A stretch of DNA of 64,000 bases from an uncultured Gemmatimonadales bacterium. Lineage in GTDB: Bacteria > Gemmatimonadota > Gemmatimonadetes > Gemmatimonadales > GWC2-71-9. The notes beneath the pieces are model-generated. The model had not been told where the DNA came from and searched no databases. It worked only from the letters and a program-made list of their open reading frames with translations. The stretch lies in contig CAWCVB010000005.1 in the NCBI GenBank assembly GCA_963798915.1, positions 441,291-505,290 of the forward strand, in the 5' to 3' direction. Below are positions 1-64,000 of this stretch, piece by piece. Both the position numbers and the translations under genes were made by a program. The first letter of the stretch is position 1. Each line of letters opens with the position of its first letter.

Positions 1-112
1 GCTTGAGGTCCTCGGCGAGATAGACCGTGGCCATGCCCCCCGTCCCCAGCTCACGGTCGAGCCGATACTGGAGAGCGAGCCCAGCCAGCAGTTCAGGTGG
101 CAATTCGCTCAC
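1..112 (-). CDS. Ser/Thr protein kinase, N-terminal part (runs off window start)
   Basis: Manual translation from GTG at 112: MSELPPELLAGLALQYRLDRELGTGGMATVYLAEDLK, the Hanks kinase Gly-loop GxGGMxxVY. Not in the ORF track. Confidence 0.85.
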   Translation of the reverse strand, partial: MSELPPELLAGLALQYRLDRELGTGGMATVYLAEDLK

Positions 113-204
113 GATGAACGGGCGATCATTCGCTCAAACGGCGCGATCCCACGCCAGCCAGGAGCCGGTCGCCGGGCCCGACGACGTGAATGTGCCGCCG
201 GCGC

Positions 205-2466
<2,262 letters not shown>

Positions 2467-2470
<4 letters not shown>

Positions 2471-3531
2471 GCCGCCACCTTGCCACCTCGTACATGCCAC
2501 ACCGGAAGGGCCAATCCCGCCGGCAGGTGGTCCTGCCGGGGTGCGGTCAGGAACACCTGACGCTCGGCGCCCGCGAGCAGCCGGGCCGCGAGTCGCTCCT
2601 GGCGTTCGGCATCCAGCTCGGCGAAGATGTCATCCAAGGCGAGCGCCGGCTCGGTTCCGCGGTCCTCCGCCAGCGTCCGCAGCTCGAGCAGCCGGAGCGC
2701 AATGGCCGAGGTTCGATGCTGGCCGGTGCTGCCGAAGGTGCGCTGCTCTCGCCCATCGAGCACGAGCCGCAGGTCGTCGCGGTGGGGACCGAGCCCGGTT
2801 GCGGCATGGGCCAGATCCCGCGCGAGGTGCTCCTCGAGCAGCACTGCCCAGGCGTCGACCTCCGCCAGCTCGGGGTGGCCACGGTAGAGCAGCCGGGTGT
2901 CGGCCCGCTCTCCCAACGCTTCCATCTCCTCGACGAAGGCCGGCTGCGCCCGCTCCACCCAGGCAAGGCGTGCACGGATCACCGCAGCCCCTGCTCGCGC
3001 CAACGGCTGGTTGAAGGCCGTTGCCAGATCGCCGCGCCCCAGCCGCAGCGCGCCATTGCGCTGTGCCAGCGCGCTTCGATAGCGCGAGAGGGCGCCGAGG
3101 TACGCGCTGTCAGCCAGTGCGAGCAGCCGGTCGAGATAGAGCCGGCGCCCGGCAGCCGGGCCGGAGGCAAGGGCGACATCCCCTGGCAGGAAGGCGACGG
3201 CCAGCCAGGAGCCGATGGCATCGGACAGGCGACCTGCCTCATTCCCGCCGACGGCGATGCGCTTGCGTCGCTCCGCCGTGTTCCACTGGGCGGCCACTTC
3301 CCGGCCATGCCCCCACGTGACCACCCGGAAGCCCGTGCCCGAGAAGCGCACCAGTTCAGCATCGGCCGCTCCGCGGATCGATCGGCAGAGCACCGTGTAA
3401 CAGAGTGCCTCGAGCAGGTTGGACTTGCCCTGGCCGTTGTCGCCAAGCAGCAGCATGCCGGCGGCCGGCACAGCCAGATCCAGATCCTCGAGGTTCCTGA
3501 ATCCGCGAGCGACCAGTCGGTCGAGACGCAC
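2467..3531 (-). CDS. recF: DNA replication/repair protein RecF
   Basis: GFRNL, Walker A GDNGQGKSN, GPHRDDL, GSTGQHR, LDDIFAELD. Confidence 0.95.
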
Positions 3532-3960
3532 TACTCGACAATGAGCGTGCGCGCAGCCGTGTCGCCGCGCACGCCGCCGATATCTGTGGCAAACACCAGC
3601 ACGGTCAGGGTGTCGCCCTTGTGGTTCGACGTCGAGATGGGAAGGATGAATCGGAGTGTATCCGTCGGCTCCTCGGGCGTGAGTGGCGGGAAGCGCTCGC
3701 TACCACCCACGACCAGCACGTACACAGAGTCCACACCGTCTTCGTCGATTGACCGGCCGGCCACCAGCGCCATCGGCCCCGTCGGGCACGCGGGCCAATC
3801 CTGCCTCCGGCGAATCGATAAATGTCACCGGGCCCTTGGCCGTCGACTCGGGACCGAAGATGGGGCGCGCCCGGTCGTTACAGCCCACCGCCATCAGCAG
3901 GACGCCTGCGCAGAGCGGCGCCAGGCCGGCCCTCAAACGGCAAATTATGGGGTGCGACAT
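3531..3960 (-). CDS. Hypothetical lipoprotein, split by a probable 1-nt homopolymer indel at 3777-3780
   Basis: Lipobox-type signal (LLMAVGC) in ORF 3700-3960. Removing one base of the C4 run joins it to ORF 3531-3773 (...VPDG-PMALVAGRSIDEDGVDSVY...), whose stop overlaps the recF start. Confidence 0.6.
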
Positions 3961-4008
3961 CCATGGAAATATAGCCGCTACGCCCCGCGAAAACGAGGGT
4001 CGCGCAGC

Positions 4009-4791
4009 CTATTTCCGATGGAATTCAGGAGCTCGCCGCGCCAGGAACGCGGCGGTCCCTTCGGCCATTTCGGGAGAGGTCGAGAGCAGTCCAAAAACCG
4101 CGGCCTCCTGAGCCAGCGCGGGTTCCAGCGCGAGGTCACTGCTTCCATCGACCAGCGCAAGGCAGGCACGGACCGCCAGCGGGCCATTGGCAAGCATCTG
4201 CCGCAGCAACGCGTCGGCTTCGGCAAGCAGCGTGTCAGCGGGCACCACGCGATTCACCAGCCCGATGCGGCAGGCTTCGGCGGCATCGATCATTGCGCCA
4301 GTCAGGAGCAGCTCAAGCGCGCGACCGCGGCCCACGAGCCGGGGAAGCCGAACGGTCGCACCGTAGCCCGGAGTGATGCCGAGCTTCACCTCCGGCTGGC
4401 CGAACCGGGCTGACGCCGACGCGATTCGCAGGTGGCAGCACATGGCCAGTTCACAACCGCCGCCAAGGGCAAAGCCGTTCACTGCGGCGATCACCGGCTT
4501 GCCCAGCGTTTCGATCTGGCGGAACACGGCCTGTCCCGTCCGTGCGCGTTGAGCACCATCCAGCGCGCCCTGTGCGGCGATTTCAGCGATGTCCGCGCCA
4601 GCGACAAATGCCTTGGGGCCCGCACCGGTGAGAATGACGCCCGCGACCTGCTCGTCGGCCGCGAGCCTGGTGGCCACTTCGCCCAGCTCGCGAATCACCG
4701 TGGCATTCAGGGCATTCAGCTTGTCGGGGCGATTGACGGTCACGGTGGCGACCCGCTCGTGGACGTCCAGGATCAAGGTTTCGAAGGACAT
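4009..4791 (-). CDS. Enoyl-CoA hydratase/crotonase family protein
   Basis: NRPDKLNAL, AFVAGADI, VNGFALGGGCELA, FGQPEVKLG. Confidence 0.93.
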   Translation of the reverse strand: MSFETLILDVHERVATVTVNRPDKLNALNATVIRELGEVATRLAADEQVAGVILTGAGPKAFVAGADIAEIAAQGALDGAQRARTGQAVFRQIETLGKPVIAAVNGFALGGGCELAMCCHLRIASASARFGQPEVKLGITPGYGATVRLPRLVGRGRALELLLTGAMIDAAEACRIGLVNRVVPADTLLAEADALLRQMLANGPLAVRACLALVDGSSDLALEPALAQEAAVFGLLSTSPEMAEGTAAFLARRAPEFHRK

Positions 4792-4894
4792 GGCCAACTC
4801 GGCAGGTTGGAAGTGGTAGGTTGGTAGCTGGAAGATAGTTGCCAGACCCGCTAACGTGGCGATCTTGAAGGTTGATTCCCGCTTCCCACTGCTC

Positions 4895-6370
4895 ATGCCT
4901 TGCATCCTTGCGCTGGACCAGGGGACCACCGGCTCACACGCGCTCGTCCTCCACGACGACGGGCATGTGCTGGGCACCGGCTACCGTCCGATCACGCAGT
5001 TCTTTCCCGAGCCCGGATGGGTGGAGCATGATCCGGATGAGATCTTCCGGCTCACGGTGGAGGCGGCGCGCGACGCCCTGCGCGCAGCTGGCGAGCAACC
5101 GGACGCGATCGGTATCACCAACCAGCGCGAGACGATCGTTCTCTGGGACCGTCGCACCCTCGCTCCGGTTGCGCCGGCAATCGTCTGGCAGGACCGCCGC
5201 ACCGCGCCGCGCTGCCGGGAGCTGCAGCGGAATGGGCAGGAAGCGGTTCTGCGCGAGCGAACCGGGCTGGTCGCGGACCCGTATTTCAGCGCCACCAAGC
5301 TCGAATGGCTCCTGCGCCAGCCAGCGGTGCGCCAGCGGGCGGCGCATGGGGAGCTCGCCGCCGGCACGATCGACTCGTGGCTTGTCGCCCGGCTGACCGG
5401 CGGCCGCACGCATGTTACCGACCATACCAATGCGTCCCGCACACTGCTTTACGATCTCTCGACCCGCACCTGGGCCGATGAGCTGCTGGCAATGTTCGGC
5501 ATTCCGCGGGAGCTGCTGCCACGTATTGTCGCGTCCGGTAGTATCGTCGCCGAGACGGACGCGGCCTGGTTCGGGCGACCGATCCCCATCGCCGGCATGG
5601 CGGGCGACCAGCAGGCGTCGCTCTTCGGGCTCGGCTGCATGGCCACGGGCGAGGCCAAGAACACCTACGGGACGGGCGCGTTCCTGCTGGTCCACCAGGG
5701 CGACGTGCTCCCCGTGCCGCCGCAAGGCGTGCTGGCGACCGCCGCCTGCGGCGCACGGGGCGAGCCCGCCTATGCCCTTGAAGGTTCCATTCTGATCGCG
5801 GGCGCCGCCGTCCAGTGGCTGCGTGATCAGCTCGGCATCATCTCCACGGCGGGCGAAACGGAACGGCTGGCCCGCAGCGTGCCCGACACCGGTGGCGTGC
5901 ATTTCGTGCCCGCATTTGCCGGACTTGGCACACCCCACTGGGCGCCCGAGGCGCGCGGCATGATTACCGGCCTGACCCGCGGAACCAGCCGCGCACACAT
6001 CGCGCGGGCCGCGCTGGAGGCCATGGCCTTTGGCACGGCGGAGCTCTATCGGGCGATGGGTGCGACGTCGGGCCTCAAGGTGGACGGTGGGGCATCGGCC
6101 AATGACTGGCTCATGCAGTTTCAGGCGGACATCCTGGGGACTCCCGTGCAGCGGCCGGATGTGATCGAATCCACGGCGCTCGGCGCGGCCGGGCTGGCCG
6201 GCGTGACCGTCGGCATCTGGAAGAATGCAGAGGCCTTTCTTGCGGCACGATCGTTCACCGAATTTGTGCCCCGGATGTCCGCCGCGGAGCGCGCGCGCCA
6301 GCTCGCCGGATGGAGGCGTGCGGTGGCGGCAACGCTTGCATGGGCAACGCCCGATCAGGTCACGGAATAG
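4895..6370 (+). CDS. glpK: Glycerol kinase
   Basis: LALDQGTTGS, GITNQRET, WQDRRT, YFSATK, GDQQA, KNTYGTG, DGGA. Confidence 0.95.
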   Translation: MPCILALDQGTTGSHALVLHDDGHVLGTGYRPITQFFPEPGWVEHDPDEIFRLTVEAARDALRAAGEQPDAIGITNQRETIVLWDRRTLAPVAPAIVWQDRRTAPRCRELQRNGQEAVLRERTGLVADPYFSATKLEWLLRQPAVRQRAAHGELAAGTIDSWLVARLTGGRTHVTDHTNASRTLLYDLSTRTWADELLAMFGIPRELLPRIVASGSIVAETDAAWFGRPIPIAGMAGDQQASLFGLGCMATGEAKNTYGTGAFLLVHQGDVLPVPPQGVLATAACGARGEPAYALEGSILIAGAAVQWLRDQLGIISTAGETERLARSVPDTGGVHFVPAFAGLGTPHWAPEARGMITGLTRGTSRAHIARAALEAMAFGTAELYRAMGATSGLKVDGGASANDWLMQFQADILGTPVQRPDVIESTALGAAGLAGVTVGIWKNAEAFLAARSFTEFVPRMSAAERARQLAGWRRAVAATLAWATPDQVTE

Positions 6371-7802
6371 CAGCGCCGTGGCAGACGGTGCACATCTCCG
6401 GATTCTTCCTCCGAAGCCGCTCCGCATCGAAGCCGGGACCATGCGGATTGAAGCGGCGCCCGCCGTTGGCCGAATGACAGGTGAGGCAGTCGCGCTCGAC
6501 ATGACAGCTCACGCAAGTCTCCAGGGACTGCCGGGCCGCCTTGCCGTGCCCGAGGAGGAAGGTCGGGTTGGCATCGTGATAGTTGCCCCGCAGCGGGCCG
6601 CTGGAGCGAAGCCCCGCCTCGGCATGGCAGGTCATGCAGAATGAGGCCGTGTTGTGGCAGGCCGCGCAGTCGGACGCGCGCGCAAATGCCGCGGCCGGGT
6701 GACGAGTGAGGAAGCCGGCCGGGTGATACTCCTGCGCGGTGCCGGGTGTCGGCACGTGGCAGTAGAGACACTCGGTCCGGGCGTGACAGGTGGCGCAGGT
6801 GCGCGGGGCCGCGCGAGCGAACGCCGCATGATCCTCGGAAAAATCAGCGCCATGCGTGGCGGGGCGCCGCCGGGTGACGACGGCACCGGTGGCCCGTCCT
6901 GGACCGGCCACGGCCAGGCGCTTCACTGCGCCGGGTTCACTCCCGGCATGGCAAGTGAGGCAGCTCTCCCGTGTGTGGCAGGTGGCACAGGTTGACGCCG
7001 TGCTGAGGCCCCGGCCATGTGACTGCAGGAAACCGGATGACTGGTGTGATTCGGGCGCCGCGAGGGTCGCTGCGATCGCGGTGGATCGCGGGTCGGGCGC
7101 GAGCGCCTGGATCGCCGGTGTCTCGGGCGCGTCCACATGACACTGCAGGCAGAAATTCCGGGCGTGGCAAGTTGCGCACGACGCCGCGACACCGTGGGTA
7201 GCCCCCATCGTGGCCAGACGTCCATGCCCGCTGCTGCCGAAGCCGGCAACCTGGTGCGACGCTGGCTCCGGGAAGCGAGCGATGTCCTGCCTTGAGAGCC
7301 GGGTCGCTTGGGACAACGGCACGTGACAGGTGGCACACGCCGTGTCCGGTGCAGCGAAGTGGCCGCCGGTCACACCGTGACAGGAGAGGCAGGCGCCGCT
7401 AACGGCAAGCGACACCTGCATCCAGCCCTTGCCAGGGGGGATGTGACAGGCAGCGCAGCGTTGTGCTGAATCGACGGCGATTCCGCGGGAGCGACTGTAC
7501 TTCGCGGCGTGCGCGGTGTGCTGGAAGTCGAGGTTGGTGGCCGGCAGTTCGGTCGGAGGCGTCCAATCCACCCGGCGCTCCACGCTCCCGTCGTGGCAGA
7601 TGGTGCAGGCCACGCCTGCGGGATATGGCTGGCTGCCGGTAAGCACGCCGGCATGACAGCTGGTGCAGCTCGGGAACAACTTGGCATGCTGGTCATGGTC
7701 AAAGCGATCGGTCTGTCGGCCCAGGCGGGCGCCGCCCAATCCGATGGCCGTGAGCCCGACCAGCGCGAGCGCCAGCCGCAGATGAGTTCGGATCCAGGTC
7801 AT
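6360..7802 (-). CDS. Exported multiheme c-type cytochrome (16 CxxCH)
   Basis: N-terminal signal/anchor; 16 CxxCH counted by hand, ten of them in five paired repeats. Confidence 0.92.
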   Translation of the reverse strand: MTWIRTHLRLALALVGLTAIGLGGARLGRQTDRFDHDQHAKLFPSCTSCHAGVLTGSQPYPAGVACTICHDGSVERRVDWTPPTELPATNLDFQHTAHAAKYSRSRGIAVDSAQRCAACHIPPGKGWMQVSLAVSGACLSCHGVTGGHFAAPDTACATCHVPLSQATRLSRQDIARFPEPASHQVAGFGSSGHGRLATMGATHGVAASCATCHARNFCLQCHVDAPETPAIQALAPDPRSTAIAATLAAPESHQSSGFLQSHGRGLSTASTCATCHTRESCLTCHAGSEPGAVKRLAVAGPGRATGAVVTRRRPATHGADFSEDHAAFARAAPRTCATCHARTECLYCHVPTPGTAQEYHPAGFLTRHPAAAFARASDCAACHNTASFCMTCHAEAGLRSSGPLRGNYHDANPTFLLGHGKAARQSLETCVSCHVERDCLTCHSANGGRRFNPHGPGFDAERLRRKNPEMCTVCHGAAIP

Positions 7803-9298
7803 CGGCTGCGCTGCTCCGCGCCAGGCTTGCGCCGGCGCGCCGGGGGAAGCGGCGTCGTGCCGGCGCCACCGAAAAGCAGCGTAAGGCGGGCGTTGAGCCG
7901 AGTCTGGGTCCAGTCGAAGGCCGCGGCGTCCGGACGATCGCGGGTTTCCCAGTAACGCGCCACGCCGGCACCAGCCCGAATCCGGTCCGACGCATCCCAG
8001 TCCACCTCGAAGCCGACCGTGCTCACGGTTGCGTCGTCATACCGAAATTCCAGCGGTCGTTGAAGCGCGGCACCGTTGAGCTGAAATGAGAGCCGTGGAG
8101 CGGCGGTGTAGGTGACCGTGCCGTCGAGGCCTCGTGAGGCGGCGCCCGGCCCGAATTCGCGGTGCGCGCCAAGGTCGAACTGCCATTGCGGCGTGAGCCA
8201 GACCGATCCCCCTACAGTGGCGCGCCAGCCGGCGTCCTCGGCACGCACCAGCGGCGTCGACGCATCGCTGGCCTCAAACCAGTACCGCTCGCCCCGGGCG
8301 CGGAGCTCGATCCGGCGTCCAGGGCGTATCCAGACCGACCCGGCGATGCTGTTGAACGGCACCGGGCTGAACGCACCCCAGATGGTCCATAGATCGAAAT
8401 GCGGTCGGTAATGACGGGCGGCCAGCGCGACGGTCACCTGGGGACTGGCATAGCGCGCCTGGATGTCGGCGGTACCCCACAGGTTTGCCGCGATATCGTA
8501 CTCGCCTCCGCCGGCCAACGACATGTAACGGCCGACGCGAACGTCTCCCGAGAGTGCCATGCGCTCGGACACGAAGTAGTCGGAGCGTCCATCGAGCTCC
8601 CGCTGATATTCGAGGCGGAGATTCGTGCCGACGCCGCTGAAGCCGGCCGCCGCACCGTAAAGCCGGGTGCGCTGGTCTGGCCGGTACTCGTCGAGCGGGT
8701 TGAGGGCCGGGCTCGTGATCGGGAGCGCGGTGGCTCGTGCCAGGCCCCAGCCGGCGTAGGCTTCCGCCTCGACGCCGGATCTGCCCAGGCGGACTTTCGC
8801 CTGCGCACCATCGAACCCGGCGGCTCCGAGCCGCGTCAACATCGTCTGGCGCCCCACTCGCACCGTGACGGGCGTGGAAGCGTATTCCGCGTAGGCCTCG
8901 AGAAGTTGGGCCGACGGCTGCGTGCCAGGCCAGGCATTGCGGTCAGCCAAGTCAGTAAGCAGCCGGCCATCGAAATGCAGGCTGAGACGCGCCAGTCCAA
9001 GCCCCCAGACGGTCGCGACCGCTGATTGCGCGAATGGGGCGGCATGGACGACAGGGCCGGGCCGGAAGTAACGGCAGACACCGGCCGGATCACAGGACAC
9101 GGCAAAGCCAGCCTGGGTGACCGGGCCGCCGGTTGGTCCGGTCACGGTTTCCGCCTCCAGCACACTGTCTTCAACGACACCCCGGAAGTCCACCCGCTGT
9201 ATCCGGGAATCCAGGCGCAGGCTGTAGCCCTGGGCATGGAGTCCCGGTGCAACGCCGCCCAGTAGCACGGCGGCCACAGCCCATGCACGCACCCTCAT
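7799..9298 (-). CDS. Putative outer-membrane beta-barrel (porin partner of the cytochromes)
   Basis: Signal peptide ending LHA-Q; about 470 aa of alternating amphipathic, aromatic-rich strands; 'EAYAEY...VRVGRQ...GFDG' porin-like segment; lies between two multiheme genes with 4-nt overlaps. Confidence 0.75.
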   Translation of the reverse strand: MRVRAWAVAAVLLGGVAPGLHAQGYSLRLDSRIQRVDFRGVVEDSVLEAETVTGPTGGPVTQAGFAVSCDPAGVCRYFRPGPVVHAAPFAQSAVATVWGLGLARLSLHFDGRLLTDLADRNAWPGTQPSAQLLEAYAEYASTPVTVRVGRQTMLTRLGAAGFDGAQAKVRLGRSGVEAEAYAGWGLARATALPITSPALNPLDEYRPDQRTRLYGAAAGFSGVGTNLRLEYQRELDGRSDYFVSERMALSGDVRVGRYMSLAGGGEYDIAANLWGTADIQARYASPQVTVALAARHYRPHFDLWTIWGAFSPVPFNSIAGSVWIRPGRRIELRARGERYWFEASDASTPLVRAEDAGWRATVGGSVWLTPQWQFDLGAHREFGPGAASRGLDGTVTYTAAPRLSFQLNGAALQRPLEFRYDDATVSTVGFEVDWDASDRIRAGAGVARYWETRDRPDAAAFDWTQTRLNARLTLLFGGAGTTPLPPARRRKPGAEQRSR

Positions 9299-11304
9299 GG
9301 GCTGCGTTTTCCGGTGAGCGCCGGACGATACGCGTCGGGTGGCTCGAGCAGATGGCACGTCGTGCATTCACGCTCCGGGAAGTGGCTCACCTGCTCGGTG
9401 TGGCAGGTGAGGCACAGGCTCCGCGTGGGATGCAGTTGCGCCACCGTGCCTGGTGCATGGCACGCGTCACAGGCACGGTGCCCCTCGACGGGACGCGCAT
9501 GCGCCGGACGCACGCTCGCGCCGGCATGACAGGTGGAACAGTCGCGTTGCTGCGTGTGATGCGCTTCGTGGCAGTTGGTGCACGTGACCACGGCCGCGGC
9601 AGGCGCCATCGAGACCCGAGCGGTGTGACAGGTGGTGCACGTCACGCTGTCGTGGGCGCTATGCTGGAAGGCCGCTTCGCGGACGCGCGGGGTCCGGATC
9701 CCGACCTGGACGGAGAGCGATTCAGGGATGGACGGCGCCAGGTCGTCGGCACCATGACAGGTGCGGCACGTGTTGGTAGCGGGTGCTTGATGGTGGCAGA
9801 TCTGGCAGCCGCGTGGCGGCTGGAAGGTCAGGCCGCCGTGGCCGGTGCTGGTCGAATGGCAGGTGAGGCAGGGGAGAGCGTGGTGGCGCGCATGCGAGAA
9901 CGTGTCGGCGCGGACGGTGCCGGCGGGGAACAGCGATGGGGAGTCACGCGTCGAGAATCCATCGCCGGCCGGCCTGAGGCCGGCCACCAGCTCAGGCGGG
10001 ACTGTGGCGCCCATCGATACGCGCTGGAGCGCCTTGGTCGTATCGAACGCTTCGGGCGGCCGCAGTTTCCCCCCGGTGCGCTCACGCACGGCCTCGTGAC
10101 ACCCGGTGCAGTCGCTGGCGTCCACCCTGGCCTGGTGTGGCAGGTGACAGGTCTCGCATTGCGTGGCGACGCTCCGGTGGCGCAGCCCCGTGTGGAAGGG
10201 GAACTTCTTCCAGTCCGCGTGGCAGCCGGCCGAGGCACACGACTTGAGGGCCGCGCCAGGCGTAGTCTGGCGGTGGGGGTTGTGGCAGGTGCCACAGGTG
10301 CCGTTGTGCGGGTCGTTTGCCGGATCGAACTTGGCCGTGAGGGCAAGCATCTGGTGGCATGACTGGCACTGCTCCATGTGAGGCACCAGCGTTCCCACGG
10401 CTGAGTCTCGGGTGGCCAGCCGCGGGACTTCCCGCGTGAACTGATGGCAAACGGTACAGTGGATGGTGGCCTGATCCGCCATCTTGCCAAGCCGGATGTT
10501 GACGCTGTCGACCAGGTGGCATCCCTGCTGGGCGCAAGTGGCGTTCACCGGCCGGAACCGGTGCGCAGTCTGGGCATGGCAGGTCAGGCACTCCAACTTT
10601 CCCCGGAGAGAATCGCTCTCCAGGTGGGCGCGGTGGCCTGCCGTCGAAGCAATCTGCTGCCACGTCTCCTTGGCATCCCCCCGGACGTGGCATCGCTCGC
10701 AGACATCGCGCGGTACCTTGGCATGCGGGGGGATTTCCTTGTCGCGGCGCCCTGACATCCAGAAGATCAGCTTGACCGCTTCCTTGGTCGGATGCAGCGC
10801 GTGGCAAACGTGACAGCTGAGGGTGTCGTGCTTGCCCTCCACCCGGTGCACCAGGCTGTAGTAGCCGGTATCCGGCAGCACCCAGGCTTCGCCGCTGCCG
10901 ACAAAGATGTGGCAACCGTTGCAGAACCGGTTGTCCTTCTCGATGAACTGGTTGGTGCGATAGCCCATGCCGGCGACGAGCAGCAGTACCACGCCAGCGA
11001 GTCCTGCCATGGCCAGCTTGAGCCCGAGCGATCGCGAGCTGAACCAGGTGCCGATGCCCCGGCGCTGAAGCCAGAGCCACCGGAGGACGACCACCGCCAC
11101 GATGACGGCGAGAATGGCTCCACCCCACATCAACCAGGGCGGCCGCTGGAAGATCCACTGGACGACGGTGATGACCGGGTCATCCAGTCGAGGGTGCGTG
11201 AGGATGGAGTCGAGCGCCACCTGCTGGCCAGCTCCCACAACACTGGAGTCCTGGCCAGGGGCCAGGACTCCAGTGAAGACTGCACGAATGGCGGCGCCGT
11301 ACAC
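9295..11304 (-). CDS. Membrane-anchored multiheme cytochrome: NapC/NirT-like N-terminus plus extension (18 CxxCH + 2 CX4CH)
   Basis: Two TM helices, then FCNGCH/CHVCH/CERCH/CLTCH..AH in a NapC/NirT-like layout, then 16 further motifs including CAQQGCH and CASAGCH. GTG start uncertain. Confidence 0.88.
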   Translation of the reverse strand: MYGAAIRAVFTGVLAPGQDSSVVGAGQQVALDSILTHPRLDDPVITVVQWIFQRPPWLMWGGAILAVIVAVVVLRWLWLQRRGIGTWFSSRSLGLKLAMAGLAGVVLLLVAGMGYRTNQFIEKDNRFCNGCHIFVGSGEAWVLPDTGYYSLVHRVEGKHDTLSCHVCHALHPTKEAVKLIFWMSGRRDKEIPPHAKVPRDVCERCHVRGDAKETWQQIASTAGHRAHLESDSLRGKLECLTCHAQTAHRFRPVNATCAQQGCHLVDSVNIRLGKMADQATIHCTVCHQFTREVPRLATRDSAVGTLVPHMEQCQSCHQMLALTAKFDPANDPHNGTCGTCHNPHRQTTPGAALKSCASAGCHADWKKFPFHTGLRHRSVATQCETCHLPHQARVDASDCTGCHEAVRERTGGKLRPPEAFDTTKALQRVSMGATVPPELVAGLRPAGDGFSTRDSPSLFPAGTVRADTFSHARHHALPCLTCHSTSTGHGGLTFQPPRGCQICHHQAPATNTCRTCHGADDLAPSIPESLSVQVGIRTPRVREAAFQHSAHDSVTCTTCHTARVSMAPAAAVVTCTNCHEAHHTQQRDCSTCHAGASVRPAHARPVEGHRACDACHAPGTVAQLHPTRSLCLTCHTEQVSHFPERECTTCHLLEPPDAYRPALTGKRSP

Positions 11305-11318
11305 CGTGCCGACCAGGT

Positions 11319-12866
11319 CTAACGCATGGTGAGCGAACGGCGCGCCGGCTGCAGGCTCGAAGCCGGGAGCGGCTCGTCGAGCAAGCGCCGTGCAACGGCC
11401 GGCGGCGCGGGCAACGACGGATAGTTGGCCTGCATGTCCTTGATGCTTGCGCGCAGCAGCGCCTCGGCCAGGAAGGGATTGTGGACGCCAAGGCTCTTGT
11501 CGCCGTTGGCGTACAGTCCCTCGCCCACCAGGCGGGCGTTGAACTCGGCTCCTTCAGCAGACGTGATGATCGAGTCTCCGGCAAACTCTTCCGGATTGCT
11601 GCCCTTGATCGTCGGCAGATAGCCGGTGTCGGTGCCGGGATCAATGGCCTCGTTGCCATCCACATCCGTCCAGAGCACATCCGCCAGCGTCTTGAGCCGG
11701 TCACGCAGGTTGACGAGCAGCGACGCCGCCACGTCCTCCGATGCATGGCACCCGGAGTTGCTGCACGCGGCAAAGGTGCGCGCGCTGGTGGTGTAGCTGC
11801 AGCTGTTGTCGGCCACCGGCTTCCCGGTCCCATCAAGGCAGGGGATGGGCCGGAACAGGTGGCCGGTCGAGAAGATCTGCTCGCCAGTCAGGGTGTCGGT
11901 ATGCTGATAGGCATTGACGTGGCATCCGGCGCAGAGCCGCGGATTCCGCTCGGACGCATGGGACGTGAAGATCCGGGACGTGTCATATGCAAACCCGGCA
12001 GGGCGGTAGCCAGCGGTACCGAGAAGTACGGCGCCCTGCGGCGCGTGTGGCGTCGTTCCATGGCTCCCGCCGGCAGGTTCGGAGCGCCGGATGTGGCAGC
12101 GCATGCACAGGTTCAGCTCGGGATCCGGATTGGAGATCGAGAACCGGAGCTGCGACTCGTTGGGCGACCCATGCGGATCATGGCAGACTGCACACGTGGT
12201 GGCCATGGGTGTCGCGTCGTCATGTTCCACAAAGTTGGCATCCGCGTTCCAGGCTCGCAGGACCCCCTTGCCCTCGTGGCAGCTCTGGCATTCGGCGCGA
12301 CTCGCCGGCGAGGCAACCACCTGCGCATGGGCGGATTGTTTCCACTCATCGGCGAAGGGATTGTGGCCGCCCGAGTGGCACGCGGCGCAACTGGCAGCAG
12401 AATCATCCAGCGTCATGTGCGCCAACGGCACGTTACCGGGCAGGTCGGGGGCCTGCACATGCTCCAGCCCAGGGCCATGGCAGTTTTCGCACTGGACGTT
12501 ATGGTAGGCCGAATCCTCGACCAGATTCCAGCCGGCCGGTCCGGTGAGGCCGTTACCCTTCTCGTTCAGGGTATGGCAGCCAAAGCAGCTGGGCTGCGAA
12601 TGACCCGAGTTGATCAGCGTGGCATAGGCCTCGGCGTGCGCTGAGGTCTTCCAGTCCTTCCCGTGCTCGACATGGCAATTGCCACACGTCGTCTGGTTGC
12701 TGGCGACGTCGAACAGGCCAAGGAAGCCATTGATGCTGTCAGGTGGCGGGTTGAACGGCGGGCGGTCCCGGAAGACGATCTTGTCGGAACCGCAGCCTAC
12801 GAGCAAGGCGAGGGCCGTCAGGGTGAAACAGAGGAAGCTGGCACGGCGTCGGCTTGGCGCAGTCAT
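11319..12866 (-). CDS. Multiheme c-type cytochrome lipoprotein (8 CxxCH + 1 CX4CH)
   Basis: Lipobox LLVG-C; CGNCH, CFGCH, CENCH, CAACH, CQSCH, CAVCH, CMRCH, CAGCH, CSNSGCH; C-terminal DKSLGVHNP helical tail as in c552/OmcB-like multihemes. Confidence 0.9.
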   Translation of the reverse strand: MTAPSRRRASFLCFTLTALALLVGCGSDKIVFRDRPPFNPPPDSINGFLGLFDVASNQTTCGNCHVEHGKDWKTSAHAEAYATLINSGHSQPSCFGCHTLNEKGNGLTGPAGWNLVEDSAYHNVQCENCHGPGLEHVQAPDLPGNVPLAHMTLDDSAASCAACHSGGHNPFADEWKQSAHAQVVASPASRAECQSCHEGKGVLRAWNADANFVEHDDATPMATTCAVCHDPHGSPNESQLRFSISNPDPELNLCMRCHIRRSEPAGGSHGTTPHAPQGAVLLGTAGYRPAGFAYDTSRIFTSHASERNPRLCAGCHVNAYQHTDTLTGEQIFSTGHLFRPIPCLDGTGKPVADNSCSYTTSARTFAACSNSGCHASEDVAASLLVNLRDRLKTLADVLWTDVDGNEAIDPGTDTGYLPTIKGSNPEEFAGDSIITSAEGAEFNARLVGEGLYANGDKSLGVHNPFLAEALLRASIKDMQANYPSLPAPPAVARRLLDEPLPASSLQPARRSLTMR

Positions 12867-13046
12867 ATTTGACCCTTGAGAGGGAATCTGCATACAATAC
12901 CTACGGACATCTGCGGAGTTTCGCAAGCGCTGTGGGTATCCCATGAGCGGATCGTCACATATTCTTCATGAAATCTGCGCTTCCCGGCCCCACTCTTCAT
13001 TGTTACAACCACACGGTCGTCGTCTCGTTATTCTAGGGGCTCTGTG

Positions 13047-13731
13047 ATGAATCCACGGTTCTGCTCGGCGTGCGGGAGTCAGCTTCGGCCCGGCGGCCGC
13101 TTCTGCGGCGCATGCGGAGCGCCAGCCGATGGCGTCCCGGTGACGGCCTCAGGCGGAATGCGCCGCGTCGCCGGTCATCCTGGGTGCACTGGTGGTGCTG
13201 ACCGGGGTGGTGCTGCTGGCTCGGTCCCAGCGGCGGCCAGCGGAGCCGGACTCGTCGTTGGCATCGGCCGCCGGCGCCGGGGCGGTCATGCCACCTGACA
13301 TCAGTGGCATGTCGCCGCGCGAACGGTTTGACCGACTGTACAACCGCAGCATGACGGCAGCCGAAGCGGGCGATGCATCCACCCTGTCCACTTTTGCACC
13401 AATGGCCTTGCTGGCGTATGCCCAGCTCGACACCGTGGATGCCGATGCGCGCTATCATGCGGCCATGCTCCGGCTGCACACCGGAGACGTGCCCGGCGCT
13501 GCGGCGCTGGCCGATTCGATTCTGGCTGCAACGCCGGGCCACCTCTTCGGATACGTGATCCAGTTGACCGTGGCGCGCTGGCGGAAGGATACCGCCGCCG
13601 CCGCCGCCGCCCAGCGTGCCTTTGCGGCCCACTACGACGCCGAACTCCAGGCGGGCCGACCGGAGTACGCCGAGCACCGGACCATACTGGATGACACCCG
13701 CCGTGGCGCCTCGGCCACCGTATCGAACTGA
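13047..13731 (+). CDS. Zinc-ribbon + TM + TPR-like protein (CcmI/CycH-like), frameshifted near 13145-13170
   Basis: FCSACG..FCGACG ribbon in one frame; TM (PVILGALVVLTGVVLLA) and helical repeats in the next frame; first gene of the ccm operon. Confidence 0.6.
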
Positions 13732-13809
13732 CGGGCCGGCGTCCATGCTGCTATGTTGCACGTGATTGCCCGGACGACGGGCATGACTGCCTCCCGGAGA
13801 TAGGTCGAC

Positions 13810-14238
13810 ATGAAAGCCGGAACCAAATTCCTGGTCGGGGCTGCGGTGATCGTCGCCGCGGTCAGCTGGCTCATCGTGGCTGGCGTGCGCGAGACCGGTG
13901 TCTACTACCTCACGCCCACTGAGCTGGCTCAACGGGCCTCGGTGGACTCGAGCTACTTCGGTCTTGGTGTACGGGTCGGCGGCGCCAAGGTCGTGCCGGG
14001 CTCCGTGACCCGGAACGTCGCGTCGCAGGACATCGACTTCCGCATTTCGGACGGCCGTCAACAGTACCCCGTGCACTATCACGGGATCGTACCCGACACC
14101 TTCACGGGTGCCGACGACATCGAGGTCATCGTTGATGGAAGCCTGGGGCATGATGGGGTCATACGCGCCACCGAAGTGCTGGCGAAATGCGGGTCGCGCT
14201 ACGAGGCGGCGGCCGAGGACGCGCGCCGCCAGGCCTGA
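13810..14238 (+). CDS. ccmE: Heme chaperone CcmE, CxxxY variant
   Basis: YYLTPTE, VRVGG.VVPGS, YHGIVPDTF, LAKCGSRY (Cys in place of the canonical His). Confidence 0.93.
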   Translation: MKAGTKFLVGAAVIVAAVSWLIVAGVRETGVYYLTPTELAQRASVDSSYFGLGVRVGGAKVVPGSVTRNVASQDIDFRISDGRQQYPVHYHGIVPDTFTGADDIEVIVDGSLGHDGVIRATEVLAKCGSRYEAAAEDARRQA

Positions 14239-14244
14239 CGCACA

Positions 14245-16287
14245 ATGACCTTTCTCGGACAGTTCGCCCTCTGGACGGCGTTCCTGGTTGGTCTCTGGGG
14301 CGCCGTCGTGTCATTCTCCGGGCGCTGGCGCGAGCGGCCCGAGCTGGCGCGCAGCGTGCGCCGCTCGGTGTTCATGGTGTTCGCGGCCCTGGCCGTGGCG
14401 TCGCTGTGCCTCTGGAAGGGCCTGCTCGCGCACGATTTCAACATCGAGTACGTCTGGTCCTACACCTCGCGCAACCTGCCGACCTACTTTGTGGTGTCCG
14501 CGTTCTGGGCGGGGCAGAAGGGATCGCTGCTCTTCTGGGCCGTGGTGCTCTCCACCTTCGCAGCACTCGCGCAATTGCTGACGGCGCGCCGGCATGCGCA
14601 CCTCCTCCCATACGTGGCCGGCGTTACCAACTCGGTGGTGGCGTTCTTCGTGAGCGTCATGATCTTCGCTGCCAATCCCTTCAGCCGCCTGGACTTCACC
14701 CCGCTCGACGGTCACGGCCTGAATCCCCAGCTCCAGAACGTGGGCATGGTGATCCATCCGCCGATGCTCTACCTGGGCTACATCAGTGTCACGATTCCGT
14801 TTGCCTTTGCGGTGGCCGCGCTGCTCTCGCGCCGAATTGATTCGGGCTGGGTGGTCGCGATTCGCAAGTGGACCCTCGTGTCCTGGCTGTTCCTCTCGAT
14901 CGGCATCACGCTGGGGATGTGGTGGGCCTACGTTGAACTCGGCTGGGGCGGCTACTGGGCGTGGGATCCGGTCGAGAATGCCAGCTTCCTGCCCTGGCTC
15001 ACGATGACGGCCTTTTTGCATTCGGTGATGATTCAGGAAAAGCGCGGGATGCTGAAGCGCTGGAACCTTGGCCTCGTGGTGGGCTCGTTCCTGCTGAGCA
15101 TCTTCGGCACGTTCATCACCCGCTCGGGTGTCATTGCCAGCGTGCACAGTTTCACCCAATCCAACGTGGGCTATTTCTTCCTGGGTTTCCTGGCAATCGC
15201 GGGCGCGTTCTCGTACACGCTGCTGTACACCAGGTGGCCGTCGCTGGAACCCGACAGTCAACTGGAGAGCATGCTGAGCCGGGAGGCCGCCTTTCTCTTC
15301 AATAATCTGGTGCTAGTCGGGATCGCGTTCTCCGTCCTCTGGGGCACGCTCTTCCCGATTCTCTCGGAGTTGGTGCGAAACACCAAGATCACGGTCGGTC
15401 CGCCCTTCTTCAACAAGGTAAACATCCCGCTCGGGCTGCTGTTGCTGGCGCTGACCGGCATCGGGCCCCTCATCGCCTGGCGCCGGGCATCCCGCGCCAA
15501 CCTCCGGCGCCAGTTCACGGTGCCGCTGGGCGCGGGGCTTGGCACGGGCCTGGTGCTGCTCATTGCGGGCATGCGAGACCCGTACCCGATCATGGCCCTG
15601 GCCCTGGGCGGTTTCGTCACCGGCACGATCGGACAGGAGTTCTTCCGGGGGGTGCGTGCCCGGCGGCGGATGCACGGTGAGGGCGTGGTCGGAGCGCTGT
15701 TCCACCTGATTGCACGTAATCGGCGCCGCTACGGTGGCTACATCGTGCACGTGGCGATCGTCATCTACTTCGTCGCCTTTACCGGGATGGCGTTCAAGCG
15801 CGAGCGCGAAGCAACCTTGAAGCCGGGCCAGAGCATCCAGCTTGCCAGCCCCTTCGGCCATAACTACACGCTGACGCATGTGGGAGTCTCGCAATACAAG
15901 GCCTTGAACCGGTTTGTGACGGCCGCGAGCGTGCGCGTGAGCCGGGATGGCAAGGACCTCGGCATCATGACCTCCGAGAAGCGCCAGCATTTCACGGTGG
16001 AGAACGGCCAGGAAGTGGCCTCCTTCGAGCCGAGCACGGAGGTGGCAATCCGCAGCGACCTGCGCGAAGACCTGTATATCGTGTTTGCGGGCGCCGTCGA
16101 TGGCACCGAAGAGGCGGTCTACCGCTTCACCATCAATCCGCTGGTCTGGTGGGTCTGGTACGGAGGCGTCCTGCTTGCGATTGGCGGCCTGATCACGATG
16201 TGGCCGGGAGAGCCGCCGGGCACGACGCCCACACGCACGCAGGCAGGTTACACCGTGACGCTGGAAGGAGCTGGTGCCAGTGCCTGA
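14245..16287 (+). CDS. ccmF: Cytochrome c heme lyase CcmF
   Basis: GLNPQLQ, IHPPMLYLGY, WWAYVELGWGGYWAWDPVENAS, TRSGV.SVHSF. Confidence 0.97.
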   Translation: MTFLGQFALWTAFLVGLWGAVVSFSGRWRERPELARSVRRSVFMVFAALAVASLCLWKGLLAHDFNIEYVWSYTSRNLPTYFVVSAFWAGQKGSLLFWAVVLSTFAALAQLLTARRHAHLLPYVAGVTNSVVAFFVSVMIFAANPFSRLDFTPLDGHGLNPQLQNVGMVIHPPMLYLGYISVTIPFAFAVAALLSRRIDSGWVVAIRKWTLVSWLFLSIGITLGMWWAYVELGWGGYWAWDPVENASFLPWLTMTAFLHSVMIQEKRGMLKRWNLGLVVGSFLLSIFGTFITRSGVIASVHSFTQSNVGYFFLGFLAIAGAFSYTLLYTRWPSLEPDSQLESMLSREAAFLFNNLVLVGIAFSVLWGTLFPILSELVRNTKITVGPPFFNKVNIPLGLLLLALTGIGPLIAWRRASRANLRRQFTVPLGAGLGTGLVLLIAGMRDPYPIMALALGGFVTGTIGQEFFRGVRARRRMHGEGVVGALFHLIARNRRRYGGYIVHVAIVIYFVAFTGMAFKREREATLKPGQSIQLASPFGHNYTLTHVGVSQYKALNRFVTAASVRVSRDGKDLGIMTSEKRQHFTVENGQEVASFEPSTEVAIRSDLREDLYIVFAGAVDGTEEAVYRFTINPLVWWVWYGGVLLAIGGLITMWPGEPPGTTPTRTQAGYTVTLEGAGASA

Positions 16288-16882
16288 GCTGGACGCAACG
16301 ATGACCCGCCGCGGTTTGCTGGTCGGACTCCTCACGACCGGTGGCGCTGCCATGCTGGGGGCGCAGACCCAGTCCCAGGGTGACAGCCTCGCGGGTGGCG
16401 GCTCCATTGGCACCCTCGGGGCGCCGGGCCTGGCCGGGCGGCCCATGGCCCCGACCACCGCGGCTGACAACGACCTTGCCATTCAGGCGCTCGAAAAGCG
16501 GCTGCGCTGCTCCTGCGGATGCGGACTCGACATCTACACCTGCCGCACGACTGATTTCACCTGCACCTACTCACCGCAGCTCCATCGCGAGATCATGGAG
16601 TTCTGGAACAACGGCCAGTCAGCCGACCAGATCATCGCAGCGTTTGTCCAGGAGTATGGCGAGAAGGCACTGATGGCGCCGCCGCCCCGCGGCTTCAATC
16701 TGGCCGGATATCTGGTCCCGGGCATTCTCATTCTCATGCTGGGTGCCGTGCTCGCGTGGGTGCTGTTGCGCCGGCGGGCGCTGGTGGCGCCCGAGGGCGT
16801 GGCGGAACCACGGGCGATCGATGCCTCCGAAGCCGAGCTGGCAGAATTGAAGCGCGCCATCTCCGACGCGGATGCGGGATGA
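16280..16882 (+). CDS. ccmH: CcmH/NrfF-family maturation protein
   Basis: LRCSCGC, I...FV.EYG..AL..PP, C-terminal TM; follows ccmF; RBS GAAGGAG 9 nt before the GTG. Confidence 0.85.
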   Translation: MPELDATMTRRGLLVGLLTTGGAAMLGAQTQSQGDSLAGGGSIGTLGAPGLAGRPMAPTTAADNDLAIQALEKRLRCSCGCGLDIYTCRTTDFTCTYSPQLHREIMEFWNNGQSADQIIAAFVQEYGEKALMAPPPRGFNLAGYLVPGILILMLGAVLAWVLLRRRALVAPEGVAEPRAIDASEAELAELKRAISDADAG

Positions 16883-17364
16883 TCTGGGAACTGATCGGTG
16901 CACTGGCGCTGGGAGCCGCCGCCGTCTGGTTTGTACTTGCTCCGGTGGGCCAGCCACTTGCGCCCGAACGCGCCCGGCCTGCGGATCCCTTTGACGTAGA
17001 CGAAACCCCACGCTCGCGCGCTGTCGAGGCGTTGCGCGAAATCGAGTTTGATCGCGCCACCGGCAAGCTGTCGGACGCAGACTACGCCGCGCTCAAGTCC
17101 CGCTATACCGGCCTCGCGGTGCAGGCGATGCGACAGGAACGTGCGGCTGCGCCGGACGATGCCGACCTCGAGGCAATGATTGCCGCTCGACGAGGGCAGG
17201 CGTCCAGCGCCTGCGAGACCTGTGGGCCTCGCCCGGAGCCCGATGCGGTGTTCTGTTCGACCTGCGGCGGCCGGCTCGCGACCGGCCGCCTGTGCATGTC
17301 GTGCGCCGCCCCGGTGCCCGCTGACGGCGTATTCTGCGAGCGTTGTGGAGCCCGCGCCGCCTAG
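16879..17364 (+). CDS. CcmI-N-like membrane protein with double zinc ribbon
   Basis: TM, ALREIEFDRATGKLSDADY, then four CxxC pairs (CETC, CSTC, CMSC, CERC). Confidence 0.75.
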   Translation: MIWELIGALALGAAAVWFVLAPVGQPLAPERARPADPFDVDETPRSRAVEALREIEFDRATGKLSDADYAALKSRYTGLAVQAMRQERAAAPDDADLEAMIAARRGQASSACETCGPRPEPDAVFCSTCGGRLATGRLCMSCAAPVPADGVFCERCGARAA

Positions 17365-17365
17365 T

Positions 17366-17959
17366 CTACATCCGAATCAGCACTCCCATTTCCATCCGCA
17401 CCCAGGCCATGGCCGTTCGCCGGTATCCCTCGGCCAGGTCGTCACCGCTGAACACGCTCTGCGAGATGCCTGACGTCAGCCGGTTCTCGAATCGGAGCGG
17501 CCCCGTGCCGAAGCGCAGGGCGATGCCGGCGCCAGCGCCCAGACGGGTTCGTCGGCTTGCACTGCTCAACGTCCAGATGTCACCGCGGACTGCGAGGTCC
17601 AGCAGGAGCGTGGCCCCGCCGGTGCGGTGTACCGGATGCGCCAGCGACAGCACCACGCCGGTGCGCGAAAACGGCACTGCAGAGAGCTGAACAGCCGATG
17701 CGGAATCCGACGCCCGGAGAGCCGAGGGCTGCACTTCCACGGCGAGACCAAACTCAAGGCTGCCGGCACTGCGACGCACCCCCACGTCCGCACCCAGCCC
17801 TGGGCCAGGTCCAAAGCTGGTGCCGTCACGGTGTGCAGCCGGACTGAACCAGGTCTGACCGATGGCGCCCGTGGTCCACCAGCCGTGCTCCTGGGCCCTG
17901 CCTGCGCTCGGCAGGGCCAGCAGGAGTACGGCGACCGGTGCGATGGTGACCCGGTTCAT
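17366..17959 (-). CDS. Small exported beta-strand-rich protein (putative OM beta-barrel)
   Basis: Signal peptide ending GRA-Q; about 8 amphipathic strands; 4-nt overlap with the upstream lipoprotein gene. Confidence 0.55.
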   Translation of the reverse strand: MNRVTIAPVAVLLLALPSAGRAQEHGWWTTGAIGQTWFSPAAHRDGTSFGPGPGLGADVGVRRSAGSLEFGLAVEVQPSALRASDSASAVQLSAVPFSRTGVVLSLAHPVHRTGGATLLLDLAVRGDIWTLSSASRRTRLGAGAGIALRFGTGPLRFENRLTSGISQSVFSGDDLAEGYRRTAMAWVRMEMGVLIRM

Positions 17960-19173
17960 CGCATCTCCAACGCGATGTACCCATTGGTCTCGGCGTTCTT
18001 GCCCTTGATGATCCAGTTGTAGCCGGCGTGCCGCTCGGTCGTGGTGATATCCTCCACCGCATTGCCGATCAGGTCGTCGTTGGTCTTGATCAGCGAGCTT
18101 CCCAGCGACACAACTTGCTGCACCACCGGCAGATATTTCCAGACCTTGCCGTACCATGTGGTAACGTCGTTTCCGCCGGCAAGCCCCTTTACGAGCGCGT
18201 CCACGGCCTGGATGATCGACTTCAGGTCGGTCTGACTGGCCTTCATGACGCAGGGCGTGTCATCGTCCTCCACAAAGAAGAGCCGGAGCGCCTGGCCGGG
18301 GTGGGCGACCTTGAAGTTGTCCAGCTGTGCCTGGCTCATCAGCAACGCGGAGCCGATCCAGTCCTTGTTGTCCTGATTGAAGGAATAGGGCGCGACGGCT
18401 CGTTCGTTGATGCACTGGTACGAGGTGAGTGAATCCGTGCTCCCCTTTTGGCCGAGCACTGAGATCTCGATCTCCGGCGCACCCTTGAGCCAGGACTCGA
18501 AGGTGCTGTTGAGGTGACTCTGCGTGAGGTACAAGCCCGGCACCGGGCCGGATGACGTACTGACGCCGGAGGAGGTGCCGCCGCCGGACGATGTACCACC
18601 GCCGTCACAGTCGGTACACATCGCAAACGACAGGCTGCGCCGCCTGATCGCATTGAAGTCGGTTTCCCGCGGCACGACGGCCAGGACCGGGACATCAGGC
18701 GGGTGGTCGGGATCCAGGGCGATGCGCTTGCCATCGAGTGTGAACCCGACTGGGAGCGTTCCGTCGGCGCCGATGGTGCCCACCAGCAGATCGGGCCCTC
18801 CGTCCCATTTCGCGCGATGCTGCGGCACGGGGAAATAGACCTCCAGCTGCGCTGCGGCGGCCATGTCCACCGCGGCCCCGTCGGCACTGTGCAGGGCGGT
18901 GGCACCTCGCCCACCCGCCGCGGCCAGGAACCGGTCGACCGCGAGTTTGCCTTCGGGCACGGAGGCGCTGTCCAGTGCCTGATGGATATACGCACGAAAA
19001 TCCTCGTGAGCGAGCGCCCGGGAAAACCGGCGGGCAAGTTGCTCCCGCTGGATGTCCTGGTTGGCGCTCGCAGTCCGAGCTACGGCAGGGGTATCTGACT
19101 CCAGGACGGGCGATTCCGTTCCGGTGCTGCATGCCACGGCGATCAGGAGCAGTGGCAGAAGTGACTTCCTCAT
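17956..19173 (-). CDS. Hypothetical lipoprotein (DUF3103-like)
   Basis: Lipobox IAVA-C; FESWLKGAPEIEI and EDDDT segments resemble DUF3103 from memory; RBS GGAGG. Confidence 0.6.
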   Translation of the reverse strand: MRKSLLPLLLIAVACSTGTESPVLESDTPAVARTASANQDIQREQLARRFSRALAHEDFRAYIHQALDSASVPEGKLAVDRFLAAAGGRGATALHSADGAAVDMAAAAQLEVYFPVPQHRAKWDGGPDLLVGTIGADGTLPVGFTLDGKRIALDPDHPPDVPVLAVVPRETDFNAIRRRSLSFAMCTDCDGGGTSSGGGTSSGVSTSSGPVPGLYLTQSHLNSTFESWLKGAPEIEISVLGQKGSTDSLTSYQCINERAVAPYSFNQDNKDWIGSALLMSQAQLDNFKVAHPGQALRLFFVEDDDTPCVMKASQTDLKSIIQAVDALVKGLAGGNDVTTWYGKVWKYLPVVQQVVSLGSSLIKTNDDLIGNAVEDITTTERHAGYNWIIKGKNAETNGYIALEMR

Positions 19174-19287
19174 GGTGTCCTCCGGTGGAGTGAAGCTCCA
19201 AGCTCGGAAGGACCGCCATGGTTACCGGTACCGGAGAAACGCGTCCGGTGTTGTAAAAATGAGGTGGGAGATTGCTGCGAGGTTTGT

Positions 19288-21009
19288 CTAGTGCTCGATC
19301 TGCTCCAGCCGGCGCACGGCCAGACTGAGTGAAATCACCGCCGTGCATCCGCAGAGCAGCAGCACGGCGCCCAGCGCCAGCACCAGCCCGGGCGAGAGTC
19401 TGAAGGATTCGCCAGCCTGGTGGGCCCGCATGTACGCGCTGACCGGAATGGCCTCGACCGCAATGAGAAGGCCGAGCAGCGCAATGCCGCTCATCATGAA
19501 CACCAGCCCGCCGAAGCTGGTCGGTATCTGGGCCGCGTTCTCAGTGTCGAACTTCGGGTAGAAGGCACCCAGACAGAGTGCCAGGGCACTGGCCGCGACG
19601 GCGAAGGAGAGGATCGTGCCGCAGCTCACCAGCATCATGAACGACGAGGCATGCAGCAGCAGGTTGGTGGTGATCGTGATCAGGAGCGCCAGGACGGCGA
19701 GCGGGGTGACGCCGAGCCAGAATTTGCTCAGCAGCAGCGTGCGCAAGCGCAACGGACTGGACTGAATGAGCCAGAGCTGGCGGCCCTCAAGCGAGACGGA
19801 CGGGAAAATGAACCGGGCCGCCACGGCCGTGAGCACGAACCCGGCCAACCCCAGGTTCAGGAACACGATGATGGTCACCAGAAAGAATGGGACCTTTTCG
19901 CCCGAAAACAGCGGCAGCGACTGGATGTTGAAGACGTACACCACGACCAGCACACCCAGCAGGATCAACTGGCTCCACTGGGTTGGATCCCGAAAGAACA
20001 CCCGCACGTCCTTGAGCAGGAACTCTCGCCGAGCGGGGCCCATGCCTCCCATGAAGCGGCTGATGATGGCCGACCATGAACGTCCGCGGACAAAGCGCTC
20101 GGCACCTTCCTGGGACTTGCTGTACCCATCGCGAAAGAGCCGGCCGTGGAGCCACCCGCCCATCATGACGAATGCAGCAGCCGTGGTCACGAGGAGCAGA
20201 ATCGGCAAGGGGTCCGCGATGTGGCGGAGCCAGTTCATGATCATGTCCGACGCCCACTGCGTCGGCAGAAAGGGGTTGGTTGGCGCCCGGAGAACGGCGA
20301 GAAAATCCACCAGGCTCTCAAAGCCCTCAGGACGGGCCAGCCGCTCCGGCCGTACGAGGCGGAACAGCAGCGCCACGCCGCCGGCCGCGCCCAGGGCCAC
20401 CAGGGTGAGCAGGTCCCGGATGCGCCGCGCGGGGAAGACATTCACCAGCAGCAACGTGATCCCGGCGCCAACGACGGCTGGCAGAATGATGAACGGCAGC
20501 AGTGCCGCCATCGCGACGAAGGGGAACAGCGGCCCGCCATGGAAGACGATGCCATAGGCGGTGAGGATGGGCACTGCCATCAACAGCACCATCCAGGAGC
20601 TGTGCCCTGCGGTCTCGAGCAGCTTGGCAAGGTACAGGCGGAACCAGTGCAGCGGTGCGGCCACCAGCAGGTCGAGGTCGCGTGCCAGGAAGAAGCTGGA
20701 GAGCGACGTGATCAGGTTCGACAGCAGCAGGATGGCGGCGAAGGCGAGGAAGATGACACCCAGCATCTTGGAGGCGAGGAGCACGCCGATTTCCTGGGTG
20801 CCGACATACCGGAGCACCCGGTAGCAGATCCCGAAGGCGGCAGTCCAGAACAGGGCGCCCACGATCAGGAAAAGGAGCATGCGAGTGCCGCGGCCATGCC
20901 GCCTGCTGCGGCTCCGCGCAAGCGCGCTGCGCCACTTGGGAGCGAGGACGTCACCGAGGCTGGGCTGATGCGGCACCTGCCGCACCGAGACGGGGAGGCC
21001 GCTATTCAT
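19288..21009 (-). CDS. Putative ABC exporter permease
   Basis: Multi-TM; FFLARDLDLL..AP, KD.R.F.RD..QW, SLEG...W..S.P motifs; coupled to an ABC ATPase. Confidence 0.85.
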   Translation of the reverse strand: MNSGLPVSVRQVPHQPSLGDVLAPKWRSALARSRSRRHGRGTRMLLFLIVGALFWTAAFGICYRVLRYVGTQEIGVLLASKMLGVIFLAFAAILLLSNLITSLSSFFLARDLDLLVAAPLHWFRLYLAKLLETAGHSSWMVLLMAVPILTAYGIVFHGGPLFPFVAMAALLPFIILPAVVGAGITLLLVNVFPARRIRDLLTLVALGAAGGVALLFRLVRPERLARPEGFESLVDFLAVLRAPTNPFLPTQWASDMIMNWLRHIADPLPILLLVTTAAAFVMMGGWLHGRLFRDGYSKSQEGAERFVRGRSWSAIISRFMGGMGPARREFLLKDVRVFFRDPTQWSQLILLGVLVVVYVFNIQSLPLFSGEKVPFFLVTIIVFLNLGLAGFVLTAVAARFIFPSVSLEGRQLWLIQSSPLRLRTLLLSKFWLGVTPLAVLALLITITTNLLLHASSFMMLVSCGTILSFAVAASALALCLGAFYPKFDTENAAQIPTSFGGLVFMMSGIALLGLLIAVEAIPVSAYMRAHQAGESFRLSPGLVLALGAVLLLCGCTAVISLSLAVRRLEQIEH

Positions 21010-21760
21010 CAAAGATGGCGTCGAGGCCGACACCCTGAAGGCCGCCCGTGAGGCGCAGGAACAGCGCTTCCAGGCTTTCGTCGCCGGCAATGCTTTGCCG
21101 ACGAAGCTCGGTCATGGTGCCCTCGGCAATGAGTTGGCCGCGCTGGACGATGGCGATCCGGTCGCACATCCCCTCAGCCACCTCCAACGTGTGGGTGCTC
21201 ATCAGGATGGTGCCGCCCCGATCGACATAGGCCCGGAAGAGATCCTTCAGCGTCCTCGCGCTCTTCGGGTCCAGGCCGACCATCGGCTCATCAACGATGA
21301 TGACTTCAGGCCGATGCGCAAAGGCGCTGGAGATGATCAGCTTCTGACGCATCCCATGGCTGTAGCTCTCGGTCAGTTCATCCCGCCACGGCGTCAGCTC
21401 AAAAACTTCCAGCAGTTCATTCATCCTGCGTTCGACGCCGGCACCTTCCTGGCCGTACAGGGCGGCCACGAACCGGACGAACTCGGCCCCGGTCAGTTTC
21501 TCGTACACGTACGGGCGATCGGGGATGTAGCCGATCATCTGCTTGATGACCTGCGGCTTCTCCCAGGTCGGAACGCCGCCGATACGGATCTCGCCGGATG
21601 TTGGCCGGAGGATCTGGGCAATCATCCTCATGGTGGTCGTCTTGCCCGCGCCGTTGGGGCCAAGGAACCCGTACAGCGTGCCTCTTGGCACCTTGAGGGA
21701 CAAGTCATCGACGGCGGTAAAGTTGCCATAGTGCTTGACGAGGTGCTCGACTTCGATCAT
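21002..21760 (-). CDS. ABC transporter ATP-binding protein
   Basis: GPNGAGKTT, YSHGMRQK, VDEPMVGLD, H-loop. Confidence 0.95.
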   Translation of the reverse strand: MIEVEHLVKHYGNFTAVDDLSLKVPRGTLYGFLGPNGAGKTTTMRMIAQILRPTSGEIRIGGVPTWEKPQVIKQMIGYIPDRPYVYEKLTGAEFVRFVAALYGQEGAGVERRMNELLEVFELTPWRDELTESYSHGMRQKLIISSAFAHRPEVIIVDEPMVGLDPKSARTLKDLFRAYVDRGGTILMSTHTLEVAEGMCDRIAIVQRGQLIAEGTMTELRRQSIAGDESLEALFLRLTGGLQGVGLDAIFDE

Positions 21761-23091
21761 TGCGGGAGTCTCTCGAGGGAAGCCAGCAGGCCGCGGTACT
21801 GGATGGGACCGCCGCCACTCCTGGCGCGAACGATGTGAAGCGTCGAATCCGCCTGGACCCGCCCCGTGTTGAGGTCGGCCGCCAGCCAGTGCTCCAGGAA
21901 GACCTGCGGCAGCAGCACCGGTGACCATCCGGACGAGTCCCGCCGCGCGCCAAGGGTCAGGCGAGCCGGGATGTGGTGGTGACGGAGCGTCGCGATGAAG
22001 AGCCGAGCCCGGCCCAGCTCCGACCCGCGGCGGGACGCCAGTGTCGCGATGGCATCGTCATCCTGCCCATCGCCACCGATCCGGCGGGAAACCCAGCGGG
22101 CCAGGCCGCTGACGGAATCGGCCCGGCTGGTGGCGCCACGGAAGGCCCCCGCCGTCCTGGCGCTGATCGCCGGATCCTCGGCGGGAAAGTCCAGCGTCTC
22201 AGCCGTATCCTCGGCCATCAGCAGATCGGGAAGGGCAGGCGGAAAGCGATGAAGTTCCTCGGTGATGGTCGGCCGCGCGCCGTTCCGGAAATTGAGATGC
22301 GCGATCTCGAAGGCGGTCCGTTCGAGCAGTAGCCCGTTGGGCAGTTGAGCGCGGAGCGGGAATCCGGCCGGGTCGAGCCACAGCATGATCGGCGCGCTGC
22401 TGCCAAGTTCGACGAGCAGTCGGGCCTGAATGGTGTCAGTGAGGGCAGGAACCCACTGGCCGCTGGCCCGGTCAAGCCTGGCGCTGTCGACCACGATGAG
22501 CGGGCCCGTGGGCGGCACGGAGACGAACCTGGCACGATGGACCGCCCCGCTCAGCGGGTCCAGGAGGTCCAATGAAATCGTGTCGCGCGGCACCAGCAGC
22601 CCATACACCGAAATCCGGAGAGCTGCCGCAAGCACAGGCAGTGCCCGCGCATCAGCTATTCGTATGGAGCGCACCGTTCGGGTTCCAGTCCGAAGCTGAG
22701 CGCGAAAGACACCGTTGCTGTCCCGGCTTCCCTCCACGACGATGGATGGTGCAAGCCCGGTCGCACGGGCGGTCCAACCGCGCAGTGTCAGCGTCGGAGT
22801 CAGCGTCACCGTCTCGAGATAGCTCTCGATGCTGTCGCGGGTCCCGATGTCGAGCCGCTGTTCCACGCGTGCGCCATCCGCCAGCGTGTCGGCAGTGAAT
22901 GACGCAGTGCCCACCTGGATGCCACCGGCGTACACCGCGTAGAACCTGCTGCCTGGGGCAAGTCGGTTGGATGCTGTTATTCCGGGCTCGAATCCGCGGC
23001 CCGACTGCTGGCGCTTGATCAGCCAGCCGAGGCAGGCAAACCACGATGCCATGACCAGCACTCCGGCGACATGAAGCCGGCGCGGTCTCAT
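21757..23091 (-). CDS. Transglutaminase-like membrane protein with degenerate active site
   Basis: N-terminal TM; C-terminal RRGSE..ARLF.A.LR..IPARL..G.....PQVFL..W.A.D matches the TGase scaffold without catalytic Cys/His. Confidence 0.65.
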   Translation of the reverse strand: MRPRRLHVAGVLVMASWFACLGWLIKRQQSGRGFEPGITASNRLAPGSRFYAVYAGGIQVGTASFTADTLADGARVEQRLDIGTRDSIESYLETVTLTPTLTLRGWTARATGLAPSIVVEGSRDSNGVFRAQLRTGTRTVRSIRIADARALPVLAAALRISVYGLLVPRDTISLDLLDPLSGAVHRARFVSVPPTGPLIVVDSARLDRASGQWVPALTDTIQARLLVELGSSAPIMLWLDPAGFPLRAQLPNGLLLERTAFEIAHLNFRNGARPTITEELHRFPPALPDLLMAEDTAETLDFPAEDPAISARTAGAFRGATSRADSVSGLARWVSRRIGGDGQDDDAIATLASRRGSELGRARLFIATLRHHHIPARLTLGARRDSSGWSPVLLPQVFLEHWLAADLNTGRVQADSTLHIVRARSGGGPIQYRGLLASLERLPQ

Positions 23092-23582
23092 GGCCCGCCG
23101 CGGCCGATCGCCGCTTCGACGAGTTCCCGCTCGGCTTCCCGTTCCACGACAATCGTCAGCTCCGGCATCGGTCGTGGCCCTGCGCCGAGTGTCTCGACCA
23201 TGAGCGCCGCGGCCTCCTCGATGTCGAGCAGCCCGGGTCCGGTGCCGAGCGGCGCGCTGGCCAGCCGCTTCAGTCCCCACTCGCTGGCGCGTCGCCACGC
23301 CGAGGCAAGCGCACGGCGCAGGACCTCGGGCGTGATCGCCGAGTCCCGATCCTGGAGAATGACGTGCAACATGAATGGCGCTGACAGTTCGCCAGCCCTC
23401 GTAATGACAGCCGAGCCGGCATCCAGCGGCATCGCGGTGCGGCAGTCGGCGGCAAATGCGGGACCCGCCTGGCGGTCGAGTCGGACTCCGGCCGCCGTCA
23501 CCGGTTCCAGCCGATCGTTGGCAGCCCGGAGTATCGCGTCCGCTTCAATAAACGCGAGATCATCGACGACGCATCGAATCAC
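23088..23582 (-). CDS. Macro domain-like protein
   Basis: DDLAFIEADAILRAAN, GSAVITRAGEL.APFMLHV, PLGTG.G.L. Confidence 0.8.
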   Translation of the reverse strand: MIRCVVDDLAFIEADAILRAANDRLEPVTAAGVRLDRQAGPAFAADCRTAMPLDAGSAVITRAGELSAPFMLHVILQDRDSAITPEVLRRALASAWRRASEWGLKRLASAPLGTGPGLLDIEEAAALMVETLGAGPRPMPELTIVVEREAERELVEAAIGRGGP

Positions 23583-24256
23583 AGATCGAATCCCTGGGCT
23601 CGGCGATAGGCCTGGGCCGCTTCCTCGGGCCGGTTCAGCCGGTCCAGGACGCGGCCGTAAATGTGCCACGCACGGCGGTCGGCCGGATTGCGCTCTGTCG
23701 CCTTGGCCAATGCTTCGGCGGCGGCCGGCAGTTGGCTGGCGCGGTTCAGCGCATCACCCAGCGACACGTGAATGCCGGGACGGTCGGGCTGCAGCGCGAG
23801 GGCGCGCTGAAGCAGCTCGGCGGCCTCTTGCACCAGGCCGCGGTTCATGAGCACCACTCCCAGCTCATGCAATGCCGGCGCGTGTGCCGGATGCAGCCGC
23901 AGCACTCGGCGAAGGTCGGCCTCGGCCTCGGGATATTGTCGCAGGCGCCCTCGCAGCGCGCCCCGAACCACGAGGTACTCGGTCTGGTCAGGCGCCGCCT
24001 GGATCGCCTCATCCAGCGATCGAAGTGCCGCCTCGGGTTCTTCGGCCAGTTCCAGTGCCCGGGCATGGCCAATCCTGGCCTCCACGAACGTGGGCATCGC
24101 CGCAAGTGCCGCCGCGTAACGTGCGGAGGCATCGGCATAGCGGCCTTCACGCCACGCAGCTTCCGCCGCCTGGAAGGCGGCATCGGCGGCCCGCCGGACT
24201 TCGGCCTTCTGCTTGTCCGGCTCCTCAGGGGTGGCGGAGGGGCTGGGTTTGTCCAT
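23579..24256 (-). CDS. TPR repeat protein
   Basis: About five 34-aa TPR units (A..A..Y..AL...P). Confidence 0.85.
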   Translation of the reverse strand: MDKPSPSATPEEPDKQKAEVRRAADAAFQAAEAAWREGRYADASARYAAALAAMPTFVEARIGHARALELAEEPEAALRSLDEAIQAAPDQTEYLVVRGALRGRLRQYPEAEADLRRVLRLHPAHAPALHELGVVLMNRGLVQEAAELLQRALALQPDRPGIHVSLGDALNRASQLPAAAEALAKATERNPADRRAWHIYGRVLDRLNRPEEAAQAYRRAQGFDL

Positions 24257-24403
24257 GAAAAACTCCGGATGCCGGCAGCGCCGGCTGCTCAGGAATGTGC
24301 GGAACAGTAGAAAAAGCCGTGCCGCTGCGGAAGTTGGCCTCACGGCCGCCGGTCGCAAACCTCTCATTGAAGCAGGTCCGGCTTTCGGGTATCTTTCGGG
24401 GCT

Positions 24404-27280
24404 ATGGCTCAGGAATACCTTGTCGTCCGGGGAGCGCGCGAGCACAACCTCAAGGACATCTCGGTGTCCATCCCGAGGAATCGCCTCACCGTCATTACCG
24501 GCCTCTCCGGCTCAGGCAAGTCTTCGCTTGCCTTCGACACCATCTACGCCGAGGGGCAGCGACGCTACGTCGAGTCGCTGTCCGCGTACGCCCGGCAGTT
24601 TCTCGGGCTCATGGAAAAGCCTGACGTCGATGCCATCGAGGGGCTTTCGCCCGCCATCTCCATCGAGCAGAAGAGCACGGGCCAGAATCCGCGGTCCACC
24701 GTTGGCACCGTCACGGAGATCTACGACTACCTGCGGTTGCTCTGGGCTCGGACCGGCGTGCCTCACTGTCCCAATGACGGCAGCCCAGTGGCACGGCAGA
24801 GCGCGGCGCAGATTGTGGACGCCGTGTTGCAGCTGCCCGAAGGTACCCGTATTGAGGTTCTCGCACCGCTGGTGCGAGGAAGAAAAGGCGAGTTCCGGGA
24901 AATGCTCGAGGACGCGCGCCGGCGCGGCTTCGTCCGGGTGCGGGTAGACGGCGAGACCTACGACCTGGCCGACGTGCCCAAGCTGAATCGTCGCAAGAAC
25001 CACGAGATCGCGCTGGTCGTTGATCGGCTGGTGGCGCGGGCTGCCGACCGCTCGCGGCTGCATGACTCGATCGAGACGGCGCTGAAGGAGGCCGACGGCA
25101 TCGTCGAGGTGATTCGCCACGACGGGCAGGGCGGGCGTGGCGGGAAGGTGTCGTCGGTGTTGTACTCCGAGCGCCTGGCGTGTCCCGTGTGCGGGCTGTC
25201 CCTTCCCGAGCTCGAGCCGCGCCAGTTCTCGTTCAATTCCCCGTATGGCGTCTGCCCCGATTGCAACGGCCTCGGTACCCGCAAGGAAGTGACGCCGGGG
25301 CTCATCCTTGGCGATCCGAGCATTTCCATTCTCGAAGGAGTCGTACTGCCCTGGGGCGAGCCCGGGGGGTATCTCCGCAAGGTCGTGATTCCCACTCTTG
25401 CCCGCACCATCGGGTTCGACCCGGCTGCTCCCTGGGGCGATTTGCCACCGGCCGCGCAGGACGCCCTGCTGCACGGAACCGAAGGCAAGATCCGGTTTGC
25501 TGCCGACGGCGCCAAGGGAAAGACTGCCTACGAGGCAGAATGGGAGGGCATCCTCCGGAACGTCGAGCGGCGCTACCGCGAGTCGACCAGCGACGCGGTG
25601 CGCACCTCGCTCGACCAGTACATGGTCGAGATGCCGTGCAGCACCTGCGGCGGCCACCGGCTCAAGCCCGAGTCGCTCTCGGTGCTGGTGCAGGGCCGCA
25701 GCATCGGCGAAGTCATTGATCTTCCGGTGGACCGCGCGCTCGAATTCGTCTCATCGTTGCCGCTGCGCAGTGGCGAGAACGTGATCGGGCTGGATGCCGA
25801 CGTGGCCGGCCCCATCCTCAAGGAGGTCGCCGACCGTCTGCGCTTCCTGGCCGACGTCGGTCTCGGCTACCTCACCTTGGGGCGTGGCGCCGGCTCGCTC
25901 TCCGGTGGCGAGATGCAGCGCATCCGCCTCGCCACCCAGATTGGGTCGCGACTGGTCGGGGTGCTCTACATCCTGGACGAGCCGAGCATCGGGCTTCACC
26001 AACGAGACAACGAGCGTCTGCTGGATACCCTGCGCGGCCTGCGCGACCTGGGCAACACCGTCATCGTCGTGGAGCACGACGAAGACACCATTCGTGCGGC
26101 CGACCATGTGCTGGATCTCGGCCCCCGTGCGGGGCGGCTGGGTGGCGAAGTCGTGGCTGAGGGCACGCCGGACGAAGTGACAGCGGCACCGGATTCGCTC
26201 ACCGGCCGCTACCTGCGCGGCGAGCTCAGGGTCAACGTGCCGGAGCGGCGCCGGTCCGCCAACGGGCGGGCCATCACCGTCGTCGGCGCGTCTGCCAACA
26301 ATCTCAAAGATCTGGACGTGCGCTTCCCGCTCGGCGTATTCACCGCCGTCACCGGAGTTTCCGGTTCAGGCAAGTCCACGCTCGTCACTGACATTCTCTA
26401 CCAGTCACTGGCACGGCATTTCTATCGGGCGCGGGTTCTTCCGGGGGCGCACCAGCGGATCGATGGATTGGAGCAACTGGACAAGGTCATTGATATTGAC
26501 CAAAGCCCCATCGGTCGGACGCCACGCTCAAACCCGGCAACGTACACCGGGCTGTTCACCCCGATTCGCGAGCTGTTCACCCAGTTGCCCGAGGCCAAGC
26601 TGCGCGGTTATGGCCCGGGTCGGTTCTCATTCAATGTGAAGGGCGGGCGCTGCGAGGCCTGTCAGGGTGACGGGCTGGTCAAGATCGAGATGCATTTCCT
26701 GCCTGACGTTTACGTTCCCTGCGAAGTCTGCAAGGGTCGGCGGTATAACCGCGAGACGCTCGAGGTGCGCTACAAGGGGCGCAGCATCGCTGATGTGCTC
26801 GACCTCACGGTGGCAGACGCGCTGGACTTCTTCGCGAACCAGCGGCGGATCGCCGACCGGCTGGAGCTTCTCAATGACGTCGGCCTGGGGTACATCCATC
26901 TCGGTCAGCCGGCCACGACACTCTCCGGCGGCGAGGCGCAGCGGGTCAAGCTGGCGGCGGAACTCGCCAAGCGCGACACCGGGCGCACGCTCTACATCCT
27001 CGACGAGCCGACCACCGGTCTCCACTTCGAGGACGTGCGGCTTCTGCTCGAGGTCCTGCATCGTCTGGTCGACAAGGGAAACTCGGTCGTTGTCATCGAA
27101 CACAACCTGGACGTAATCAAGACGGCCGACTGGATCATCGACCTTGGGCCGGAGGGCGGTGAGCACGGGGGACGCGTCCTGGCGGAGGGTACGCCGGAGC
27201 AGGTGGCGCAGACCACCGGAAGCTTTACGGGGCAATACCTCCGGAGAGCGCTGCAGGGACGACCCGCCGCCTCGCGCTAG
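24404..27280 (+). CDS. uvrA: Excinuclease ABC subunit A
   Basis: [16 protein letters not shown], second Walker A GVSGSGKS, zinc fingers, two LSGGE.QR signatures. Confidence 0.99.
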
Positions 27281-27350
27281 GATCGGAGCACGTCCGTCGC
27301 CCCACTAGCCAGCTACTTGCCGCCGACTAGCTTCAGGCGGAGGAGGCTGC

Positions 27351-27584
27351 ATGCGCGAGGCCCATACCCACAGATACACCAATGGAGACCTTACGGTCCT
27401 TTGGCAGCCTGCGCTCTGCCAGCACTCCGGCGCATGCGCTCGCGGCCTGTTGGCCGTCTTTGATCCCCGACGGCGGCCATGGATCGACATGACGGCTGCC
27501 CCAACCGACCAGATCGAGGCCCAGGTACGTCGCTGCCCGAGCGGAGCGCTGAGTTGCGCGCGAGTTGAGCGTCGGCCGTCGTAG
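27351..27584 (+). CDS. Divergent 4Fe-4S mono-cluster protein (YjdI-like)
   Basis: W....CQHSG.C.RGL..VF.P.RRPWI.......V..CPSGALS. Confidence 0.85.
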   Translation: MREAHTHRYTNGDLTVLWQPALCQHSGACARGLLAVFDPRRRPWIDMTAAPTDQIEAQVRRCPSGALSCARVERRPS

Positions 27585-27647
27585 CGCTCAGCGCTCGGCC
27601 CGCACTTCCTGGCTCTGAATCTTCCATACCATCCGAGGAGACATCCC

Positions 27648-27863
27648 ATGCGCTACGATGATATTCTCTCCTTGCTCGGCTATGCTGGCGACCACGACCA
27701 GCGGGTCAGGATCGTGACCTCCGAACACACCGAAGTGGTCGGCATTCCCACCAGTCTGGATACGGACGTTACGGCCCACGAGGTCTACCTGCGGCCCGAA
27801 GAGTCGGACGAGACGGAGATTGCGGTTTCGCTGGGCGCCATCGCCTCGGTTGAGCTGGTTTGA
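27648..27863 (+). CDS. Small hypothetical protein (possible Sm-like fold)
   Basis: RBS GAGGAG; helix followed by several short beta strands, acidic. Confidence 0.6.
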   Translation: MRYDDILSLLGYAGDHDQRVRIVTSEHTEVVGIPTSLDTDVTAHEVYLRPEESDETEIAVSLGAIASVELV

Positions 27864-27877
27864 CTCCTGGCCGTGAC

Positions 27878-27903
27878 GAAACAAACTGAAACATCAGGAC
27901 GTA
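27878..27903 (+). promoter_or_regulatory. Candidate ECF-sigma promoter (GAAAC-N17-CGTA)
   Basis: gaaac aaactgaaacatcagga cgta, 57 nt before the array; resembles the SigW-type TGAAAC-N16/17-CGTA consensus. Confidence 0.45.
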
Positions 27904-27960
27904 GGGCTGCGCGTTGCCCGGTCTGACCGCCGGCGAAGGCCCGCTCGAGGAGGCGATGGA

Positions 27961-28218
27961 GTGGAAGGCATACTGGCTATCATCTTCATCTTCGGCGTGC
28001 CAGGAGTGATCGCGCTGTCCTTTACCCCCATCGGGAAGGCCCTGACGGAGCGGATCCGCCACGGCGTTCAGCCCCGGCTGGTCGAGTCAGAACCGGCGAT
28101 GTATGACGAATTAGACGCCTTGCGCCGCGAGGTCGGGGAGCTGGCCGAACGAGTAGATTTTACGGAGCGATTGTTGGCCAAGCAGAATGAGCCCCGCCTG
28201 GTGGAGGGCGGCGAATGA
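27961..28218 (+). CDS. Small membrane coiled-coil protein, array member 1
   Basis: One TM, PIGKALTERI, ELAERVDFTERLL; RBS GAGGAGG. Confidence 0.85.
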   Translation: MEGILAIIFIFGVPGVIALSFTPIGKALTERIRHGVQPRLVESEPAMYDELDALRREVGELAERVDFTERLLAKQNEPRLVEGGE

Positions 28219-28535
28219 TGCAGACCGCACCCGTCCTGGCCGGAGATGGCATCCGTCTTGAGCCCTTCATCGTCGGCATCGTCATTGTGATCGCCATTAT
28301 CGGTGGCGTCCAGCTGCTGCTGCCGTTGGTGCGGGCGCTTGCGCGCCGATTGGACGGGGGCGGCGAATCGGCACAACTTCATGACGAACTCGAGATGTTG
28401 CGGGCCAGGGTCCTCGATTTCGAGCCGATGACTCAACGGGTGGCCGAGCTGGAAGAACGCCTTGACTTCACGGAACGCATGCTTGCTGCCAGCGCCCAGC
28501 CCGCCCCCCGGCCTGTCTCGCCGCAGGAGCCCTGA
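28215..28535 (+). CDS. Array member 2
   Basis: One TM, PLVRALARRL, ELEERLDFTERML; ATGA overlap. Confidence 0.85.
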   Translation: MMQTAPVLAGDGIRLEPFIVGIVIVIAIIGGVQLLLPLVRALARRLDGGGESAQLHDELEMLRARVLDFEPMTQRVAELEERLDFTERMLAASAQPAPRPVSPQEP

Positions 28536-28538
28536 CCG

Positions 28539-28589
28539 GTGGAAGACGTCATCAAGGTGTTGCTGCTCATCCTCGGTGGGAGGGGGTAA
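28539..28589 (+). pseudogene. 16-codon mini-ORF MEDVIKVLLLILGGRG, remnant of an array member
   Basis: GTG with AGGAG 9 nt upstream; resembles the N-terminus of member 1; fills the gap between members 2 and 3. Confidence 0.45.
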
Positions 28590-28592
28590 CTC

Positions 28593-28949
28593 ATGAGGCG
28601 GGAAAAGCAGGAATGGATCGGTGCCGCCTTTGTCGGAATCGGGTTGGGGGCGATGGCACTGTTTGGCGCGCTCGCTGCGGCGTCCGCCGTGCTGGGTCCG
28701 ATCTCCGTGCCGATCTGGGCCATCGCCGCATTCATGGTGATGGGTATTGTGAGGTCGCCTGTCGGGAAGGCATTTGCGGAGCGCCTCGCGGGCCGCACCA
28801 CTGACTCCGACGACCCGGATCTGCCCGCGCTCTACGCCGAACTTGACGAGTTGCGGGCCCGCCTGAGCGAGATGGAAGAACGCCAGGATTTTGCCGAGCG
28901 GTTGCTGGCGCAGCCACCGCAGGCGGGAATTCACGGGGAAGCGAGCTGA
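28593..28949 (+). CDS. Array member 3
   Basis: Two hydrophobic segments, PVGKAFAERL, EMEERQDFAERLL. Confidence 0.85.
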   Translation: MRREKQEWIGAAFVGIGLGAMALFGALAAASAVLGPISVPIWAIAAFMVMGIVRSPVGKAFAERLAGRTTDSDDPDLPALYAELDELRARLSEMEERQDFAERLLAQPPQAGIHGEAS

Positions 28950-28952
28950 CTC

Positions 28953-29270
28953 ATGATGCTTCAGGGAACTCAGTCGGGCGAGTTTGGCATGGCGCTGGCG
29001 CTTGGCGCCGTTGCGATCTGCCTGATCTTTGTGGTGCTGCGGCCGCTGATGGCGGCGCTGATGCATCGGATTGCCCGCCATGATGATGAGTCGTTGCTCG
29101 AGCTCGAGGCCCGGGTGGCGCGCTTGGAGGAGGGCGGGATGATGGGAGCGCTTCCCTCACAGACGGAGCAGAGGGTGGCTGAGCTGGAAGAACGCCTCGA
29201 TTTTGCCGAGCGATTGCTGGCGCAGCCACGGACGCCCGGTTCGCATGGCGCCGAGGGAGTGATCCGATGA
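28953..29270 (+). CDS. Array member 4
   Basis: One TM, PLMAALMHRI, ELEERLDFAERLL. Confidence 0.85.
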   Translation: MMLQGTQSGEFGMALALGAVAICLIFVVLRPLMAALMHRIARHDDESLLELEARVARLEEGGMMGALPSQTEQRVAELEERLDFAERLLAQPRTPGSHGAEGVIR

Positions 29271-29596
29271 TGATCCAGGTTCCGGCGCCACCGGCGCCTC
29301 CTGACATCCCCAGCTTTCTGGTCCAGACGGGCGGTCCTCCGGCCTGGGCGTTTGTCATCCCGATCGTTGCGATCCTGGTCGCGGGGATCGTGTTCTTCCC
29401 CTTGATGCGTGCGCTGGCACGACGGATAGAAGGGAAGATCAGCGGCGGTGTGCAGGATGAGCTGGAGGATCTCCGGTCACGGATCATGACCTTGGAGGAA
29501 CAGGCGATGCGCGTGCCGGAGCTGGAAGAGCGGGTGGACTTCGCGGAGCGACTCCTGGCCAGCACCCGCACGGCCGACCGGTTAACGGAGGGATGA
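29267..29596 (+). CDS. Array member 5
   Basis: Pro-rich N-terminus, one TM, PLMRALARRI, ELEERVDFAERLL. Confidence 0.85.
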   Translation: MMIQVPAPPAPPDIPSFLVQTGGPPAWAFVIPIVAILVAGIVFFPLMRALARRIEGKISGGVQDELEDLRSRIMTLEEQAMRVPELEERVDFAERLLASTRTADRLTEG

Positions 29597-29599
29597 GTC

Positions 29600-29974
29600 A
29601 TGGCGGATGACCAGGATCGCGGCGCTTTCACCATGCTCTGGATCGTCTCGGTACTGCTCTCCATCGGCATGGGGTTCATGTGCCTGGTCGCTCTGAGCGA
29701 AAATCAGGAAGTCGCGGCGCTGTTCGGGTTGGGCGGTTTTGGTGTTGGCGGCTTGCTCGCTACCACCTACCAGCTCACACGCAACCGGCGTCGTTCGCGG
29801 CCATCGGACGAGGCCCTCGAGCCACTGGTGGAGCGACTGCAGATGCTCGAGCAGGACCAGCTACGGATGGCCGAACTTGAAGAGCGGGTAGATTTCGCCG
29901 AACGGATGCTGGCCAAAGCCGAGGAGCATCAGCCCGCGGTGCGCTCAGGCGAGCGGGAACCACCCCTCACATGA
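29600..29974 (+). CDS. Array member 6
   Basis: Two hydrophobic segments, ELEERVDFAERML. Confidence 0.85.
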   Translation: MADDQDRGAFTMLWIVSVLLSIGMGFMCLVALSENQEVAALFGLGGFGVGGLLATTYQLTRNRRRSRPSDEALEPLVERLQMLEQDQLRMAELEERVDFAERMLAKAEEHQPAVRSGEREPPLT

Positions 29975-30336
29975 GCTGGCGCAGGACTTTCGGGCTTGAC
30001 CCGATTGAGTTCATCATCTTCTGGCTGCTGGCCTTCGGGTTGGGCGTGGGCCTGGCCGACCTCAGCCACGAGGACGGATTCATTCCTCTCGCGCTCTCGG
30101 TGGCGGCGGGGCTCTATGTGTTCGTCCGGCGCCGAGCACTCGGGCGGCTGGGGCGGGAAGGGCAGGCCGGTGATGACCTGGCGGAATTGCGCGACGACCA
30201 GCGCGCCGCCACCGACTACTTTGAGCGCCGGATCACGGAGATCGAGGAGCGCCTGGACTTCACGGAGCGGATGCTGGCGCGGGCTCAGGATGAGATGCCG
30301 CTGCTGGAGCCCCGGCGGGGCGGGCAGGGCTCGTGA
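29971..30336 (+). CDS. Array member 7
   Basis: MSWRRTFGLDPIEF, two TM, EIEERLDFTERML. Confidence 0.85.
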   Translation: MSWRRTFGLDPIEFIIFWLLAFGLGVGLADLSHEDGFIPLALSVAAGLYVFVRRRALGRLGREGQAGDDLAELRDDQRAATDYFERRITEIEERLDFTERMLARAQDEMPLLEPRRGGQGS

Positions 30337-30722
30337 GCTGGCGGGGTGTTTTCGGGCTCGACGGAGTCGAGTTCGTGCTCTTCTGGGCTGGCTCCATCGT
30401 TACGGCGATCCTCGTCGGGGTGGCCTCGGAGGAGCCGGCAGCAGCGATGTCAATGCTGGTACTGGCCGCGTTCGTGTACGCGGTGCTGCGACGGCGGGCG
30501 CTCCGCGGCCTGCCGGCGCAGGACGGGGGCAAGCTGGAGGAACTGGTGGCCCAGCTGCAGGACGAACAGTCGGCCGCATCCGAGTTCTTCGAGCGACGCA
30601 TTGCCGAGCTGGAGGAGCGGGTGGACTTTGCTGAGCGCATGCTGGCGCGAGGGCAGGAAGAACGGCTGGAAGCTGGCCGTCAGTCATCGGTCATCAGTCG
30701 ACCGTTGACTGACGACCCTTGA
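30333..30722 (+). CDS. Array member 8
   Basis: MSWRGVFGLDGVEF, two TM, ELEERVDFAERML; GTGA overlap. Confidence 0.85.
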   Translation: MSWRGVFGLDGVEFVLFWAGSIVTAILVGVASEEPAAAMSMLVLAAFVYAVLRRRALRGLPAQDGGKLEELVAQLQDEQSAASEFFERRIAELEERVDFAERMLARGQEERLEAGRQSSVISRPLTDDP

Positions 30723-30757
30723 CCGGCACGAGCGACGACTTACTCACGGAGCACCAC

Positions 30758-31153
30758 ATGGTCACACGGGAAGATATTCAGTCCTGGCTGGACCGGCTGG
30801 ATGGAGGCGGGCTCCAGATCGAAGAGCCGGAGTCCAATCTCTGGATTGCCACGACGCCGGACGGCGGCGAGATCGTATGTAACTATGCCCCTCCGGTCAT
30901 GATTCTCCGGGTGCGGGTCATGGAAGCTCCGCGGGACGATACCCGCCGGGCCGAGCTCTTTCGGGAGCTCCTGACCTTGAACGCCCACGAGCTGGTCCAT
31001 GGCTCGTACGGGCTGGAGGGTGACCATATCGTGCTGACGGACACCCTCGAGCTCGAGGACCTGGATTATTCCGAATTCGAAGCCAGCTTCGATTCCATGA
31101 CCCTTGCCCTGGCGTCGCACATGTCTGCGCTGGCGCCCTACCGAGACAGGTGA
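30758..31153 (+). CDS. CesT/YbjN-like (type III chaperone fold) protein
   Basis: Acidic, 131 aa; LFRELLTLNA.ELVHGSYGL....IVL..TL.LE.LD..EF pattern. Confidence 0.75.
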   Translation: MVTREDIQSWLDRLDGGGLQIEEPESNLWIATTPDGGEIVCNYAPPVMILRVRVMEAPRDDTRRAELFRELLTLNAHELVHGSYGLEGDHIVLTDTLELEDLDYSEFEASFDSMTLALASHMSALAPYRDR

Positions 31154-31162
31154 GAGACGACG

Positions 31163-31930
31163 ATGGGAATCTTTGACCGCTTCTCGACGCTGCTCCGGTC
31201 GAACATCAACGACCTCATCTCCCGGGCCGAGAATCCCGAGAAGATGCTGAACCAGCTGATCACGGACATGCGATCACAGCTGGGCAAGGCCAAGACCGAG
31301 GTGGCGGGTGCCATCGCGGACGAGAAGAAGCTGGAGTCCGACGCCCAGGCCATGAAGAAACAGGCCGAGGAGTGGGAACGCCGTGCCATGCTGGCGGTCC
31401 AGGAAGGGCGTGACGACCTGGCCAAGCAGGCGCTGACTCGCTACAACGAAAACCTGCAGGGCGCCCAGCAGCTGCACGAGACCTGGGTCAAGTCCAAGCA
31501 GGAGACCGAGGCGCTGAAGCTGTCGCTCCGGCAGTTGAATGACAAGATCGAGGAAGCCAAGCGCAAGAAGAACATTCTGATTGCACGAGCGCGGCGGTCC
31601 GAAGCGCAGCAGCGCATTCAGCAGACCATGGCTGGCATGTCGGACAAGAGTGCCTTCGAGTCGTTCGAGCGGATGGCGGAGAAGATCGAATCCAACGAAC
31701 GCAAGGCGCTGGCGGCGGCCGAATTGCACGAAGAGTTTACCGGCGACTCGCTGGCCAGGCAGTTCGAGGTGCTCGAGTATCACGGCAGCGCCGACCAGCA
31801 GCTGCTCGAATTGAAGCAGAAGATGGGACTGCTCGGTGCCGGCAGCAGTGGCGAGGCAAGGCGCCTCGGCAAGGGAATGGATGACGTGCAGGATGCCGAG
31901 GTGGAGGAGGAGGGGGGAACTGAAGGCTGA
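31163..31930 (+). CDS. pspA: PspA/IM30 family protein (bacterial ESCRT-III)
   Basis: MGIFDRF..LLRSNIN.L...AENPEKML.Q, A.LA..EGR.DLA..AL, FERM.EKI, L.ELK.KMG. Confidence 0.95.
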   Translation: MGIFDRFSTLLRSNINDLISRAENPEKMLNQLITDMRSQLGKAKTEVAGAIADEKKLESDAQAMKKQAEEWERRAMLAVQEGRDDLAKQALTRYNENLQGAQQLHETWVKSKQETEALKLSLRQLNDKIEEAKRKKNILIARARRSEAQQRIQQTMAGMSDKSAFESFERMAEKIESNERKALAAAELHEEFTGDSLARQFEVLEYHGSADQQLLELKQKMGLLGAGSSGEARRLGKGMDDVQDAEVEEEGGTEG

Positions 31931-32047
31931 GGGCGGAATGCTCGCCGCTGAAGGCTGAACGCTGAACACCCGGGCCGGGCACCGTGTTAGTATTCACGGC
32001 GCCCGGCCCGGGTATCGCTTCAGCCTATAGCCTTGAGCCTTCAGCCT
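31920..32047. repeat. Heptamer (GCTGAAG-like) repeats in inverted arrangement
   Basis: ctgaaggctgaggg...gctgaaggctgaacgctgaa followed by ttcagcctatagccttgagccttcagcct. Confidence 0.5.
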
Positions 32048-32048
32048 C

Positions 32049-33119
32049 ATGCCCACTCCCCGCTTCCTGATCCTGGCCGATGGCGATTTCGGCCCCATGA
32101 CCTCGAAGACCGCCAATTCCGTCATCCGGTTTCAGCCCGATCGGATCGTGGCGGTGCTGGACCGAAGTCAGGCTGGCCGTACCGTCCAGGACATTCTTGG
32201 CTTCGGCGGCGACGTGCCCGTGGTTGGCTCCATGATGGAAGGACTCGAACGCCAGCCCACGGCGGTCCTGATCGGCATTGCGCCACAGGGCGGTCGGCTG
32301 CCGGACGAGTGGCGGAGCTGGCTGGCGGATGCGCTCGATGCCGGATGTGATATCTGGAGCGGGCTCCATACCTTCCTCGCCGACGATCCGCTCCTGGCCG
32401 AGCGGGCCCGGGCCAACGACTGCCGGTTGCTCGACCTGCGTCGCCCACCCGCCGACCTGCCGATCGCCAGCGGGGCGGCCAAGCAGACCGAGGCCTTTCG
32501 GGTGCTGACCGTTGGGACCGACTGCAACGTGGGCAAGATGACGGCACAGCTCGAACTGGTGAAGTCCCTGAATGCGCGCGGCGTCCGCACTCGCTTTGTA
32601 CCCACGGGCCAGACCGGCATCATGATCGAAGGCTGGGGCATCGCGGTTGACGCCGTGGTGGCGGACTTCATCGCCGGCGCTGCAGAACGGATCACGCTCG
32701 AAGGCGCGCGCGACTCGGACGTCGTTCTCGTCGAGGGGCAGGGAAGCATCAACCACCCCGGCTACTCCGGCGTCACATTGGGATTGCTCCATGGGAGCTG
32801 CCCCGACGCCATGATTCTCTGCCACCAGACCACCAGGCAGTATATCGGGGACTATCGTCAGGCCTCCTGGCTCAAGATGCCGCCGTTGGCGGAGTACGTG
32901 CGCATCTACGAGACCATCGCAGCCGTGGTCCATCCGTCGCGCGTCATCGGCGTCGCACTCAATACGTATGACATGAGCGAGGCCGATGCACGAGCCGCCT
33001 GCGCGGCAACCACGCGCGACACCGGGTTGCCAGCCACCGACCCAGTGCGGTTCGACGAGACGCCCCTGATCGATGCAGTGCTGGCGGCGCGGAACGCGAG
33101 GGTCCAGTTGACCCGATGA
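32049..33119 (+). CDS. DUF1611 family protein (DgcN-like N-acetyltransferase)
   Basis: KTA, GIAPQGGRLP, SGLH.FL, VGTDCNVGKMT, TGQTGI, DF.AGA.E, VEGQGS..HP.YSGV.LGLLHG..PD. Confidence 0.9.
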   Translation: MPTPRFLILADGDFGPMTSKTANSVIRFQPDRIVAVLDRSQAGRTVQDILGFGGDVPVVGSMMEGLERQPTAVLIGIAPQGGRLPDEWRSWLADALDAGCDIWSGLHTFLADDPLLAERARANDCRLLDLRRPPADLPIASGAAKQTEAFRVLTVGTDCNVGKMTAQLELVKSLNARGVRTRFVPTGQTGIMIEGWGIAVDAVVADFIAGAAERITLEGARDSDVVLVEGQGSINHPGYSGVTLGLLHGSCPDAMILCHQTTRQYIGDYRQASWLKMPPLAEYVRIYETIAAVVHPSRVIGVALNTYDMSEADARAACAATTRDTGLPATDPVRFDETPLIDAVLAARNARVQLTR

Positions 33120-34051
33120 GCGCCATTCTGGTGCAAGGCCTGGTCAAGCAGTACGGCGGTCCGCCGCCGGTCACCGCAGTCGATGGCCTGGATTTGCAGG
33201 TGGAGCAGGGCGAGGTCTTCGGGCTGCTGGGTCCCAATGGCGCGGGCAAGACCACGACCGTCGGAGTGTGTACCACCCGCGTGCGTGCCTCGCGTGGCCG
33301 GGCGGTCGTGGACGGGATTGACGTGGCAACCGATGCTCCCGCCGCGCGCTCGCGGCTCGGCGTGGTGCCGCAATACAACACGCTCGATCGGGCCTGCACG
33401 GTACACGAGAATCTCTATTACCACTGCCGTTATTACGGCATGAGCGCCGCTGCGGCCCGTACCAGGTCCGCCGAACTCCTGGAGCAGTTCCGTCTCACCG
33501 ACCGCGCCAGGTCCATGCCCGCGCAACTCTCCGGCGGCCTGGCCCAGCGAGTCCAGCTGGCGCGGGCGATAGCCCATCGACCCTCGATTGTCTTCCTCGA
33601 TGAGCCGACGGCCGGGCTGGATCCGCAAAGCCGCCTGGCACTCTGGGAGCTGATCGAAGGCATGCGCTCCCGCGGCATTACCGTGCTGCTCACCACCCAT
33701 TATATGGAAGAGGCCGACCGCCTGTGCGACCGGCTCGCCATCATGGACCACGGCAAGATCCTGGCATCGGGGACACCGGAGGAACTCAAGCGCAGCGTGG
33801 GCGGCGAAACGATGGTCGACCTGCGGCTCGCCGGCGAGCCCGCTGACCTGGTCGAGGAACTTGGCCATTTGCCGAGCGTCACCAGCGCGGCGGAGCACGA
33901 TGGCGGCGTGCGACTGCTGACGACGTCGCGCGAAGGACTGCTGCCCCGCATCGTGCAGGTCGCCGGGGGACGCTTGCATGACCTGTCGGTCCGCGAGCCG
34001 ACGCTGGAGACGGTCTTTCTCCGCCTGACCGGCCGGGAACTGCGTGACTGA
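33116..34051 (+). CDS. ABC-2 type (DrrA/NodI-like) ATP-binding protein
   Basis: GPNGAGKTT, LSGG, LDEPTAGLDP, TTHYMEEA, C-terminal PTLE.VFL.LTG. Confidence 0.93.
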   Translation: MSAILVQGLVKQYGGPPPVTAVDGLDLQVEQGEVFGLLGPNGAGKTTTVGVCTTRVRASRGRAVVDGIDVATDAPAARSRLGVVPQYNTLDRACTVHENLYYHCRYYGMSAAAARTRSAELLEQFRLTDRARSMPAQLSGGLAQRVQLARAIAHRPSIVFLDEPTAGLDPQSRLALWELIEGMRSRGITVLLTTHYMEEADRLCDRLAIMDHGKILASGTPEELKRSVGGETMVDLRLAGEPADLVEELGHLPSVTSAAEHDGGVRLLTTSREGLLPRIVQVAGGRLHDLSVREPTLETVFLRLTGRELRD

Positions 34052-34859
34052 GCCAGCAATGCGGCCGTCGTACCGGCGTGCCTTCTGGGGCCTCATCCTC
34101 CGCGACCTGCGCGTGCTGCGCCGGACCTTCTGGCCTTTCATCACGCGCACCGGCATGAATCCGCTGCTTACCGTATTCGTCTTTGCCTACGTCTTTCCCA
34201 AGATCGGCCAGGGGATGCACTTTGCCGGCAGCGATGGGCCCAACTTCGGCACCATTCTGGTCCCCGGGCTCGTGGCCGTTGCAATCGTCTTTCAGGGCAT
34301 CGCGGCCGTTGCGCTGCCACTCGCCATGGAACTCAGCGCCACGCGGGAAATCGAGGACCGGGTGCTGGCGCCGCTGCCCAACTGGCTTGTCGCCGGCGAG
34401 AAGATCGTGTTTGCTGCGGTCCAAGGGGTGGTGGCCGGCCTGGTGGTGTTTCCGCTGCTCTACCTCGTGCCGGCGATGCCGGTCGAGATCCACGTTCACT
34501 CCTGGCCGCTGCTGGTCGGGGTCGTGCTGCTGGCGAGCCTCGCGTCCGGCGCGCTGGGGCTCGCGCTCGGCACGTCGGTCGAACCACGGCAGATCGGACT
34601 GATGTTCGCTGTGGTGGTCGTACCGATGACCTTTCTCGGCTGCGTCTACTACCCCTGGGCGGCGCTGGGGCCGATTCCCTGGTTGCAATGGCTCGTGCTC
34701 ATCAACCCGCTGGTGTACATGAGCGAGGGCCTGCGGGCCGCGCTCACGCCAGATCTGCCGCACATGCCGGCTGCGCTCTACCTCGCCGCGTTGGTGCTTG
34801 CCACGGCGCTCATGGCCGGGTTCGGCCTGCGGTCCTTCCGCCGACGCACCGTGGATTGA
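34044..34859 (+). CDS. ABC-2 type permease
   Basis: Six TM, PG.VA, LAP, NPL.Y..EG.R. Confidence 0.9.
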   Translation: MTEPAMRPSYRRAFWGLILRDLRVLRRTFWPFITRTGMNPLLTVFVFAYVFPKIGQGMHFAGSDGPNFGTILVPGLVAVAIVFQGIAAVALPLAMELSATREIEDRVLAPLPNWLVAGEKIVFAAVQGVVAGLVVFPLLYLVPAMPVEIHVHSWPLLVGVVLLASLASGALGLALGTSVEPRQIGLMFAVVVVPMTFLGCVYYPWAALGPIPWLQWLVLINPLVYMSEGLRAALTPDLPHMPAALYLAALVLATALMAGFGLRSFRRRTVD

Positions 34860-34926
34860 GGCGTTCTGCCCTGTTCCGCGTGCATCCGGTTGTACTCCGG
34901 TTGATGTGCCGGCGTAGCATGGTGGC

Positions 34927-35316
34927 ATGGACTCTGTTCTGTCACCGGTTTCCCCGGACATGCCGCTGGTCACTGCGCTGCAGCTGGCGCCTCCCGCCCG
35001 GCTCTGCGGCGTCTGGATTGAAGGGGCGGCGCATTCCAGGCCGTTCCCGGTCCGGATTGCCGCACCCGCGGGTTGGCGCTCGCTGCTGCTCGGTTCCGAC
35101 TTGGGACTGCTGCTGACGCTCGTCGATTCTGCGATCGTCGATGCCGGCGCCGGACCCGTCCGGCTGGCGGCGGACCAACTGCGGGCGCGTCGGTCGCTGG
35201 AGCTGTTTGACGGCTCGCGGACGTGCATTGTTCCGCTCGCGGGCAGCAGTCCCGAATCTGTCGTTGCGAACCAGCCCGGCTCCCTGCTGCTCAGCCGCAT
35301 GCGCTATATGAGTTGA
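34927..35316 (+). CDS. Hypothetical protein
   Basis: Fills the gap in a co-directional gene run; no recognised motif. Confidence 0.45.
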   Translation: MDSVLSPVSPDMPLVTALQLAPPARLCGVWIEGAAHSRPFPVRIAAPAGWRSLLLGSDLGLLLTLVDSAIVDAGAGPVRLAADQLRARRSLELFDGSRTCIVPLAGSSPESVVANQPGSLLLSRMRYMS

Positions 35317-35377
35317 CCTCCTCGCCGGCTCGCCCGTAGGTTTCGGCGCTCTGACCGAACCGCTGCATTCTCTGGGA

Positions 35378-36322
35378 GTGGCCGTGCTGCATCTTGCGTA
35401 CCCGCAGTGGCTGGAAGACTTCGCCTCCTTCTTCAATTCTGACGCCAAGGCGTTCATCGCCTATGGGCTGCGCGTCCTGGGCATCTGGGTGCTGGCCTGG
35501 CTGGCCCTCCGGGCCGTGCGCATCATCGCGCGCCGCATTGAAATCAGTGTCGACGACCACAACGACCTGCTAACCACGATCCGGGAAAAGCGGGGGCGGA
35601 CCATTGCCCAGCTGGTCCGCGGCGCTGGTCGAGCGGTGATCGTCAGCGGGGCAGTGCTCCTGACCCTCCGAGTCTTCATGGACATCAGTCCGATCCTTGG
35701 TGCGGTTGGCCTGCTGGGGTTGGCGGTCTCGTTTGGGGCCCAGAGCCTGGTCAAGGATGTGATCACCGGCTTCTTCATGCTGGTGGAAGACCAGTTTGGC
35801 GTTGGTGATATCATCCAGATCGGTGACAAGGGCGGGGTGGTCGAGCGGCTCACGCTTCGTGTCGTCATGCTGCGTTCCATCGACGGGGTGCTCCACATCA
35901 TCCCCAACGGCGAGATCAACATGGTGAGCAACATGACCCGGGGTTGGTCGCGGGCTGTGCTCGAAATCGGCATTGCATACGGGTCCGATGTGGATCGGGC
36001 GCTGCGTGTCTTTCGTGATGAAGCCGCCCGCTTTTCCGAGGATGCTGCCTGGAAGCCCCGGCTGGACGGCCCGCTGGAAGTCCCTGGCATCGAATCGCTG
36101 GGCGACAGCGCCGTGGTGATCCGGGTGCTGGCGCGTACCCAGCCGGCGGCGCAGTGGGACGTTGCCCGTGAATTCCGCCGCCGCATCAAGAACCGGCTGG
36201 ATGCGGAGGGTATCGAGATTCCCTTCCCGCAGCGCACCGTGCACTTTCGCCTCGAGCCGGACGATGCGGCCGAAGGCAACAAGCCAATCACTCGCGCGCT
36301 GCAGAAGGCGGGAGGCGAATGA
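35378..36322 (+). CDS. Small-conductance mechanosensitive channel (MscS family)
   Basis: GLAVSFGAQSLVKDVITG, F.VGD, IPNG, GIEIPFPQR. Confidence 0.93.
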   Translation: MAVLHLAYPQWLEDFASFFNSDAKAFIAYGLRVLGIWVLAWLALRAVRIIARRIEISVDDHNDLLTTIREKRGRTIAQLVRGAGRAVIVSGAVLLTLRVFMDISPILGAVGLLGLAVSFGAQSLVKDVITGFFMLVEDQFGVGDIIQIGDKGGVVERLTLRVVMLRSIDGVLHIIPNGEINMVSNMTRGWSRAVLEIGIAYGSDVDRALRVFRDEAARFSEDAAWKPRLDGPLEVPGIESLGDSAVVIRVLARTQPAAQWDVAREFRRRIKNRLDAEGIEIPFPQRTVHFRLEPDDAAEGNKPITRALQKAGGE

Positions 36323-37839
36323 GTCTCCAACTATTCAACACGATGTCCCGGAGTGTCGAGCCGTTCACGCCCATGCGCCCCGGCCAGGTGGCGATGTATG
36401 CCTGCGGCCCGACCGTCTACAACTACGCCCACATCGGAAACTTCCGGACGTTCCTGTTCGAGGATCTCCTGCGCCGGTGGCTGGAAGCCAGTGGGCTGGA
36501 GCTCTTCTACGTGATGAACCTGACGGACGTGGACGACAAGACCATCCGCGGCGCCGGACAGGCAGGCCTCGCGCTGCGGGAATATGTCGAGCGCTTCATT
36601 ACCGCGTTTCACGAGGACCGACGGTACCTGCGGATTCGCGATGCCTCCATCTATTCGCGCGCTACCGACTACATCGGCGCCATGGTGGCGCTGGTGCAGG
36701 ACCTCGTGACCAAGGGAATTGCCTATCCCGGCGACGATGGCTCGGTCTATTTCGCGATCGGCCGTTTTCCGGGCTATGGCAAGCTGTCGCGGCTGGACAC
36801 CCGTGAACTGAAGAGCGGCGCCAGCGAGCGCGTGTCCACCGACGAGTATTCCAAGGAGGACGCGCGCGACTTCGTGCTGTGGAAGGCCGCCCGGCCCGAG
36901 GATGAGGCGGTGGGCGCGGCCTGGGATGCTCCTTTTGGCCGCGGCCGGCCCGGCTGGCACCTGGAGTGCTCGGCGATGGCGCTGACGCTGCTCAAGGAGA
37001 AGTGGGGCCGCGATGTGCTCGACATCCATGCCGGTGGCGTGGACCTCATCTTCCCGCATCACGAGGACGAGATTGCTCAGAGCTGCGCCTTCACGGGGCA
37101 GGAGCGCTTCGCCAACGTCTGGATGCATGGAGAGTTCCTGACCCTGTCCGGCACCAAGATGTCCAAGCGGTTCGGCAACATTCTGACCGCGCGGGATCTC
37201 AAGGAAGAGGGGGTCGATGCCGGCAGCGTCCGACTCCTCATGTTCAACACCCATTACCGGCAGCCGTTGGACTGGAGCGATGAGGCGCTGGGCCACGCGC
37301 GGGAGGGCTCGCGCCGGCTGGGTGAGATGGCCGACCGGCTTCGGCGCTCGGCGCAGCAGGAGGGTGCGGAGGACCAGGCGTTCGTGACCATTGCCGATAC
37401 CTGCCAGCTCGACTTCGCGGCATCGATGGATGATGACCTCAATTCGCCCCGGGCGCTGGCGGCATTGTTCGTCTTTGGGCGGGAGGCCAACCGGCTTCTG
37501 GATGCCGGCAAGCTGCCAGGGGCGGCGGCGCTCGGTGTGCTGGATCTGGCCGAGTCGGTCCTGGATGTGTTCCCGTCAGGTCAGTCGGTGACGGTGCTCG
37601 TTGGCGGCGTTTCGGGTGTCGGTGAGACGGGCAGCGTGGCGGTCGAGTCCCTCAGCGAAACCGCTCCGGCCGACGTCGCCGAGCAGACGCAATGGGCGGA
37701 GGCCTGGGCCCGGCGCCGGCAGGAAGCCCGGCTCAATCGCGACTTTGCCACGGCGGACCGGATCCGGGACCTGGTCTCGGCGGCGGGCTTCGAGATCCGT
37801 GATGGTCGGGGTGGAGTGGAGGTCAGGCGCCGGGGTTAG
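36319..37839 (+). CDS. cysS: Cysteinyl-tRNA synthetase
   Basis: CGPTVY, HIGN, GRPGWHLEC, FPHHEDE, KMSK. Confidence 0.98.
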   Translation: MSLQLFNTMSRSVEPFTPMRPGQVAMYACGPTVYNYAHIGNFRTFLFEDLLRRWLEASGLELFYVMNLTDVDDKTIRGAGQAGLALREYVERFITAFHEDRRYLRIRDASIYSRATDYIGAMVALVQDLVTKGIAYPGDDGSVYFAIGRFPGYGKLSRLDTRELKSGASERVSTDEYSKEDARDFVLWKAARPEDEAVGAAWDAPFGRGRPGWHLECSAMALTLLKEKWGRDVLDIHAGGVDLIFPHHEDEIAQSCAFTGQERFANVWMHGEFLTLSGTKMSKRFGNILTARDLKEEGVDAGSVRLLMFNTHYRQPLDWSDEALGHAREGSRRLGEMADRLRRSAQQEGAEDQAFVTIADTCQLDFAASMDDDLNSPRALAALFVFGREANRLLDAGKLPGAAALGVLDLAESVLDVFPSGQSVTVLVGGVSGVGETGSVAVESLSETAPADVAEQTQWAEAWARRRQEARLNRDFATADRIRDLVSAAGFEIRDGRGGVEVRRRG

Positions 37840-37844
37840 GGCTC

Positions 37845-37921
37845 GGTCGACGGTCAAGGTCGACGGTCGACGGGTCGAGGGTCGACGGTCGAGGGTCGAG
37901 GGTCGCGGGTCGAGGGTCGAG
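37845..37921 (+). repeat. Tandem heptamer repeat GGTCGA(C/G), about 11 units
   Basis: ggtcgacggtcaaggtcgacggtcgacgggtcgagggtcgac...; the same unit recurs at 38648-38677. Confidence 0.85.
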
Positions 37922-37933
37922 AGCTCGCCTTTT

Positions 37934-37960
37934 CGTCACCCCAGCGAAAGCTGGGGTCCA
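37934..37960 (+). repeat. CGTC-tagged REP-like palindrome
   Basis: cgtca ccccagc gaaa gctgggg tcca: 7-bp stem with GAAA loop, 5' CGTC tag and 3' TCCA. Confidence 0.6.
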
Positions 37961-38045
37961 TGAGGGCTCACCCGAGCTGAGTCGCTGTGTCCGAGTCCCA
38001 CATGGACCCTGGTTTGCACCGGGGCGACGCACGGGCGAGTTTCGG

Positions 38046-38118
38046 CCCGCCCATCCCGCCCATCCCGCCCATCCCGCCCATCCCGCCCATCCCTCCGCCC
38101 ATCCTGCCCGTCCTGCCG
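38046..38118 (+). repeat. Tandem 9-mer (CCCGCCCAT)x5 plus degenerate units
   Basis: Read directly from the sequence. Confidence 0.85.
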
Positions 38119-38140
38119 TAAGCCTCGTGCCCGTCGCCAG

Positions 38141-38169
38141 TTGACTCCTGCCATTCCGTCTGCTATTGT
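38141..38169 (+). promoter_or_regulatory. Sigma70 promoter for the tRNA-tuf operon
   Basis: TTGACT-N17-TATTGT with extended TG, 26 nt before tRNA-Thr. Confidence 0.7.
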
Positions 38170-38195
38170 AAGAGTCTGTCTTTTTCAGCCTTCAG

Positions 38196-38268
38196 GCTGA
38201 CGTAGCTCAATTGGTAGAGCAGCGGTTTTGTAAACCGCCGGTTCGGGGTTCAAGTCCCCGCGTCAGCT
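38196..38268 (+). tRNA. tRNA-Thr(TGT)
   Basis: Acceptor GCTGACG/CGTCAGC; anticodon arm gcggt-tt-TGT-aa-accgc; GTTCAA T-loop. Confidence 0.96.
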
Positions 38269-38304
38269 CGCTTGCAGCAGCGGACGGAGCGTCGGGCGGT
38301 GCGC

Positions 38305-38388
38305 GGTGGGGTGGCCGAGTGGCTAATGGCAGCAGACTGTAAATCTGCCGGGCTATGCCCTACGTAGGTTCGAATCCTACCCCCACCA
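38305..38388 (+). tRNA. tRNA-Tyr(GTA)
   Basis: Acceptor GGTGGGG/CCCCACC; gcaga-ct-GTA-aa-tctgc; long variable arm. Confidence 0.96.
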
Positions 38389-38489
38389 TTGCGTCGTGGG
38401 TCACGGGTCGCAAGACGGCGAATGAAGGTCGGGGATTCGATTGGATGTCGGCGGCTGGAGTGCGCTTCGCGACCCACGACTCGACACAC

Positions 38490-38562
38490 GCGGGTGTAGC
38501 TCAGTTGGTAGAGCATCAGCCTTCCAAGCTGAGGGTCGCGGGTTCGAGTCCCGTCGCCCGCT
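38490..38562 (+). tRNA. tRNA-Gly(TCC)
   Basis: tcagc-ct-TCC-aa-gctga; GTTCGAG T-loop. Confidence 0.96.
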
Positions 38563-38563
38563 T

Positions 38564-38636
<73 letters not shown>

Positions 38637-38728
38637 CTGGAGAGACGAGTCGACGGTCAACAGTCGACGGTCGACCGTAGGCCGTTGACGTTCAGGCAGA
38701 CCCAGCAGGCATCAAGGAGCAGCGGGCA

Positions 38729-39931
<1,203 letters not shown>

Positions 39932-39971
39932 GGTACGGGCGGCCCCCGGGCCGCCCCCACAGAGCGAGCAT

Positions 39972-40124
39972 ATGCCAAGAGATAAAGTCATCCTCGAATG
40001 CACCGACTGCCGGAACCGCAACTTCTTCCTGGACAAGAACAAGCGGAAGCACCCGGAGCGCGTCGAGCTGCGGAAGTTCTGTCCGCGCTGCGGCAAGCAC
40101 GTCACGCATAAGGAAACCAAGTAG
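39972..40124 (+). CDS. rpmG: 50S ribosomal protein L33 (Zn-ribbon form)
   Basis: Manual translation MPRDKVILECTDCRNRNFFLDKNKRKHPERVELRKFCPRCGKHVTHKETK; below the ORF-track cutoff. Confidence 0.97.
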   Translation: MPRDKVILECTDCRNRNFFLDKNKRKHPERVELRKFCPRCGKHVTHKETK

Positions 40125-40126
40125 GC

Positions 40127-40360
40127 ATGGCCGAAACCCAGCCGACCGAGCGGGCGCCCGGCAGGATTGCGCGCGCCGGTGAGTTCCTGGTGGCGACCCG
40201 CGCCGAAATGCGGAAGGTCACCTGGCCCAGCCGGGACGAGCTGGTCAAGGCGACGCGCATGATCGTGGTGCTGTCGCTCATCCTGGGCGTGACCATCGGC
40301 TTGCTCGACGTGGTGCTCCAGAAGTTGCTGGTGGACGGCGTCGCGATTCTGGCGCGGTAG
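40127..40360 (+). CDS. secE: Preprotein translocase SecE
   Basis: EMRKVTWP.R.E followed by one TM. Confidence 0.95.
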   Translation: MAETQPTERAPGRIARAGEFLVATRAEMRKVTWPSRDELVKATRMIVVLSLILGVTIGLLDVVLQKLLVDGVAILAR

Positions 40361-40363
40361 GCC

Positions 40364-40906
40364 ATGGAATATCGCTGGTACGCCATTCAGACGACGGCTG
40401 GGCACGAGAACAAGGTCCGCAACCTGCTGCAGAAGCGGATTGCCGATGACCCGCGGCCGGACGACGACAAGCTGGTCCGGCAGGCCCTGGTGCCAACCCA
40501 GGAAGCGGTCGAGATCAAGAACGGCAAGAAGGTCACCGTAGACCGGAAGCTCTATCCCGGCTACGTCCTGGTCGAGATGGGCATGTCGCAGGAAGCGCTG
40601 CACCTGGTCAACAGCATCCAGGGCGTGATCAAGTTTGTGGGCACCGGGCGGCTGCCGCAGGCGCTGCGACAGGAGGAGGTCAACCGGTTGCTGGGTGTTG
40701 CCGTCGAAGCCTCGGCCGCCGAGCCCCGGGAAGAGATCCCCTTCATGGTCGGTCAGGTGGTGGAAATCACCGAAGGGCCCTTTGCCGACTTCAGCGGCTC
40801 GGTGGAAGAAGTTCTGCCCGACAAGGGCAAGGTCAAAGTTTCGGTCAGCCTTTTCGGCCGGCCAACGACGGTAGAGATGGATTATCTGCAGTTGAGAGGG
40901 CATTAG
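40364..40906 (+). CDS. nusG: Transcription factor NusG
   Basis: WYAIQT..GHE.KV, YPGYVLVEM, KOW (GPFADF.G), FGR.T.VE. Confidence 0.97.
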   Translation: MEYRWYAIQTTAGHENKVRNLLQKRIADDPRPDDDKLVRQALVPTQEAVEIKNGKKVTVDRKLYPGYVLVEMGMSQEALHLVNSIQGVIKFVGTGRLPQALRQEEVNRLLGVAVEASAAEPREEIPFMVGQVVEITEGPFADFSGSVEEVLPDKGKVKVSVSLFGRPTTVEMDYLQLRGH

Positions 40907-41071
40907 GGCGGCTGCGGTAGGGGCAAAGCCATGGCTTTGCCGTGCCGCAGCCGCCCCCCGCGACCGCGCGGGTCATCGCGGCAGAACGATTCCTCGGAAT
41001 AGTCCGGGGATCACGCCGGTCAGGGGCGGGTCGTAGGAGCGGGTCTAGGACCCGCTCCATCAGACCCGCCC
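40906..41071 (+). promoter_or_regulatory. Structured nusG-rplK intergenic region
   Basis: Hairpin gggcggctgcgg..ggcaaagcca/tggctttgcc..ccgcagccgccc and a second hairpin ggggcgggtc..ggagcgggtc/gacccgctcc..gacccgcccc. Confidence 0.45.
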
Positions 41072-41105
41072 CGACGTCGGCCCGAGTTCGAACCAGGAGA
41101 AGTAG

Positions 41106-41531
41106 ATGGCCAAGAAAATCACCGCACAGGTGAAGCTGCAGTGCCCGGCAGGAGCGGCCAACCCCGCGCCGCCGGTGGGTACCGCGCTCGGTCCCCATGG
41201 TGTCAACATCATGGAGTTCTGCAAGCAGTTCAACGCGCGCACGCAGAACCAGGCCGGCATGGTGATCCCCGTGGTCGTGACCATCTACGCCGACCGCACC
41301 TTCACGTTCATCACCAAGACGCCGCCCGCCGCCAACCTCCTGATGAAGGAGGCGTCGGTGGACAAGGGCAGCGCCGCGCCCAACCGGACCAAGATCGGTA
41401 CGGTGACCCGCGCGCAGCTTCGCAAGATCGCCGAGATCAAGATGGCGGACCTGAACGCGTCGGACGTCGAGAGCGCCATGCGCATGGTGGCGGGCACCGC
41501 CCGTTCCATGGGGCTGGAGGTGGCGGACTGA
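41106..41531 (+). CDS. rplK: 50S ribosomal protein L11
   Basis: [30 protein letters not shown]. Confidence 0.98.
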
Positions 41532-42220
41532 TGGCAACGCGTGGCAAGCGCTTCAGCGCAGCGATGGGAACCGTGGACCGGGCCCGGGAATATTCGGTGC
41601 CCGACGCCGTCCAGCTCGTCAAGGGAGCCGCCACGGCCAAGTTCGACGAGACCGTGGACATGGCCGTCCGCCTCGGCGTCGATCCTCGGCATGCCGACCA
41701 GGTGGTCCGCGGCACCGTGGTCCTGCCCCATGGGACCGGCAAGTCGGTCCGGGTGCTCGTGCTGGCCCAGGGCGACCGGGCTCAGGAGGCCCAGAACGCC
41801 GGGGCTGATTTCGTGGGTCCGGAATACCTGCAGAAGCTCAAGGATGGCTGGCTGGACTGCGACGTCATTGTCGCAACGCCGGACATGATGGGGCAGCTCG
41901 GCGCGCTGGGCCGCATTCTGGGTCCGCGCGGCCTGATGCCGAATCCCAAGGCCGGCACGGTCACCATGGACGTGACCAAGGCGGTCAAGGAGATCAAGGC
42001 AGGCAAGATCGAGTTCCGGGTGGACAAGACCGGCAATGTGCACGCGCCGGTGGGCAAGGCTTCCTTCTCGGCCGAACAGCTCACCCAGAACGTGCAGGCA
42101 TTCATGGACACCATCGTGCGGGCCAAGCCCAGCGCGGCCAAGGGGACCTACCTCCGGTCGGCAACGCTTTCCAGCACGATGGGGCCGGGCGTCCGGCTCG
42201 ACATGGCGGGGTACCGATGA
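41531..42220 (+). CDS. rplA: 50S ribosomal protein L1
   Basis: [37 protein letters not shown]. Confidence 0.98.
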
Positions 42221-42708
42221 GCAAGACGGAACGGCAGGACGCGGTCGAGGCGCTGACGGCGCAGCTCAAGGCGGCGCCCAACGTCTACGTGACCGATTTC
42301 AGCGGCCTCAACGTGCTGCGGATGACCGAACTCCGCCGGCGCATGCGAGAGGCTGGCGTAACATATGTCGTGGTCAAGAACACCTTGGCACGCCGGGCCC
42401 TGGCGGCCAGCGACATCGGCAGTCTCGAGGAGCACCTGACCGGCCCCACGGGGCTGGTGCTGGCGACTGACGCATTGGCGGCCGCCAAGGTGATCACCGA
42501 GTTTGCCCGGGAGTTCGACAAGCCCACGGTCAAGGCCGGCTATCTGGAAGGCACCACCGTGGAACCGGCGTACATCAAGCGGCTGGGCGAGATCCCGTCC
42601 CGCGAGGTGCTGCTGGGACAGTTTGCCGGCGCACTCAATAGCGTTCTGTATTCGTTTGTCGCGGCCCTCGAGGCGCTTCGCGACCAGCGGCAGTCGTCCG
42701 CTGCTTAA
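42217..42708 (+). CDS. rplJ: 50S ribosomal protein L10
   Basis: DFSGL.V...ELR, VVKNTL..RA, L.GPT, PSRE.LL. Confidence 0.96.
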
Positions 42709-42728
42709 CCGTGGGGAGAGAGAGCAAC

Positions 42729-43106
42729 ATGGCAACGATGAGCAATGAAGACATCCTCGAGGCGATCGGGGGCAAGACCGTCGTGGAGTTGGCCGACCTG
42801 ATCGACGCGTTCAAGGAGAAGTTCAACGTGACCGTCGCGGCGATGCCCGCCGGCGGCGCGGGGGCGGGCGGCGCGGCGCCGGTGGCCGAGGAGCAGTCGG
42901 AGTTCTCGGTGGTGCTGACCGGTGGCGGCGCCAAGAAGATCCAGGTCATCAAGGTGGTGCGCGAGATCACCAGCCTGGGCCTGAAGGAAGCCAAGGATGC
43001 GGTGGACAATGCCCCCAGCGTGCTGAAGGAAGGCATTTCCAAGGCCGAGGCAGAAGAGCTCAAGAAGCGTCTCGAAGATCAGGGCGCGACCGTCGAACTG
43101 AAGTAG
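42729..43106 (+). CDS. rplL: 50S ribosomal protein L7/L12
   Basis: Ala/Gly hinge, KI.VIK.VR.IT.LGLKEAK. Confidence 0.98.
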
Positions 43107-43297
43107 CGCGAAGCGCTGTCCCGAGCCGGAGGGCGCCGCTCTCCGGCCAAGGACCTGGCGTCTTCAACCTACATTCAGTGAGATGGCATGCACGCATTTC
43201 GTTCAGTCTGGTCCGTGATGGTTCCGAGCCCCAGAGCACCCCGCCCCCGGCGGGGATTCCGTGCTGGGGCCCTTTGTGCTGCGAGTGAGAGAGTCGG

Positions 43298-52337
<9,040 letters not shown>

Positions 52338-52369
52338 CCGGCCGGCCCGCTTTCTGGCCCCTCGGCAGC

Positions 52370-52411
52370 ACGACAGCGGCGCACCGTACTCCGGTGCGCC
52401 GCTGTCGTTTT
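52370..52411 (+). terminator. Intrinsic terminator of rpoBC
   Basis: Perfect 17-bp stem acgacagcggcgcaccg/cggtgcgccgctgtcgt followed by a short T run. Confidence 0.75.
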
Positions 52412-52484
52412 CCCGTCCGTGGTTTGACGAGGGGCGTACGACGCTTCAGATTGGAGCCACTCTCTCCTGAGCCGGCGGAGCGCC

Positions 52485-53144
52485 GTGACCATTCCCTTCG
52501 AGCTTGAGCAAGTGCTGCGCGCCGGCAGTCCTGCAGATCGGGAGACTGCCTGGGCAGACCTGGTCGCGCGTCACACCCGGCTCTTCCTGGCGGTCGCCCG
52601 GTCATTCGGCGGCTCTCGGGACGAGGCAATGGAGCGGTACAGTTACATCATCGAGAAGTTGTACGAGAATGACTACCGGCGGCTCCGGGCATTCCAGCTC
52701 GATGGCGGCGCCCTGTTCTCCACGTGGCTCACGGTCACCGCGCGTCGTCTCTGTCTCGATCACTATCGTGCCCGTTACGGCCGTGCCCGACCCGCCCGTG
52801 ATCGCCAACAGGCTGATGCCCTCCGCTCGCTGCGCCGCCGCTTGCAGGATGCAACCGCGGTCGCCATTGAGCCTGACCTGCTCCCGGACGAGTCATCGCT
52901 CTCGGCCGAGAGCGAGGCCATCAGGCGGGAGCGCGACGAACGCCTGCAACTGGTGTTGGAGGCGCTCCCGGCCGGCGACCGCCTGCTTCTCCGCCTCAGG
53001 TTCGAGGACGATCTTTCCGCGTCCCGCATCGCCAGCGCGCTGGGGCTCCCCACGCCCTTTCATGTGTATCGACGGCTGAATGCCGTGCTGACCCGCCTTC
53101 GCGCGGCGCTGCAGTCGGGCGGCATCGACGGCAGTGCCGGCTGA
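52485..53144 (+). CDS. ECF-type sigma factor
   Basis: Region 2 FSTWL...ARRLCLDHYR; region 4 L...DRLLL.LRF..DLS...IA.ALG. Confidence 0.88.
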   Translation: MTIPFELEQVLRAGSPADRETAWADLVARHTRLFLAVARSFGGSRDEAMERYSYIIEKLYENDYRRLRAFQLDGGALFSTWLTVTARRLCLDHYRARYGRARPARDRQQADALRSLRRRLQDATAVAIEPDLLPDESSLSAESEAIRRERDERLQLVLEALPAGDRLLLRLRFEDDLSASRIASALGLPTPFHVYRRLNAVLTRLRAALQSGGIDGSAG

Positions 53145-53180
53145 AGCGGCCGCAATCTGCATGGAAATGACCGTGAAACA

Positions 53181-53786
53181 ATGACAAGCGACCATGCTGG
53201 GTCGCGGCCGCCGCCGCGGGCGGCGGGGACCGACCGGGAGCAGCACATGGATACTCTGGATGTTGCCAGGTACCTCGACCGGCGACTGCCGGCGGAACAC
53301 CGCGCACGAGTCGAAGCCCATCTGGCCGGCTGTAACAGCTGCCGGGACGAGGTCGTGGCTGTCAGCGGGCTGCTGGCGCATGCCCGGCGGCGGCGACGAC
53401 TGGTATTTACGGCTCCGCTTGCCGTCGCCGCGGCGATACTGCTGGTCCTGCTCCCGCGGATGGGAAACCGCCAGAATCAGGGTCTGGAACTCCGGAGGGG
53501 CGCGAGCGCCGACGTGCTCACCGCGTATGGCCCGCTGGGGGAGAGCGCGAGCGCTCGTCCCCGGTTTGTGTGGGGAGCAGTCCCGAACGTTCAGAGTTAC
53601 CGGCTGACCGTGAGCCGAGCCAACGGTACGACGCTGTGGTCGGGAAGCAGCGCCGATACGGGCCGGAGTCTTCCCGATTCCATGACGCTTCACGCCGGCG
53701 CCTCCTACTGGTGGGTTGCGGATGCATTGCTGGACGACGGCACCAGCCGCTCCACTGGCGTCCACAATTTCCGCGTCGCCCCGTGA
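53181..53786 (+). CDS. Zinc-binding (zf-HC2) anti-sigma factor with TM and extracytoplasmic domain
   Basis: YLD..L......VEAHLAGCNSC, TM LAVAAAILLVLL, then a beta-rich domain (F.W..V.....Y.....Y.W). Confidence 0.85.
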   Translation: MTSDHAGSRPPPRAAGTDREQHMDTLDVARYLDRRLPAEHRARVEAHLAGCNSCRDEVVAVSGLLAHARRRRRLVFTAPLAVAAAILLVLLPRMGNRQNQGLELRRGASADVLTAYGPLGESASARPRFVWGAVPNVQSYRLTVSRANGTTLWSGSSADTGRSLPDSMTLHAGASYWWVADALLDDGTSRSTGVHNFRVAP

Positions 53787-56704
53787 AGAGCGGACGCAGG
53801 TGTCCGCCCGCCGTCGTTGTGGCGGTGCTGCTGGTTGCCTGTGTCGCGCGAGATCATCAGCCGCCGGCTCTCCTCAACCGGAGTGACAATGTTCCGGCGG
53901 CGCTACCAGCCAATCCCGACTCCCTCGCCTTCCGCCTGGCCGTCGCGCCCGAATCACTCTTCGCGGCCGGGCTCGAATTGTATTATCGCGATTCGTTTGA
54001 CAGTGCCCGTCACGTCTGGCAAGTCGAAGCGCGCCGAGCCTCCGGCAAGGATTCGTCTTCTCTGGGCCGCACGCTCATGTGGCTGGGCCTGGCGCAACGG
54101 CACCTGGGAAACCTGGTCGAAGCACGCCGCAGTGAAGAATCAGCGCTGGGTGTCAAGCAGCGCTTCGGCCAGGACGCTCAGATCTCCCGGTCGTTCAACG
54201 CACTGGGTCTGGTGGCTTGGGATCAGGGCCGATATCGCGAGGCGCTGGCGTATTTCGATTCGGCAGAAGCGCGCGCATGGCAGAATGGGGACAGCGTCGG
54301 CGCTGTCCGGGCTGCGCTCAACGTGCCGCTCGTTCAGGTCGACCTGGGAGACTACGCAGCCGCTCGCGCCGGATTCGAGGCGGCGCTGTACCAGGCGCGC
54401 GCCCTGCGCAACGAGCAGTTTCAGGCCAATGCGCTGGCTAACCTGGCGATGCTCGAAATCCGGGTGGGAGATCCCTCTGCCGCGCTCCCACTTCTCGCCC
54501 AGGCACGCGCGCTCTACCAGCGGCTCGACTACCGCGTGGGCGAAGCCAATGCGCTGGGACAGTTGGCCACTGCATGGAGTGCGCTAGGCGATCTTCAACG
54601 CGCCATCGCGTTGGCCGATTCCGACCTGACGCTTGCCCGATCGGAGGGAATGGTGGCCGAGGTAGCGGCCATCCTCGAGATCGAGGCTGATCTCCACCTT
54701 CAAGCCGGAAGCCCCCGGCTGGCTCTGCTCCGGCTTCGCGACGCCGATAGCCTGGATGCGGCTGTGGGCCTGCCAAACGAGCGGGGGAACAACCTCCGCC
54801 GTTCGGCCACCATCCTGCTCAGCATGGGAGAGCCATCGGCCGCCGTCGAGAGGGCGCGCGCCGCGCTTGCCCTGCATGACTCACTCGGAGCACGAGCCGA
54901 GGTGGTGCTGGACCGGCTGGAATTGGCGGGGGCCTTGCTTGCGGCGGGAGAGCCTGATCGCGCCCGCCAGGAGGCGGATGTCGGCCTGCGGGAAGCGGAA
55001 TCGATGGGGAACCCATCGCTGGAGCGGCGCGCGGCAGGCGTGGCAGCACAGGTGGCGCTTGACGGTGGAGACCCTCGGCTGGCGTTGCGCTACGCATCCC
55101 GCGCCGGCGCCGCTCAAGGCATCAGTGACTGGACCCTGCCGTCTTTGCGAGCCGGCGCCTTGCTTCAGTTGGGCCACCTGCCAGAGGCGCGAGGAGAAGC
55201 GCAGCGGGCGGTTGCGGCAGTGGAACGCGAGCGCGCATCTCTGGCCCTGGGCCCACTGCGGTCGAGTTATCTCCAAGGCAGGATCGAGGTATTCGCCCGG
55301 CTGGTGCAGATCCAGCTGGCGTTGGGCGATACGGCCGCCGCGTTCGAGACTGCTGCCGCGGTTCCAGGCCGCGGGTTGCTCGAGCGTCTGGGCCAGGTTT
55401 CCAATCCCAAGGGGAACATTGGTGGTGCGGCAGACGCTGAGCGACTACTGCGAGAGGCGGCAGAAGTGGAGGCGGAGTTGGCTGCCCTTGGGTCAGGCCT
55501 CAAGGACCGGGGTCGGGTCCAACCGCTGACGCGGCGGCTATCTGCACTGCGCAGTGTCTATGAGGAATACTTGGCACACCACGCTGCGTCGCCCTCGGAT
55601 CGGCTACTCGGTCTGGGCCGCGTGCGCTTGCAGGAAATTCAGGCTGCACTGTCTCAGGACGAGGGTCTCCTTACGTACCTGTCCAGCGCGAACCGCCTGG
55701 ACGCCTTTCTGGTAACGCGAACCCACCTGGCGTATCGCAGCAGCTCGACCGGGTCGCGGGATCTCGCTGGCCGGATCCGAGTGACGAGGGAGTTGCTGAT
55801 CCGGGGCGGATCGGAGTCTCCCTTGCGCCAGTCCCTGGGTGACTTGTACCGAGTGCTTATCGGCGATTTCGCTCGCACCGGCTCGCTTCAGGGCGTCCAG
55901 CGGATCGTGATCGTCCCGCATGCTGCCCTCGAGGCGATGCCTTTCGCGGCGCTGTGGAATCAGCAGGCCAGCCGGTTCCTGGTTCAGGATATCTCCATCG
56001 CGTATCTGCCGGCGGTCGGGGCCCTGACGGTGCGGCAGGGCCCGGCTCGAAACGTCATGCGGGGCCTGATTGTCTTTGCCCCGCTTCCTGATTCCCTGCC
56101 TGGCACGGCCCGGGAAGCACGCGCCATTGCACGGTTGGTTCCCGGAGCGGAGCTACGAGTCGGTCGCTCCTCCTCGGAATCGGAAGTTCGCCGGTCGCTA
56201 CAGTCGGCCCGTCCCGTGCACATCGCCTCGCACGGGATGCACAACGCGCATAACCCCCTGTTCTCGCGGATCACTGTCGGGCGGTCATCCGACGCCAAGG
56301 GCGGGGACGGGAAGCTTCAGGTCCATGAGATCCTCCGGCTGACGGTTTCAAGTCCGTTGGTCTTCCTCTCAGGCTGTGAGACTGGGCTTGTTGCATCGGG
56401 GCAGGAGCCCTTCACCCGCAAGATGGAGGAGGGAGGGCTCGCCCAGGCGTTGCTCGCGGCGGGCGCGGGTACAGTCGTCGCGACGCTCTGGCGAGTTGAA
56501 GACCAGTCGGCGGCCGATCTGGCCCAGAGCTTCTACCGAGGGCTCTCGACCGGTGCCGCTCCCGCGGAAGCGCTGGCTCAGGCACAGCGGCTGCAGATCC
56601 AGTCGAACCGGAACCTGGACTGGGCCGCCTACACGGTGAGCGGGCTGTCACCGGTGCGCGCAATTCCGGCAACGATGTCCGTGCAACAAATACCGGGGTC
56701 GTGA
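53783..56704 (+). CDS. TPR + CHAT (caspase-like) protease with lipoprotein-type signal
   Basis: VVVAVLLVA-C, many TPRs, HIASHG (catalytic His), LSGCETG (catalytic Cys), ATLW.V.D, W.A.; GTGA overlap with the anti-sigma gene. Confidence 0.9.
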   Translation: MKSGRRCPPAVVVAVLLVACVARDHQPPALLNRSDNVPAALPANPDSLAFRLAVAPESLFAAGLELYYRDSFDSARHVWQVEARRASGKDSSSLGRTLMWLGLAQRHLGNLVEARRSEESALGVKQRFGQDAQISRSFNALGLVAWDQGRYREALAYFDSAEARAWQNGDSVGAVRAALNVPLVQVDLGDYAAARAGFEAALYQARALRNEQFQANALANLAMLEIRVGDPSAALPLLAQARALYQRLDYRVGEANALGQLATAWSALGDLQRAIALADSDLTLARSEGMVAEVAAILEIEADLHLQAGSPRLALLRLRDADSLDAAVGLPNERGNNLRRSATILLSMGEPSAAVERARAALALHDSLGARAEVVLDRLELAGALLAAGEPDRARQEADVGLREAESMGNPSLERRAAGVAAQVALDGGDPRLALRYASRAGAAQGISDWTLPSLRAGALLQLGHLPEARGEAQRAVAAVERERASLALGPLRSSYLQGRIEVFARLVQIQLALGDTAAAFETAAAVPGRGLLERLGQVSNPKGNIGGAADAERLLREAAEVEAELAALGSGLKDRGRVQPLTRRLSALRSVYEEYLAHHAASPSDRLLGLGRVRLQEIQAALSQDEGLLTYLSSANRLDAFLVTRTHLAYRSSSTGSRDLAGRIRVTRELLIRGGSESPLRQSLGDLYRVLIGDFARTGSLQGVQRIVIVPHAALEAMPFAALWNQQASRFLVQDISIAYLPAVGALTVRQGPARNVMRGLIVFAPLPDSLPGTAREARAIARLVPGAELRVGRSSSESEVRRSLQSARPVHIASHGMHNAHNPLFSRITVGRSSDAKGGDGKLQVHEILRLTVSSPLVFLSGCETGLVASGQEPFTRKMEEGGLAQALLAAGAGTVVATLWRVEDQSAADLAQSFYRGLSTGAAPAEALAQAQRLQIQSNRNLDWAAYTVSGLSPVRAIPATMSVQQIPGS

Positions 56705-56751
56705 ATCCCACGGGCCCGTTCCTGACCAGCGCCGACGCGCCGGAGCCAGTC

Positions 56752-57768
56752 ATGTGCCAGTCTCTGAAGTGGAAGCGCCTCGTTGCCAGGGTATCGGCTG
56801 GCCTGATGGTGGTGACCACTCTGAGTTGCGGGGGCGGTGAGCCCACCGGGCCTGTCGCGGAGCCAATGGCCGCGAAGGGCCACGTAGCCACGGTCACAGT
56901 CCAGCAGGCCGATCCGGCTGCCGGCAGCCAGGGTGTGGTGAACCTGCGGGTGCGAATCTTCGGGTCGGGGTTCAGCAAGGGGGCCGTGGCAGACTGGGAG
57001 CGGAATGGGGTGGCTGACCCGGCGATTACTGTCAGCTCAACCCAGTACGTGAGCTCGACCGAAGTGGATGCAACCGTCAGCATTGCGGCTGACGCCGAGG
57101 TGGCATCCTACGATGTGGCCGTTACAAGCGGCGGCAAGAAGGGCATCGGGACCGAGCTGTTCGCGGTGACATTGGCCGATCCCACTGCCACCTGGTTTGT
57201 GCCCGTGGGCGATGCCAGCGTAGCGTTTCAGGGCGACCATGCCGATACGGTCCTGGCGGTGAATGGCGGACCAGCGACCAGTTACGCGCGGTACCGCGAC
57301 GGAGAGTGCGGCGTGAGCGCGACCATATTCGCAACCGTGTCCGGGTCGACCACCGGCGATGCCACGATCCTGCCGAGCGTTTCCGGGCGCAAGGGCTGCA
57401 GCCGTCGGTTCACGTTTGTGTATCCCGACCAGAGCAGCGAGATGGTCCGGAGCTTCAACAACTTGCGCGAACTGCAGAACGGTCTCTTCGCTATTCCTCC
57501 AGGCCAGACCATCAACCGGCGGCTCATTGTGGCGCCGGACGCCCTCAGCCACAATCCCTCGCGCTGCGGGCGGCTCCTGTTTGGCCAGAACGACGGGCCG
57601 AATGGCCTTGTGGGCGTGGGCAGCGACAGCGTCAGCGTGACACGCCTCAATTCCGTGACGTGGCTGGTCCAGTCCCAACCCGGTCGCGTCAAGGCGACGT
57701 GTGAGAACACAGGCGAGATTCTGGACATGCCCGTGCGCTTTCTCGTGGAGTCCAGCCGGCCGCTGTAA
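56752..57768 (+). CDS. Lipoprotein with Ig-like domain and family-specific C-terminal domain
   Basis: TTLS-C lipobox; V.I.GSGF..GA...YDV.V Ig-like domain; C-terminal domain shared with the next gene. Confidence 0.75.
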   Translation: MCQSLKWKRLVARVSAGLMVVTTLSCGGGEPTGPVAEPMAAKGHVATVTVQQADPAAGSQGVVNLRVRIFGSGFSKGAVADWERNGVADPAITVSSTQYVSSTEVDATVSIAADAEVASYDVAVTSGGKKGIGTELFAVTLADPTATWFVPVGDASVAFQGDHADTVLAVNGGPATSYARYRDGECGVSATIFATVSGSTTGDATILPSVSGRKGCSRRFTFVYPDQSSEMVRSFNNLRELQNGLFAIPPGQTINRRLIVAPDALSHNPSRCGRLLFGQNDGPNGLVGVGSDSVSVTRLNSVTWLVQSQPGRVKATCENTGEILDMPVRFLVESSRPL

Positions 57769-57988
57769 CGTGCGATAGTTGATCGCAACCTCGCTCGCCC
57801 GACGCGCCTCACTGGCGACGCGCGAGATTCGCTGCGCGTCGCCAGCAATCTGCCCCTGCATCTCCCAGAGCACCGCACCCATATCAACCAGTTACGGGCC
57901 CTCTGGCCGGACCGCTCAGCAAACGCGGGACGGTCGTCCGTGTAATGGGAAGAGCGAGGTTCAGGACCACTGTCTCGGGAGGCGCGAC

Positions 57989-58729
57989 ATGTATTCAGGT
58001 CTGCTGGCGCTTGCAGCGTGCGCGATGCTGATGGGCTGTGCGGATGACGCCGCTGCCCCGGTAACCCGGGACTTGGACAAGAGCGCGCACGGGGGGCGCG
58101 GCAACATCGATACCGATTCTCGGGCCGTCCTCGCCTGGAACGATCAGGTGGGCGGTATCCCGACGGCCATCACCGGTGACGGACTCGATCGGCAGGCCCT
58201 CACCATCGGGACGTTGAATACGTACGAGGGCCAGTTCTGCGGAGTGCACGGCAAAATCTTCAACACGCCCTCGGCATCGAATTCCGGTGATCTGGTTTTC
58301 GATCCCGACTTCAACTATCCGAGCCAGACGTGCGGGCCAGCGCGTTATCTCAACTTCTATCTCTCCTACGACGCCACGAGCCAGCAGCGCGGCGCCGCCC
58401 TGCACCTGGCTCCTTTCATGAACGTCCCCAGGATCTGGGCGATCCCGTCCGGTGAGACAAGCGTTCAGAATATGCCCATCGCCGTCAACCAGCCGGGATG
58501 CGCCAGCCTGGTCTTCAACAGCGACCGGTATCCCGGATCCGACAACGTCCTGGTGACCCGCCTGGACGACGGCTCCGGCGCGCGGGCCTGGCGTGTCGAG
58601 AGCTTCGGGGGGCACCTGGCAATGTGCACCGTGACCCAGCATGGGAAGGACGTGGCGAACGGGACCCGATATCTCCCCTTCAGCTTCACCGTGACCGAAG
58701 TGTTCTACCCGTATCCAAGCTACCCCTGA
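57989..58729 (+). CDS. Hypothetical lipoprotein, paralog of 56752
   Basis: RBS GGGAGG; MLMG-C; CGV..IF, GSD.V.VTRL, W.V.S shared. Confidence 0.8.
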   Translation: MYSGLLALAACAMLMGCADDAAAPVTRDLDKSAHGGRGNIDTDSRAVLAWNDQVGGIPTAITGDGLDRQALTIGTLNTYEGQFCGVHGKIFNTPSASNSGDLVFDPDFNYPSQTCGPARYLNFYLSYDATSQQRGAALHLAPFMNVPRIWAIPSGETSVQNMPIAVNQPGCASLVFNSDRYPGSDNVLVTRLDDGSGARAWRVESFGGHLAMCTVTQHGKDVANGTRYLPFSFTVTEVFYPYPSYP

Positions 58730-58783
58730 CTGATCCAGTTGCCAGGTTTTCTGACCACCCTTCCATTCCTACGGAGGATTGCC

Positions 58784-59548
58784 ATGCCTCGTTGTTCAGT
58801 GCCGTGCCTTCTGCTTCTTGGCGTGCTCGCTGGCGCATGCGTCGGGGACACGCCGACCGCTCCCGTGAACCTCAGGGCCGCCAAGGGTGGCGCCGGAGGT
58901 GGAGGGAGCAGCGACATGACAGTCACTTCGGTGGTGGCTGATGCCGACGCGAGCATAGCCCCAATGCTCCAGCTCCGAAGCGACGGACTGGGCGCTTACC
59001 AGAATTCCAGCTCGCTCAGCTCGATCATTCAGGGGATCGGCGCCTGGGTTCTGGATGTCAAGACTCCGCGCAATGCCACCCGGCAAGTGTATCTCGACTT
59101 CAGCCAGCCCGTGGCAGGCAGCGGACCCAATGGCGGCGCACCGATCGCGCTTCCGTCCGGCCTGTATCAGGTGAGGATCATCTCGAAATGCAATGCGTAC
59201 GGAACGACCATGCAGGACCTCGCACCCGGCGGGACGACAATCTGTCCGCTGCACATCGCATTCGATCACGATGGGGTTGGCTACGCGCTCCAGATGAATC
59301 CCCAGAGCGGTGACGCCGACGGATCCTATGCGGAAACGGAACCTGCCCGCATCACCTGCGTGACGCCAGCGTCGGGAGCCGGCAGTTGCACTGGATGGAC
59401 GCTTACCCCAACGGGAGTGCTACCGGACGGGACCGGGCTGGGGAACGTCGCCAAGTTGCTCAGGTACCAGACCAGCAAAGGGAAGACGACGAAGGTGGAG
59501 CAGGGAGATTTCCTCTTCTCGTTCGCGATTGCGGTGACCAGACCCTGA
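58784..59548 (+). CDS. Hypothetical lipoprotein (distant paralog)
   Basis: RBS GGAGG; LAGA-C; SDGL and terminal FSF.I.VT echo the previous gene. Confidence 0.8.
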   Translation: MPRCSVPCLLLLGVLAGACVGDTPTAPVNLRAAKGGAGGGGSSDMTVTSVVADADASIAPMLQLRSDGLGAYQNSSSLSSIIQGIGAWVLDVKTPRNATRQVYLDFSQPVAGSGPNGGAPIALPSGLYQVRIISKCNAYGTTMQDLAPGGTTICPLHIAFDHDGVGYALQMNPQSGDADGSYAETEPARITCVTPASGAGSCTGWTLTPTGVLPDGTGLGNVAKLLRYQTSKGKTTKVEQGDFLFSFAIAVTRP

Positions 59549-59626
59549 TCCCGCGGCGCGGGCTGCGCTCCCTGGACGGCGCGCCGCCCGTGCTGTCACG
59601 TTGCGCCCACTCGTCAGGAGGAACCC

Positions 59627-60163
59627 ATGCGGCAGCTCCTTGGCTCTCTCGCGCTTTCGGCACTCGTCACGGCTGGATGCGCCGACTCCATCTCTCCGGA
59701 GGCAACGCCCCAGGCCGCGTCTGCCCTGGCACTCGCGTCGGTCGGGAGTCCTGCAACCCGCGATGCGATGACGGACTATCTGGAATACACCACGACCCTG
59801 GGGGGGAAGGTTCTGGGCTGCGTGGGCGAGCCGGTCATCGTCACCTTCCGCTATACGACACGGTTGCAGCGCCTGACCGATGGAGCCGGTGGCTTCCACG
59901 GCATCTTCACGCTGGTCGACAAGGGAACGACGGGGGTGGGCGCGAGCACTGGTACCCTGTTCCTCATGCAGGAAGGCCAGTCGGAGAATATCCAGCAGCG
60001 TATCGACGGGTTCCCGGTGAGTTACACGGCGAACTTCATTCGCCGCTTCATCTCCCGTGGATCAGCGACCAACTTCCGGGTCCATAACCTGACGCATTTT
60101 ACGATTGATGCCTCGGGTGAGACCACTGTTGATTTTAGCAGCTCGGATGCGACCTGCCACTAA
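59627..60163 (+). CDS. Hypothetical lipoprotein
   Basis: RBS AGGAGG; VTAG-C; beta-rich with a Cys pair (CVGE ... terminal CH). Confidence 0.8.
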   Translation: MRQLLGSLALSALVTAGCADSISPEATPQAASALALASVGSPATRDAMTDYLEYTTTLGGKVLGCVGEPVIVTFRYTTRLQRLTDGAGGFHGIFTLVDKGTTGVGASTGTLFLMQEGQSENIQQRIDGFPVSYTANFIRRFISRGSATNFRVHNLTHFTIDASGETTVDFSSSDATCH

Positions 60164-60234
60164 GTCACCTTCGAGTAAGACCGGCTGGCCACATGCGCTT
60201 TCGGGAAAATCTCATCTACGGGCGCTTCGTCCTG

Positions 60235-60381
60235 GCCGGCAGCGGCATCTATCGCTACGCTGAAATCGATATCGAGCCGCCGGAAGGCTACGAGATGCCC
60301 GAGGTAATCCCTGAGGTCGAGGCCCCGGTGCCCGAACTCGGTGTTGCAGTCCCGGTCGGTGCGGGGGCAGCCGACGAGTAG
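60235..60381 (+). repeat. rpoC 3'-end direct repeat, copy B (orphan; inside the 62-aa ORF 60193-60381)
   Basis: Encodes [48 protein letters not shown], versus ...GAGAEAE in rpoC. Confidence 0.95.
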
Positions 60382-60437
60382 AGCGGGACTGCAGCACAGT
60401 GCGCCCGCAAGAGCCGCGCGACATGCTTAGTGAGACG

Positions 60438-60476
60438 GAAGGGCGGCGCCCGGGATTCCGGGTGCCGCTCTTTCTT
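60438..60476 (+). terminator. Intrinsic terminator after rpoC copy B
   Basis: gaagggcggcgcccgg-gatt-ccgggtgccgctcttt followed by ctt. Confidence 0.65.
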
Positions 60477-60707
60477 GTCGGAACGATTCCTACTGACGAA
60501 TCCACCTGCGAGCGTTAACGTAGCTTGCCACCCGCCGCACCCGCCGCACCGAAATCCGAGAGGTCTGAATGGCGTACGTTTGGGTGGGGCCAACGGAATT
60601 GGGACAGCCGCGGGTGTGCTTGGTGGTCGCAGAATGGCGGTCGCTCATCCGTCAAGGCATCGTTATTGACCAATTCCCTCTACCAACCTTGGTATCAGGA
60701 GGCTACA

Positions 60708-60947
60708 ATGCGACTCGGCCTGCTCACAATCGGTGGCGTTGCGGCGGGTGTGGCGCTCGCCGCCATGCTGGCGCCCGCTGCGGCGGCGGCCACCGATTTC
60801 GGCTGTTCAGGAGGGATCATTTGGTGCGGGAGGGTTGACGATCCGCATACCAACGAGAACTGTACCCACTTTCAACTGGACCCTAACACGGGTCACCTTG
60901 TTTGTACGGAGTGGTCGGGAACGGATACGTATCGCCATGGACCGTGA
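60708..60947 (+). CDS. Small secreted 4-Cys peptide (79-aa precursor)
   Basis: RBS AGGAGG; hydrophobic Ala-rich leader, then TDFGCSGGIIWCGRVDDPHTNENCTHFQLDPNTGHLVCTEWSGTDTYRHGP. Confidence 0.75.
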   Translation: MRLGLLTIGGVAAGVALAAMLAPAAAAATDFGCSGGIIWCGRVDDPHTNENCTHFQLDPNTGHLVCTEWSGTDTYRHGP

Positions 60948-61009
60948 GAGACGGTTCTCATGAGTCTCGCGCCGCGCGCCAATGCGGTGCGCCATTCCGA
61001 AAGACAGTG

Positions 61010-61525
61010 ATGCGATTCCTGGCGCTGGCGTGCGTTACTCTCGCGATGGCCGCTCCGATGGACGGCGACCATAGATCACCGTCGCCAGCTCAAGTGATGT
61101 TGTCGCATGCTCATCGCCCAACAGCGACCGTTGTGTTTCGCTCAACGGATTGCGGCTTCACCTTGGCAGTGTTCGATGAATTGGAGCGTTGGGCCCTTGA
61201 TGGGCGCCTTGAGCTTCGGGGCTATATCGTGGGAAATGTCGCAGCTGGTAAACTCCCCAGTTTCAAGCGTGCGTACCGAATTGGATTCCCGCTCAGGTCC
61301 TTCACGGAGCGCGAGGCAAGGCGATGGATGACAGACAACCTGATTAAGGAGACACCGACCCTCTTGGTCACCGACTCGAGCGGCAATACGCTCTTTGTTA
61401 CGAAGCTGAGTGGACAGGCGGCGGAGGCACAAATCGTGCGGGATCAGCTCGCGCATGTAATGCCGGTGGTCTCGAGCCCGAGCCAAGCTGCGCGGGCGAA
61501 CCCAGCTGCACCGAGCCTGGAATGA
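61010..61525 (+). CDS. Exported thioredoxin-like fold protein (single Cys)
   Basis: Signal peptide; VVFRSTDC; TPTLLVTDSSG cis-Pro segment. Confidence 0.6.
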   Translation: MRFLALACVTLAMAAPMDGDHRSPSPAQVMLSHAHRPTATVVFRSTDCGFTLAVFDELERWALDGRLELRGYIVGNVAAGKLPSFKRAYRIGFPLRSFTEREARRWMTDNLIKETPTLLVTDSSGNTLFVTKLSGQAAEAQIVRDQLAHVMPVVSSPSQAARANPAAPSLE

Positions 61526-62553
61526 ACCGGTACTGTGGGCCGGTCGTTGCGGCGATCTTGCTGGTCAGTTGCGAGGGTCCTGCGGTCGGGGTGAAAGAGG
61601 CGCCGGGCAAGGCGGCGGTCGAAGCTCATGGTGCGACGCCTCTTCAACGAGTGTATCGCAGGGATGTTGGTACGTTCCGCCATGTTCGTTTCATGGGTGA
61701 CAGTCTTCCGGCATCCCCGACGCTCGTGGCAGCTCGCGGCGACACGATTTTTGTAGCTGGGCAGGATAACGCCATTACCGCCTTCGATGGTCAGGGTACG
61801 TACCTCTGGACCTTCGGCAGAAAGGGCCAAGGCCCGGCTGAATTCTCCCGCATCCGGGACATTGAGCCTACGGCGGAGGGCCTCGCCGCCTATGACCCGG
61901 TCAATGGCAGGATTACGGAGATTGACGGTCGAGGGGTTCTGTTGCGGGAGACCAGCCTCGCCGAGGTGCCACGTGGCGATCAGTTTGCGCCATTGCAACA
62001 TCATCGCTATGCGATCGTCACCACATCGATTTCCGAGCCCCGAAATGTCGTTGTCGTAGATACGCTGGGACGAGTTGTCGGGAGTCTTCAATGGCCATGG
62101 ACGGCTTACGACTCGCTCGATCCCATTGCTCGCCAGGTCGTAACTGCCGCAGCGACGGGGGGAAAGTGGGTTGCTGGATTCCGGTTGGGCGACGGCTGGT
62201 ACTCGCTGAGAGACACTGTGCTTAGTGGTGCGGTGCATTCATTCGCCCGACATGTTGACTTTCCTGCGCTGATCGTGGAGAAGGATCCATCGGGGCGGTC
62301 TTCGACTCATCTGGGACGCGCTGAGGTGGCAGCAATGACCGTCGCATTGCGCGGGAGGTCCCTCTTCGTGCTGTTCGGAGGTACTGGCGACAGCGCATTC
62401 AGAATCGTTGATGTTCACGATGCTGTCACCGGGAAGTATGAGAACTCGATACTGCTCCCAAACGCGTCATCCGGTGTGGCCGTGGGTCCGGACTTGATGG
62501 TGTCGATCGTCACTGATCCTGAGCCGGGACTGGACATCGTGTCGTTGAAATAG
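61522..62553 (+). CDS. 6-bladed beta-propeller (NHL/TolB-like) lipoprotein
   Basis: LLVS-C; FGRKGQGPAEF; repeated D..G turns; VDV.D..TG.Y..S..LP. Confidence 0.8.
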   Translation: MNRYCGPVVAAILLVSCEGPAVGVKEAPGKAAVEAHGATPLQRVYRRDVGTFRHVRFMGDSLPASPTLVAARGDTIFVAGQDNAITAFDGQGTYLWTFGRKGQGPAEFSRIRDIEPTAEGLAAYDPVNGRITEIDGRGVLLRETSLAEVPRGDQFAPLQHHRYAIVTTSISEPRNVVVVDTLGRVVGSLQWPWTAYDSLDPIARQVVTAAATGGKWVAGFRLGDGWYSLRDTVLSGAVHSFARHVDFPALIVEKDPSGRSSTHLGRAEVAAMTVALRGRSLFVLFGGTGDSAFRIVDVHDAVTGKYENSILLPNASSGVAVGPDLMVSIVTDPEPGLDIVSLK

Positions 62554-62666
62554 CGATTTGCTGCCCGGTATGGACGCTCGAATGCTCCGGTCGTCGTGCT
62601 GTTACGTAAGGATGGCCCCGCCACTTGGGCGTGGGAATGAACGACGAATAACGCTCCTTTGAAGGC

Positions 62667-62707
62667 ATGAAAAGCGGTGTCCGGGATCTCGGGCGCCGCT
62701 TTTTCAT
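62667..62707. terminator. Bidirectional terminator between convergent propeller genes
   Basis: atgaaaagcggtgtccgg-gatc-tcgggcgccgctttttcat. Confidence 0.75.
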
Positions 62708-62766
62708 AAGGCCGGTCCCGAACTGCCGGAGGTTGGTTCAATCGTGTTCAACAACGCCGGACTGAT

Positions 62767-63983
62767 TCAGCGAGGCAGCACTTCGAGAACCTGAACCACT
62801 GGGCTCCCGTCCGAATCAGCACCGATGCCATAGAGTCGGCCTTCATGGATCCGTTTGAACATGAAACCGGCGGGTACGCGGACCTCCGTTGATTTGCTCC
62901 CGTCAGGCGCGTAAACGAGCCACCTTCGGGATCCCGTCTGGTCGAACGAAAAGTTCGGGGCATCTCCAATTCGAACATCATCCGCCGTGGCAGGACAATT
63001 GAGCCACACGTCGCCATTGTCGGCAGTGATGATCGCACTCCACGGTGGATAGTGCTTGGCGTACTGCGCTGCACGAGCGCAGCGGCGGCCTGCTCGCGTT
63101 GCTGCATTCCAGTGCGCCCGAGTTCTTGATCGACCAGCACCGCAATATCGGGCGCAGTGAGCTCCGGCAGTTCGAGCGAGCTTTTCCAGACTCCAAGCAG
63201 CGAGAAAGCCGAGTCGGAATGCCAGAGCTCGAAGCGATCGGTCGAACCAAGGAAGATACCGTCAAGACTGGCCGCCCATACCGGCATGGCGGCGTACAGC
63301 CCAGTCTGGGGAGTCGTGCCGGCATGAAGCCGGGTGATCACTGAAGCGGTATCGGAGAAGAGCCTGGAAACTTCGACGGCAGGTTCAATCACGCCGCGAT
63401 CTTGCGCATCTCTGCCCAACGTGCTGGCTGCCCGAAAGACGCGATGCGGACTGAAGGCAGCATAGCCGACTGGTAGCCCGGAACCGAACGGCATGGAAAG
63501 GGCGCCGCGATAGGCGCCGTCCTGTCCAAACTGTTCGAGCCTTCTCGCGGAAGGGTTGGGAACGTAGACCGTTCCATCCGGCCCGAGAAACAGCCGGACC
63601 AACCCCTTACCCAGTTCGCCGGGGCCCGTGCCGAATCGACCGAACACTTCGGTCACGTTTCCAGAATTGCCAAGCCGGAAGATGTGACCCAGCCCGGCAT
63701 CCAGTACCAAGACATCGTCGTCTTCAGCGACCGCCAAATCCACCGGGTTGACGAACGGCTCCGCACTACCTGCTGTCTGCCAAGAGACCTTGGTGCCTCG
63801 AGCGCAATCCGCCTCCCAGCTCACATCCCACGAATCCAGCTCAGACATTGCAGGTATTCCAGATGAATGGCCGGCTGATAACGGCGGAAGCCGTCCAGGC
63901 TGGCGCGAGCAGCTCTCCGCTGCGAACACGGCAGTGAGAACGAGTACTGATTGGCGCAGCAATGGTCGCGATACCGACAGCAA
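62767..63983 (-). CDS. 6-bladed beta-propeller lipoprotein, frameshifted near 63066-63070
   Basis: FGRFGTGPGEL; family-like C-terminus (YPPWSAIITADNGDVW...WLVYAPDG...G..ADSDG.P.V) lies in another frame (62767-63009). Start uncertain, near the window edge. Confidence 0.7.
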
Positions 63984-64000
63984 TGCGCTGCATCACGCTC

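Follow-up and report, generated by a model that had tools for sequence, protein, structure and literature searches.

Introduction

Porin-cytochrome conduits enable bacteria to respire minerals, humics and electrodes. Gemmatimonadota, which are among the most abundant soil phyla, are described as mainly aerobic heterotrophs. The question raised by the present locus is whether a heme-rich operon of a member of this phylum, located in a window of 64,000 nucleotides (the whole stretch of DNA that was analysed), encodes such a conduit, as had been proposed in an earlier note on this DNA.

Results

The operon and its surroundings

The four genes of the operon, designated A to D, and the neighbouring cytochrome c maturation cluster were located as follows.

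12866-11319, minus strand: gene A, 515 aa, with eight CxxCH motifs, one Cx4CH motif and a lipobox (Cys25)
11304-9295, minus strand: gene B, 669 aa, with 18 CxxCH and two Cx4CH motifs and two hydrophobic helices
10831..10923, minus strand: CxxCHxF motif at the first heme of B, with an insertion of about 14 residues after it
9298-7799, minus strand: gene C, 499 aa, without heme motifs, a predicted outer-membrane beta-barrel
7802-6360, minus strand: gene D, 480 aa, with 16 CxxCH motifs and a single N-terminal hydrophobic segment
6381..6827, minus strand: stretch of D carrying hemes 10-16, the part predicted inside the barrel
13192..17364, plus strand: cytochrome c maturation cluster (Pfam and NCBIfam matches), divergent from the operon
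13192-13731, plus strand: TPR-like gene, between the operon and ccmE
13810-14238, plus strand: ccmE (Pfam, NCBIfam)
14245-16287, plus strand: ccmF (Pfam, NCBIfam)
16274-16882, plus strand: ccmH (Pfam, NCBIfam)
within 13192..17364, plus strand: double zinc-ribbon gene, a member of the ccm cluster

The co-directional, heme-rich genes that had been described were thus recovered as open reading frames, with 9, 20, 0 and 16 heme motifs in A to D. The earlier total of 45 motifs comprises 42 CxxCH and three Cx4CH, and stands only if the latter are included. These are conserved: the 8 + 1 pattern was present in 139 of 146 rows of the A family, and most full-length homologs of B showed 18 + 2. As a chance control the window was scanned in all six frames; only two other stop-to-stop segments of more than 60 aa had a CxxCH, one each. 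ATGA overlaps join B to C and C to D, and the gap between A and B is 14 nt. The start of B (GTG at 11304) is uncertain because no ATG is present in B. A consensus scan for promoters returned one promoter-like site, on the plus strand, and a terminator scan found terminators at chance level. The nearest relatives of the operon are from Gemmatimonadales. Its divergence from ccmE/F/H, also claimed earlier, was observed for the ccm cluster as a whole, but the TPR-like gene intervenes before ccmE. A ccmE or ccmF gene shared the locus in 10 of the 80 related loci, a set with many truncated members.

Gene C encodes a predicted 22-strand barrel

The AlphaFold2 model of C (pLDDT 91.4, pTM 0.85) showed 22 strands (DSSP) forming an open barrel without a plug, which begins at residue 2 of the mature protein. 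The first extracellular loop is long in the model and carries a conserved Cys pair. The strand count rests on the model, because no more than 11 strand runs emerged when the sequence was scanned for alternation. The barrel-like nature ascribed to C was upheld by this prediction, in which nothing pointed to a protein other than an outer-membrane barrel or to one too narrow for a cytochrome.

A search of C against Pfam and NCBIfam gave no match at E 0.01; as no model exists in either collection, C is missed by family-based annotation. Eleven barrel relatives searched against Pfam and ten against NCBIfam returned only weak sub-threshold matches (OMP_b-brl, LptD and others). The profile of C found no related barrel among the PDB sequences, the Mtr complex included, and a search of the ESM Atlas with C found only unnamed Gemmatimonadota clusters. 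The fold search yielded generic barrels, none standing out, which does not by itself show that the fold is novel; the best matches were TonB-dependent receptors and ushers (Z 17-18), with MtrB at Z 16.5. A TonB receptor was rejected as a candidate for C, which has no plug and aligns to the barrel parts of these receptors only.

Cytochrome D is predicted to enter the barrel

D is a predicted exported cytochrome of wire-like build, with 16 hemes at 30 aa per heme, and 15 non-motif His and Met128 are conserved. It had no NCBIfam match. Its match to PF22113 (MtrC domain II/IV; 62 bits, residues 45-121) is probably motif-driven, as is the match of the D profile to the N-terminal part of B, which was short. 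The complex of C and D, folded heme-free and with custom alignments, scored 0.74 against 0.00 for the best control, a result that it may owe to likeness to MtrAB. Of the pairs used to calibrate this score, 116 of 157 solved ones and 2 of 215 mismatched ones attained the mark. Contact agreement between the C + D runs was at least 68%, and the partner pLDDT was at least 74.

To the question whether one of the cytochromes threads the barrel lumen, the predicted complex answers with D, which is placed inside C with its C-terminal seven hemes (10-16). It contacts 21 of the 22 strands, the contacting positions being less hydrophobic than the rest (0.36 vs 0.53), and the C-terminal end of D meets the long extracellular loops. 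The lumen segment is the most conserved part of D (0.73 vs 0.50-0.64). Fourteen hemes were counted in 16 of 96 D homologs; hemes 8-9, which lie outside the lumen segment, were the ones lost in all 13 fourteen-heme variants from loci L001-L080. Natural wire-length variants of 14, 16 and 18 hemes exist.

The gene order shows the same pairing. In 76 of 80 loci the next gene after C is D, and the remaining four end within 27 nt of C; 27 of 28 further loci have the same order. The adjacency holds across classes. In another reading no wire crosses the membrane: C serves as a common transporter or a channel, and the cytochromes store electrons in the periplasm or act as a sensor there. The rank of TonB-dependent receptors and ushers above MtrB fits with this, and no sequence link was found between C and any solved porin-cytochrome barrel. 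However, the plug-free barrel, its lumen filled by D in the prediction but not in the controls, and the adjacency of the two genes across classes make such a function hardly credible.

Lipoprotein A resembles surface reductases

In the model of A (pLDDT 93) an NrfA-like heme core is combined with a C-terminal helix bundle, as in OcwA and OmhA. The fold matched OcwA with Z 17.3 (rmsd 3.2, 331 residues aligned) and OmhA with Z 17.0 (rmsd 5.4, 350 aligned), whereas NrfA remained below both at Z 13.6; the profile comparison of A with OcwA/OmhA gave an E of about 2e-13. By its modelled fold A is a member of the NrfA/HAO/MccA family, and its closest solved folds are cell-surface reductases, not periplasmic enzymes. 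The lipobox pattern was present in 116 of 120 A homologs. By analogy with OcwA, a cell-surface terminal reductase (PMC6703420), A would be a cell-surface terminal cytochrome.

NrfA-type nitrite reduction by A was rejected, as the catalytic CxxCK of NrfA was found in 0 of 146 rows of the A family. A conduit may nevertheless supply an enzyme, as in the case of DmsEF, which delivers electrons to a DMSO reductase at the surface. In the same way an open heme in A might reduce a soluble or toxic N, S or Se oxyanion, or hydroxylamine. The fold family of A is in line with such a role, and so is OcwA, which reduces nitrite and hydroxylamine as a catalytic side activity and has five-coordinate hemes; its His count suffices for full bis-His ligation, yet two hemes are open (PMC6703420). 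Two A genes per barrel, present in loci L081, L083 and L096, could mean different substrates, and a second copy of the operon in the host genome is divergent from napA and DsrO/DsrP-like genes. Besides the missing CxxCK, what argues against a dedicated surface enzyme is that nine non-motif His, for nine hemes, reach a conservation of 96% or more in the A family, and that the sequence of A contains no His-His dipeptide like those over the open hemes of OcwA, although ligation is not readable from a heme-free model. Because OcwA likewise keeps open hemes, catalysis stays compatible with the nine conserved distal His of A. Small anions normally pass porins, however, and need no conduit. A surface enzyme of this kind is considered quite unlikely.

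The 20-heme cytochrome B and its quinol site

B has two hydrophobic helices (residues 56-74 and 93-111) and a NapC/NrfH-like head. Its N-terminal part holds 11 hemes and its C-terminal module nine; in the paralogous operon this module is a separate gene. The B family profile matched NrfH (2j7a) with E 2.2e-9, over only about 63 columns, and PF03264 matched 8 of 51 B homologs, leaving the B of the window without a match. B would be the inner-membrane link to the quinone pool. Among the 51 homologs the first heme motif was CxxCHxM in 33 and CxxCHxF in 18; the CxxCHxF rows, to which B of the window belongs, form one side of a 100/100 branch in the B tree. All 13 full-length B proteins of the 28 extra loci had CxxCHxM. 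The CxxCHxF clade may have a remodelled or lost quinol site, and because the Met of the NrfH-type quinol site is missing, quinol oxidation by B of the window can only be inferred. ImcH was modelled with His/Gln instead of Met at heme 1 and still interacts with quinol (10.1101/2023.05.03.539133). Of the path from quinol pool to cell exterior that had been claimed for this single operon, the conduit part is supported by the predicted barrel and the threading of D, whereas the quinol end is weak in this clade.

Distribution and variants of the operon

C was present in 185 of 401 sampled Gemmatimonadota genomes, and in 117 of 166 other genomes of the host's family. Both A and C were found in 176 of the 401 genomes, C only in 9, A only in 2 and neither in 214; as the sampled genomes are related, these counts are not independent. 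In 6 of the 28 further loci (L081, L083, L086, L089, L096 and L108) no B lay between A and C, but A was kept. In 11 of the 80 loci the slot of B was occupied by genes for a Rieske protein, cytochrome b, a second NapC-type protein with 21 + 1 hemes and cytochrome b561. A fixed four-gene unit was rejected on account of this variability of B. The core is C with D, usually accompanied by A; B is swappable among relatives, its slot usually holding a predicted quinone-type module.

Three genomes from other classes carried C-D without an A homolog. This would suit a reading in which A is a lipoprotein enzyme turned to the periplasm and supplied by B, while C-D make up a two-part conduit of the MtoAB kind that can do without a cytochrome at the surface. 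No GspD secretin was found above the cut-off in the host genome (84.8% complete), and the seven lumen hemes of D reach the extracellular loops unaided in the predicted complex, which would be compatible with the same arrangement. However, because A is kept in the six loci where B is absent, it goes with C-D rather than with B. Moreover, in three loci without an adjacent A a different multiheme protein follows D, and both of those whose sequence was read begin with a lipoprotein-type N-terminus; this is the slot of the outer-membrane cytochrome in the Ignavibacterium Pcc cluster. The arrangement of a periplasmic enzyme A beside a two-part conduit is regarded as very unlikely.

The variant operons also bear on the direction of flow. 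The same conduit could work inwards or in both directions. Partner cells, Fe(II) or humics in reduced form would then be the electron donors, and the quinone pool would be fed for respiration with oxygen, nitrate or N2O. The Rieske, cytochrome b and cytochrome b561 genes of the 11 loci would fit with this, and cytochrome-b-like inner-membrane proteins and Fe-S genes lie beside PCC3/PCC4 of Fe(II) oxidisers (PMC5566968). NapC-type proteins have been proposed as quinone reductases in Sideroxydans (PMC6295460). The host genome contains three heme-copper oxidases, so that oxygen respiration is possible, and a nosZ-like gene. Menaquinone is a low-potential quinone and, as the quinone of this phylum, would be an uphill target from Fe(II). 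Menaquinone genes have been reported in Gemmatimonadota (PMC9426454). Furthermore, the closest folds of A are terminal reductases of iron reducers, and the oxidiser conduits MtoAB, PioAB and PCC4 lack an extracellular cytochrome (PMC5566968), whereas A is found together with C in 176 of 185 genomes. Inward or bidirectional flow is accordingly regarded as unlikely.

Discussion

Relation to known conduits

The operon follows the logic of MtrCAB with CymA (Shewanella; PDB 6R2Q) and of MtoAB/PioAB: a quinol dehydrogenase, a barrel-enclosed cytochrome and a surface lipoprotein cytochrome. The C-terminal hemes of MtrA lie at the outer mouth of the barrel, and the predicted polarity of D is the same. 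The MtrB barrel has 26 strands in the crystal structure. C has 22, compared with 28 predicted for MtrB (PMC4245776), and no MtrB-family match. D has 16 hemes and not 10 as MtrA/DmsE; A has nine and is not MtrC-like, its best fold and profile matches being OcwA/OmhA rather than MtrC/OmcA. Membership in MtrCAB was rejected on these grounds. The quinol module of B differs from the CymA type by its fusion to 16 further hemes. As in NapC/NirT/NrfH and ImcH, the first hemes of B directly follow a predicted transmembrane helix, but B has 20 hemes instead of 4-7, and the clade to which the B of the window belongs has CxxCHxF plus the insertion.

The likeness to Pcc is closer. In Geobacter (OmbB-OmaB-OmcB) the genes of the porin, the periplasmic multiheme and the outer-membrane cytochrome are likewise adjacent (PMC4245776). 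Pcc porins are predicted to have 18-22 strands and the periplasmic cytochromes 5-14 hemes (PMC4245776); the 22 strands of C lie inside this range, D adjoins C, and in both systems porin and periplasmic cytochrome stay paired while the outer cytochrome is swapped. Distant homologs of C (hhalign 99.5%) sit in loci of a barrel, a 14-heme and a Cx4CH cytochrome. ESM Atlas look-alikes of these distant barrels came from Ignavibacteriota, Myxococcota, Calditrichota and Zixibacteria, and the comparison with the Ignavibacteriota/Myxococcota clusters gave TM 0.89-0.91 or a feature score of 0.99. The layout of their loci is that of the closest Pcc cluster, IALB_1839-1838-1837 of Ignavibacterium album (PMC4245776). 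Since the distant homologs share this layout, the operon is probably a variant of the Pcc conduits and no new kind, and it is probably related to the Ignavibacterium type, to which it is linked indirectly, by these loci and the published description of the cluster. The distinctness that had been claimed from decaheme MtrA/MtrC therefore holds for Mtr, but probably not for Pcc. Differences from Pcc are the 16 hemes of D, against a published range that is descriptive; the barrel of about 480 aa, with an extra hairpin in loop 1 that is missing from 410-aa relatives; the OcwA/OmhA fold of A; and the presence of a 20-heme, NapC-headed B inside the operon.

OcwA (Thermincola potens, 6I5B) and OmhA (Carboxydothermus ferrireducens, 6QVM) share the fold over most of A, including the C-terminal helices, at an identity of about 20-24%, and OcwA also has nine hemes. 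They are cell-wall or S-layer proteins of porin-less Gram-positive thermophiles, whereas A is tied to an outer-membrane barrel.

PCC3/PCC4 (PMC5566968) and the peat EET1-4 (10.64898/2026.05.27.727921) are likewise genome-predicted porin-multiheme clusters with very heme-rich cytochromes, some with their own inner-membrane module; compared by description, they come from other phyla and differ in the number of hemes, which is 8-13 in the EET1-4 models. An extracellular cytochrome is lacking in PCC4, and the porins of PCC3 reach 42 strands (PMC5566968). The five-helix inner-membrane protein with HX13H motifs of PCC3/PCC4 is absent from the four-gene operon, where B has two helices. A gene for cytochrome b561 is confined to the variant operon. 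A literature search found no paper that describes the four-gene operon of Gemmatimonadota. The earlier statement that the lineage is not usually regarded as electroactive has to be tempered, as the literature already contains hints that Gemmatimonadota cycle iron (PMC11316326).

Proposed function

Together, A, B, C and D probably constitute a porin-cytochrome conduit that would carry respiratory electrons out of the cell. This draws on observed genes, motifs, synteny and co-occurrence and on predicted folds and a predicted C-D complex. The menaquinone genes of the phylum, and the position of the second operon copy next to napA and DsrO/DsrP-like genes, are also in keeping with it. Electrons from menaquinol would enter at the NapC-like head of B, a step weakened here by the missing Met, cross the periplasm along its heme chain and be passed to hemes 1-9 of D. 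Hemes 10-16 would lead them through the barrel, as in the predicted complex, to lipoprotein A, which would be located at the surface in contact with D. Putative acceptors beyond A, at low oxygen, are oxides of Fe(III) or Mn(IV), humics and other cells.

The barrel family has no name, yet 185 of the 401 sampled genomes carry it, in a phylum that ranks among the top ten in soil. By its fold A would link Gram-positive surface reductases to Gram-negative conduits, as a surface reductase of a type whose solved structures all come from Gram-positive cell walls. With a predicted barrel-cytochrome pair, wire-length variants and swappable quinol modules, the system is a compact and testable design. We suggest tentatively, at slightly less than even chances, that about half of Gemmatimonadota are overlooked electroactive bacteria, which would respire iron oxides or humics in anoxic soil microsites through a continuous quinol-to-surface wire with interchangeable inner-membrane modules. 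If so, a large overlooked group would act in the redox cycling of soil iron and organic matter.

Organization and genomic setting of the operon

The four co-directional genes described in the earlier note were all found on the minus strand, with unchanged coordinates:

12866-11319, minus: A, nine-heme lipoprotein (8 CxxCH and 1 Cx4CH motifs, lipobox)
11304-9295, minus: B, 20-heme inner-membrane cytochrome (18 CxxCH and 2 Cx4CH; hydrophobic helix, basic loop, second hydrophobic helix)
9298-7799, minus: C, barrel protein (no heme motifs)
7802-6360, minus: D, 16-heme cytochrome (16 CxxCH)

The 45 heme motifs claimed for them are reached if the three Cx4CH motifs are included, and not without them. 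ATGA overlaps were present at both the B/C and C/D junctions. Outside the operon, CxxCH occurred in only two stop-to-stop segments of the window longer than 60 aa, one motif apiece. The divergent ccmE, ccmF and ccmH genes were confirmed by Pfam or NCBIfam matches, together with a TPR-like gene on the same side (13192-13731, plus). The latter sits between the operon and ccmE, is retained nearby in several related loci, has a paralog on contig C2 of the same genome and is possibly a CcmI-like maturation factor. The operon flanks are housekeeping genes (glpK, recF and gyrB), and its G+C resembles that of the remainder of the window.

The gene content of the genome (84.8% complete), with napA, a nosZ-like gene and three heme-copper oxidases, is consistent with a facultative organism. 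The nosZ-like gene (contig C2, 424145-425953) scored 362 bits against a TAT-type model, under the cut-off of that model, and is probably of clade II. Elsewhere in the window, a 405-aa protein with a lipoprotein-like N-terminus (17959-19173, minus) had no Pfam or NCBIfam match, and a small barrel-like ORF (17369-18157) comes after its gene. A single run at 29600-31927 (plus) comprises three small unknown ORFs, a CesT_Tir_1-family gene and pspA. At 53570-63983 a tuf-nusG-rplA-rpoBC block is followed by a 1044-aa CHAT and TPR protein and by seven ORFs without a Pfam match at E 1e-8; G+C drops to about 0.60 over the final 4 kb of the window.

Distribution and conserved core

Related loci were collected in a scan with C as query, from which the best 80 of 98 confirmed loci were taken; Gemmatimonadota groups were named in 76 of these 80 record titles. 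The same operon was seen in records titled Bacillota, Acidimicrobiaceae or Vicinamibacterales (L008, L034, L038, L073). The three B proteins of this set included in the tree nested inside Gemmatimonadales rows, and misbinning seems more likely than transfer. Among 401 sampled genomes of the phylum, the C profile matched 185 (by family, 117/166 other genomes of the window's own and 27/95 of the next) and the A profile 178. Both matched in 176 genomes, C only in nine, A only in two and neither in 214, counts that are not independent tests because the sampled genomes are kin. The nine C-only genomes were six fragmented assemblies (130-360 contigs) and three weak matches in other classes.

D lay directly after C in 76 of the best 80 loci, and the remaining four end at most 27 nt from C. 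In 28 further loci, picked by hand from profile matches in other families and classes, D followed C 27 times; the one without it is a truncated second copy. B was full length in 13 of these, reduced to a 9+1-heme gene in two and missing between A and C in six; the other seven had different layouts or ended at contig edges. In 11/80 loci the slot of B was occupied by Rieske, cytochrome b, 9-heme, NapC-type 21+1-heme, 11-heme and cytochrome b561 genes. As the linkage of D to C was nearly constant and B was variable, C and D make up the core, mostly with A, and the module for entry at the inner membrane can be exchanged. The retention of A in further loci where B was missing indicates that A is tied to C-D.

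The expanded operon (about 66 heme motifs; L032:1090-12894, and also L027, L039, L041, L043, L046, L048, L049, L050, L058 and L069) runs A, Rieske-like, cytochrome b, 9-heme, 21+1-heme NapC-type, 11-heme, cytochrome b561, barrel, 16-heme. It possibly brings two or three quinone interfaces together. The variant modules (Rieske, 9-heme, 21-heme, 11-heme, cytochrome b561) were not found in the window's own genome, which has one petB. In L081, L083 and L096 a tandem pair of A-type lipoprotein genes, recalling MtrC plus OmcA, directly precedes the barrel and 16-heme genes, and B is absent.

The window's own genome carries a second copy (contig C3, 21325-33219), comprising A with 7+2 hemes, a stand-alone 9-heme gene, the barrel and the 16-heme gene; of B, only the 9-heme C-terminal module is left, as that separate gene. 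On the divergent side of this copy lie a napA-like gene, cytochrome genes with 5 and 4 hemes, and genes of DsrO/DsrP-like (NrfC/NrfD-type) proteins. Since it is without a NapC-like head, it may be fed electrons by the adjoining napA/DsrO/DsrP-like module.

Predicted structure of the C-D pair

C had no match in Pfam, NCBIfam or PDB sequences, and 339 cluster representatives matched it at E <=0.001. The AlphaFold2 model (148 sequences; pLDDT 91.4, pTM 0.85) has 22 barrel strands, counted from its DSSP string, and a plug is predicted to be absent because the strands begin at mature residue 2. The description of this protein as beta-barrel-like thus held in the model. Fold searches returned generic 22-24-strand barrels (Z 16-18; MtrB Z 16.5, rmsd 4.4, 361 aligned), which confirm a modelled barrel without assigning it to a family. 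A simple geometric estimate, for which shear numbers were assumed, gave a backbone diameter of about 40 A, versus about 47 A for 26 strands. The earlier note had named a barrel too narrow for a cytochrome as a ground for rejection; porins of the Pcc porin-cytochrome clusters are predicted with 18-22 strands (PMC4245776), so by precedent 22 are not too few, and D was modelled in the lumen.

The structure prediction that the note had proposed for the barrel with each cytochrome, carried out for C with D, placed D threaded through C. The pair scored 0.74 (best control 0.00), a mark reached by 116/157 solved and 2/215 mismatched pairs, a calibration valid only roughly because own alignments were used. 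The runs shared at least 68% of contacts, with partner pLDDT of at least 74. Although built without hemes and perhaps scoring well through likeness to MtrAB, the model supports binding of D to C without proving it. In it D contacts 21 of the 22 strands, at positions less hydrophobic than the rest (0.36 vs 0.53), the contact zone holds hemes 10-16, and D residues 437-439 are in contact with the long loops of C. Long loops of outer-membrane barrels lie on the extracellular side.

Two sequence checks agree with the lumen placement of hemes 10-16. Conservation of D peaks in the lumen segment (0.73 vs 0.50-0.64 elsewhere), and 13 fourteen-heme forms in L001-L080 are without hemes 8-9, outside that segment; which repeat was lost is not certain because D is repetitive, and the loss may be a single event. 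All 16 motifs are retained in 76/96 D homologs; one 13-heme form is without hemes 14-16, and its locus looks frameshifted. With 30 aa per heme (about 33 in MtrA; PMC5566968), and with conserved distal His at 15 positions and a single conserved Met, D has the heme density of a wire. That there is no wire at all is very hard to credit.

The putative surface lipoprotein A

A had been called a lipoprotein, and this was borne out by its lipobox pattern, present in 116/120 homologs. A GspD search of the genome gave three secretin-like loci, every one under the cut-off, a result in favour of a periplasmic A. That reading, with C-D as a two-part conduit, is improbable. The A model (pLDDT 93.2) resembled OcwA (Z 17.3, rmsd 3.2, 331 aligned) and OmhA (Z 17.0, rmsd 5.4, 350 aligned) above NrfA, octaheme nitrite reductase (Z about 13), MccA and HAO (Z 8-9), and Foldseek concurred. 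CxxCK was absent from all 146 A-family rows, where nine His outside the motifs reach 96% conservation or more. These should not be over-read, because OcwA has sufficient His and still two open hemes, and reduces nitrite and hydroxylamine (PMC6703420). That A is a dedicated surface enzyme fed by the conduit is an unlikely reading.

The first extracellular loop of C (window 9043-9169, mature residues 22-63) contains a hairpin in which two Cys (C47, C53) are conserved as a pair. A might dock at this hairpin, which is absent from distant 410-aa barrels whose three loci have no adjacent A.

The inner-membrane cytochrome B and the proposed path

The B profile matched NrfH (E 2.2e-9), the aligned part covering the helix and hemes 1 and 2. 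The heme beside the quinol pocket of NrfH has the Met of CxxCHxM as a ligand (10.1101/2023.05.03.539133). This Met was present in 33/51 B homologs; in the other 18, among them the window's B, Phe takes its place and about 14 residues are inserted. A 100/100 branch sets these 18 apart (tree of all 51 rows, midpoint root), and the helix behind heme 2 differs between the two groups. Because all 13 full-length B of the further loci carry Met, Phe is probably derived. ImcH, modelled without a Met ligand, interacts with quinol even so (10.1101/2023.05.03.539133), and the window's B may therefore do likewise; its quinol activity is the weakest link of the path for this copy. Of the claim that the operon spans quinol pool to cell exterior, the outer-membrane part is supported by the predicted C-D threading, and the quinol part is weakened by Phe in place of the quinol-site Met.

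Electrons would pass from menaquinol through B, D, barrel C and A to an extracellular acceptor, and we consider this outward flow the probable reading. Flow inward or in both directions is rather unlikely, if somewhat less so than the surface enzyme. Four readings, namely outward flow, inward or two-way flow, the surface enzyme and the periplasmic A, have a C-D conduit across the outer membrane in common.

Relation to known systems

The operation would be like that of MtrCAB plus CymA, but the operon lacks the features that mark Mtr members, and MtrCAB membership was rejected. The conduit is therefore distinct from Mtr, as the earlier note held, but probably not from Pcc. In three loci of other Gemmatimonadota classes a barrel of about 410 aa aligned along the length of C (hhalign 99.5%, E 1.8e-22), and the genes after it encode a D homolog with 14 hemes and a cytochrome containing Cx4CH. 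The same layout is found in the I. album Pcc cluster, with porin IALB_1839, the 400-aa 14-heme IALB_1838 and the outer cytochrome IALB_1837 with atypical motifs (PMC4245776). Look-alikes of the 410-aa barrel (Atlas) came from Ignavibacteriota, Myxococcota, Calditrichota and Zixibacteria. Membership of Pcc is thus probable, OmbB and IALB_1839 having been compared by description only.

The operon was not described in the literature searched, mostly open-access, including the portions covered of PMC6295460, PMC12545173, PMC7399161 and PMC6137239. Gemmatimonadota were not mentioned in the abstract, passages and section 9 of a peat preprint (10.64898/2026.05.27.727921), no Gemmatimonadota PCC was named in the text covered of PMC13264449, a supplement search of PMC11475568 gave no Gemmatimonad match, and the terms multiheme, porin and extracellular electron were absent from the available text of PMC10581226 and PMC9426454. 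Multiheme proteins were noted in vent Gemmatimonadota (PMC9769843). Marine members were reported to have three MtrABC operons, and homologs of Cyc2 and DFE_461-465 to be widespread among them (PMC11316326), labels that could in part be matches to cytochromes of this operon type.

The operon is real and conserved, and probably encodes a functional porin-cytochrome conduit. What stands out is how its parts are combined and how widely it occurs in a major soil phylum.

Follow-up and report, generated by a model that had tools for sequence, protein, structure and literature searches.

The 64-kb stretch of Gemmatimonadota DNA analysed here (hereafter the window) carries a gene for a 20-heme cytochrome c with two transmembrane (TM) helices, which, judging from its sequence, on balance appears to be the menaquinol-linked inner-membrane entry of a four-gene porin-cytochrome conduit and to bear its own tethered nonaheme carrier.

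Results

The gene (9295..11304, minus strand) is a single open reading frame of 669 aa with a GTG start, the latter backed by homologs at many loci whose matches set in at residues 1-14. Its product contains 20 heme motifs (18 CxxCH, and two Cx4CH at residues 257 and 356), with four located at 128, 164, 202, and 239, seven at 257-399, and nine at 479-647, as well as two hydrophobic segments, whose hydropathy peaks at 2.29 for the averaging segment starting at residue 61 and at 2.09 for the one starting at residue 97, modelled by AF2 as helices at 56-79 and 93-123 with pLDDT >90. Both the two TM helices and the succession of four hemes, seven hemes, a heme-free gap, and nine hemes reported in the preliminary description of this DNA are therefore confirmed. 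All on the minus strand, the protein is made of TM helix 1 (residues 56-79; 11068..11139), recognised by hydropathy and AF2 and missing in those divergent orthologs that have a single TM; a NapC/NirT/NrfH-like module with TM helix 2 and hemes 1-4 (residues 93-252; 10549..11028); a seven-heme extension with both Cx4CH motifs and tightly conserved spacing (residues 253-403; 10096..10548); a heme-free linker of variable length and sequence, and low pLDDT (residues 404-461, or 75 residues motif to motif; 9922..10095); and a nine-heme c7/c3-like module (residues 462-662; 9319..9921). The same 20 motifs are found in 110 of the 120 homologs listed, while three have 19 and seven shorter ones have 8-14. 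Because of this conservation, and because no more than three frames of the 64-kb window contain CxxCH more than once, each of them in the operon of the 20-heme gene, the multiheme layout is not attributable to chance. A gene-call or assembly artefact was likewise rejected, as the same single open reading frame recurs in those 110 listed homologs and in 110 fetched loci.

The operon, whose order is nearly invariant, encodes a nine-heme lipoprotein-like cytochrome, the 20-heme protein, a porin, and a 16-heme cytochrome, for a total of 45 hemes in ~6.6 kb. The lipoprotein-like cytochrome (11319..12944, minus strand; eight CxxCH plus one longer motif, and a lipobox-like LVG-C at Cys51) is encoded 14 nt upstream of the 20-heme gene, and has weak matches to a UshA-like model (66.7 bits; cut-off 275) and to the ExtKL (seleno)cytochrome model (29.5 bits; cut-off 250). 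Downstream, a predicted outer-membrane beta-barrel (7799..9367, minus strand) likely starts at Met24 (position 9298), overlapping the stop of the 20-heme gene (ATGA), which agrees with the earlier statement that a porin is encoded next door. The last gene (6360..7802, minus strand) encodes a 16-heme cytochrome c with a hydrophobic N-terminus that matches the MtrC/MtrF II/IV Pfam domain above cut-off. Among informative loci, the 20-heme gene has the porin next to it in 102/105, the lipoprotein in 102/104, and the 16-heme protein in 88/89. The Pfam model OMP_b-brl is matched by 16 of 79 barrel homologs, the window barrel not being among them, no MtrB/PioB family match was found in any of the 79, and the barrel has no sequence match in the PDB. 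Modelling the barrel and the nonaheme as a complex was uninformative (score 0.00, mark 0.32), and a promoter and terminator scan stayed at chance level. The divergently oriented cytochrome c maturation genes ccmE (13810-14238), ccmF (14245-16287), and ccmH (16274-16882) lie nearby on the plus strand.

Two sequence sets were compared in the analysis of the head, namely the window's own clade (113 aligned homologs) and 36 divergent orthologs, and it is only through the latter that the head is confirmed, at the level of sequence similarity, as a NapC/NirT/NrfH homolog. All 36 divergent orthologs keep the CxxCHxM motif, whereas Phe134 replaces the Met in 113/113 homologs of the window clade. The divergent orthologs match the NrfH model TIGR03153 in 36/36 cases and PF03264 in 33/36 (E<=0.001), and their profile retrieved Desulfovibrio vulgaris NrfH first in a PDB search (E 6.5e-9; next match 0.028). 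Against E. coli NapC, TorC, and TorY, the same profile scored 24-31 bits, values that 0 of 500 motif-preserving shuffles reached for each target, while NrfB, NrfA, and NapB scored 3-8 bits. The window-clade profile was not significant in this comparison, with 106, 111, and 218 of 500 shuffles reaching the NapC, TorC, and TorY scores, respectively, and a profile mixing the two sets was matched by 3-4 of 500. The NapC/NirT-like head of the preliminary description hence holds by way of the divergent orthologs, the window clade taken alone giving no significant similarity. The two sets align with probability 100 over 208 columns, and in a tree the window clade nests inside the divergent orthologs (support 100/100). 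In hhalign comparisons to E. coli NapC, the window-clade profile reached a probability of 95.4 over 156 columns and the ortholog profile 97.8 over 147, the NrfB control giving 82.3 over 57. The four CxxCH of the head line up in register with those of NapC over the whole stretch between the TM and the His following heme 4, and the membrane anchor (TM2, 94-113) directly precedes heme 1 (residue 128).

In searches with the window protein itself, PF03264 (Cytochrom_NNT), to which the preliminary description had pointed, gave no match, although 26/81 window-clade members do match at E<=0.001; TIGR03153 gives 23.4 bits, under the cut-off of 134.2, and a PDB sequence search with the window head returned no match of note. 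Structural comparison of the head placed NrfH (2j7a_C) at rank 3, tied with helical hairpins, with a Z of 4.8 that is under the trust level stated by the tool (rmsd 4.3, 118/145 residues, 23% identity). NrfH was the only top-50 match spanning both TM2 and the heme domain; the NrfB match had a Z of 3.8 over 99 aligned residues. With neither the full nor the head model did Foldseek find a match at E<=0.001, VIA-align on the full AF2 model found helical-hairpin matches only, and an ESM Atlas search of the head (scores 0.89-0.90) included PF03264 in several clusters, which we regard as a lead only.

In the heme-1 pocket, besides Phe134, the window protein has a 13-residue insertion between hemes 1 and 2, His165, and Lys178. 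The last residue occupies the position of the heme-1 distal Asp89 of NrfH, a position taken by Lys in 100 and by Glu in 13 of the 113 window-clade homologs, and by Gln (22), Met (11), or Glu (3) in the 36 divergent orthologs. The Lys of the quinol site in known family members (NrfH K82, CymA K91, NapC K103) does not appear to be clearly kept, as seven residues upstream of Lys178 there is His171 in the window protein, Lys in 67/113 window-clade homologs, and mostly Ser/Thr in the divergent orthologs. Phe134, His165, and Trp182 are invariant in the window clade (113/113), and Lys174/Glu175 are present in 100/113; His165 and Lys174/Glu175 are candidate substitutes for the quinol-site residues. 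The residues at 174/175/178 covary, being either K/E/K or A/Q/E, so that one acid stays on the helix. The NapC-like His residues named earlier (159, 224, 227, and 248) proved invariant in 113/113 aligned homologs, and their counterparts as distal His are also kept in 36/36 divergent orthologs; we infer from comparison with ImoA/NrfH which His is likely to serve which heme. Since conserved His residues (12 in the 11-heme module and 10 in the nine-heme module) suffice for all hemes to be bis-His, an open heme-1 site is not implied. CymA also lacks the CxxCHxM Met yet oxidises quinol, and thus the Met ligand is not required in the wider NapC/NirT/NrfH/CymA family. Because the window protein misses PF03264 and the pocket of its clade is altered (Phe134, Lys178, and the insertion), quinol oxidation is a function that we infer from homology.

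The spacing between hemes indicates where the protein is likely to be flexible. In each set (110 close homologs and 36 divergent ones), 18 of 19 spacings vary by 10 residues or less, and the only freely varying gap is that between hemes 11 and 12, which ranges over 52-151 aa in the close homologs and 36-129 in the divergent ones. One homolog (P0181) has a gap of only 22 residues. The sequence of this gap is not conserved across the family, and AF2 assigns pLDDT <50 to residues 418-468. A tether, therefore, fits better than a rigid wire, and as the full-length AF2 model has low confidence (pLDDT 63, pTM 0.41), no wire length was read from it. The heme-free linker of about 75 aa noted earlier is present, but its Pro/Gly-rich character is only modest (20% Pro+Gly compared to 13.8% in the whole protein). 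The nine-heme module is also a stand-alone gene in paralogous clusters, one of them in the window's genome, and the 16 extra hemes, as judged from sequence, are two separate blocks of seven and nine rather than the one continuous wire first described. The best PDB sequence matches of the nine-heme module, driven partly by motif spacing, were 3ov0 (E 2e-12, profile positions 6-190), which we take to be GSU1996, 1z1n (E 1.5e-12), and 1duw (E 1.8e-9), and thus include GSU1996-type c7 polymers, HmcA, and nine-heme cytochrome c. These are free periplasmic proteins, while the nonaheme of the window is fused. The DmsE/MtrA decaheme model TIGR03508 gave 28.7 bits, under its cut-off of 192.2, and the module would accordingly seem to resemble c7/c3 polymers rather than MtrA.

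The head was matched in 136 of 401 sampled Gemmatimonadota genomes and in 58 of 147 genera. An NrfD or cytochrome b quinol module lies near 6/6 well-flanked stand-alone-nonaheme loci and 15/65 fused loci, a contrast drawn from hand-picked, related genomes and not followed by a less-flanked stand-alone locus (L165), which has no such module; the other 50/65 fused loci lack a second quinol module in their vicinity. Futalosine menaquinone genes and a nitrate-reductase-like module are encoded in the window's genome. It also carries a bc-type cytochrome b, NrfD, and three heme-copper oxidases, and other quinol oxidases therefore exist in this organism.

Discussion

How electrons cross the periplasm between an inner-membrane quinol oxidase and an outer-membrane conduit is an old question in the study of extracellular electron transfer. 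One CymA and one MtrA together are too short to span it. In the reading that we favor, TM2 and heme 1 of the 20-heme protein would make up a menaquinol/menaquinone site of the NrfH type at the periplasmic side of the membrane, as homology suggests, and electrons would run through a compact 11-heme module, as the conserved spacing suggests, to be passed by direct contact to the nine-heme c7-like module on its long flexible tether. The tethered nonaheme might thus take the role of the free periplasmic carriers used by CymA or ImcH and, based on gene order, exchange electrons with an outer-membrane unit in which the beta-barrel is joined by the 16-heme protein and the nine-heme lipoprotein. Respiratory electrons would more likely be exported to extracellular acceptors than taken up. 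The two other multiheme proteins of the operon, instead of the nonaheme, could occupy the barrel.

With NrfH of D. vulgaris (PDB 2J7A/2VR0) and NapC/NirT/CymA, the protein shares the TM before heme 1, four hemes in register, and the distal His positions. It differs from the family in its 16 further hemes, an extra TM helix, and a shorter loop after heme 2, and its 20 hemes and 669 aa exceed the tetraheme, ~160-200 aa format of NapC/NirT/NrfH/CymA. Compared to NrfH, the window clade has no Met, a Lys at the Asp89 position, and the 13-residue insertion, while the divergent orthologs keep CxxCHxM. The preliminary description took NapC-type heads to be stand-alone tetrahemes, which is not always the case, even though the fusion it proposed is real and conserved. 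ImcH of Geobacter, in fact, which feeds extracellular electron transfer, has three TM helices, seven hemes (6-10 in its homologs), a Cx3CH first motif, a Gln modelled at the heme-1 distal position, and no mtrAB found adjoining, and TorC/DorC have five hemes; in both, a NapC-type head is extended by extra hemes in one chain. The modelled Gln of ImcH resembles 22/36 divergent orthologs of the 20-heme family. Compared by description, ImcH differs from the 20-heme protein, which has two TM helices, a CxxCH first motif, and 20 hemes, and neither ImcH nor TorC/DorC has the tethered nonaheme. The 20-heme form is hence a variant on a known theme. The largest NapC-type extensions that we found in print have 10 hemes, and a survey of Desulfuromonadia lists only three inner-membrane cytochromes with more than 10. 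ImdcA of Thermincola ferriacetica, a decaheme of the inner membrane for which oxidation of the quinone pool in the service of extracellular transfer has been proposed, differs, again by description, in its ten hemes, Gram-positive host, and separate periplasmic carrier PdcA. MtrCAB, OmbB-OmaB-OmcB, PCC3, and PCC4 all have a barrel gene flanked by multiheme genes, as does the window operon, which however has no DmsE/MtrA decaheme or MtrB/PioB barrel match as in MtrAB/MtoAB. PCC3/PCC4 clusters, also compared by description, encode their own quinone-linked inner-membrane protein, a separate five-TM b-type; no such gene is in the window operon, where a c-type head is fused to the periplasmic carrier. 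The literature searched holds no description of the 20-heme protein or its cluster, although clusters of this type might be listed in supplements outside its scope (Tables S3-5 of PMC5566968, and Table S2/Fig. 6 of PMC13264449).

In its strongest form, the preliminary description would make the protein a rigid, continuous 20-heme wire that starts at the quinol site and ends inside the porin lumen. At ~8-10 A per heme (MtrA, with 10 hemes, measures 80-104 A), 20 hemes could reach 160-200 A, close to the 235 +/- 37 A given for the Shewanella periplasm, the nonaheme is encoded immediately before the porin gene just as mtrA precedes mtrB in gene order, and the short gap of P0181 would suit such an arrangement. 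A heme 11-12 gap of 36-151 residues with unconserved sequence and low pLDDT, however, and a nonaheme unlike MtrA, make the rigid wire very unlikely. Electrons could also flow inward, from extracellular donors such as Fe(II), reduced humics, or other cells to the quinone pool, as CymA homologs can run either way and are known from Fe(II) oxidisers, and the heme-copper oxidases and nitrate-reductase-like module of this genome are possible sinks. Electron transfer from Fe(II) to low-potential menaquinone is nonetheless energetically uphill, and the reported NapC extensions of the ImcH type all come from Fe(III) reducers; we therefore consider inward flow unlikely.

The loss of Met, the distal Lys, and the insertion beside heme 1 are all derived traits, and with the lack of significant NapC similarity for the window clade alone they would fit a head whose quinol site has decayed, leaving a membrane anchor and relay fed by another inner-membrane complex. 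We find this quite unlikely, given that CymA oxidises quinol without the Met, that the altered pocket is strongly conserved, with covarying positions that keep an acid, and that in most fused loci no further quinol module lies close by. Least probable, in our opinion, is that no extracellular transfer occurs and the 20-heme protein feeds a catalytic nine-heme lipoprotein in the periplasm or outer membrane, with the barrel admitting a soluble substrate: NapC-family heads do usually feed periplasmic enzymes, and the lipoprotein has its weak UshA-like and ExtKL matches, but 45 hemes and a barrel gene coupled to a multiheme gene on either side are the standard porin-cytochrome layout, and the 16-heme protein matches the MtrC/MtrF domain above cut-off.

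Going beyond the tethered, menaquinol-linked entry favored above, it is conceivable, although doubtful, that one chain by itself connects the quinone pool with the outer membrane, through a remodelled quinol site (no Met, a Lys/Glu pair) and a tethered nonaheme docking on or in a new beta-barrel family. If so, four co-transcribed genes would suffice for a self-contained conduit across the envelope that uses no diffusible carrier. It would occur in about one third of the Gemmatimonadota genomes sampled, and our literature searches found no characterised pathway of this kind for the phylum. The spread of the head suggests an overlooked capacity for extracellular electron exchange in Gemmatimonadota. 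A quinol-linked head and a periplasmic carrier here share one chain, natural split versions exist, one of them in the same genome, and the compact four-gene unit lends itself to tests by expression in E. coli or Shewanella.

Results

An ORF and motif scan places at 9295-11304, on the minus strand, a two-TM cytochrome c of 669 aa, whose 18 CxxCH and two Cx4CH motifs use all 40 of its cysteines. The preliminary description of two helices, 4+7 hemes, a gap and nine more hemes was accurate, as four motifs were found at residues 128-243, seven at 257-403 and, after a 75-residue gap, nine at 479-651. Because a basic stretch (three K/R, no acidic residue) separates the two hydrophobic helices located N-terminal of heme 1, the heme domain is expected on the periplasmic side, according to the positive-inside rule.

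The NapC/NirT likeness proposed for the head (TM helix 2 and hemes 1-4) holds for the orthologs, but is only weakly supported for the window protein taken directly. The Pfam search suggested earlier (Cytochrom_NNT, PF03264) gave no match to this protein, which on the NrfH model (TIGR03153) reached 23.4 bits against a cut-off of 134.2. A profile of 81 close relatives aligned with E. coli NapC at a probability of 95.4, with TM helix and all four motifs in register; used as an HMM, however, it did not beat motif- and His-preserving shuffles, 106/500 of which reached the NapC score, and the direct evidence that this protein and its clade are NapC-like is weak. We also aligned 36 of 40 fetched divergent orthologs from the same operon, leaving out three 22-heme paralogs and one other locus. 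At E<=0.001 TIGR03153 matched 36/36 and PF03264 33/36 of them. Their profile retrieved NrfH first from the PDB (E 6.5e-9; next 0.028), outscored 500/500 shuffles for each of NapC, TorC and TorY, gave 3-8 bits to the controls NrfB, NrfA and NapB, and matched the window clade, that is, the close relatives of our protein, with probability 100 over 208 columns. Such comparisons argue strongly for homology of the head to NapC/NrfH. For the AF2 model of residues 43-265 (pLDDT 84.6), NrfH was the only one of the top 50 structural rows to span both TM and heme parts, albeit with a low Z of 4.8 (118/145 residues, rmsd 4.3).

In NrfH, heme 1 is described as having Met49 as proximal ligand and Asp89 on the distal side, with Lys82 tied to quinol binding, and CymA as being without the Met ligand (PMC3279761; bioRxiv 2022.01.10.475773). 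CxxCHxM is kept in 36/36 divergent orthologs, whose distal position holds Gln (22), Met (11) or Glu (3); a Gln has been modelled there in ImcH (bioRxiv 2023.05.03.539133). In the window clade this Met is Phe in 113/113 sequences, the distal residue is Lys in 100 and Glu in 13, and there is a 13-residue insertion between hemes 1 and 2. A 63-row tree was built from all 36 orthologs, 19 of the 56 clade rows of alignment A3, five paralogs and three E. coli proteins; in it the window clade nests inside the Met-keeping orthologs with 100/100 support, so that with NapC/TorC/TorY as the outgroup the pocket change would be a derived one. Judged by sequence, the altered pocket shows conservation and not decay, but quinol activity of the window protein itself is an inference. 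The 11/36 orthologs with a distal Met (position 124 of alignment A4; loci L117-L129) also keep CxxCHxM, possibly an unusual ligand set, and in them Lys takes the place of the His of the second heme motif.

The 20-heme gene is the second of four closely packed genes, between a nine-heme lipoprotein-like cytochrome (11319-12944) and a predicted beta-barrel (7799-9367), with a 16-heme cytochrome (6360-7802) as fourth. Its stop overlaps the likely barrel start (ATGA), and the barrel stop is overlapped by four bases by the 16-heme gene start; ccmE, ccmF and ccmH lie divergently upstream. The barrel protein itself had no Pfam match, and its predicted identity rests on homologs (OMP_b-brl in 16/79, Porin_4 in 5/79); its nearest named Atlas neighbours are outer-membrane barrel clusters (0.91-0.92). 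Models of UshA-like and ExtKL (seleno)cytochromes matched the lipoprotein below threshold. Other neighbours are ordinary: gyrB (205-2181), an FGGY sugar kinase (4856-6370) that points towards the operon, an ABC transporter pair with a transglutaminase-like gene (19288-23298) and uvrA (24404-27280).

Searching proteins with residues 40-300 gave 441 matches; among the 120 listed, 110 had 20 motifs, three had 19 and seven shorter ones had fewer. GTDB yielded 311 stretches, the best 80 of which were titled Gemmatimonadota in 78 cases, Bacillota in one (L011) and Nonomuraea in one (L068). Because L011 also carries the ccm and FGGY-kinase neighbours of Gemmatimonadales loci, a labelling or binning issue is suggested there, rather than transfer. 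The head was matched in 136/401 genomes of an even Gemmatimonadota sample, a few of the weakest matches being the 22-heme paralog. The loci fetched were these best 80 plus 40 divergent ones hand-picked from the even phylum sample; among the 110 with the fused gene, and counting only loci with enough flank, the barrel came next in 102/105, the lipoprotein gene was present in 102/104 and the 16-heme gene in 88/89. The fusion of a NapC-type head to 16 further hemes in two blocks is real and conserved within a Gemmatimonadota porin-cytochrome operon. Operon genes split over two frames or run together in L044, L058, L075, L140, L038 and L067 may be assembly errors. Two more large cytochromes, one of 23 and one of 14-25 hemes, are encoded downstream of the operon, at a distance of 3-6 kb, in L016, L023, L024, L027, L031, L033, L035, L040, L045, L051, L053, L054, L067 and L069, and L059 has a 38-heme frame at the same place.

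Discussion

We favour, with somewhat better than even confidence, an outward conduit from menaquinol through heme 1, the 11-heme module and the tethered nonaheme (the C-terminal nine-heme module) to the barrel-associated cytochromes. Menaquinol, for which the genome has futalosine-pathway genes, would be oxidised at heme 1, and electrons would travel along the 11-heme module to the nonaheme and then to the 16-heme and lipoprotein cytochromes. By our own arithmetic the 75-residue tether has a contour length of ~270 A, which exceeds the 235 +/- 37 A quoted for the Shewanella periplasm and would bring the nonaheme within reach of the outer membrane. Once there, it could not stay in touch with the head module unless it swings or other cytochromes bridge the distance. 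That the same conduit carries electrons inward is unlikely. Next in order comes a decayed quinol site, against which the conservation of the altered pocket speaks.

The preliminary description had envisaged a 16-heme wire; the 16 extra hemes are there, but in two blocks (7 and 9) parted by a variable gap, and a rigid single wire is improbable, ranking just below a decayed site. Within each set (110 close and 36 divergent homologs) the variation of 18 of the 19 heme-to-heme spacings is no more than 10 residues, whereas that between hemes 11 and 12 ranges over 52-151 and 36-129, respectively, with no sequence conserved family-wide and AF2 pLDDT <50; the Pro/Gly richness noted earlier is only a modest enrichment (20% in the gap vs 13.8% in the whole protein). 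The nine hemes, which by PDB sequence matches resemble c7/c3 polymers, are also encoded on their own, behind a hydrophobic leader, at the corresponding place in paralogous clusters: in the organism's own genome (47% identical) and in L157, L158 and L162-L165. NrfD or cytochrome b is encoded separately near 6/6 well-flanked stand-alone loci vs 15/65 fused loci; this fits replacement of a separate quinol module by the fused head, but in a small, hand-picked and related sample. Least probable of all is a periplasmic enzyme system.

The own-genome cluster, a second porin-cytochrome cluster (L002, G000:C3:15000-34000; 6326-18220), encodes a nine-heme lipoprotein, the stand-alone nonaheme, a barrel and a 16-heme cytochrome, and runs divergently from genes for a molybdopterin oxidoreductase, two cytochromes with five and four hemes, a 4Fe-4S protein and NrfD; the 4-heme, 5-heme, Fe-S and membrane-protein set recalls what is described of PCC4 (PMC5566968).

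The favoured conduit would work like CymA and ImcH, but with its periplasmic carrier attached. Extended heads are already known: ImcH homologs are reported with 6-10 hemes and CbcL/MtrH/MtoC, whose membrane domain is b-type, with up to 23 (PMC6295460), and ImdcA as an inner-membrane decaheme (PMC7911101). In PCC3 and PCC4 the b-type membrane protein is a separate gene product (PMC5566968). A 2026 survey reports porin clusters that include NapC/NirT-like genes, as well as cytochromes with >20 motifs (PMC13264449); the passages covered from it and from PMC11492766, PMC11495043, PMC12133095 and PMC9671151 do not describe this type of fusion, and our literature search, covering passages of main texts, found no account of the protein. 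What would be new is the NapC-type head with 16 further hemes in two blocks.

Same-head relatives (104-160 bits on the ortholog profile) include some with 27-34 close-set hemes (first listed group: P0212, P0221, P0226, P0227, P0239, P0242, P0247, P0259, P0268) and others with 10-12 (second listed group: P0217, P0232, P0237, P0246, P0256, P0258). The 27-34-heme forms have no long linker and would be likelier to form an unbroken wire anchored in the membrane. Another fusion with a NapC-type head, with a single TM helix and 22 hemes, occurs in L130-L132 and L166-L171 (PF03264 above cut-off in L171), flanked by genes for proteins with 9 and 11 hemes and for cytochrome b and b561; its L171 and L130 copies are clustered with the lipoprotein, barrel and 16-heme genes that also accompany the 20-heme protein.

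Follow-up and report, generated by a model that had tools for sequence, protein, structure and literature searches.

Why should one pspA gene be preceded by a run of eight small membrane-protein genes, and what might the encoded proteins do beside PspA? The question is raised by a locus within a window of 64,000 nucleotides, i.e., the whole stretch of DNA analysed here, from the genome of an uncultured Gemmatimonadales bacterium (84.8% complete), in which pspA has a single match. Only in a few model organisms is it understood how bacterial members of the ESCRT-III superfamily reach particular sites on the membrane, and here a large family without a name sits in the apparent pspA operon of a soil lineage that is widespread and mostly uncultured; each array holds one to nine old paralogues. 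The answer favoured, and given about an even chance, is that the locus is one envelope-stress operon whose array proteins act as putative, lineage-specific membrane partners of PspA. The features are as follows; TM denotes a transmembrane segment and cluster the type of N-terminal head.

27878-27903, + strand: ECF-sigma-type promoter-like motif GAAAC-N17-CGTA, 58 nt 5′ of gene 1; putative promoter
27961-28218, + strand: array gene 1, 85 aa, GTG start, one TM; cluster A, the first in most arrays of taxonomic family f1
28215-28535, + strand: array gene 2, 106 aa, one TM; family profile E 1.1e-31
28593-28949, + strand: array gene 3, 118 aa, TM hairpin rich in Gly and Ala; cluster E
28953-29270, + strand: array gene 4, 105 aa, one TM; cluster S
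29267-29596, + strand: array gene 5, 109 aa, one TM after a Pro-rich N-terminus; cluster B, found in 13 loci
29600-29974, + strand: array gene 6, 124 aa, two TM; cluster F
29971-30336, + strand: array gene 7, 121 aa, two TM, the second just under the hydropathy threshold; cluster D
30333-30722, + strand: array gene 8, 129 aa, two TM; cluster D, duplicate of gene 7
30719-31153, + strand: gene nine, CesT/Tir-type (YbjN-like) chaperone-like gene, PF22550 CesT_Tir_1 (7.7e-24); 4-nt overlap with gene 8
31163-31930, + strand: gene ten, pspA (PspA/IM30, ESCRT-III superfamily), PF04012 (2.2e-47); 9 nt after the YbjN-like gene

The ORF list bears out the original prediction of eight consecutive small genes on the same strand, with six of the seven junctions being 4-nt overlaps or 3-nt gaps (from gene 1 to gene 8: -4, +57, +3, -4, +3, -4 and -4 nt; the whole array spans 27961-30722). 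The Pfam matches and junctions likewise agree with its placing of a CesT/YbjN-like gene, and then pspA, directly after the array. Because stop and start codons overlap or nearly touch throughout, the array is tied to the ybjN-like gene and pspA, and the genes appear to be co-transcribed. A terminator scan gave three terminator-like sites vs 2.1 expected, none of them at a gene boundary, and a generic sigma-70 promoter scan of the locus gave zero promoter-like sites; both results are uninformative. The original prediction also held that such an array before pspA was undescribed, and a literature search found no description of one in print.

Gene nine matches CesT_Tir_1 (PF22550) with 84.6 bits (cut-off 27) over positions 5-128 of 131; its scores against YbjN (18.4 bits, E 0.0026) and CesT (16.7 bits) are both below the respective cut-offs of 22. 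Gene ten matches PspA_IM30 (PF04012) with 162 bits (cut-off 33.9) over positions 1-217 of 220. The two genes are exactly the CesT/Tir-PspA dyad described in PMC11237479 (Ravi et al. 2024), which according to that source stands alone in many bacteria, as it does in the sister family f2. The main text of PMC11237479 has no array of small membrane proteins before the dyad and no mention of Gemmatimonadota, and a passage there on tandem copies deals with PspA_IM30 repeats; its supplementary tables may list such neighbourhoods.

Are the eight small proteins related to one another? Against the family profile the array ORFs each score between E 1e-21 and 1e-34, and their kinship is therefore far beyond chance. 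All eight share a near-invariant box, E-E-R-x-D-F-x-E-R-h-L, and the invariant columns, in gene 1 numbering, are E60, E63, R64, D66, F67, E69, R70, L72 and A73. The tail motifs quoted in the original prediction are all present, but they do not form the very C-terminal end, as 10-25 residues come after the box. Its division of the heads into subfamilies holds for genes 7 and 8, which are the only close duplicates, but not for genes 1 and 3 or genes 2, 4 and 5, whose resemblances are variants of one family-wide juxtamembrane motif, P-h-x-x-A-h-x-x-R. This motif is nearly invariant in the family, with P23, A27 and R31 each conserved in at least 90% of 98 sequences. The head types are old, and their order is kept within the genus as A-(L/Q)-E-(S)-B-F-D; orthologues of array gene 3 are found in other Gemmatimonadales MAGs.

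A hydropathy scan assigns one TM to genes 1, 2, 4 and 5 and two to genes 6 and 8, and in genes 3 and 7 a second hydrophobic segment falls just below the threshold. The density of K and R is 0.197 after the last TM vs 0.018 before it, and from this charge bias the tail is predicted to be cytoplasmic, on the same side of the membrane as PspA. In an AF2 model of the gene 1 protein (mean pLDDT 81.9), helices span residues 2-20, 23-35 and 45-75, and the box lies within the last of these, where residues 51-70 have a pLDDT of 96-97. The extracytoplasmic parts amount to merely 2-28 residues, or to short loops. A sensing role of the array proteins may be considered, but with extracytoplasmic parts so short there is little to sense with outside the membrane, and the originally proposed panel of sensors for peptides, phage and pore formers is unsupported.

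The position of the array was compared among relatives. An array lies directly 5′ of [ybjN-like]-pspA, on the same strand, in 25 of 27 genomes from families f1 and f3, a count that is inflated by kinship among the genomes; in the remaining two a contig end intervenes between array and pspA. Copy number varies from one to nine genes per array across loci. The ybjN-like gene is lacking in 7 of the 27 genomes, in which the array abuts pspA itself. Conversely, the sister family f2 lacks the array and keeps ybjN-pspA in six of eight genomes. These differences bear on the possibility that the array proteins are clients of the CesT/Tir-like protein, which would bind their common tail, e.g., before membrane insertion or assembly. 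The 4-nt overlap between the chaperone-like gene and the last array gene fits such a relationship, as does the binding of partner peptides by CesT-type proteins described in PMC11237479. However, the seven genomes with array and pspA have no room for the chaperone-like gene, the six f2 genomes retain the dyad in the absence of any array, and the dyad occurs alone elsewhere. Thus the chaperone tracks PspA and not the array, and a client relationship is considered highly improbable.

Upstream of gene 1, GAAAC-N17-CGTA has its sole match in the 64-kb window, where 0.21 matches are expected. ECF-sigma-dependent promoters carry AAC in the -35 element and CGT in the -10 element, with a spacing of 16-17 nt. 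In 15 of 22 related loci the form GAAAC-N16-17-CGT occurs within the 260 nt that precede the array (background 0.017 per 300 nt). It is also found 5′ of ybjN-pspA in six of eight f2 genomes, which have no array. Since the motif precedes ybjN-pspA in f2 and the first array gene in f1 and f3, the array lies with this conserved promoter-like site on its 5′ side and pspA on its 3′ side. A search for the cognate sigma gene found no candidate, as GAAAC-N15-18-CGT is absent from the 500 nt upstream of all 23 sigma70_r2 genes. One of the 23 has a TGAAC variant of the motif upstream.

The conservation of the array 5′ of pspA and the shared promoter-like motif make a partnership with PspA plausible, although unproven. 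In the mechanism proposed, an ECF-type promoter would drive the array, the CesT/Tir-like protein and PspA as one envelope-stress operon. Each array protein combines one TM helix or a TM hairpin with a conserved juxtamembrane helix and, beyond a variable-length linker, a cytoplasmic helix with the box. Made together with PspA, these proteins may anchor PspA assemblies at the inner membrane face, or nucleate them there, and so keep them in place or give them order, by analogy with LiaI for LiaH, YdjG/YdjH for Bacillus subtilis PspA, and PspB/PspC; their differing membrane parts would set the membrane location of each partner or its membership in mixed oligomers. Complex prediction for PspA and residues 22-85 of gene 1 scored 0.22 and 0.23, where the mark was 0.32, in runs without controls, and speaks neither for nor against binding. 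In a residue comparison of PspA, six columns and a 3-residue indel are particular to array-bearing genomes, but these follow phylogeny and prove nothing.

LiaI is the membrane anchor of LiaH. The LiaI-LiaH pair of B. subtilis resembles the present locus in that a small membrane protein is co-induced with a PspA homologue, but LiaI is encoded by a single gene and not an array, and its regulation is by a two-component system. No Pfam match to the LiaI-LiaF-TM family was found up to E 1 among the eight array proteins; LiaI is among the PspA partners named in PMC11237479. Another parallel is the B. subtilis pspA-ydjGHI operon, described in PMC8581546 as sigma-W-dependent and as encoding membrane proteins required for PspA membrane foci. 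It too joins PspA with small integral membrane proteins, there required for bringing PspA to the membrane, in an operon under ECF sigma control (PMC8581546), the motif here being only promoter-like and of ECF type. In contrast to the array, YdjG/YdjH and the SPFH protein YdjI belong to unrelated families, their genes come after pspA, and there is neither an array of paralogues nor a common box.

PspB and PspC of the proteobacterial pspFABC system are likewise small proteins of the inner membrane whose helical part lies in the cytoplasm, and their genes share an operon with pspA. The array proteins might be highly diverged PspB that, with PspC, senses stress and titrates PspA off a regulator. 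Four of the eight (genes 1, 2, 4 and 5) do have the PspB-like build, in which a helical domain in the cytoplasm comes after a single N-terminal TM, the other four (genes 3, 6, 7 and 8) having two hydrophobic segments, and duplicates of PspB within one operon are on record (PMC11237479). Genes 1, 5 and 6 match the PspB model TIGR02976 (E 0.003-0.03), as do 42 of the 98 members of the family, with a best value of 8.2e-5, but all these matches are below threshold. Identity with PspB was nevertheless rejected, as the scores of the three genes are 14.8-17.8 bits vs a cut-off of 51.7 and the other five genes give nothing. Moreover, GspM (44 of 98) and CcmI (38 of 98) match the family as often as TIGR02976 does, and the PspB-like signal is therefore generic to proteins with a TM followed by a helix. 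The comparison with PspB that had been suggested at the outset likewise gave no support, the hhalign probability being 11.6% for Escherichia coli PspB and 1.4% for an alignment of PspB sequences from enterobacteria only. PF06667 is absent from the Pfam matches of the eight proteins up to E 1, and a search of the genome with it at E<=0.1 came back empty.

The gene context also differs. The locus has no PspC-domain gene, the only one in the genome being on another contig (G000:C2:65253-65423), and no pspF or other sigma-54 activator gene is adjacent to the array. The array genes are upstream of pspA, whereas those of PspB and PspC are downstream; there are one to nine array copies, half of the eight here with a TM hairpin; and the promoter-like motif is of ECF type, whereas the PspB/PspC promoter is of sigma-54 type. 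Diverged PspB is thus the least probable of the readings weighed here.

How far does the family extend beyond pspA? It comprises 3372 clusters at 50% identity, and no Pfam or NCBIfam model matched it above cut-off. All named matches are from Gemmatimonadota, with the exception of two oddly labelled MAGs. The Protein Atlas returned only unnamed Gemmatimonadota clusters (0.94-0.96), and its best named row, at 0.75, carries no family. Five f1 genomes of high quality hold 82 matches to the family (E<=1e-5), and more than half of these, 47, are located away from pspA. The dispersed copies were inspected in two of these genomes and show the same box on other heads, i.e., a TM2 domain or a zinc ribbon, with varied neighbours. 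In f7 and f6, other families of the class, a single copy lies far from pspA or on another contig in five of five genomes. No recurrent neighbour was found for the unlinked copies in the f7 and f6 genomes or for the dispersed f1 copies inspected. A further copy, on contig 6 (L009:1480-1866, minus strand), has a TM2 domain at residues 12-60 (PF05154, 73.3 bits vs a cut-off of 27.9), with the box after it. Homologues mostly unlinked to pspA had been named at the outset as evidence against the proposal; for the wider family this is partly the case. Because of these many unlinked copies, the common docking tail of the original prediction may be a general module and not a device specific to PspA.

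Thus a role for the box in self-assembly, or with another partner, should also be considered, as members of the family occur outside pspA loci too. The array proteins could be independent, stress-induced membrane scaffolds or stabilisers that associate with themselves or each other through the box; they would be expressed from one promoter with pspA yet make no contact with PspA. The position of the box inside a long, confidently predicted helix is consistent with this, and so is its occurrence on many dispersed membrane proteins and on the single copies of other families. The hydrophobic spacing 4-3-4 in the L-x3-V-x2-A-x3-L of the tail suits a coiled-coil core, and this stretch may resemble a published coiled-coil trigger consensus. 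However, independent scaffolds leave unexplained why arrays, and not single copies, are found at the pspA promoter in every f1 and f3 genome examined, and the charged residues of the box that never vary (E, R, D, E, R) would suit a specific partner equally well. This explanation is considered rather unlikely, if clearly more probable than a client or PspB relationship.

A wider form of the favoured PspA partnership is more doubtful still than independent scaffolding. The box may be an address tag specific to the phylum, by which dozens of small membrane proteins per genome, from the array as well as dispersed (TM2, zinc-ribbon and other heads), would call a single PspA polymer to distinct membrane sites or machines. 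If so, Gemmatimonadota would have a system of many adaptors and one remodeller, with a logic comparable to that of eukaryotic ESCRT-III recruitment. Should the box dock PspA, it would offer a short, mutable motif with which to study how PspA is recruited, and would show bacterial adaptors diversifying; should it not, the family would still rank among the larger groups of small, stress-linked membrane proteins yet to be described.

Longer, fused forms of the array proteins were also searched for, and the one match looks like several units read through with frame shifts. Among the matches of near length are "double" proteins of 170-210 aa. These are probably artefacts of gene calling or sequencing, since the second tail would sit on the wrong side of the membrane.

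The original prediction of a run of eight small same-strand genes leading into a CesT/YbjN-like gene and pspA is confirmed by coordinates and Pfam names. The ORF listing of the window and the Pfam searches give the following.

27961-30722, + strand: eight consecutive ORFs of 85 to 129 aa (the array); junctions, in order, -4, +57, +3, -4, +3, -4 and -4 nt
30719-31153, + strand: ninth gene, CesT_Tir_1/ybjN-like (CesT_Tir_1, 7.7e-24; YbjN, 0.0026), with a 4-nt overlap with the eighth
31163-31930, + strand: tenth gene, pspA (PspA_IM30, 2.2e-47), beginning 9 nt past the ninth

The host assembly (G000) is 3.3 Mb and 84.8% complete, and the window corresponds to G000:C5:441291-505290. None of the eight small proteins has a match at cut-off in Pfam or NCBIfam. 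In their alignment, where all of the tail motifs first read from the sequence are found, the N-terminal membrane part is variable, a juxtamembrane motif P-h-x-x-A-h-x-x-R is common to the eight, and a tail box, E-E-R-x-D-F-x-E-R-h-L, has its E, E-R, D-F, E-R, L and a further A invariant. An AlphaFold2 model of gene 1, with 98 relatives as input (mean pLDDT 81.9), displays helices at residues 2-20 (transmembrane, TM), 23-35 (juxtamembrane) and 45-75, the last of which contains the box at pLDDT 96-97. Over 98 family members the K/R density is 0.197 in the 15 residues past the last TM segment versus 0.018 in the 12 preceding it. Thus the box side is predicted, by the positive-inside rule, to be cytoplasmic. 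The extracytoplasmic parts consist of just 2-28 residues, or of short loops; the picture of a set of sensors, each for its own kind of insult, finds no support, and the proteins expose very little beyond the membrane.

The family is large. In a 90%-identity collection 4728 of 8000 scored candidates match at E<=1e-3, all with "hypothetical" or spurious-looking names and none with a Pfam domain, and 50%-identity clusters number 3372 at E<=1e-3 and 1152 at E<=1e-10. The best 80 genome loci are all from MAGs (78 titled Gemmatimon*, one "uncultured bacterium" and one labelled Bacillota). Close matches are labelled Gemmatimonadales MAGs by their sources, and a protein-language-model atlas yielded unnamed Gemmatimonadota clusters only.

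As to whether the array proteins are PspB, the evidence says no. TIGR02976 gives sub-threshold matches for three of the eight and reaches 42/98 family members at E<=0.1, but GspM (44/98) and CcmI (38/98) match as often, and the signal is therefore best read as a generic TM-then-helix pattern. Profile comparison by hhalign gave a probability of 11.6% with E. coli PspB and of 1.4% with an alignment of 23 enterobacterial PspBs. PF06667 has no match anywhere in G000 at E<=0.1, and the PspC-domain gene of this genome is on contig 2, away from the array.

The array is tied to pspA among relatives, as had been supposed. ORFs were scored around pspA or the array in 27 genomes of families f1 and f3, which bear the array, and in 8 genomes of a sister family, f2. 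In 25 of the 27, array and pspA share a strand, with the array immediately 5′; in the two others (G008, G024) the array and ybjN-like gene stop at a contig end and pspA opens another contig. In 7/27 (G012, G016, G017, G018, G019, G020, G022) the array adjoins pspA with no space for a ybjN-like gene. Arrays have 1 to 9 units, some being cut by contig ends. The pspA regions of f2 show an array in 0/8 genomes examined and ybjN-pspA in 6/8, often directly behind uvrA, like the window. Family matches among 40 relatives are present in 24/24 f1, 7/8 f3 and 1/8 f2 genomes, and PspA was found in 38/41 genomes, both tallies taking in the unpublished G023.

Of the 22 loci with enough upstream sequence, 15 have the motif GAAAC-N16-17-CGT, which we take to be an ECF consensus, no more than 260 nt 5′ of their first array gene (background over loci overall, 0.017 per 300 nt). 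Two further loci have GACAC and two have GGAAC or TGAAC; in three array loci uvrA ends about 30-60 nt upstream. The window has the motif once, at 27878-27903 (0.21 expected). A cognate sigma gene was sought among 23 sigma70_r2 genes and none was identified. The same motif precedes ybjN-pspA in 6/8 f2 genomes. Thus the array is bracketed by a conserved promoter-like site on one side and ybjN-pspA on the other, and this position is the strongest argument here for reading array and pspA as a single unit. A 71-aa ORF unmatched in Pfam (27648-27863, + strand) stops shortly before the window's motif; because its C-terminal coding sequence is recognisably kept upstream of several related loci, it is probably a genuine gene that does not belong to the operon. 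A near-twin of the motif, GAAAC-N5-GAAACAT-N5-CGTA, occurs outside the window at G000:C5:373266-373291, 35 nt 5′ of the ATG of a lone membrane ORF (L170:792-1040, + strand; 70 aa, or 82 aa from the first start; no Pfam family matched), which may belong, as a second member, to the array's regulon.

Clustering of 143 array units from 29 loci shows head types that are kept, and in a kept order, A-(L/Q)-E-(S)-B-F-D, within the genus; for the window the series is A-q-E-S-B-F-D-D. Types A and B are met again in different f1 genera, and f3 has types of its own. Local duplications are seen as DD in the window and as FF, GGG, KK and AA in other loci. The conservation of types and order therefore points to paralogues that are mostly old and individually kept, and not to a rapidly churning set.

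The best reading, to which our analysis gives about an even chance, is that the array proteins would be co-expressed with PspA as its membrane partners. The proposed role is likened to that of LiaI and of PspB/PspC; YdjG/YdjH, as described in PMC8581546, are membrane partners of PspA and offer a further analogue. The main alternative, rather unlikely, is that the array proteins assemble together via the box and work alongside PspA instead of through it. That they are chaperone clients is a weak idea, since it is PspA and not the array that the ybjN-like gene tracks. Around residues 205-212 of the PspA alignment (numbered as in the genome of gene 1), f1/f3 have L-E-Y-[HK]-[GA] and lack an insertion, whereas f2 has the Y replaced, followed by a 3-residue insertion; this difference tracks phylogeny and is therefore no more than a lead to a possible docking site.

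Both PspB duplications and the CesT/Tir-PspA dyad have been described already (PMC11237479), in a paper whose main text does not contain "Gemmatimon". Literature searches on PspA or phage shock in Gemmatimonadetes/Gemmatimonadota, and on small-membrane-protein tandem arrays alongside PspA, turned up nothing relevant. The claim that no described Psp system has such an array thus holds as far as the literature was searched, and it is the layout of array before dyad that appears new.

Linkage was only partial when all family members were counted: in five high-quality f1 genomes, at E<=1e-5, 35/82 matches lie in the pspA array and 47/82 are dispersed. A phylum sample (15 candidates scored per genome; tallies include the unpublished G086, G204 and G179) has many copies in 125/125 f1 and 2/3 f3 genomes, four in the one genome of f5, and weak copies, one or two per genome, in f2 (40/69), f7 (33/47), f4 (5/6), f6 (7/23) and f8 (3/4); no copy was found in 22 genomes of f9-f12 with 15 candidates scored each. 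In f7/f6 the copy is distant from pspA or on another contig in 5/5 genomes, with neighbours that vary by genome. The dispersed copies inspected (15 regions, two f1 genomes) carry the box on other heads amid varied neighbours, one head type being a zinc-ribbon-like N-terminus and another a TM2 domain, present also in G000. Related genes at other loci include the following.

L009:1480-1866 (G000:C6, about 144.4 kb), - strand: TM2 + box protein, 128 aa (PF05154, 1.8e-20, then L-S-E-R-L-D-F-A-E-R-L-L)
L078:1444-1758 (f2 genome G031), - strand: variant-box gene flanked by a receiver + sigma-54 activator gene and by a kinase-like ORF that Pfam leaves unmatched at E<=0.001
L074:1776-2060 (f2 genome G039), - strand: variant-box gene downstream of a sensor-kinase-like ORF
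L010:1453-1734 (G000:C6), - strand; L077:1456-1749; L176:2554-2832: motif-only TM gene adjoining a BshC-like gene

The TM2 protein indicates that the box is a module joined to unrelated membrane anchors. Thus, from the dispersed and unlinked copies, the family extends beyond the pspA locus, and the box is a module that small membrane proteins of Gemmatimonadota use generally, the pspA arrays being its most conspicuous use and not the sole one. The TM2-box orthologue in G017 (L183:2557-3009) adjoins a TrkA-type potassium channel gene. The small TM proteins of f2, with the variant box E-V-E-R-I-S-E-G-Q-R-F-T-T-R-L-L, may be relatives of the family with a regulatory role. The motif-only TM proteins (92-97 aa) have the juxtamembrane motif S-P-I-G-R-A-x-A-x-R-L-E-G and lack the D-F box; their gene is directly beside the BshC-like gene in three families, once between BshC and MurJ. 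PMC11237479 includes PadR pairs in its account of Psp-associated systems. In G021 a 97-aa box protein with no clear TM segment (L174:2516-2809, - strand) is encoded directly downstream of a PadR-like regulator (L174:2832-3419, - strand), with DUF4384 and DUF445 genes further out.
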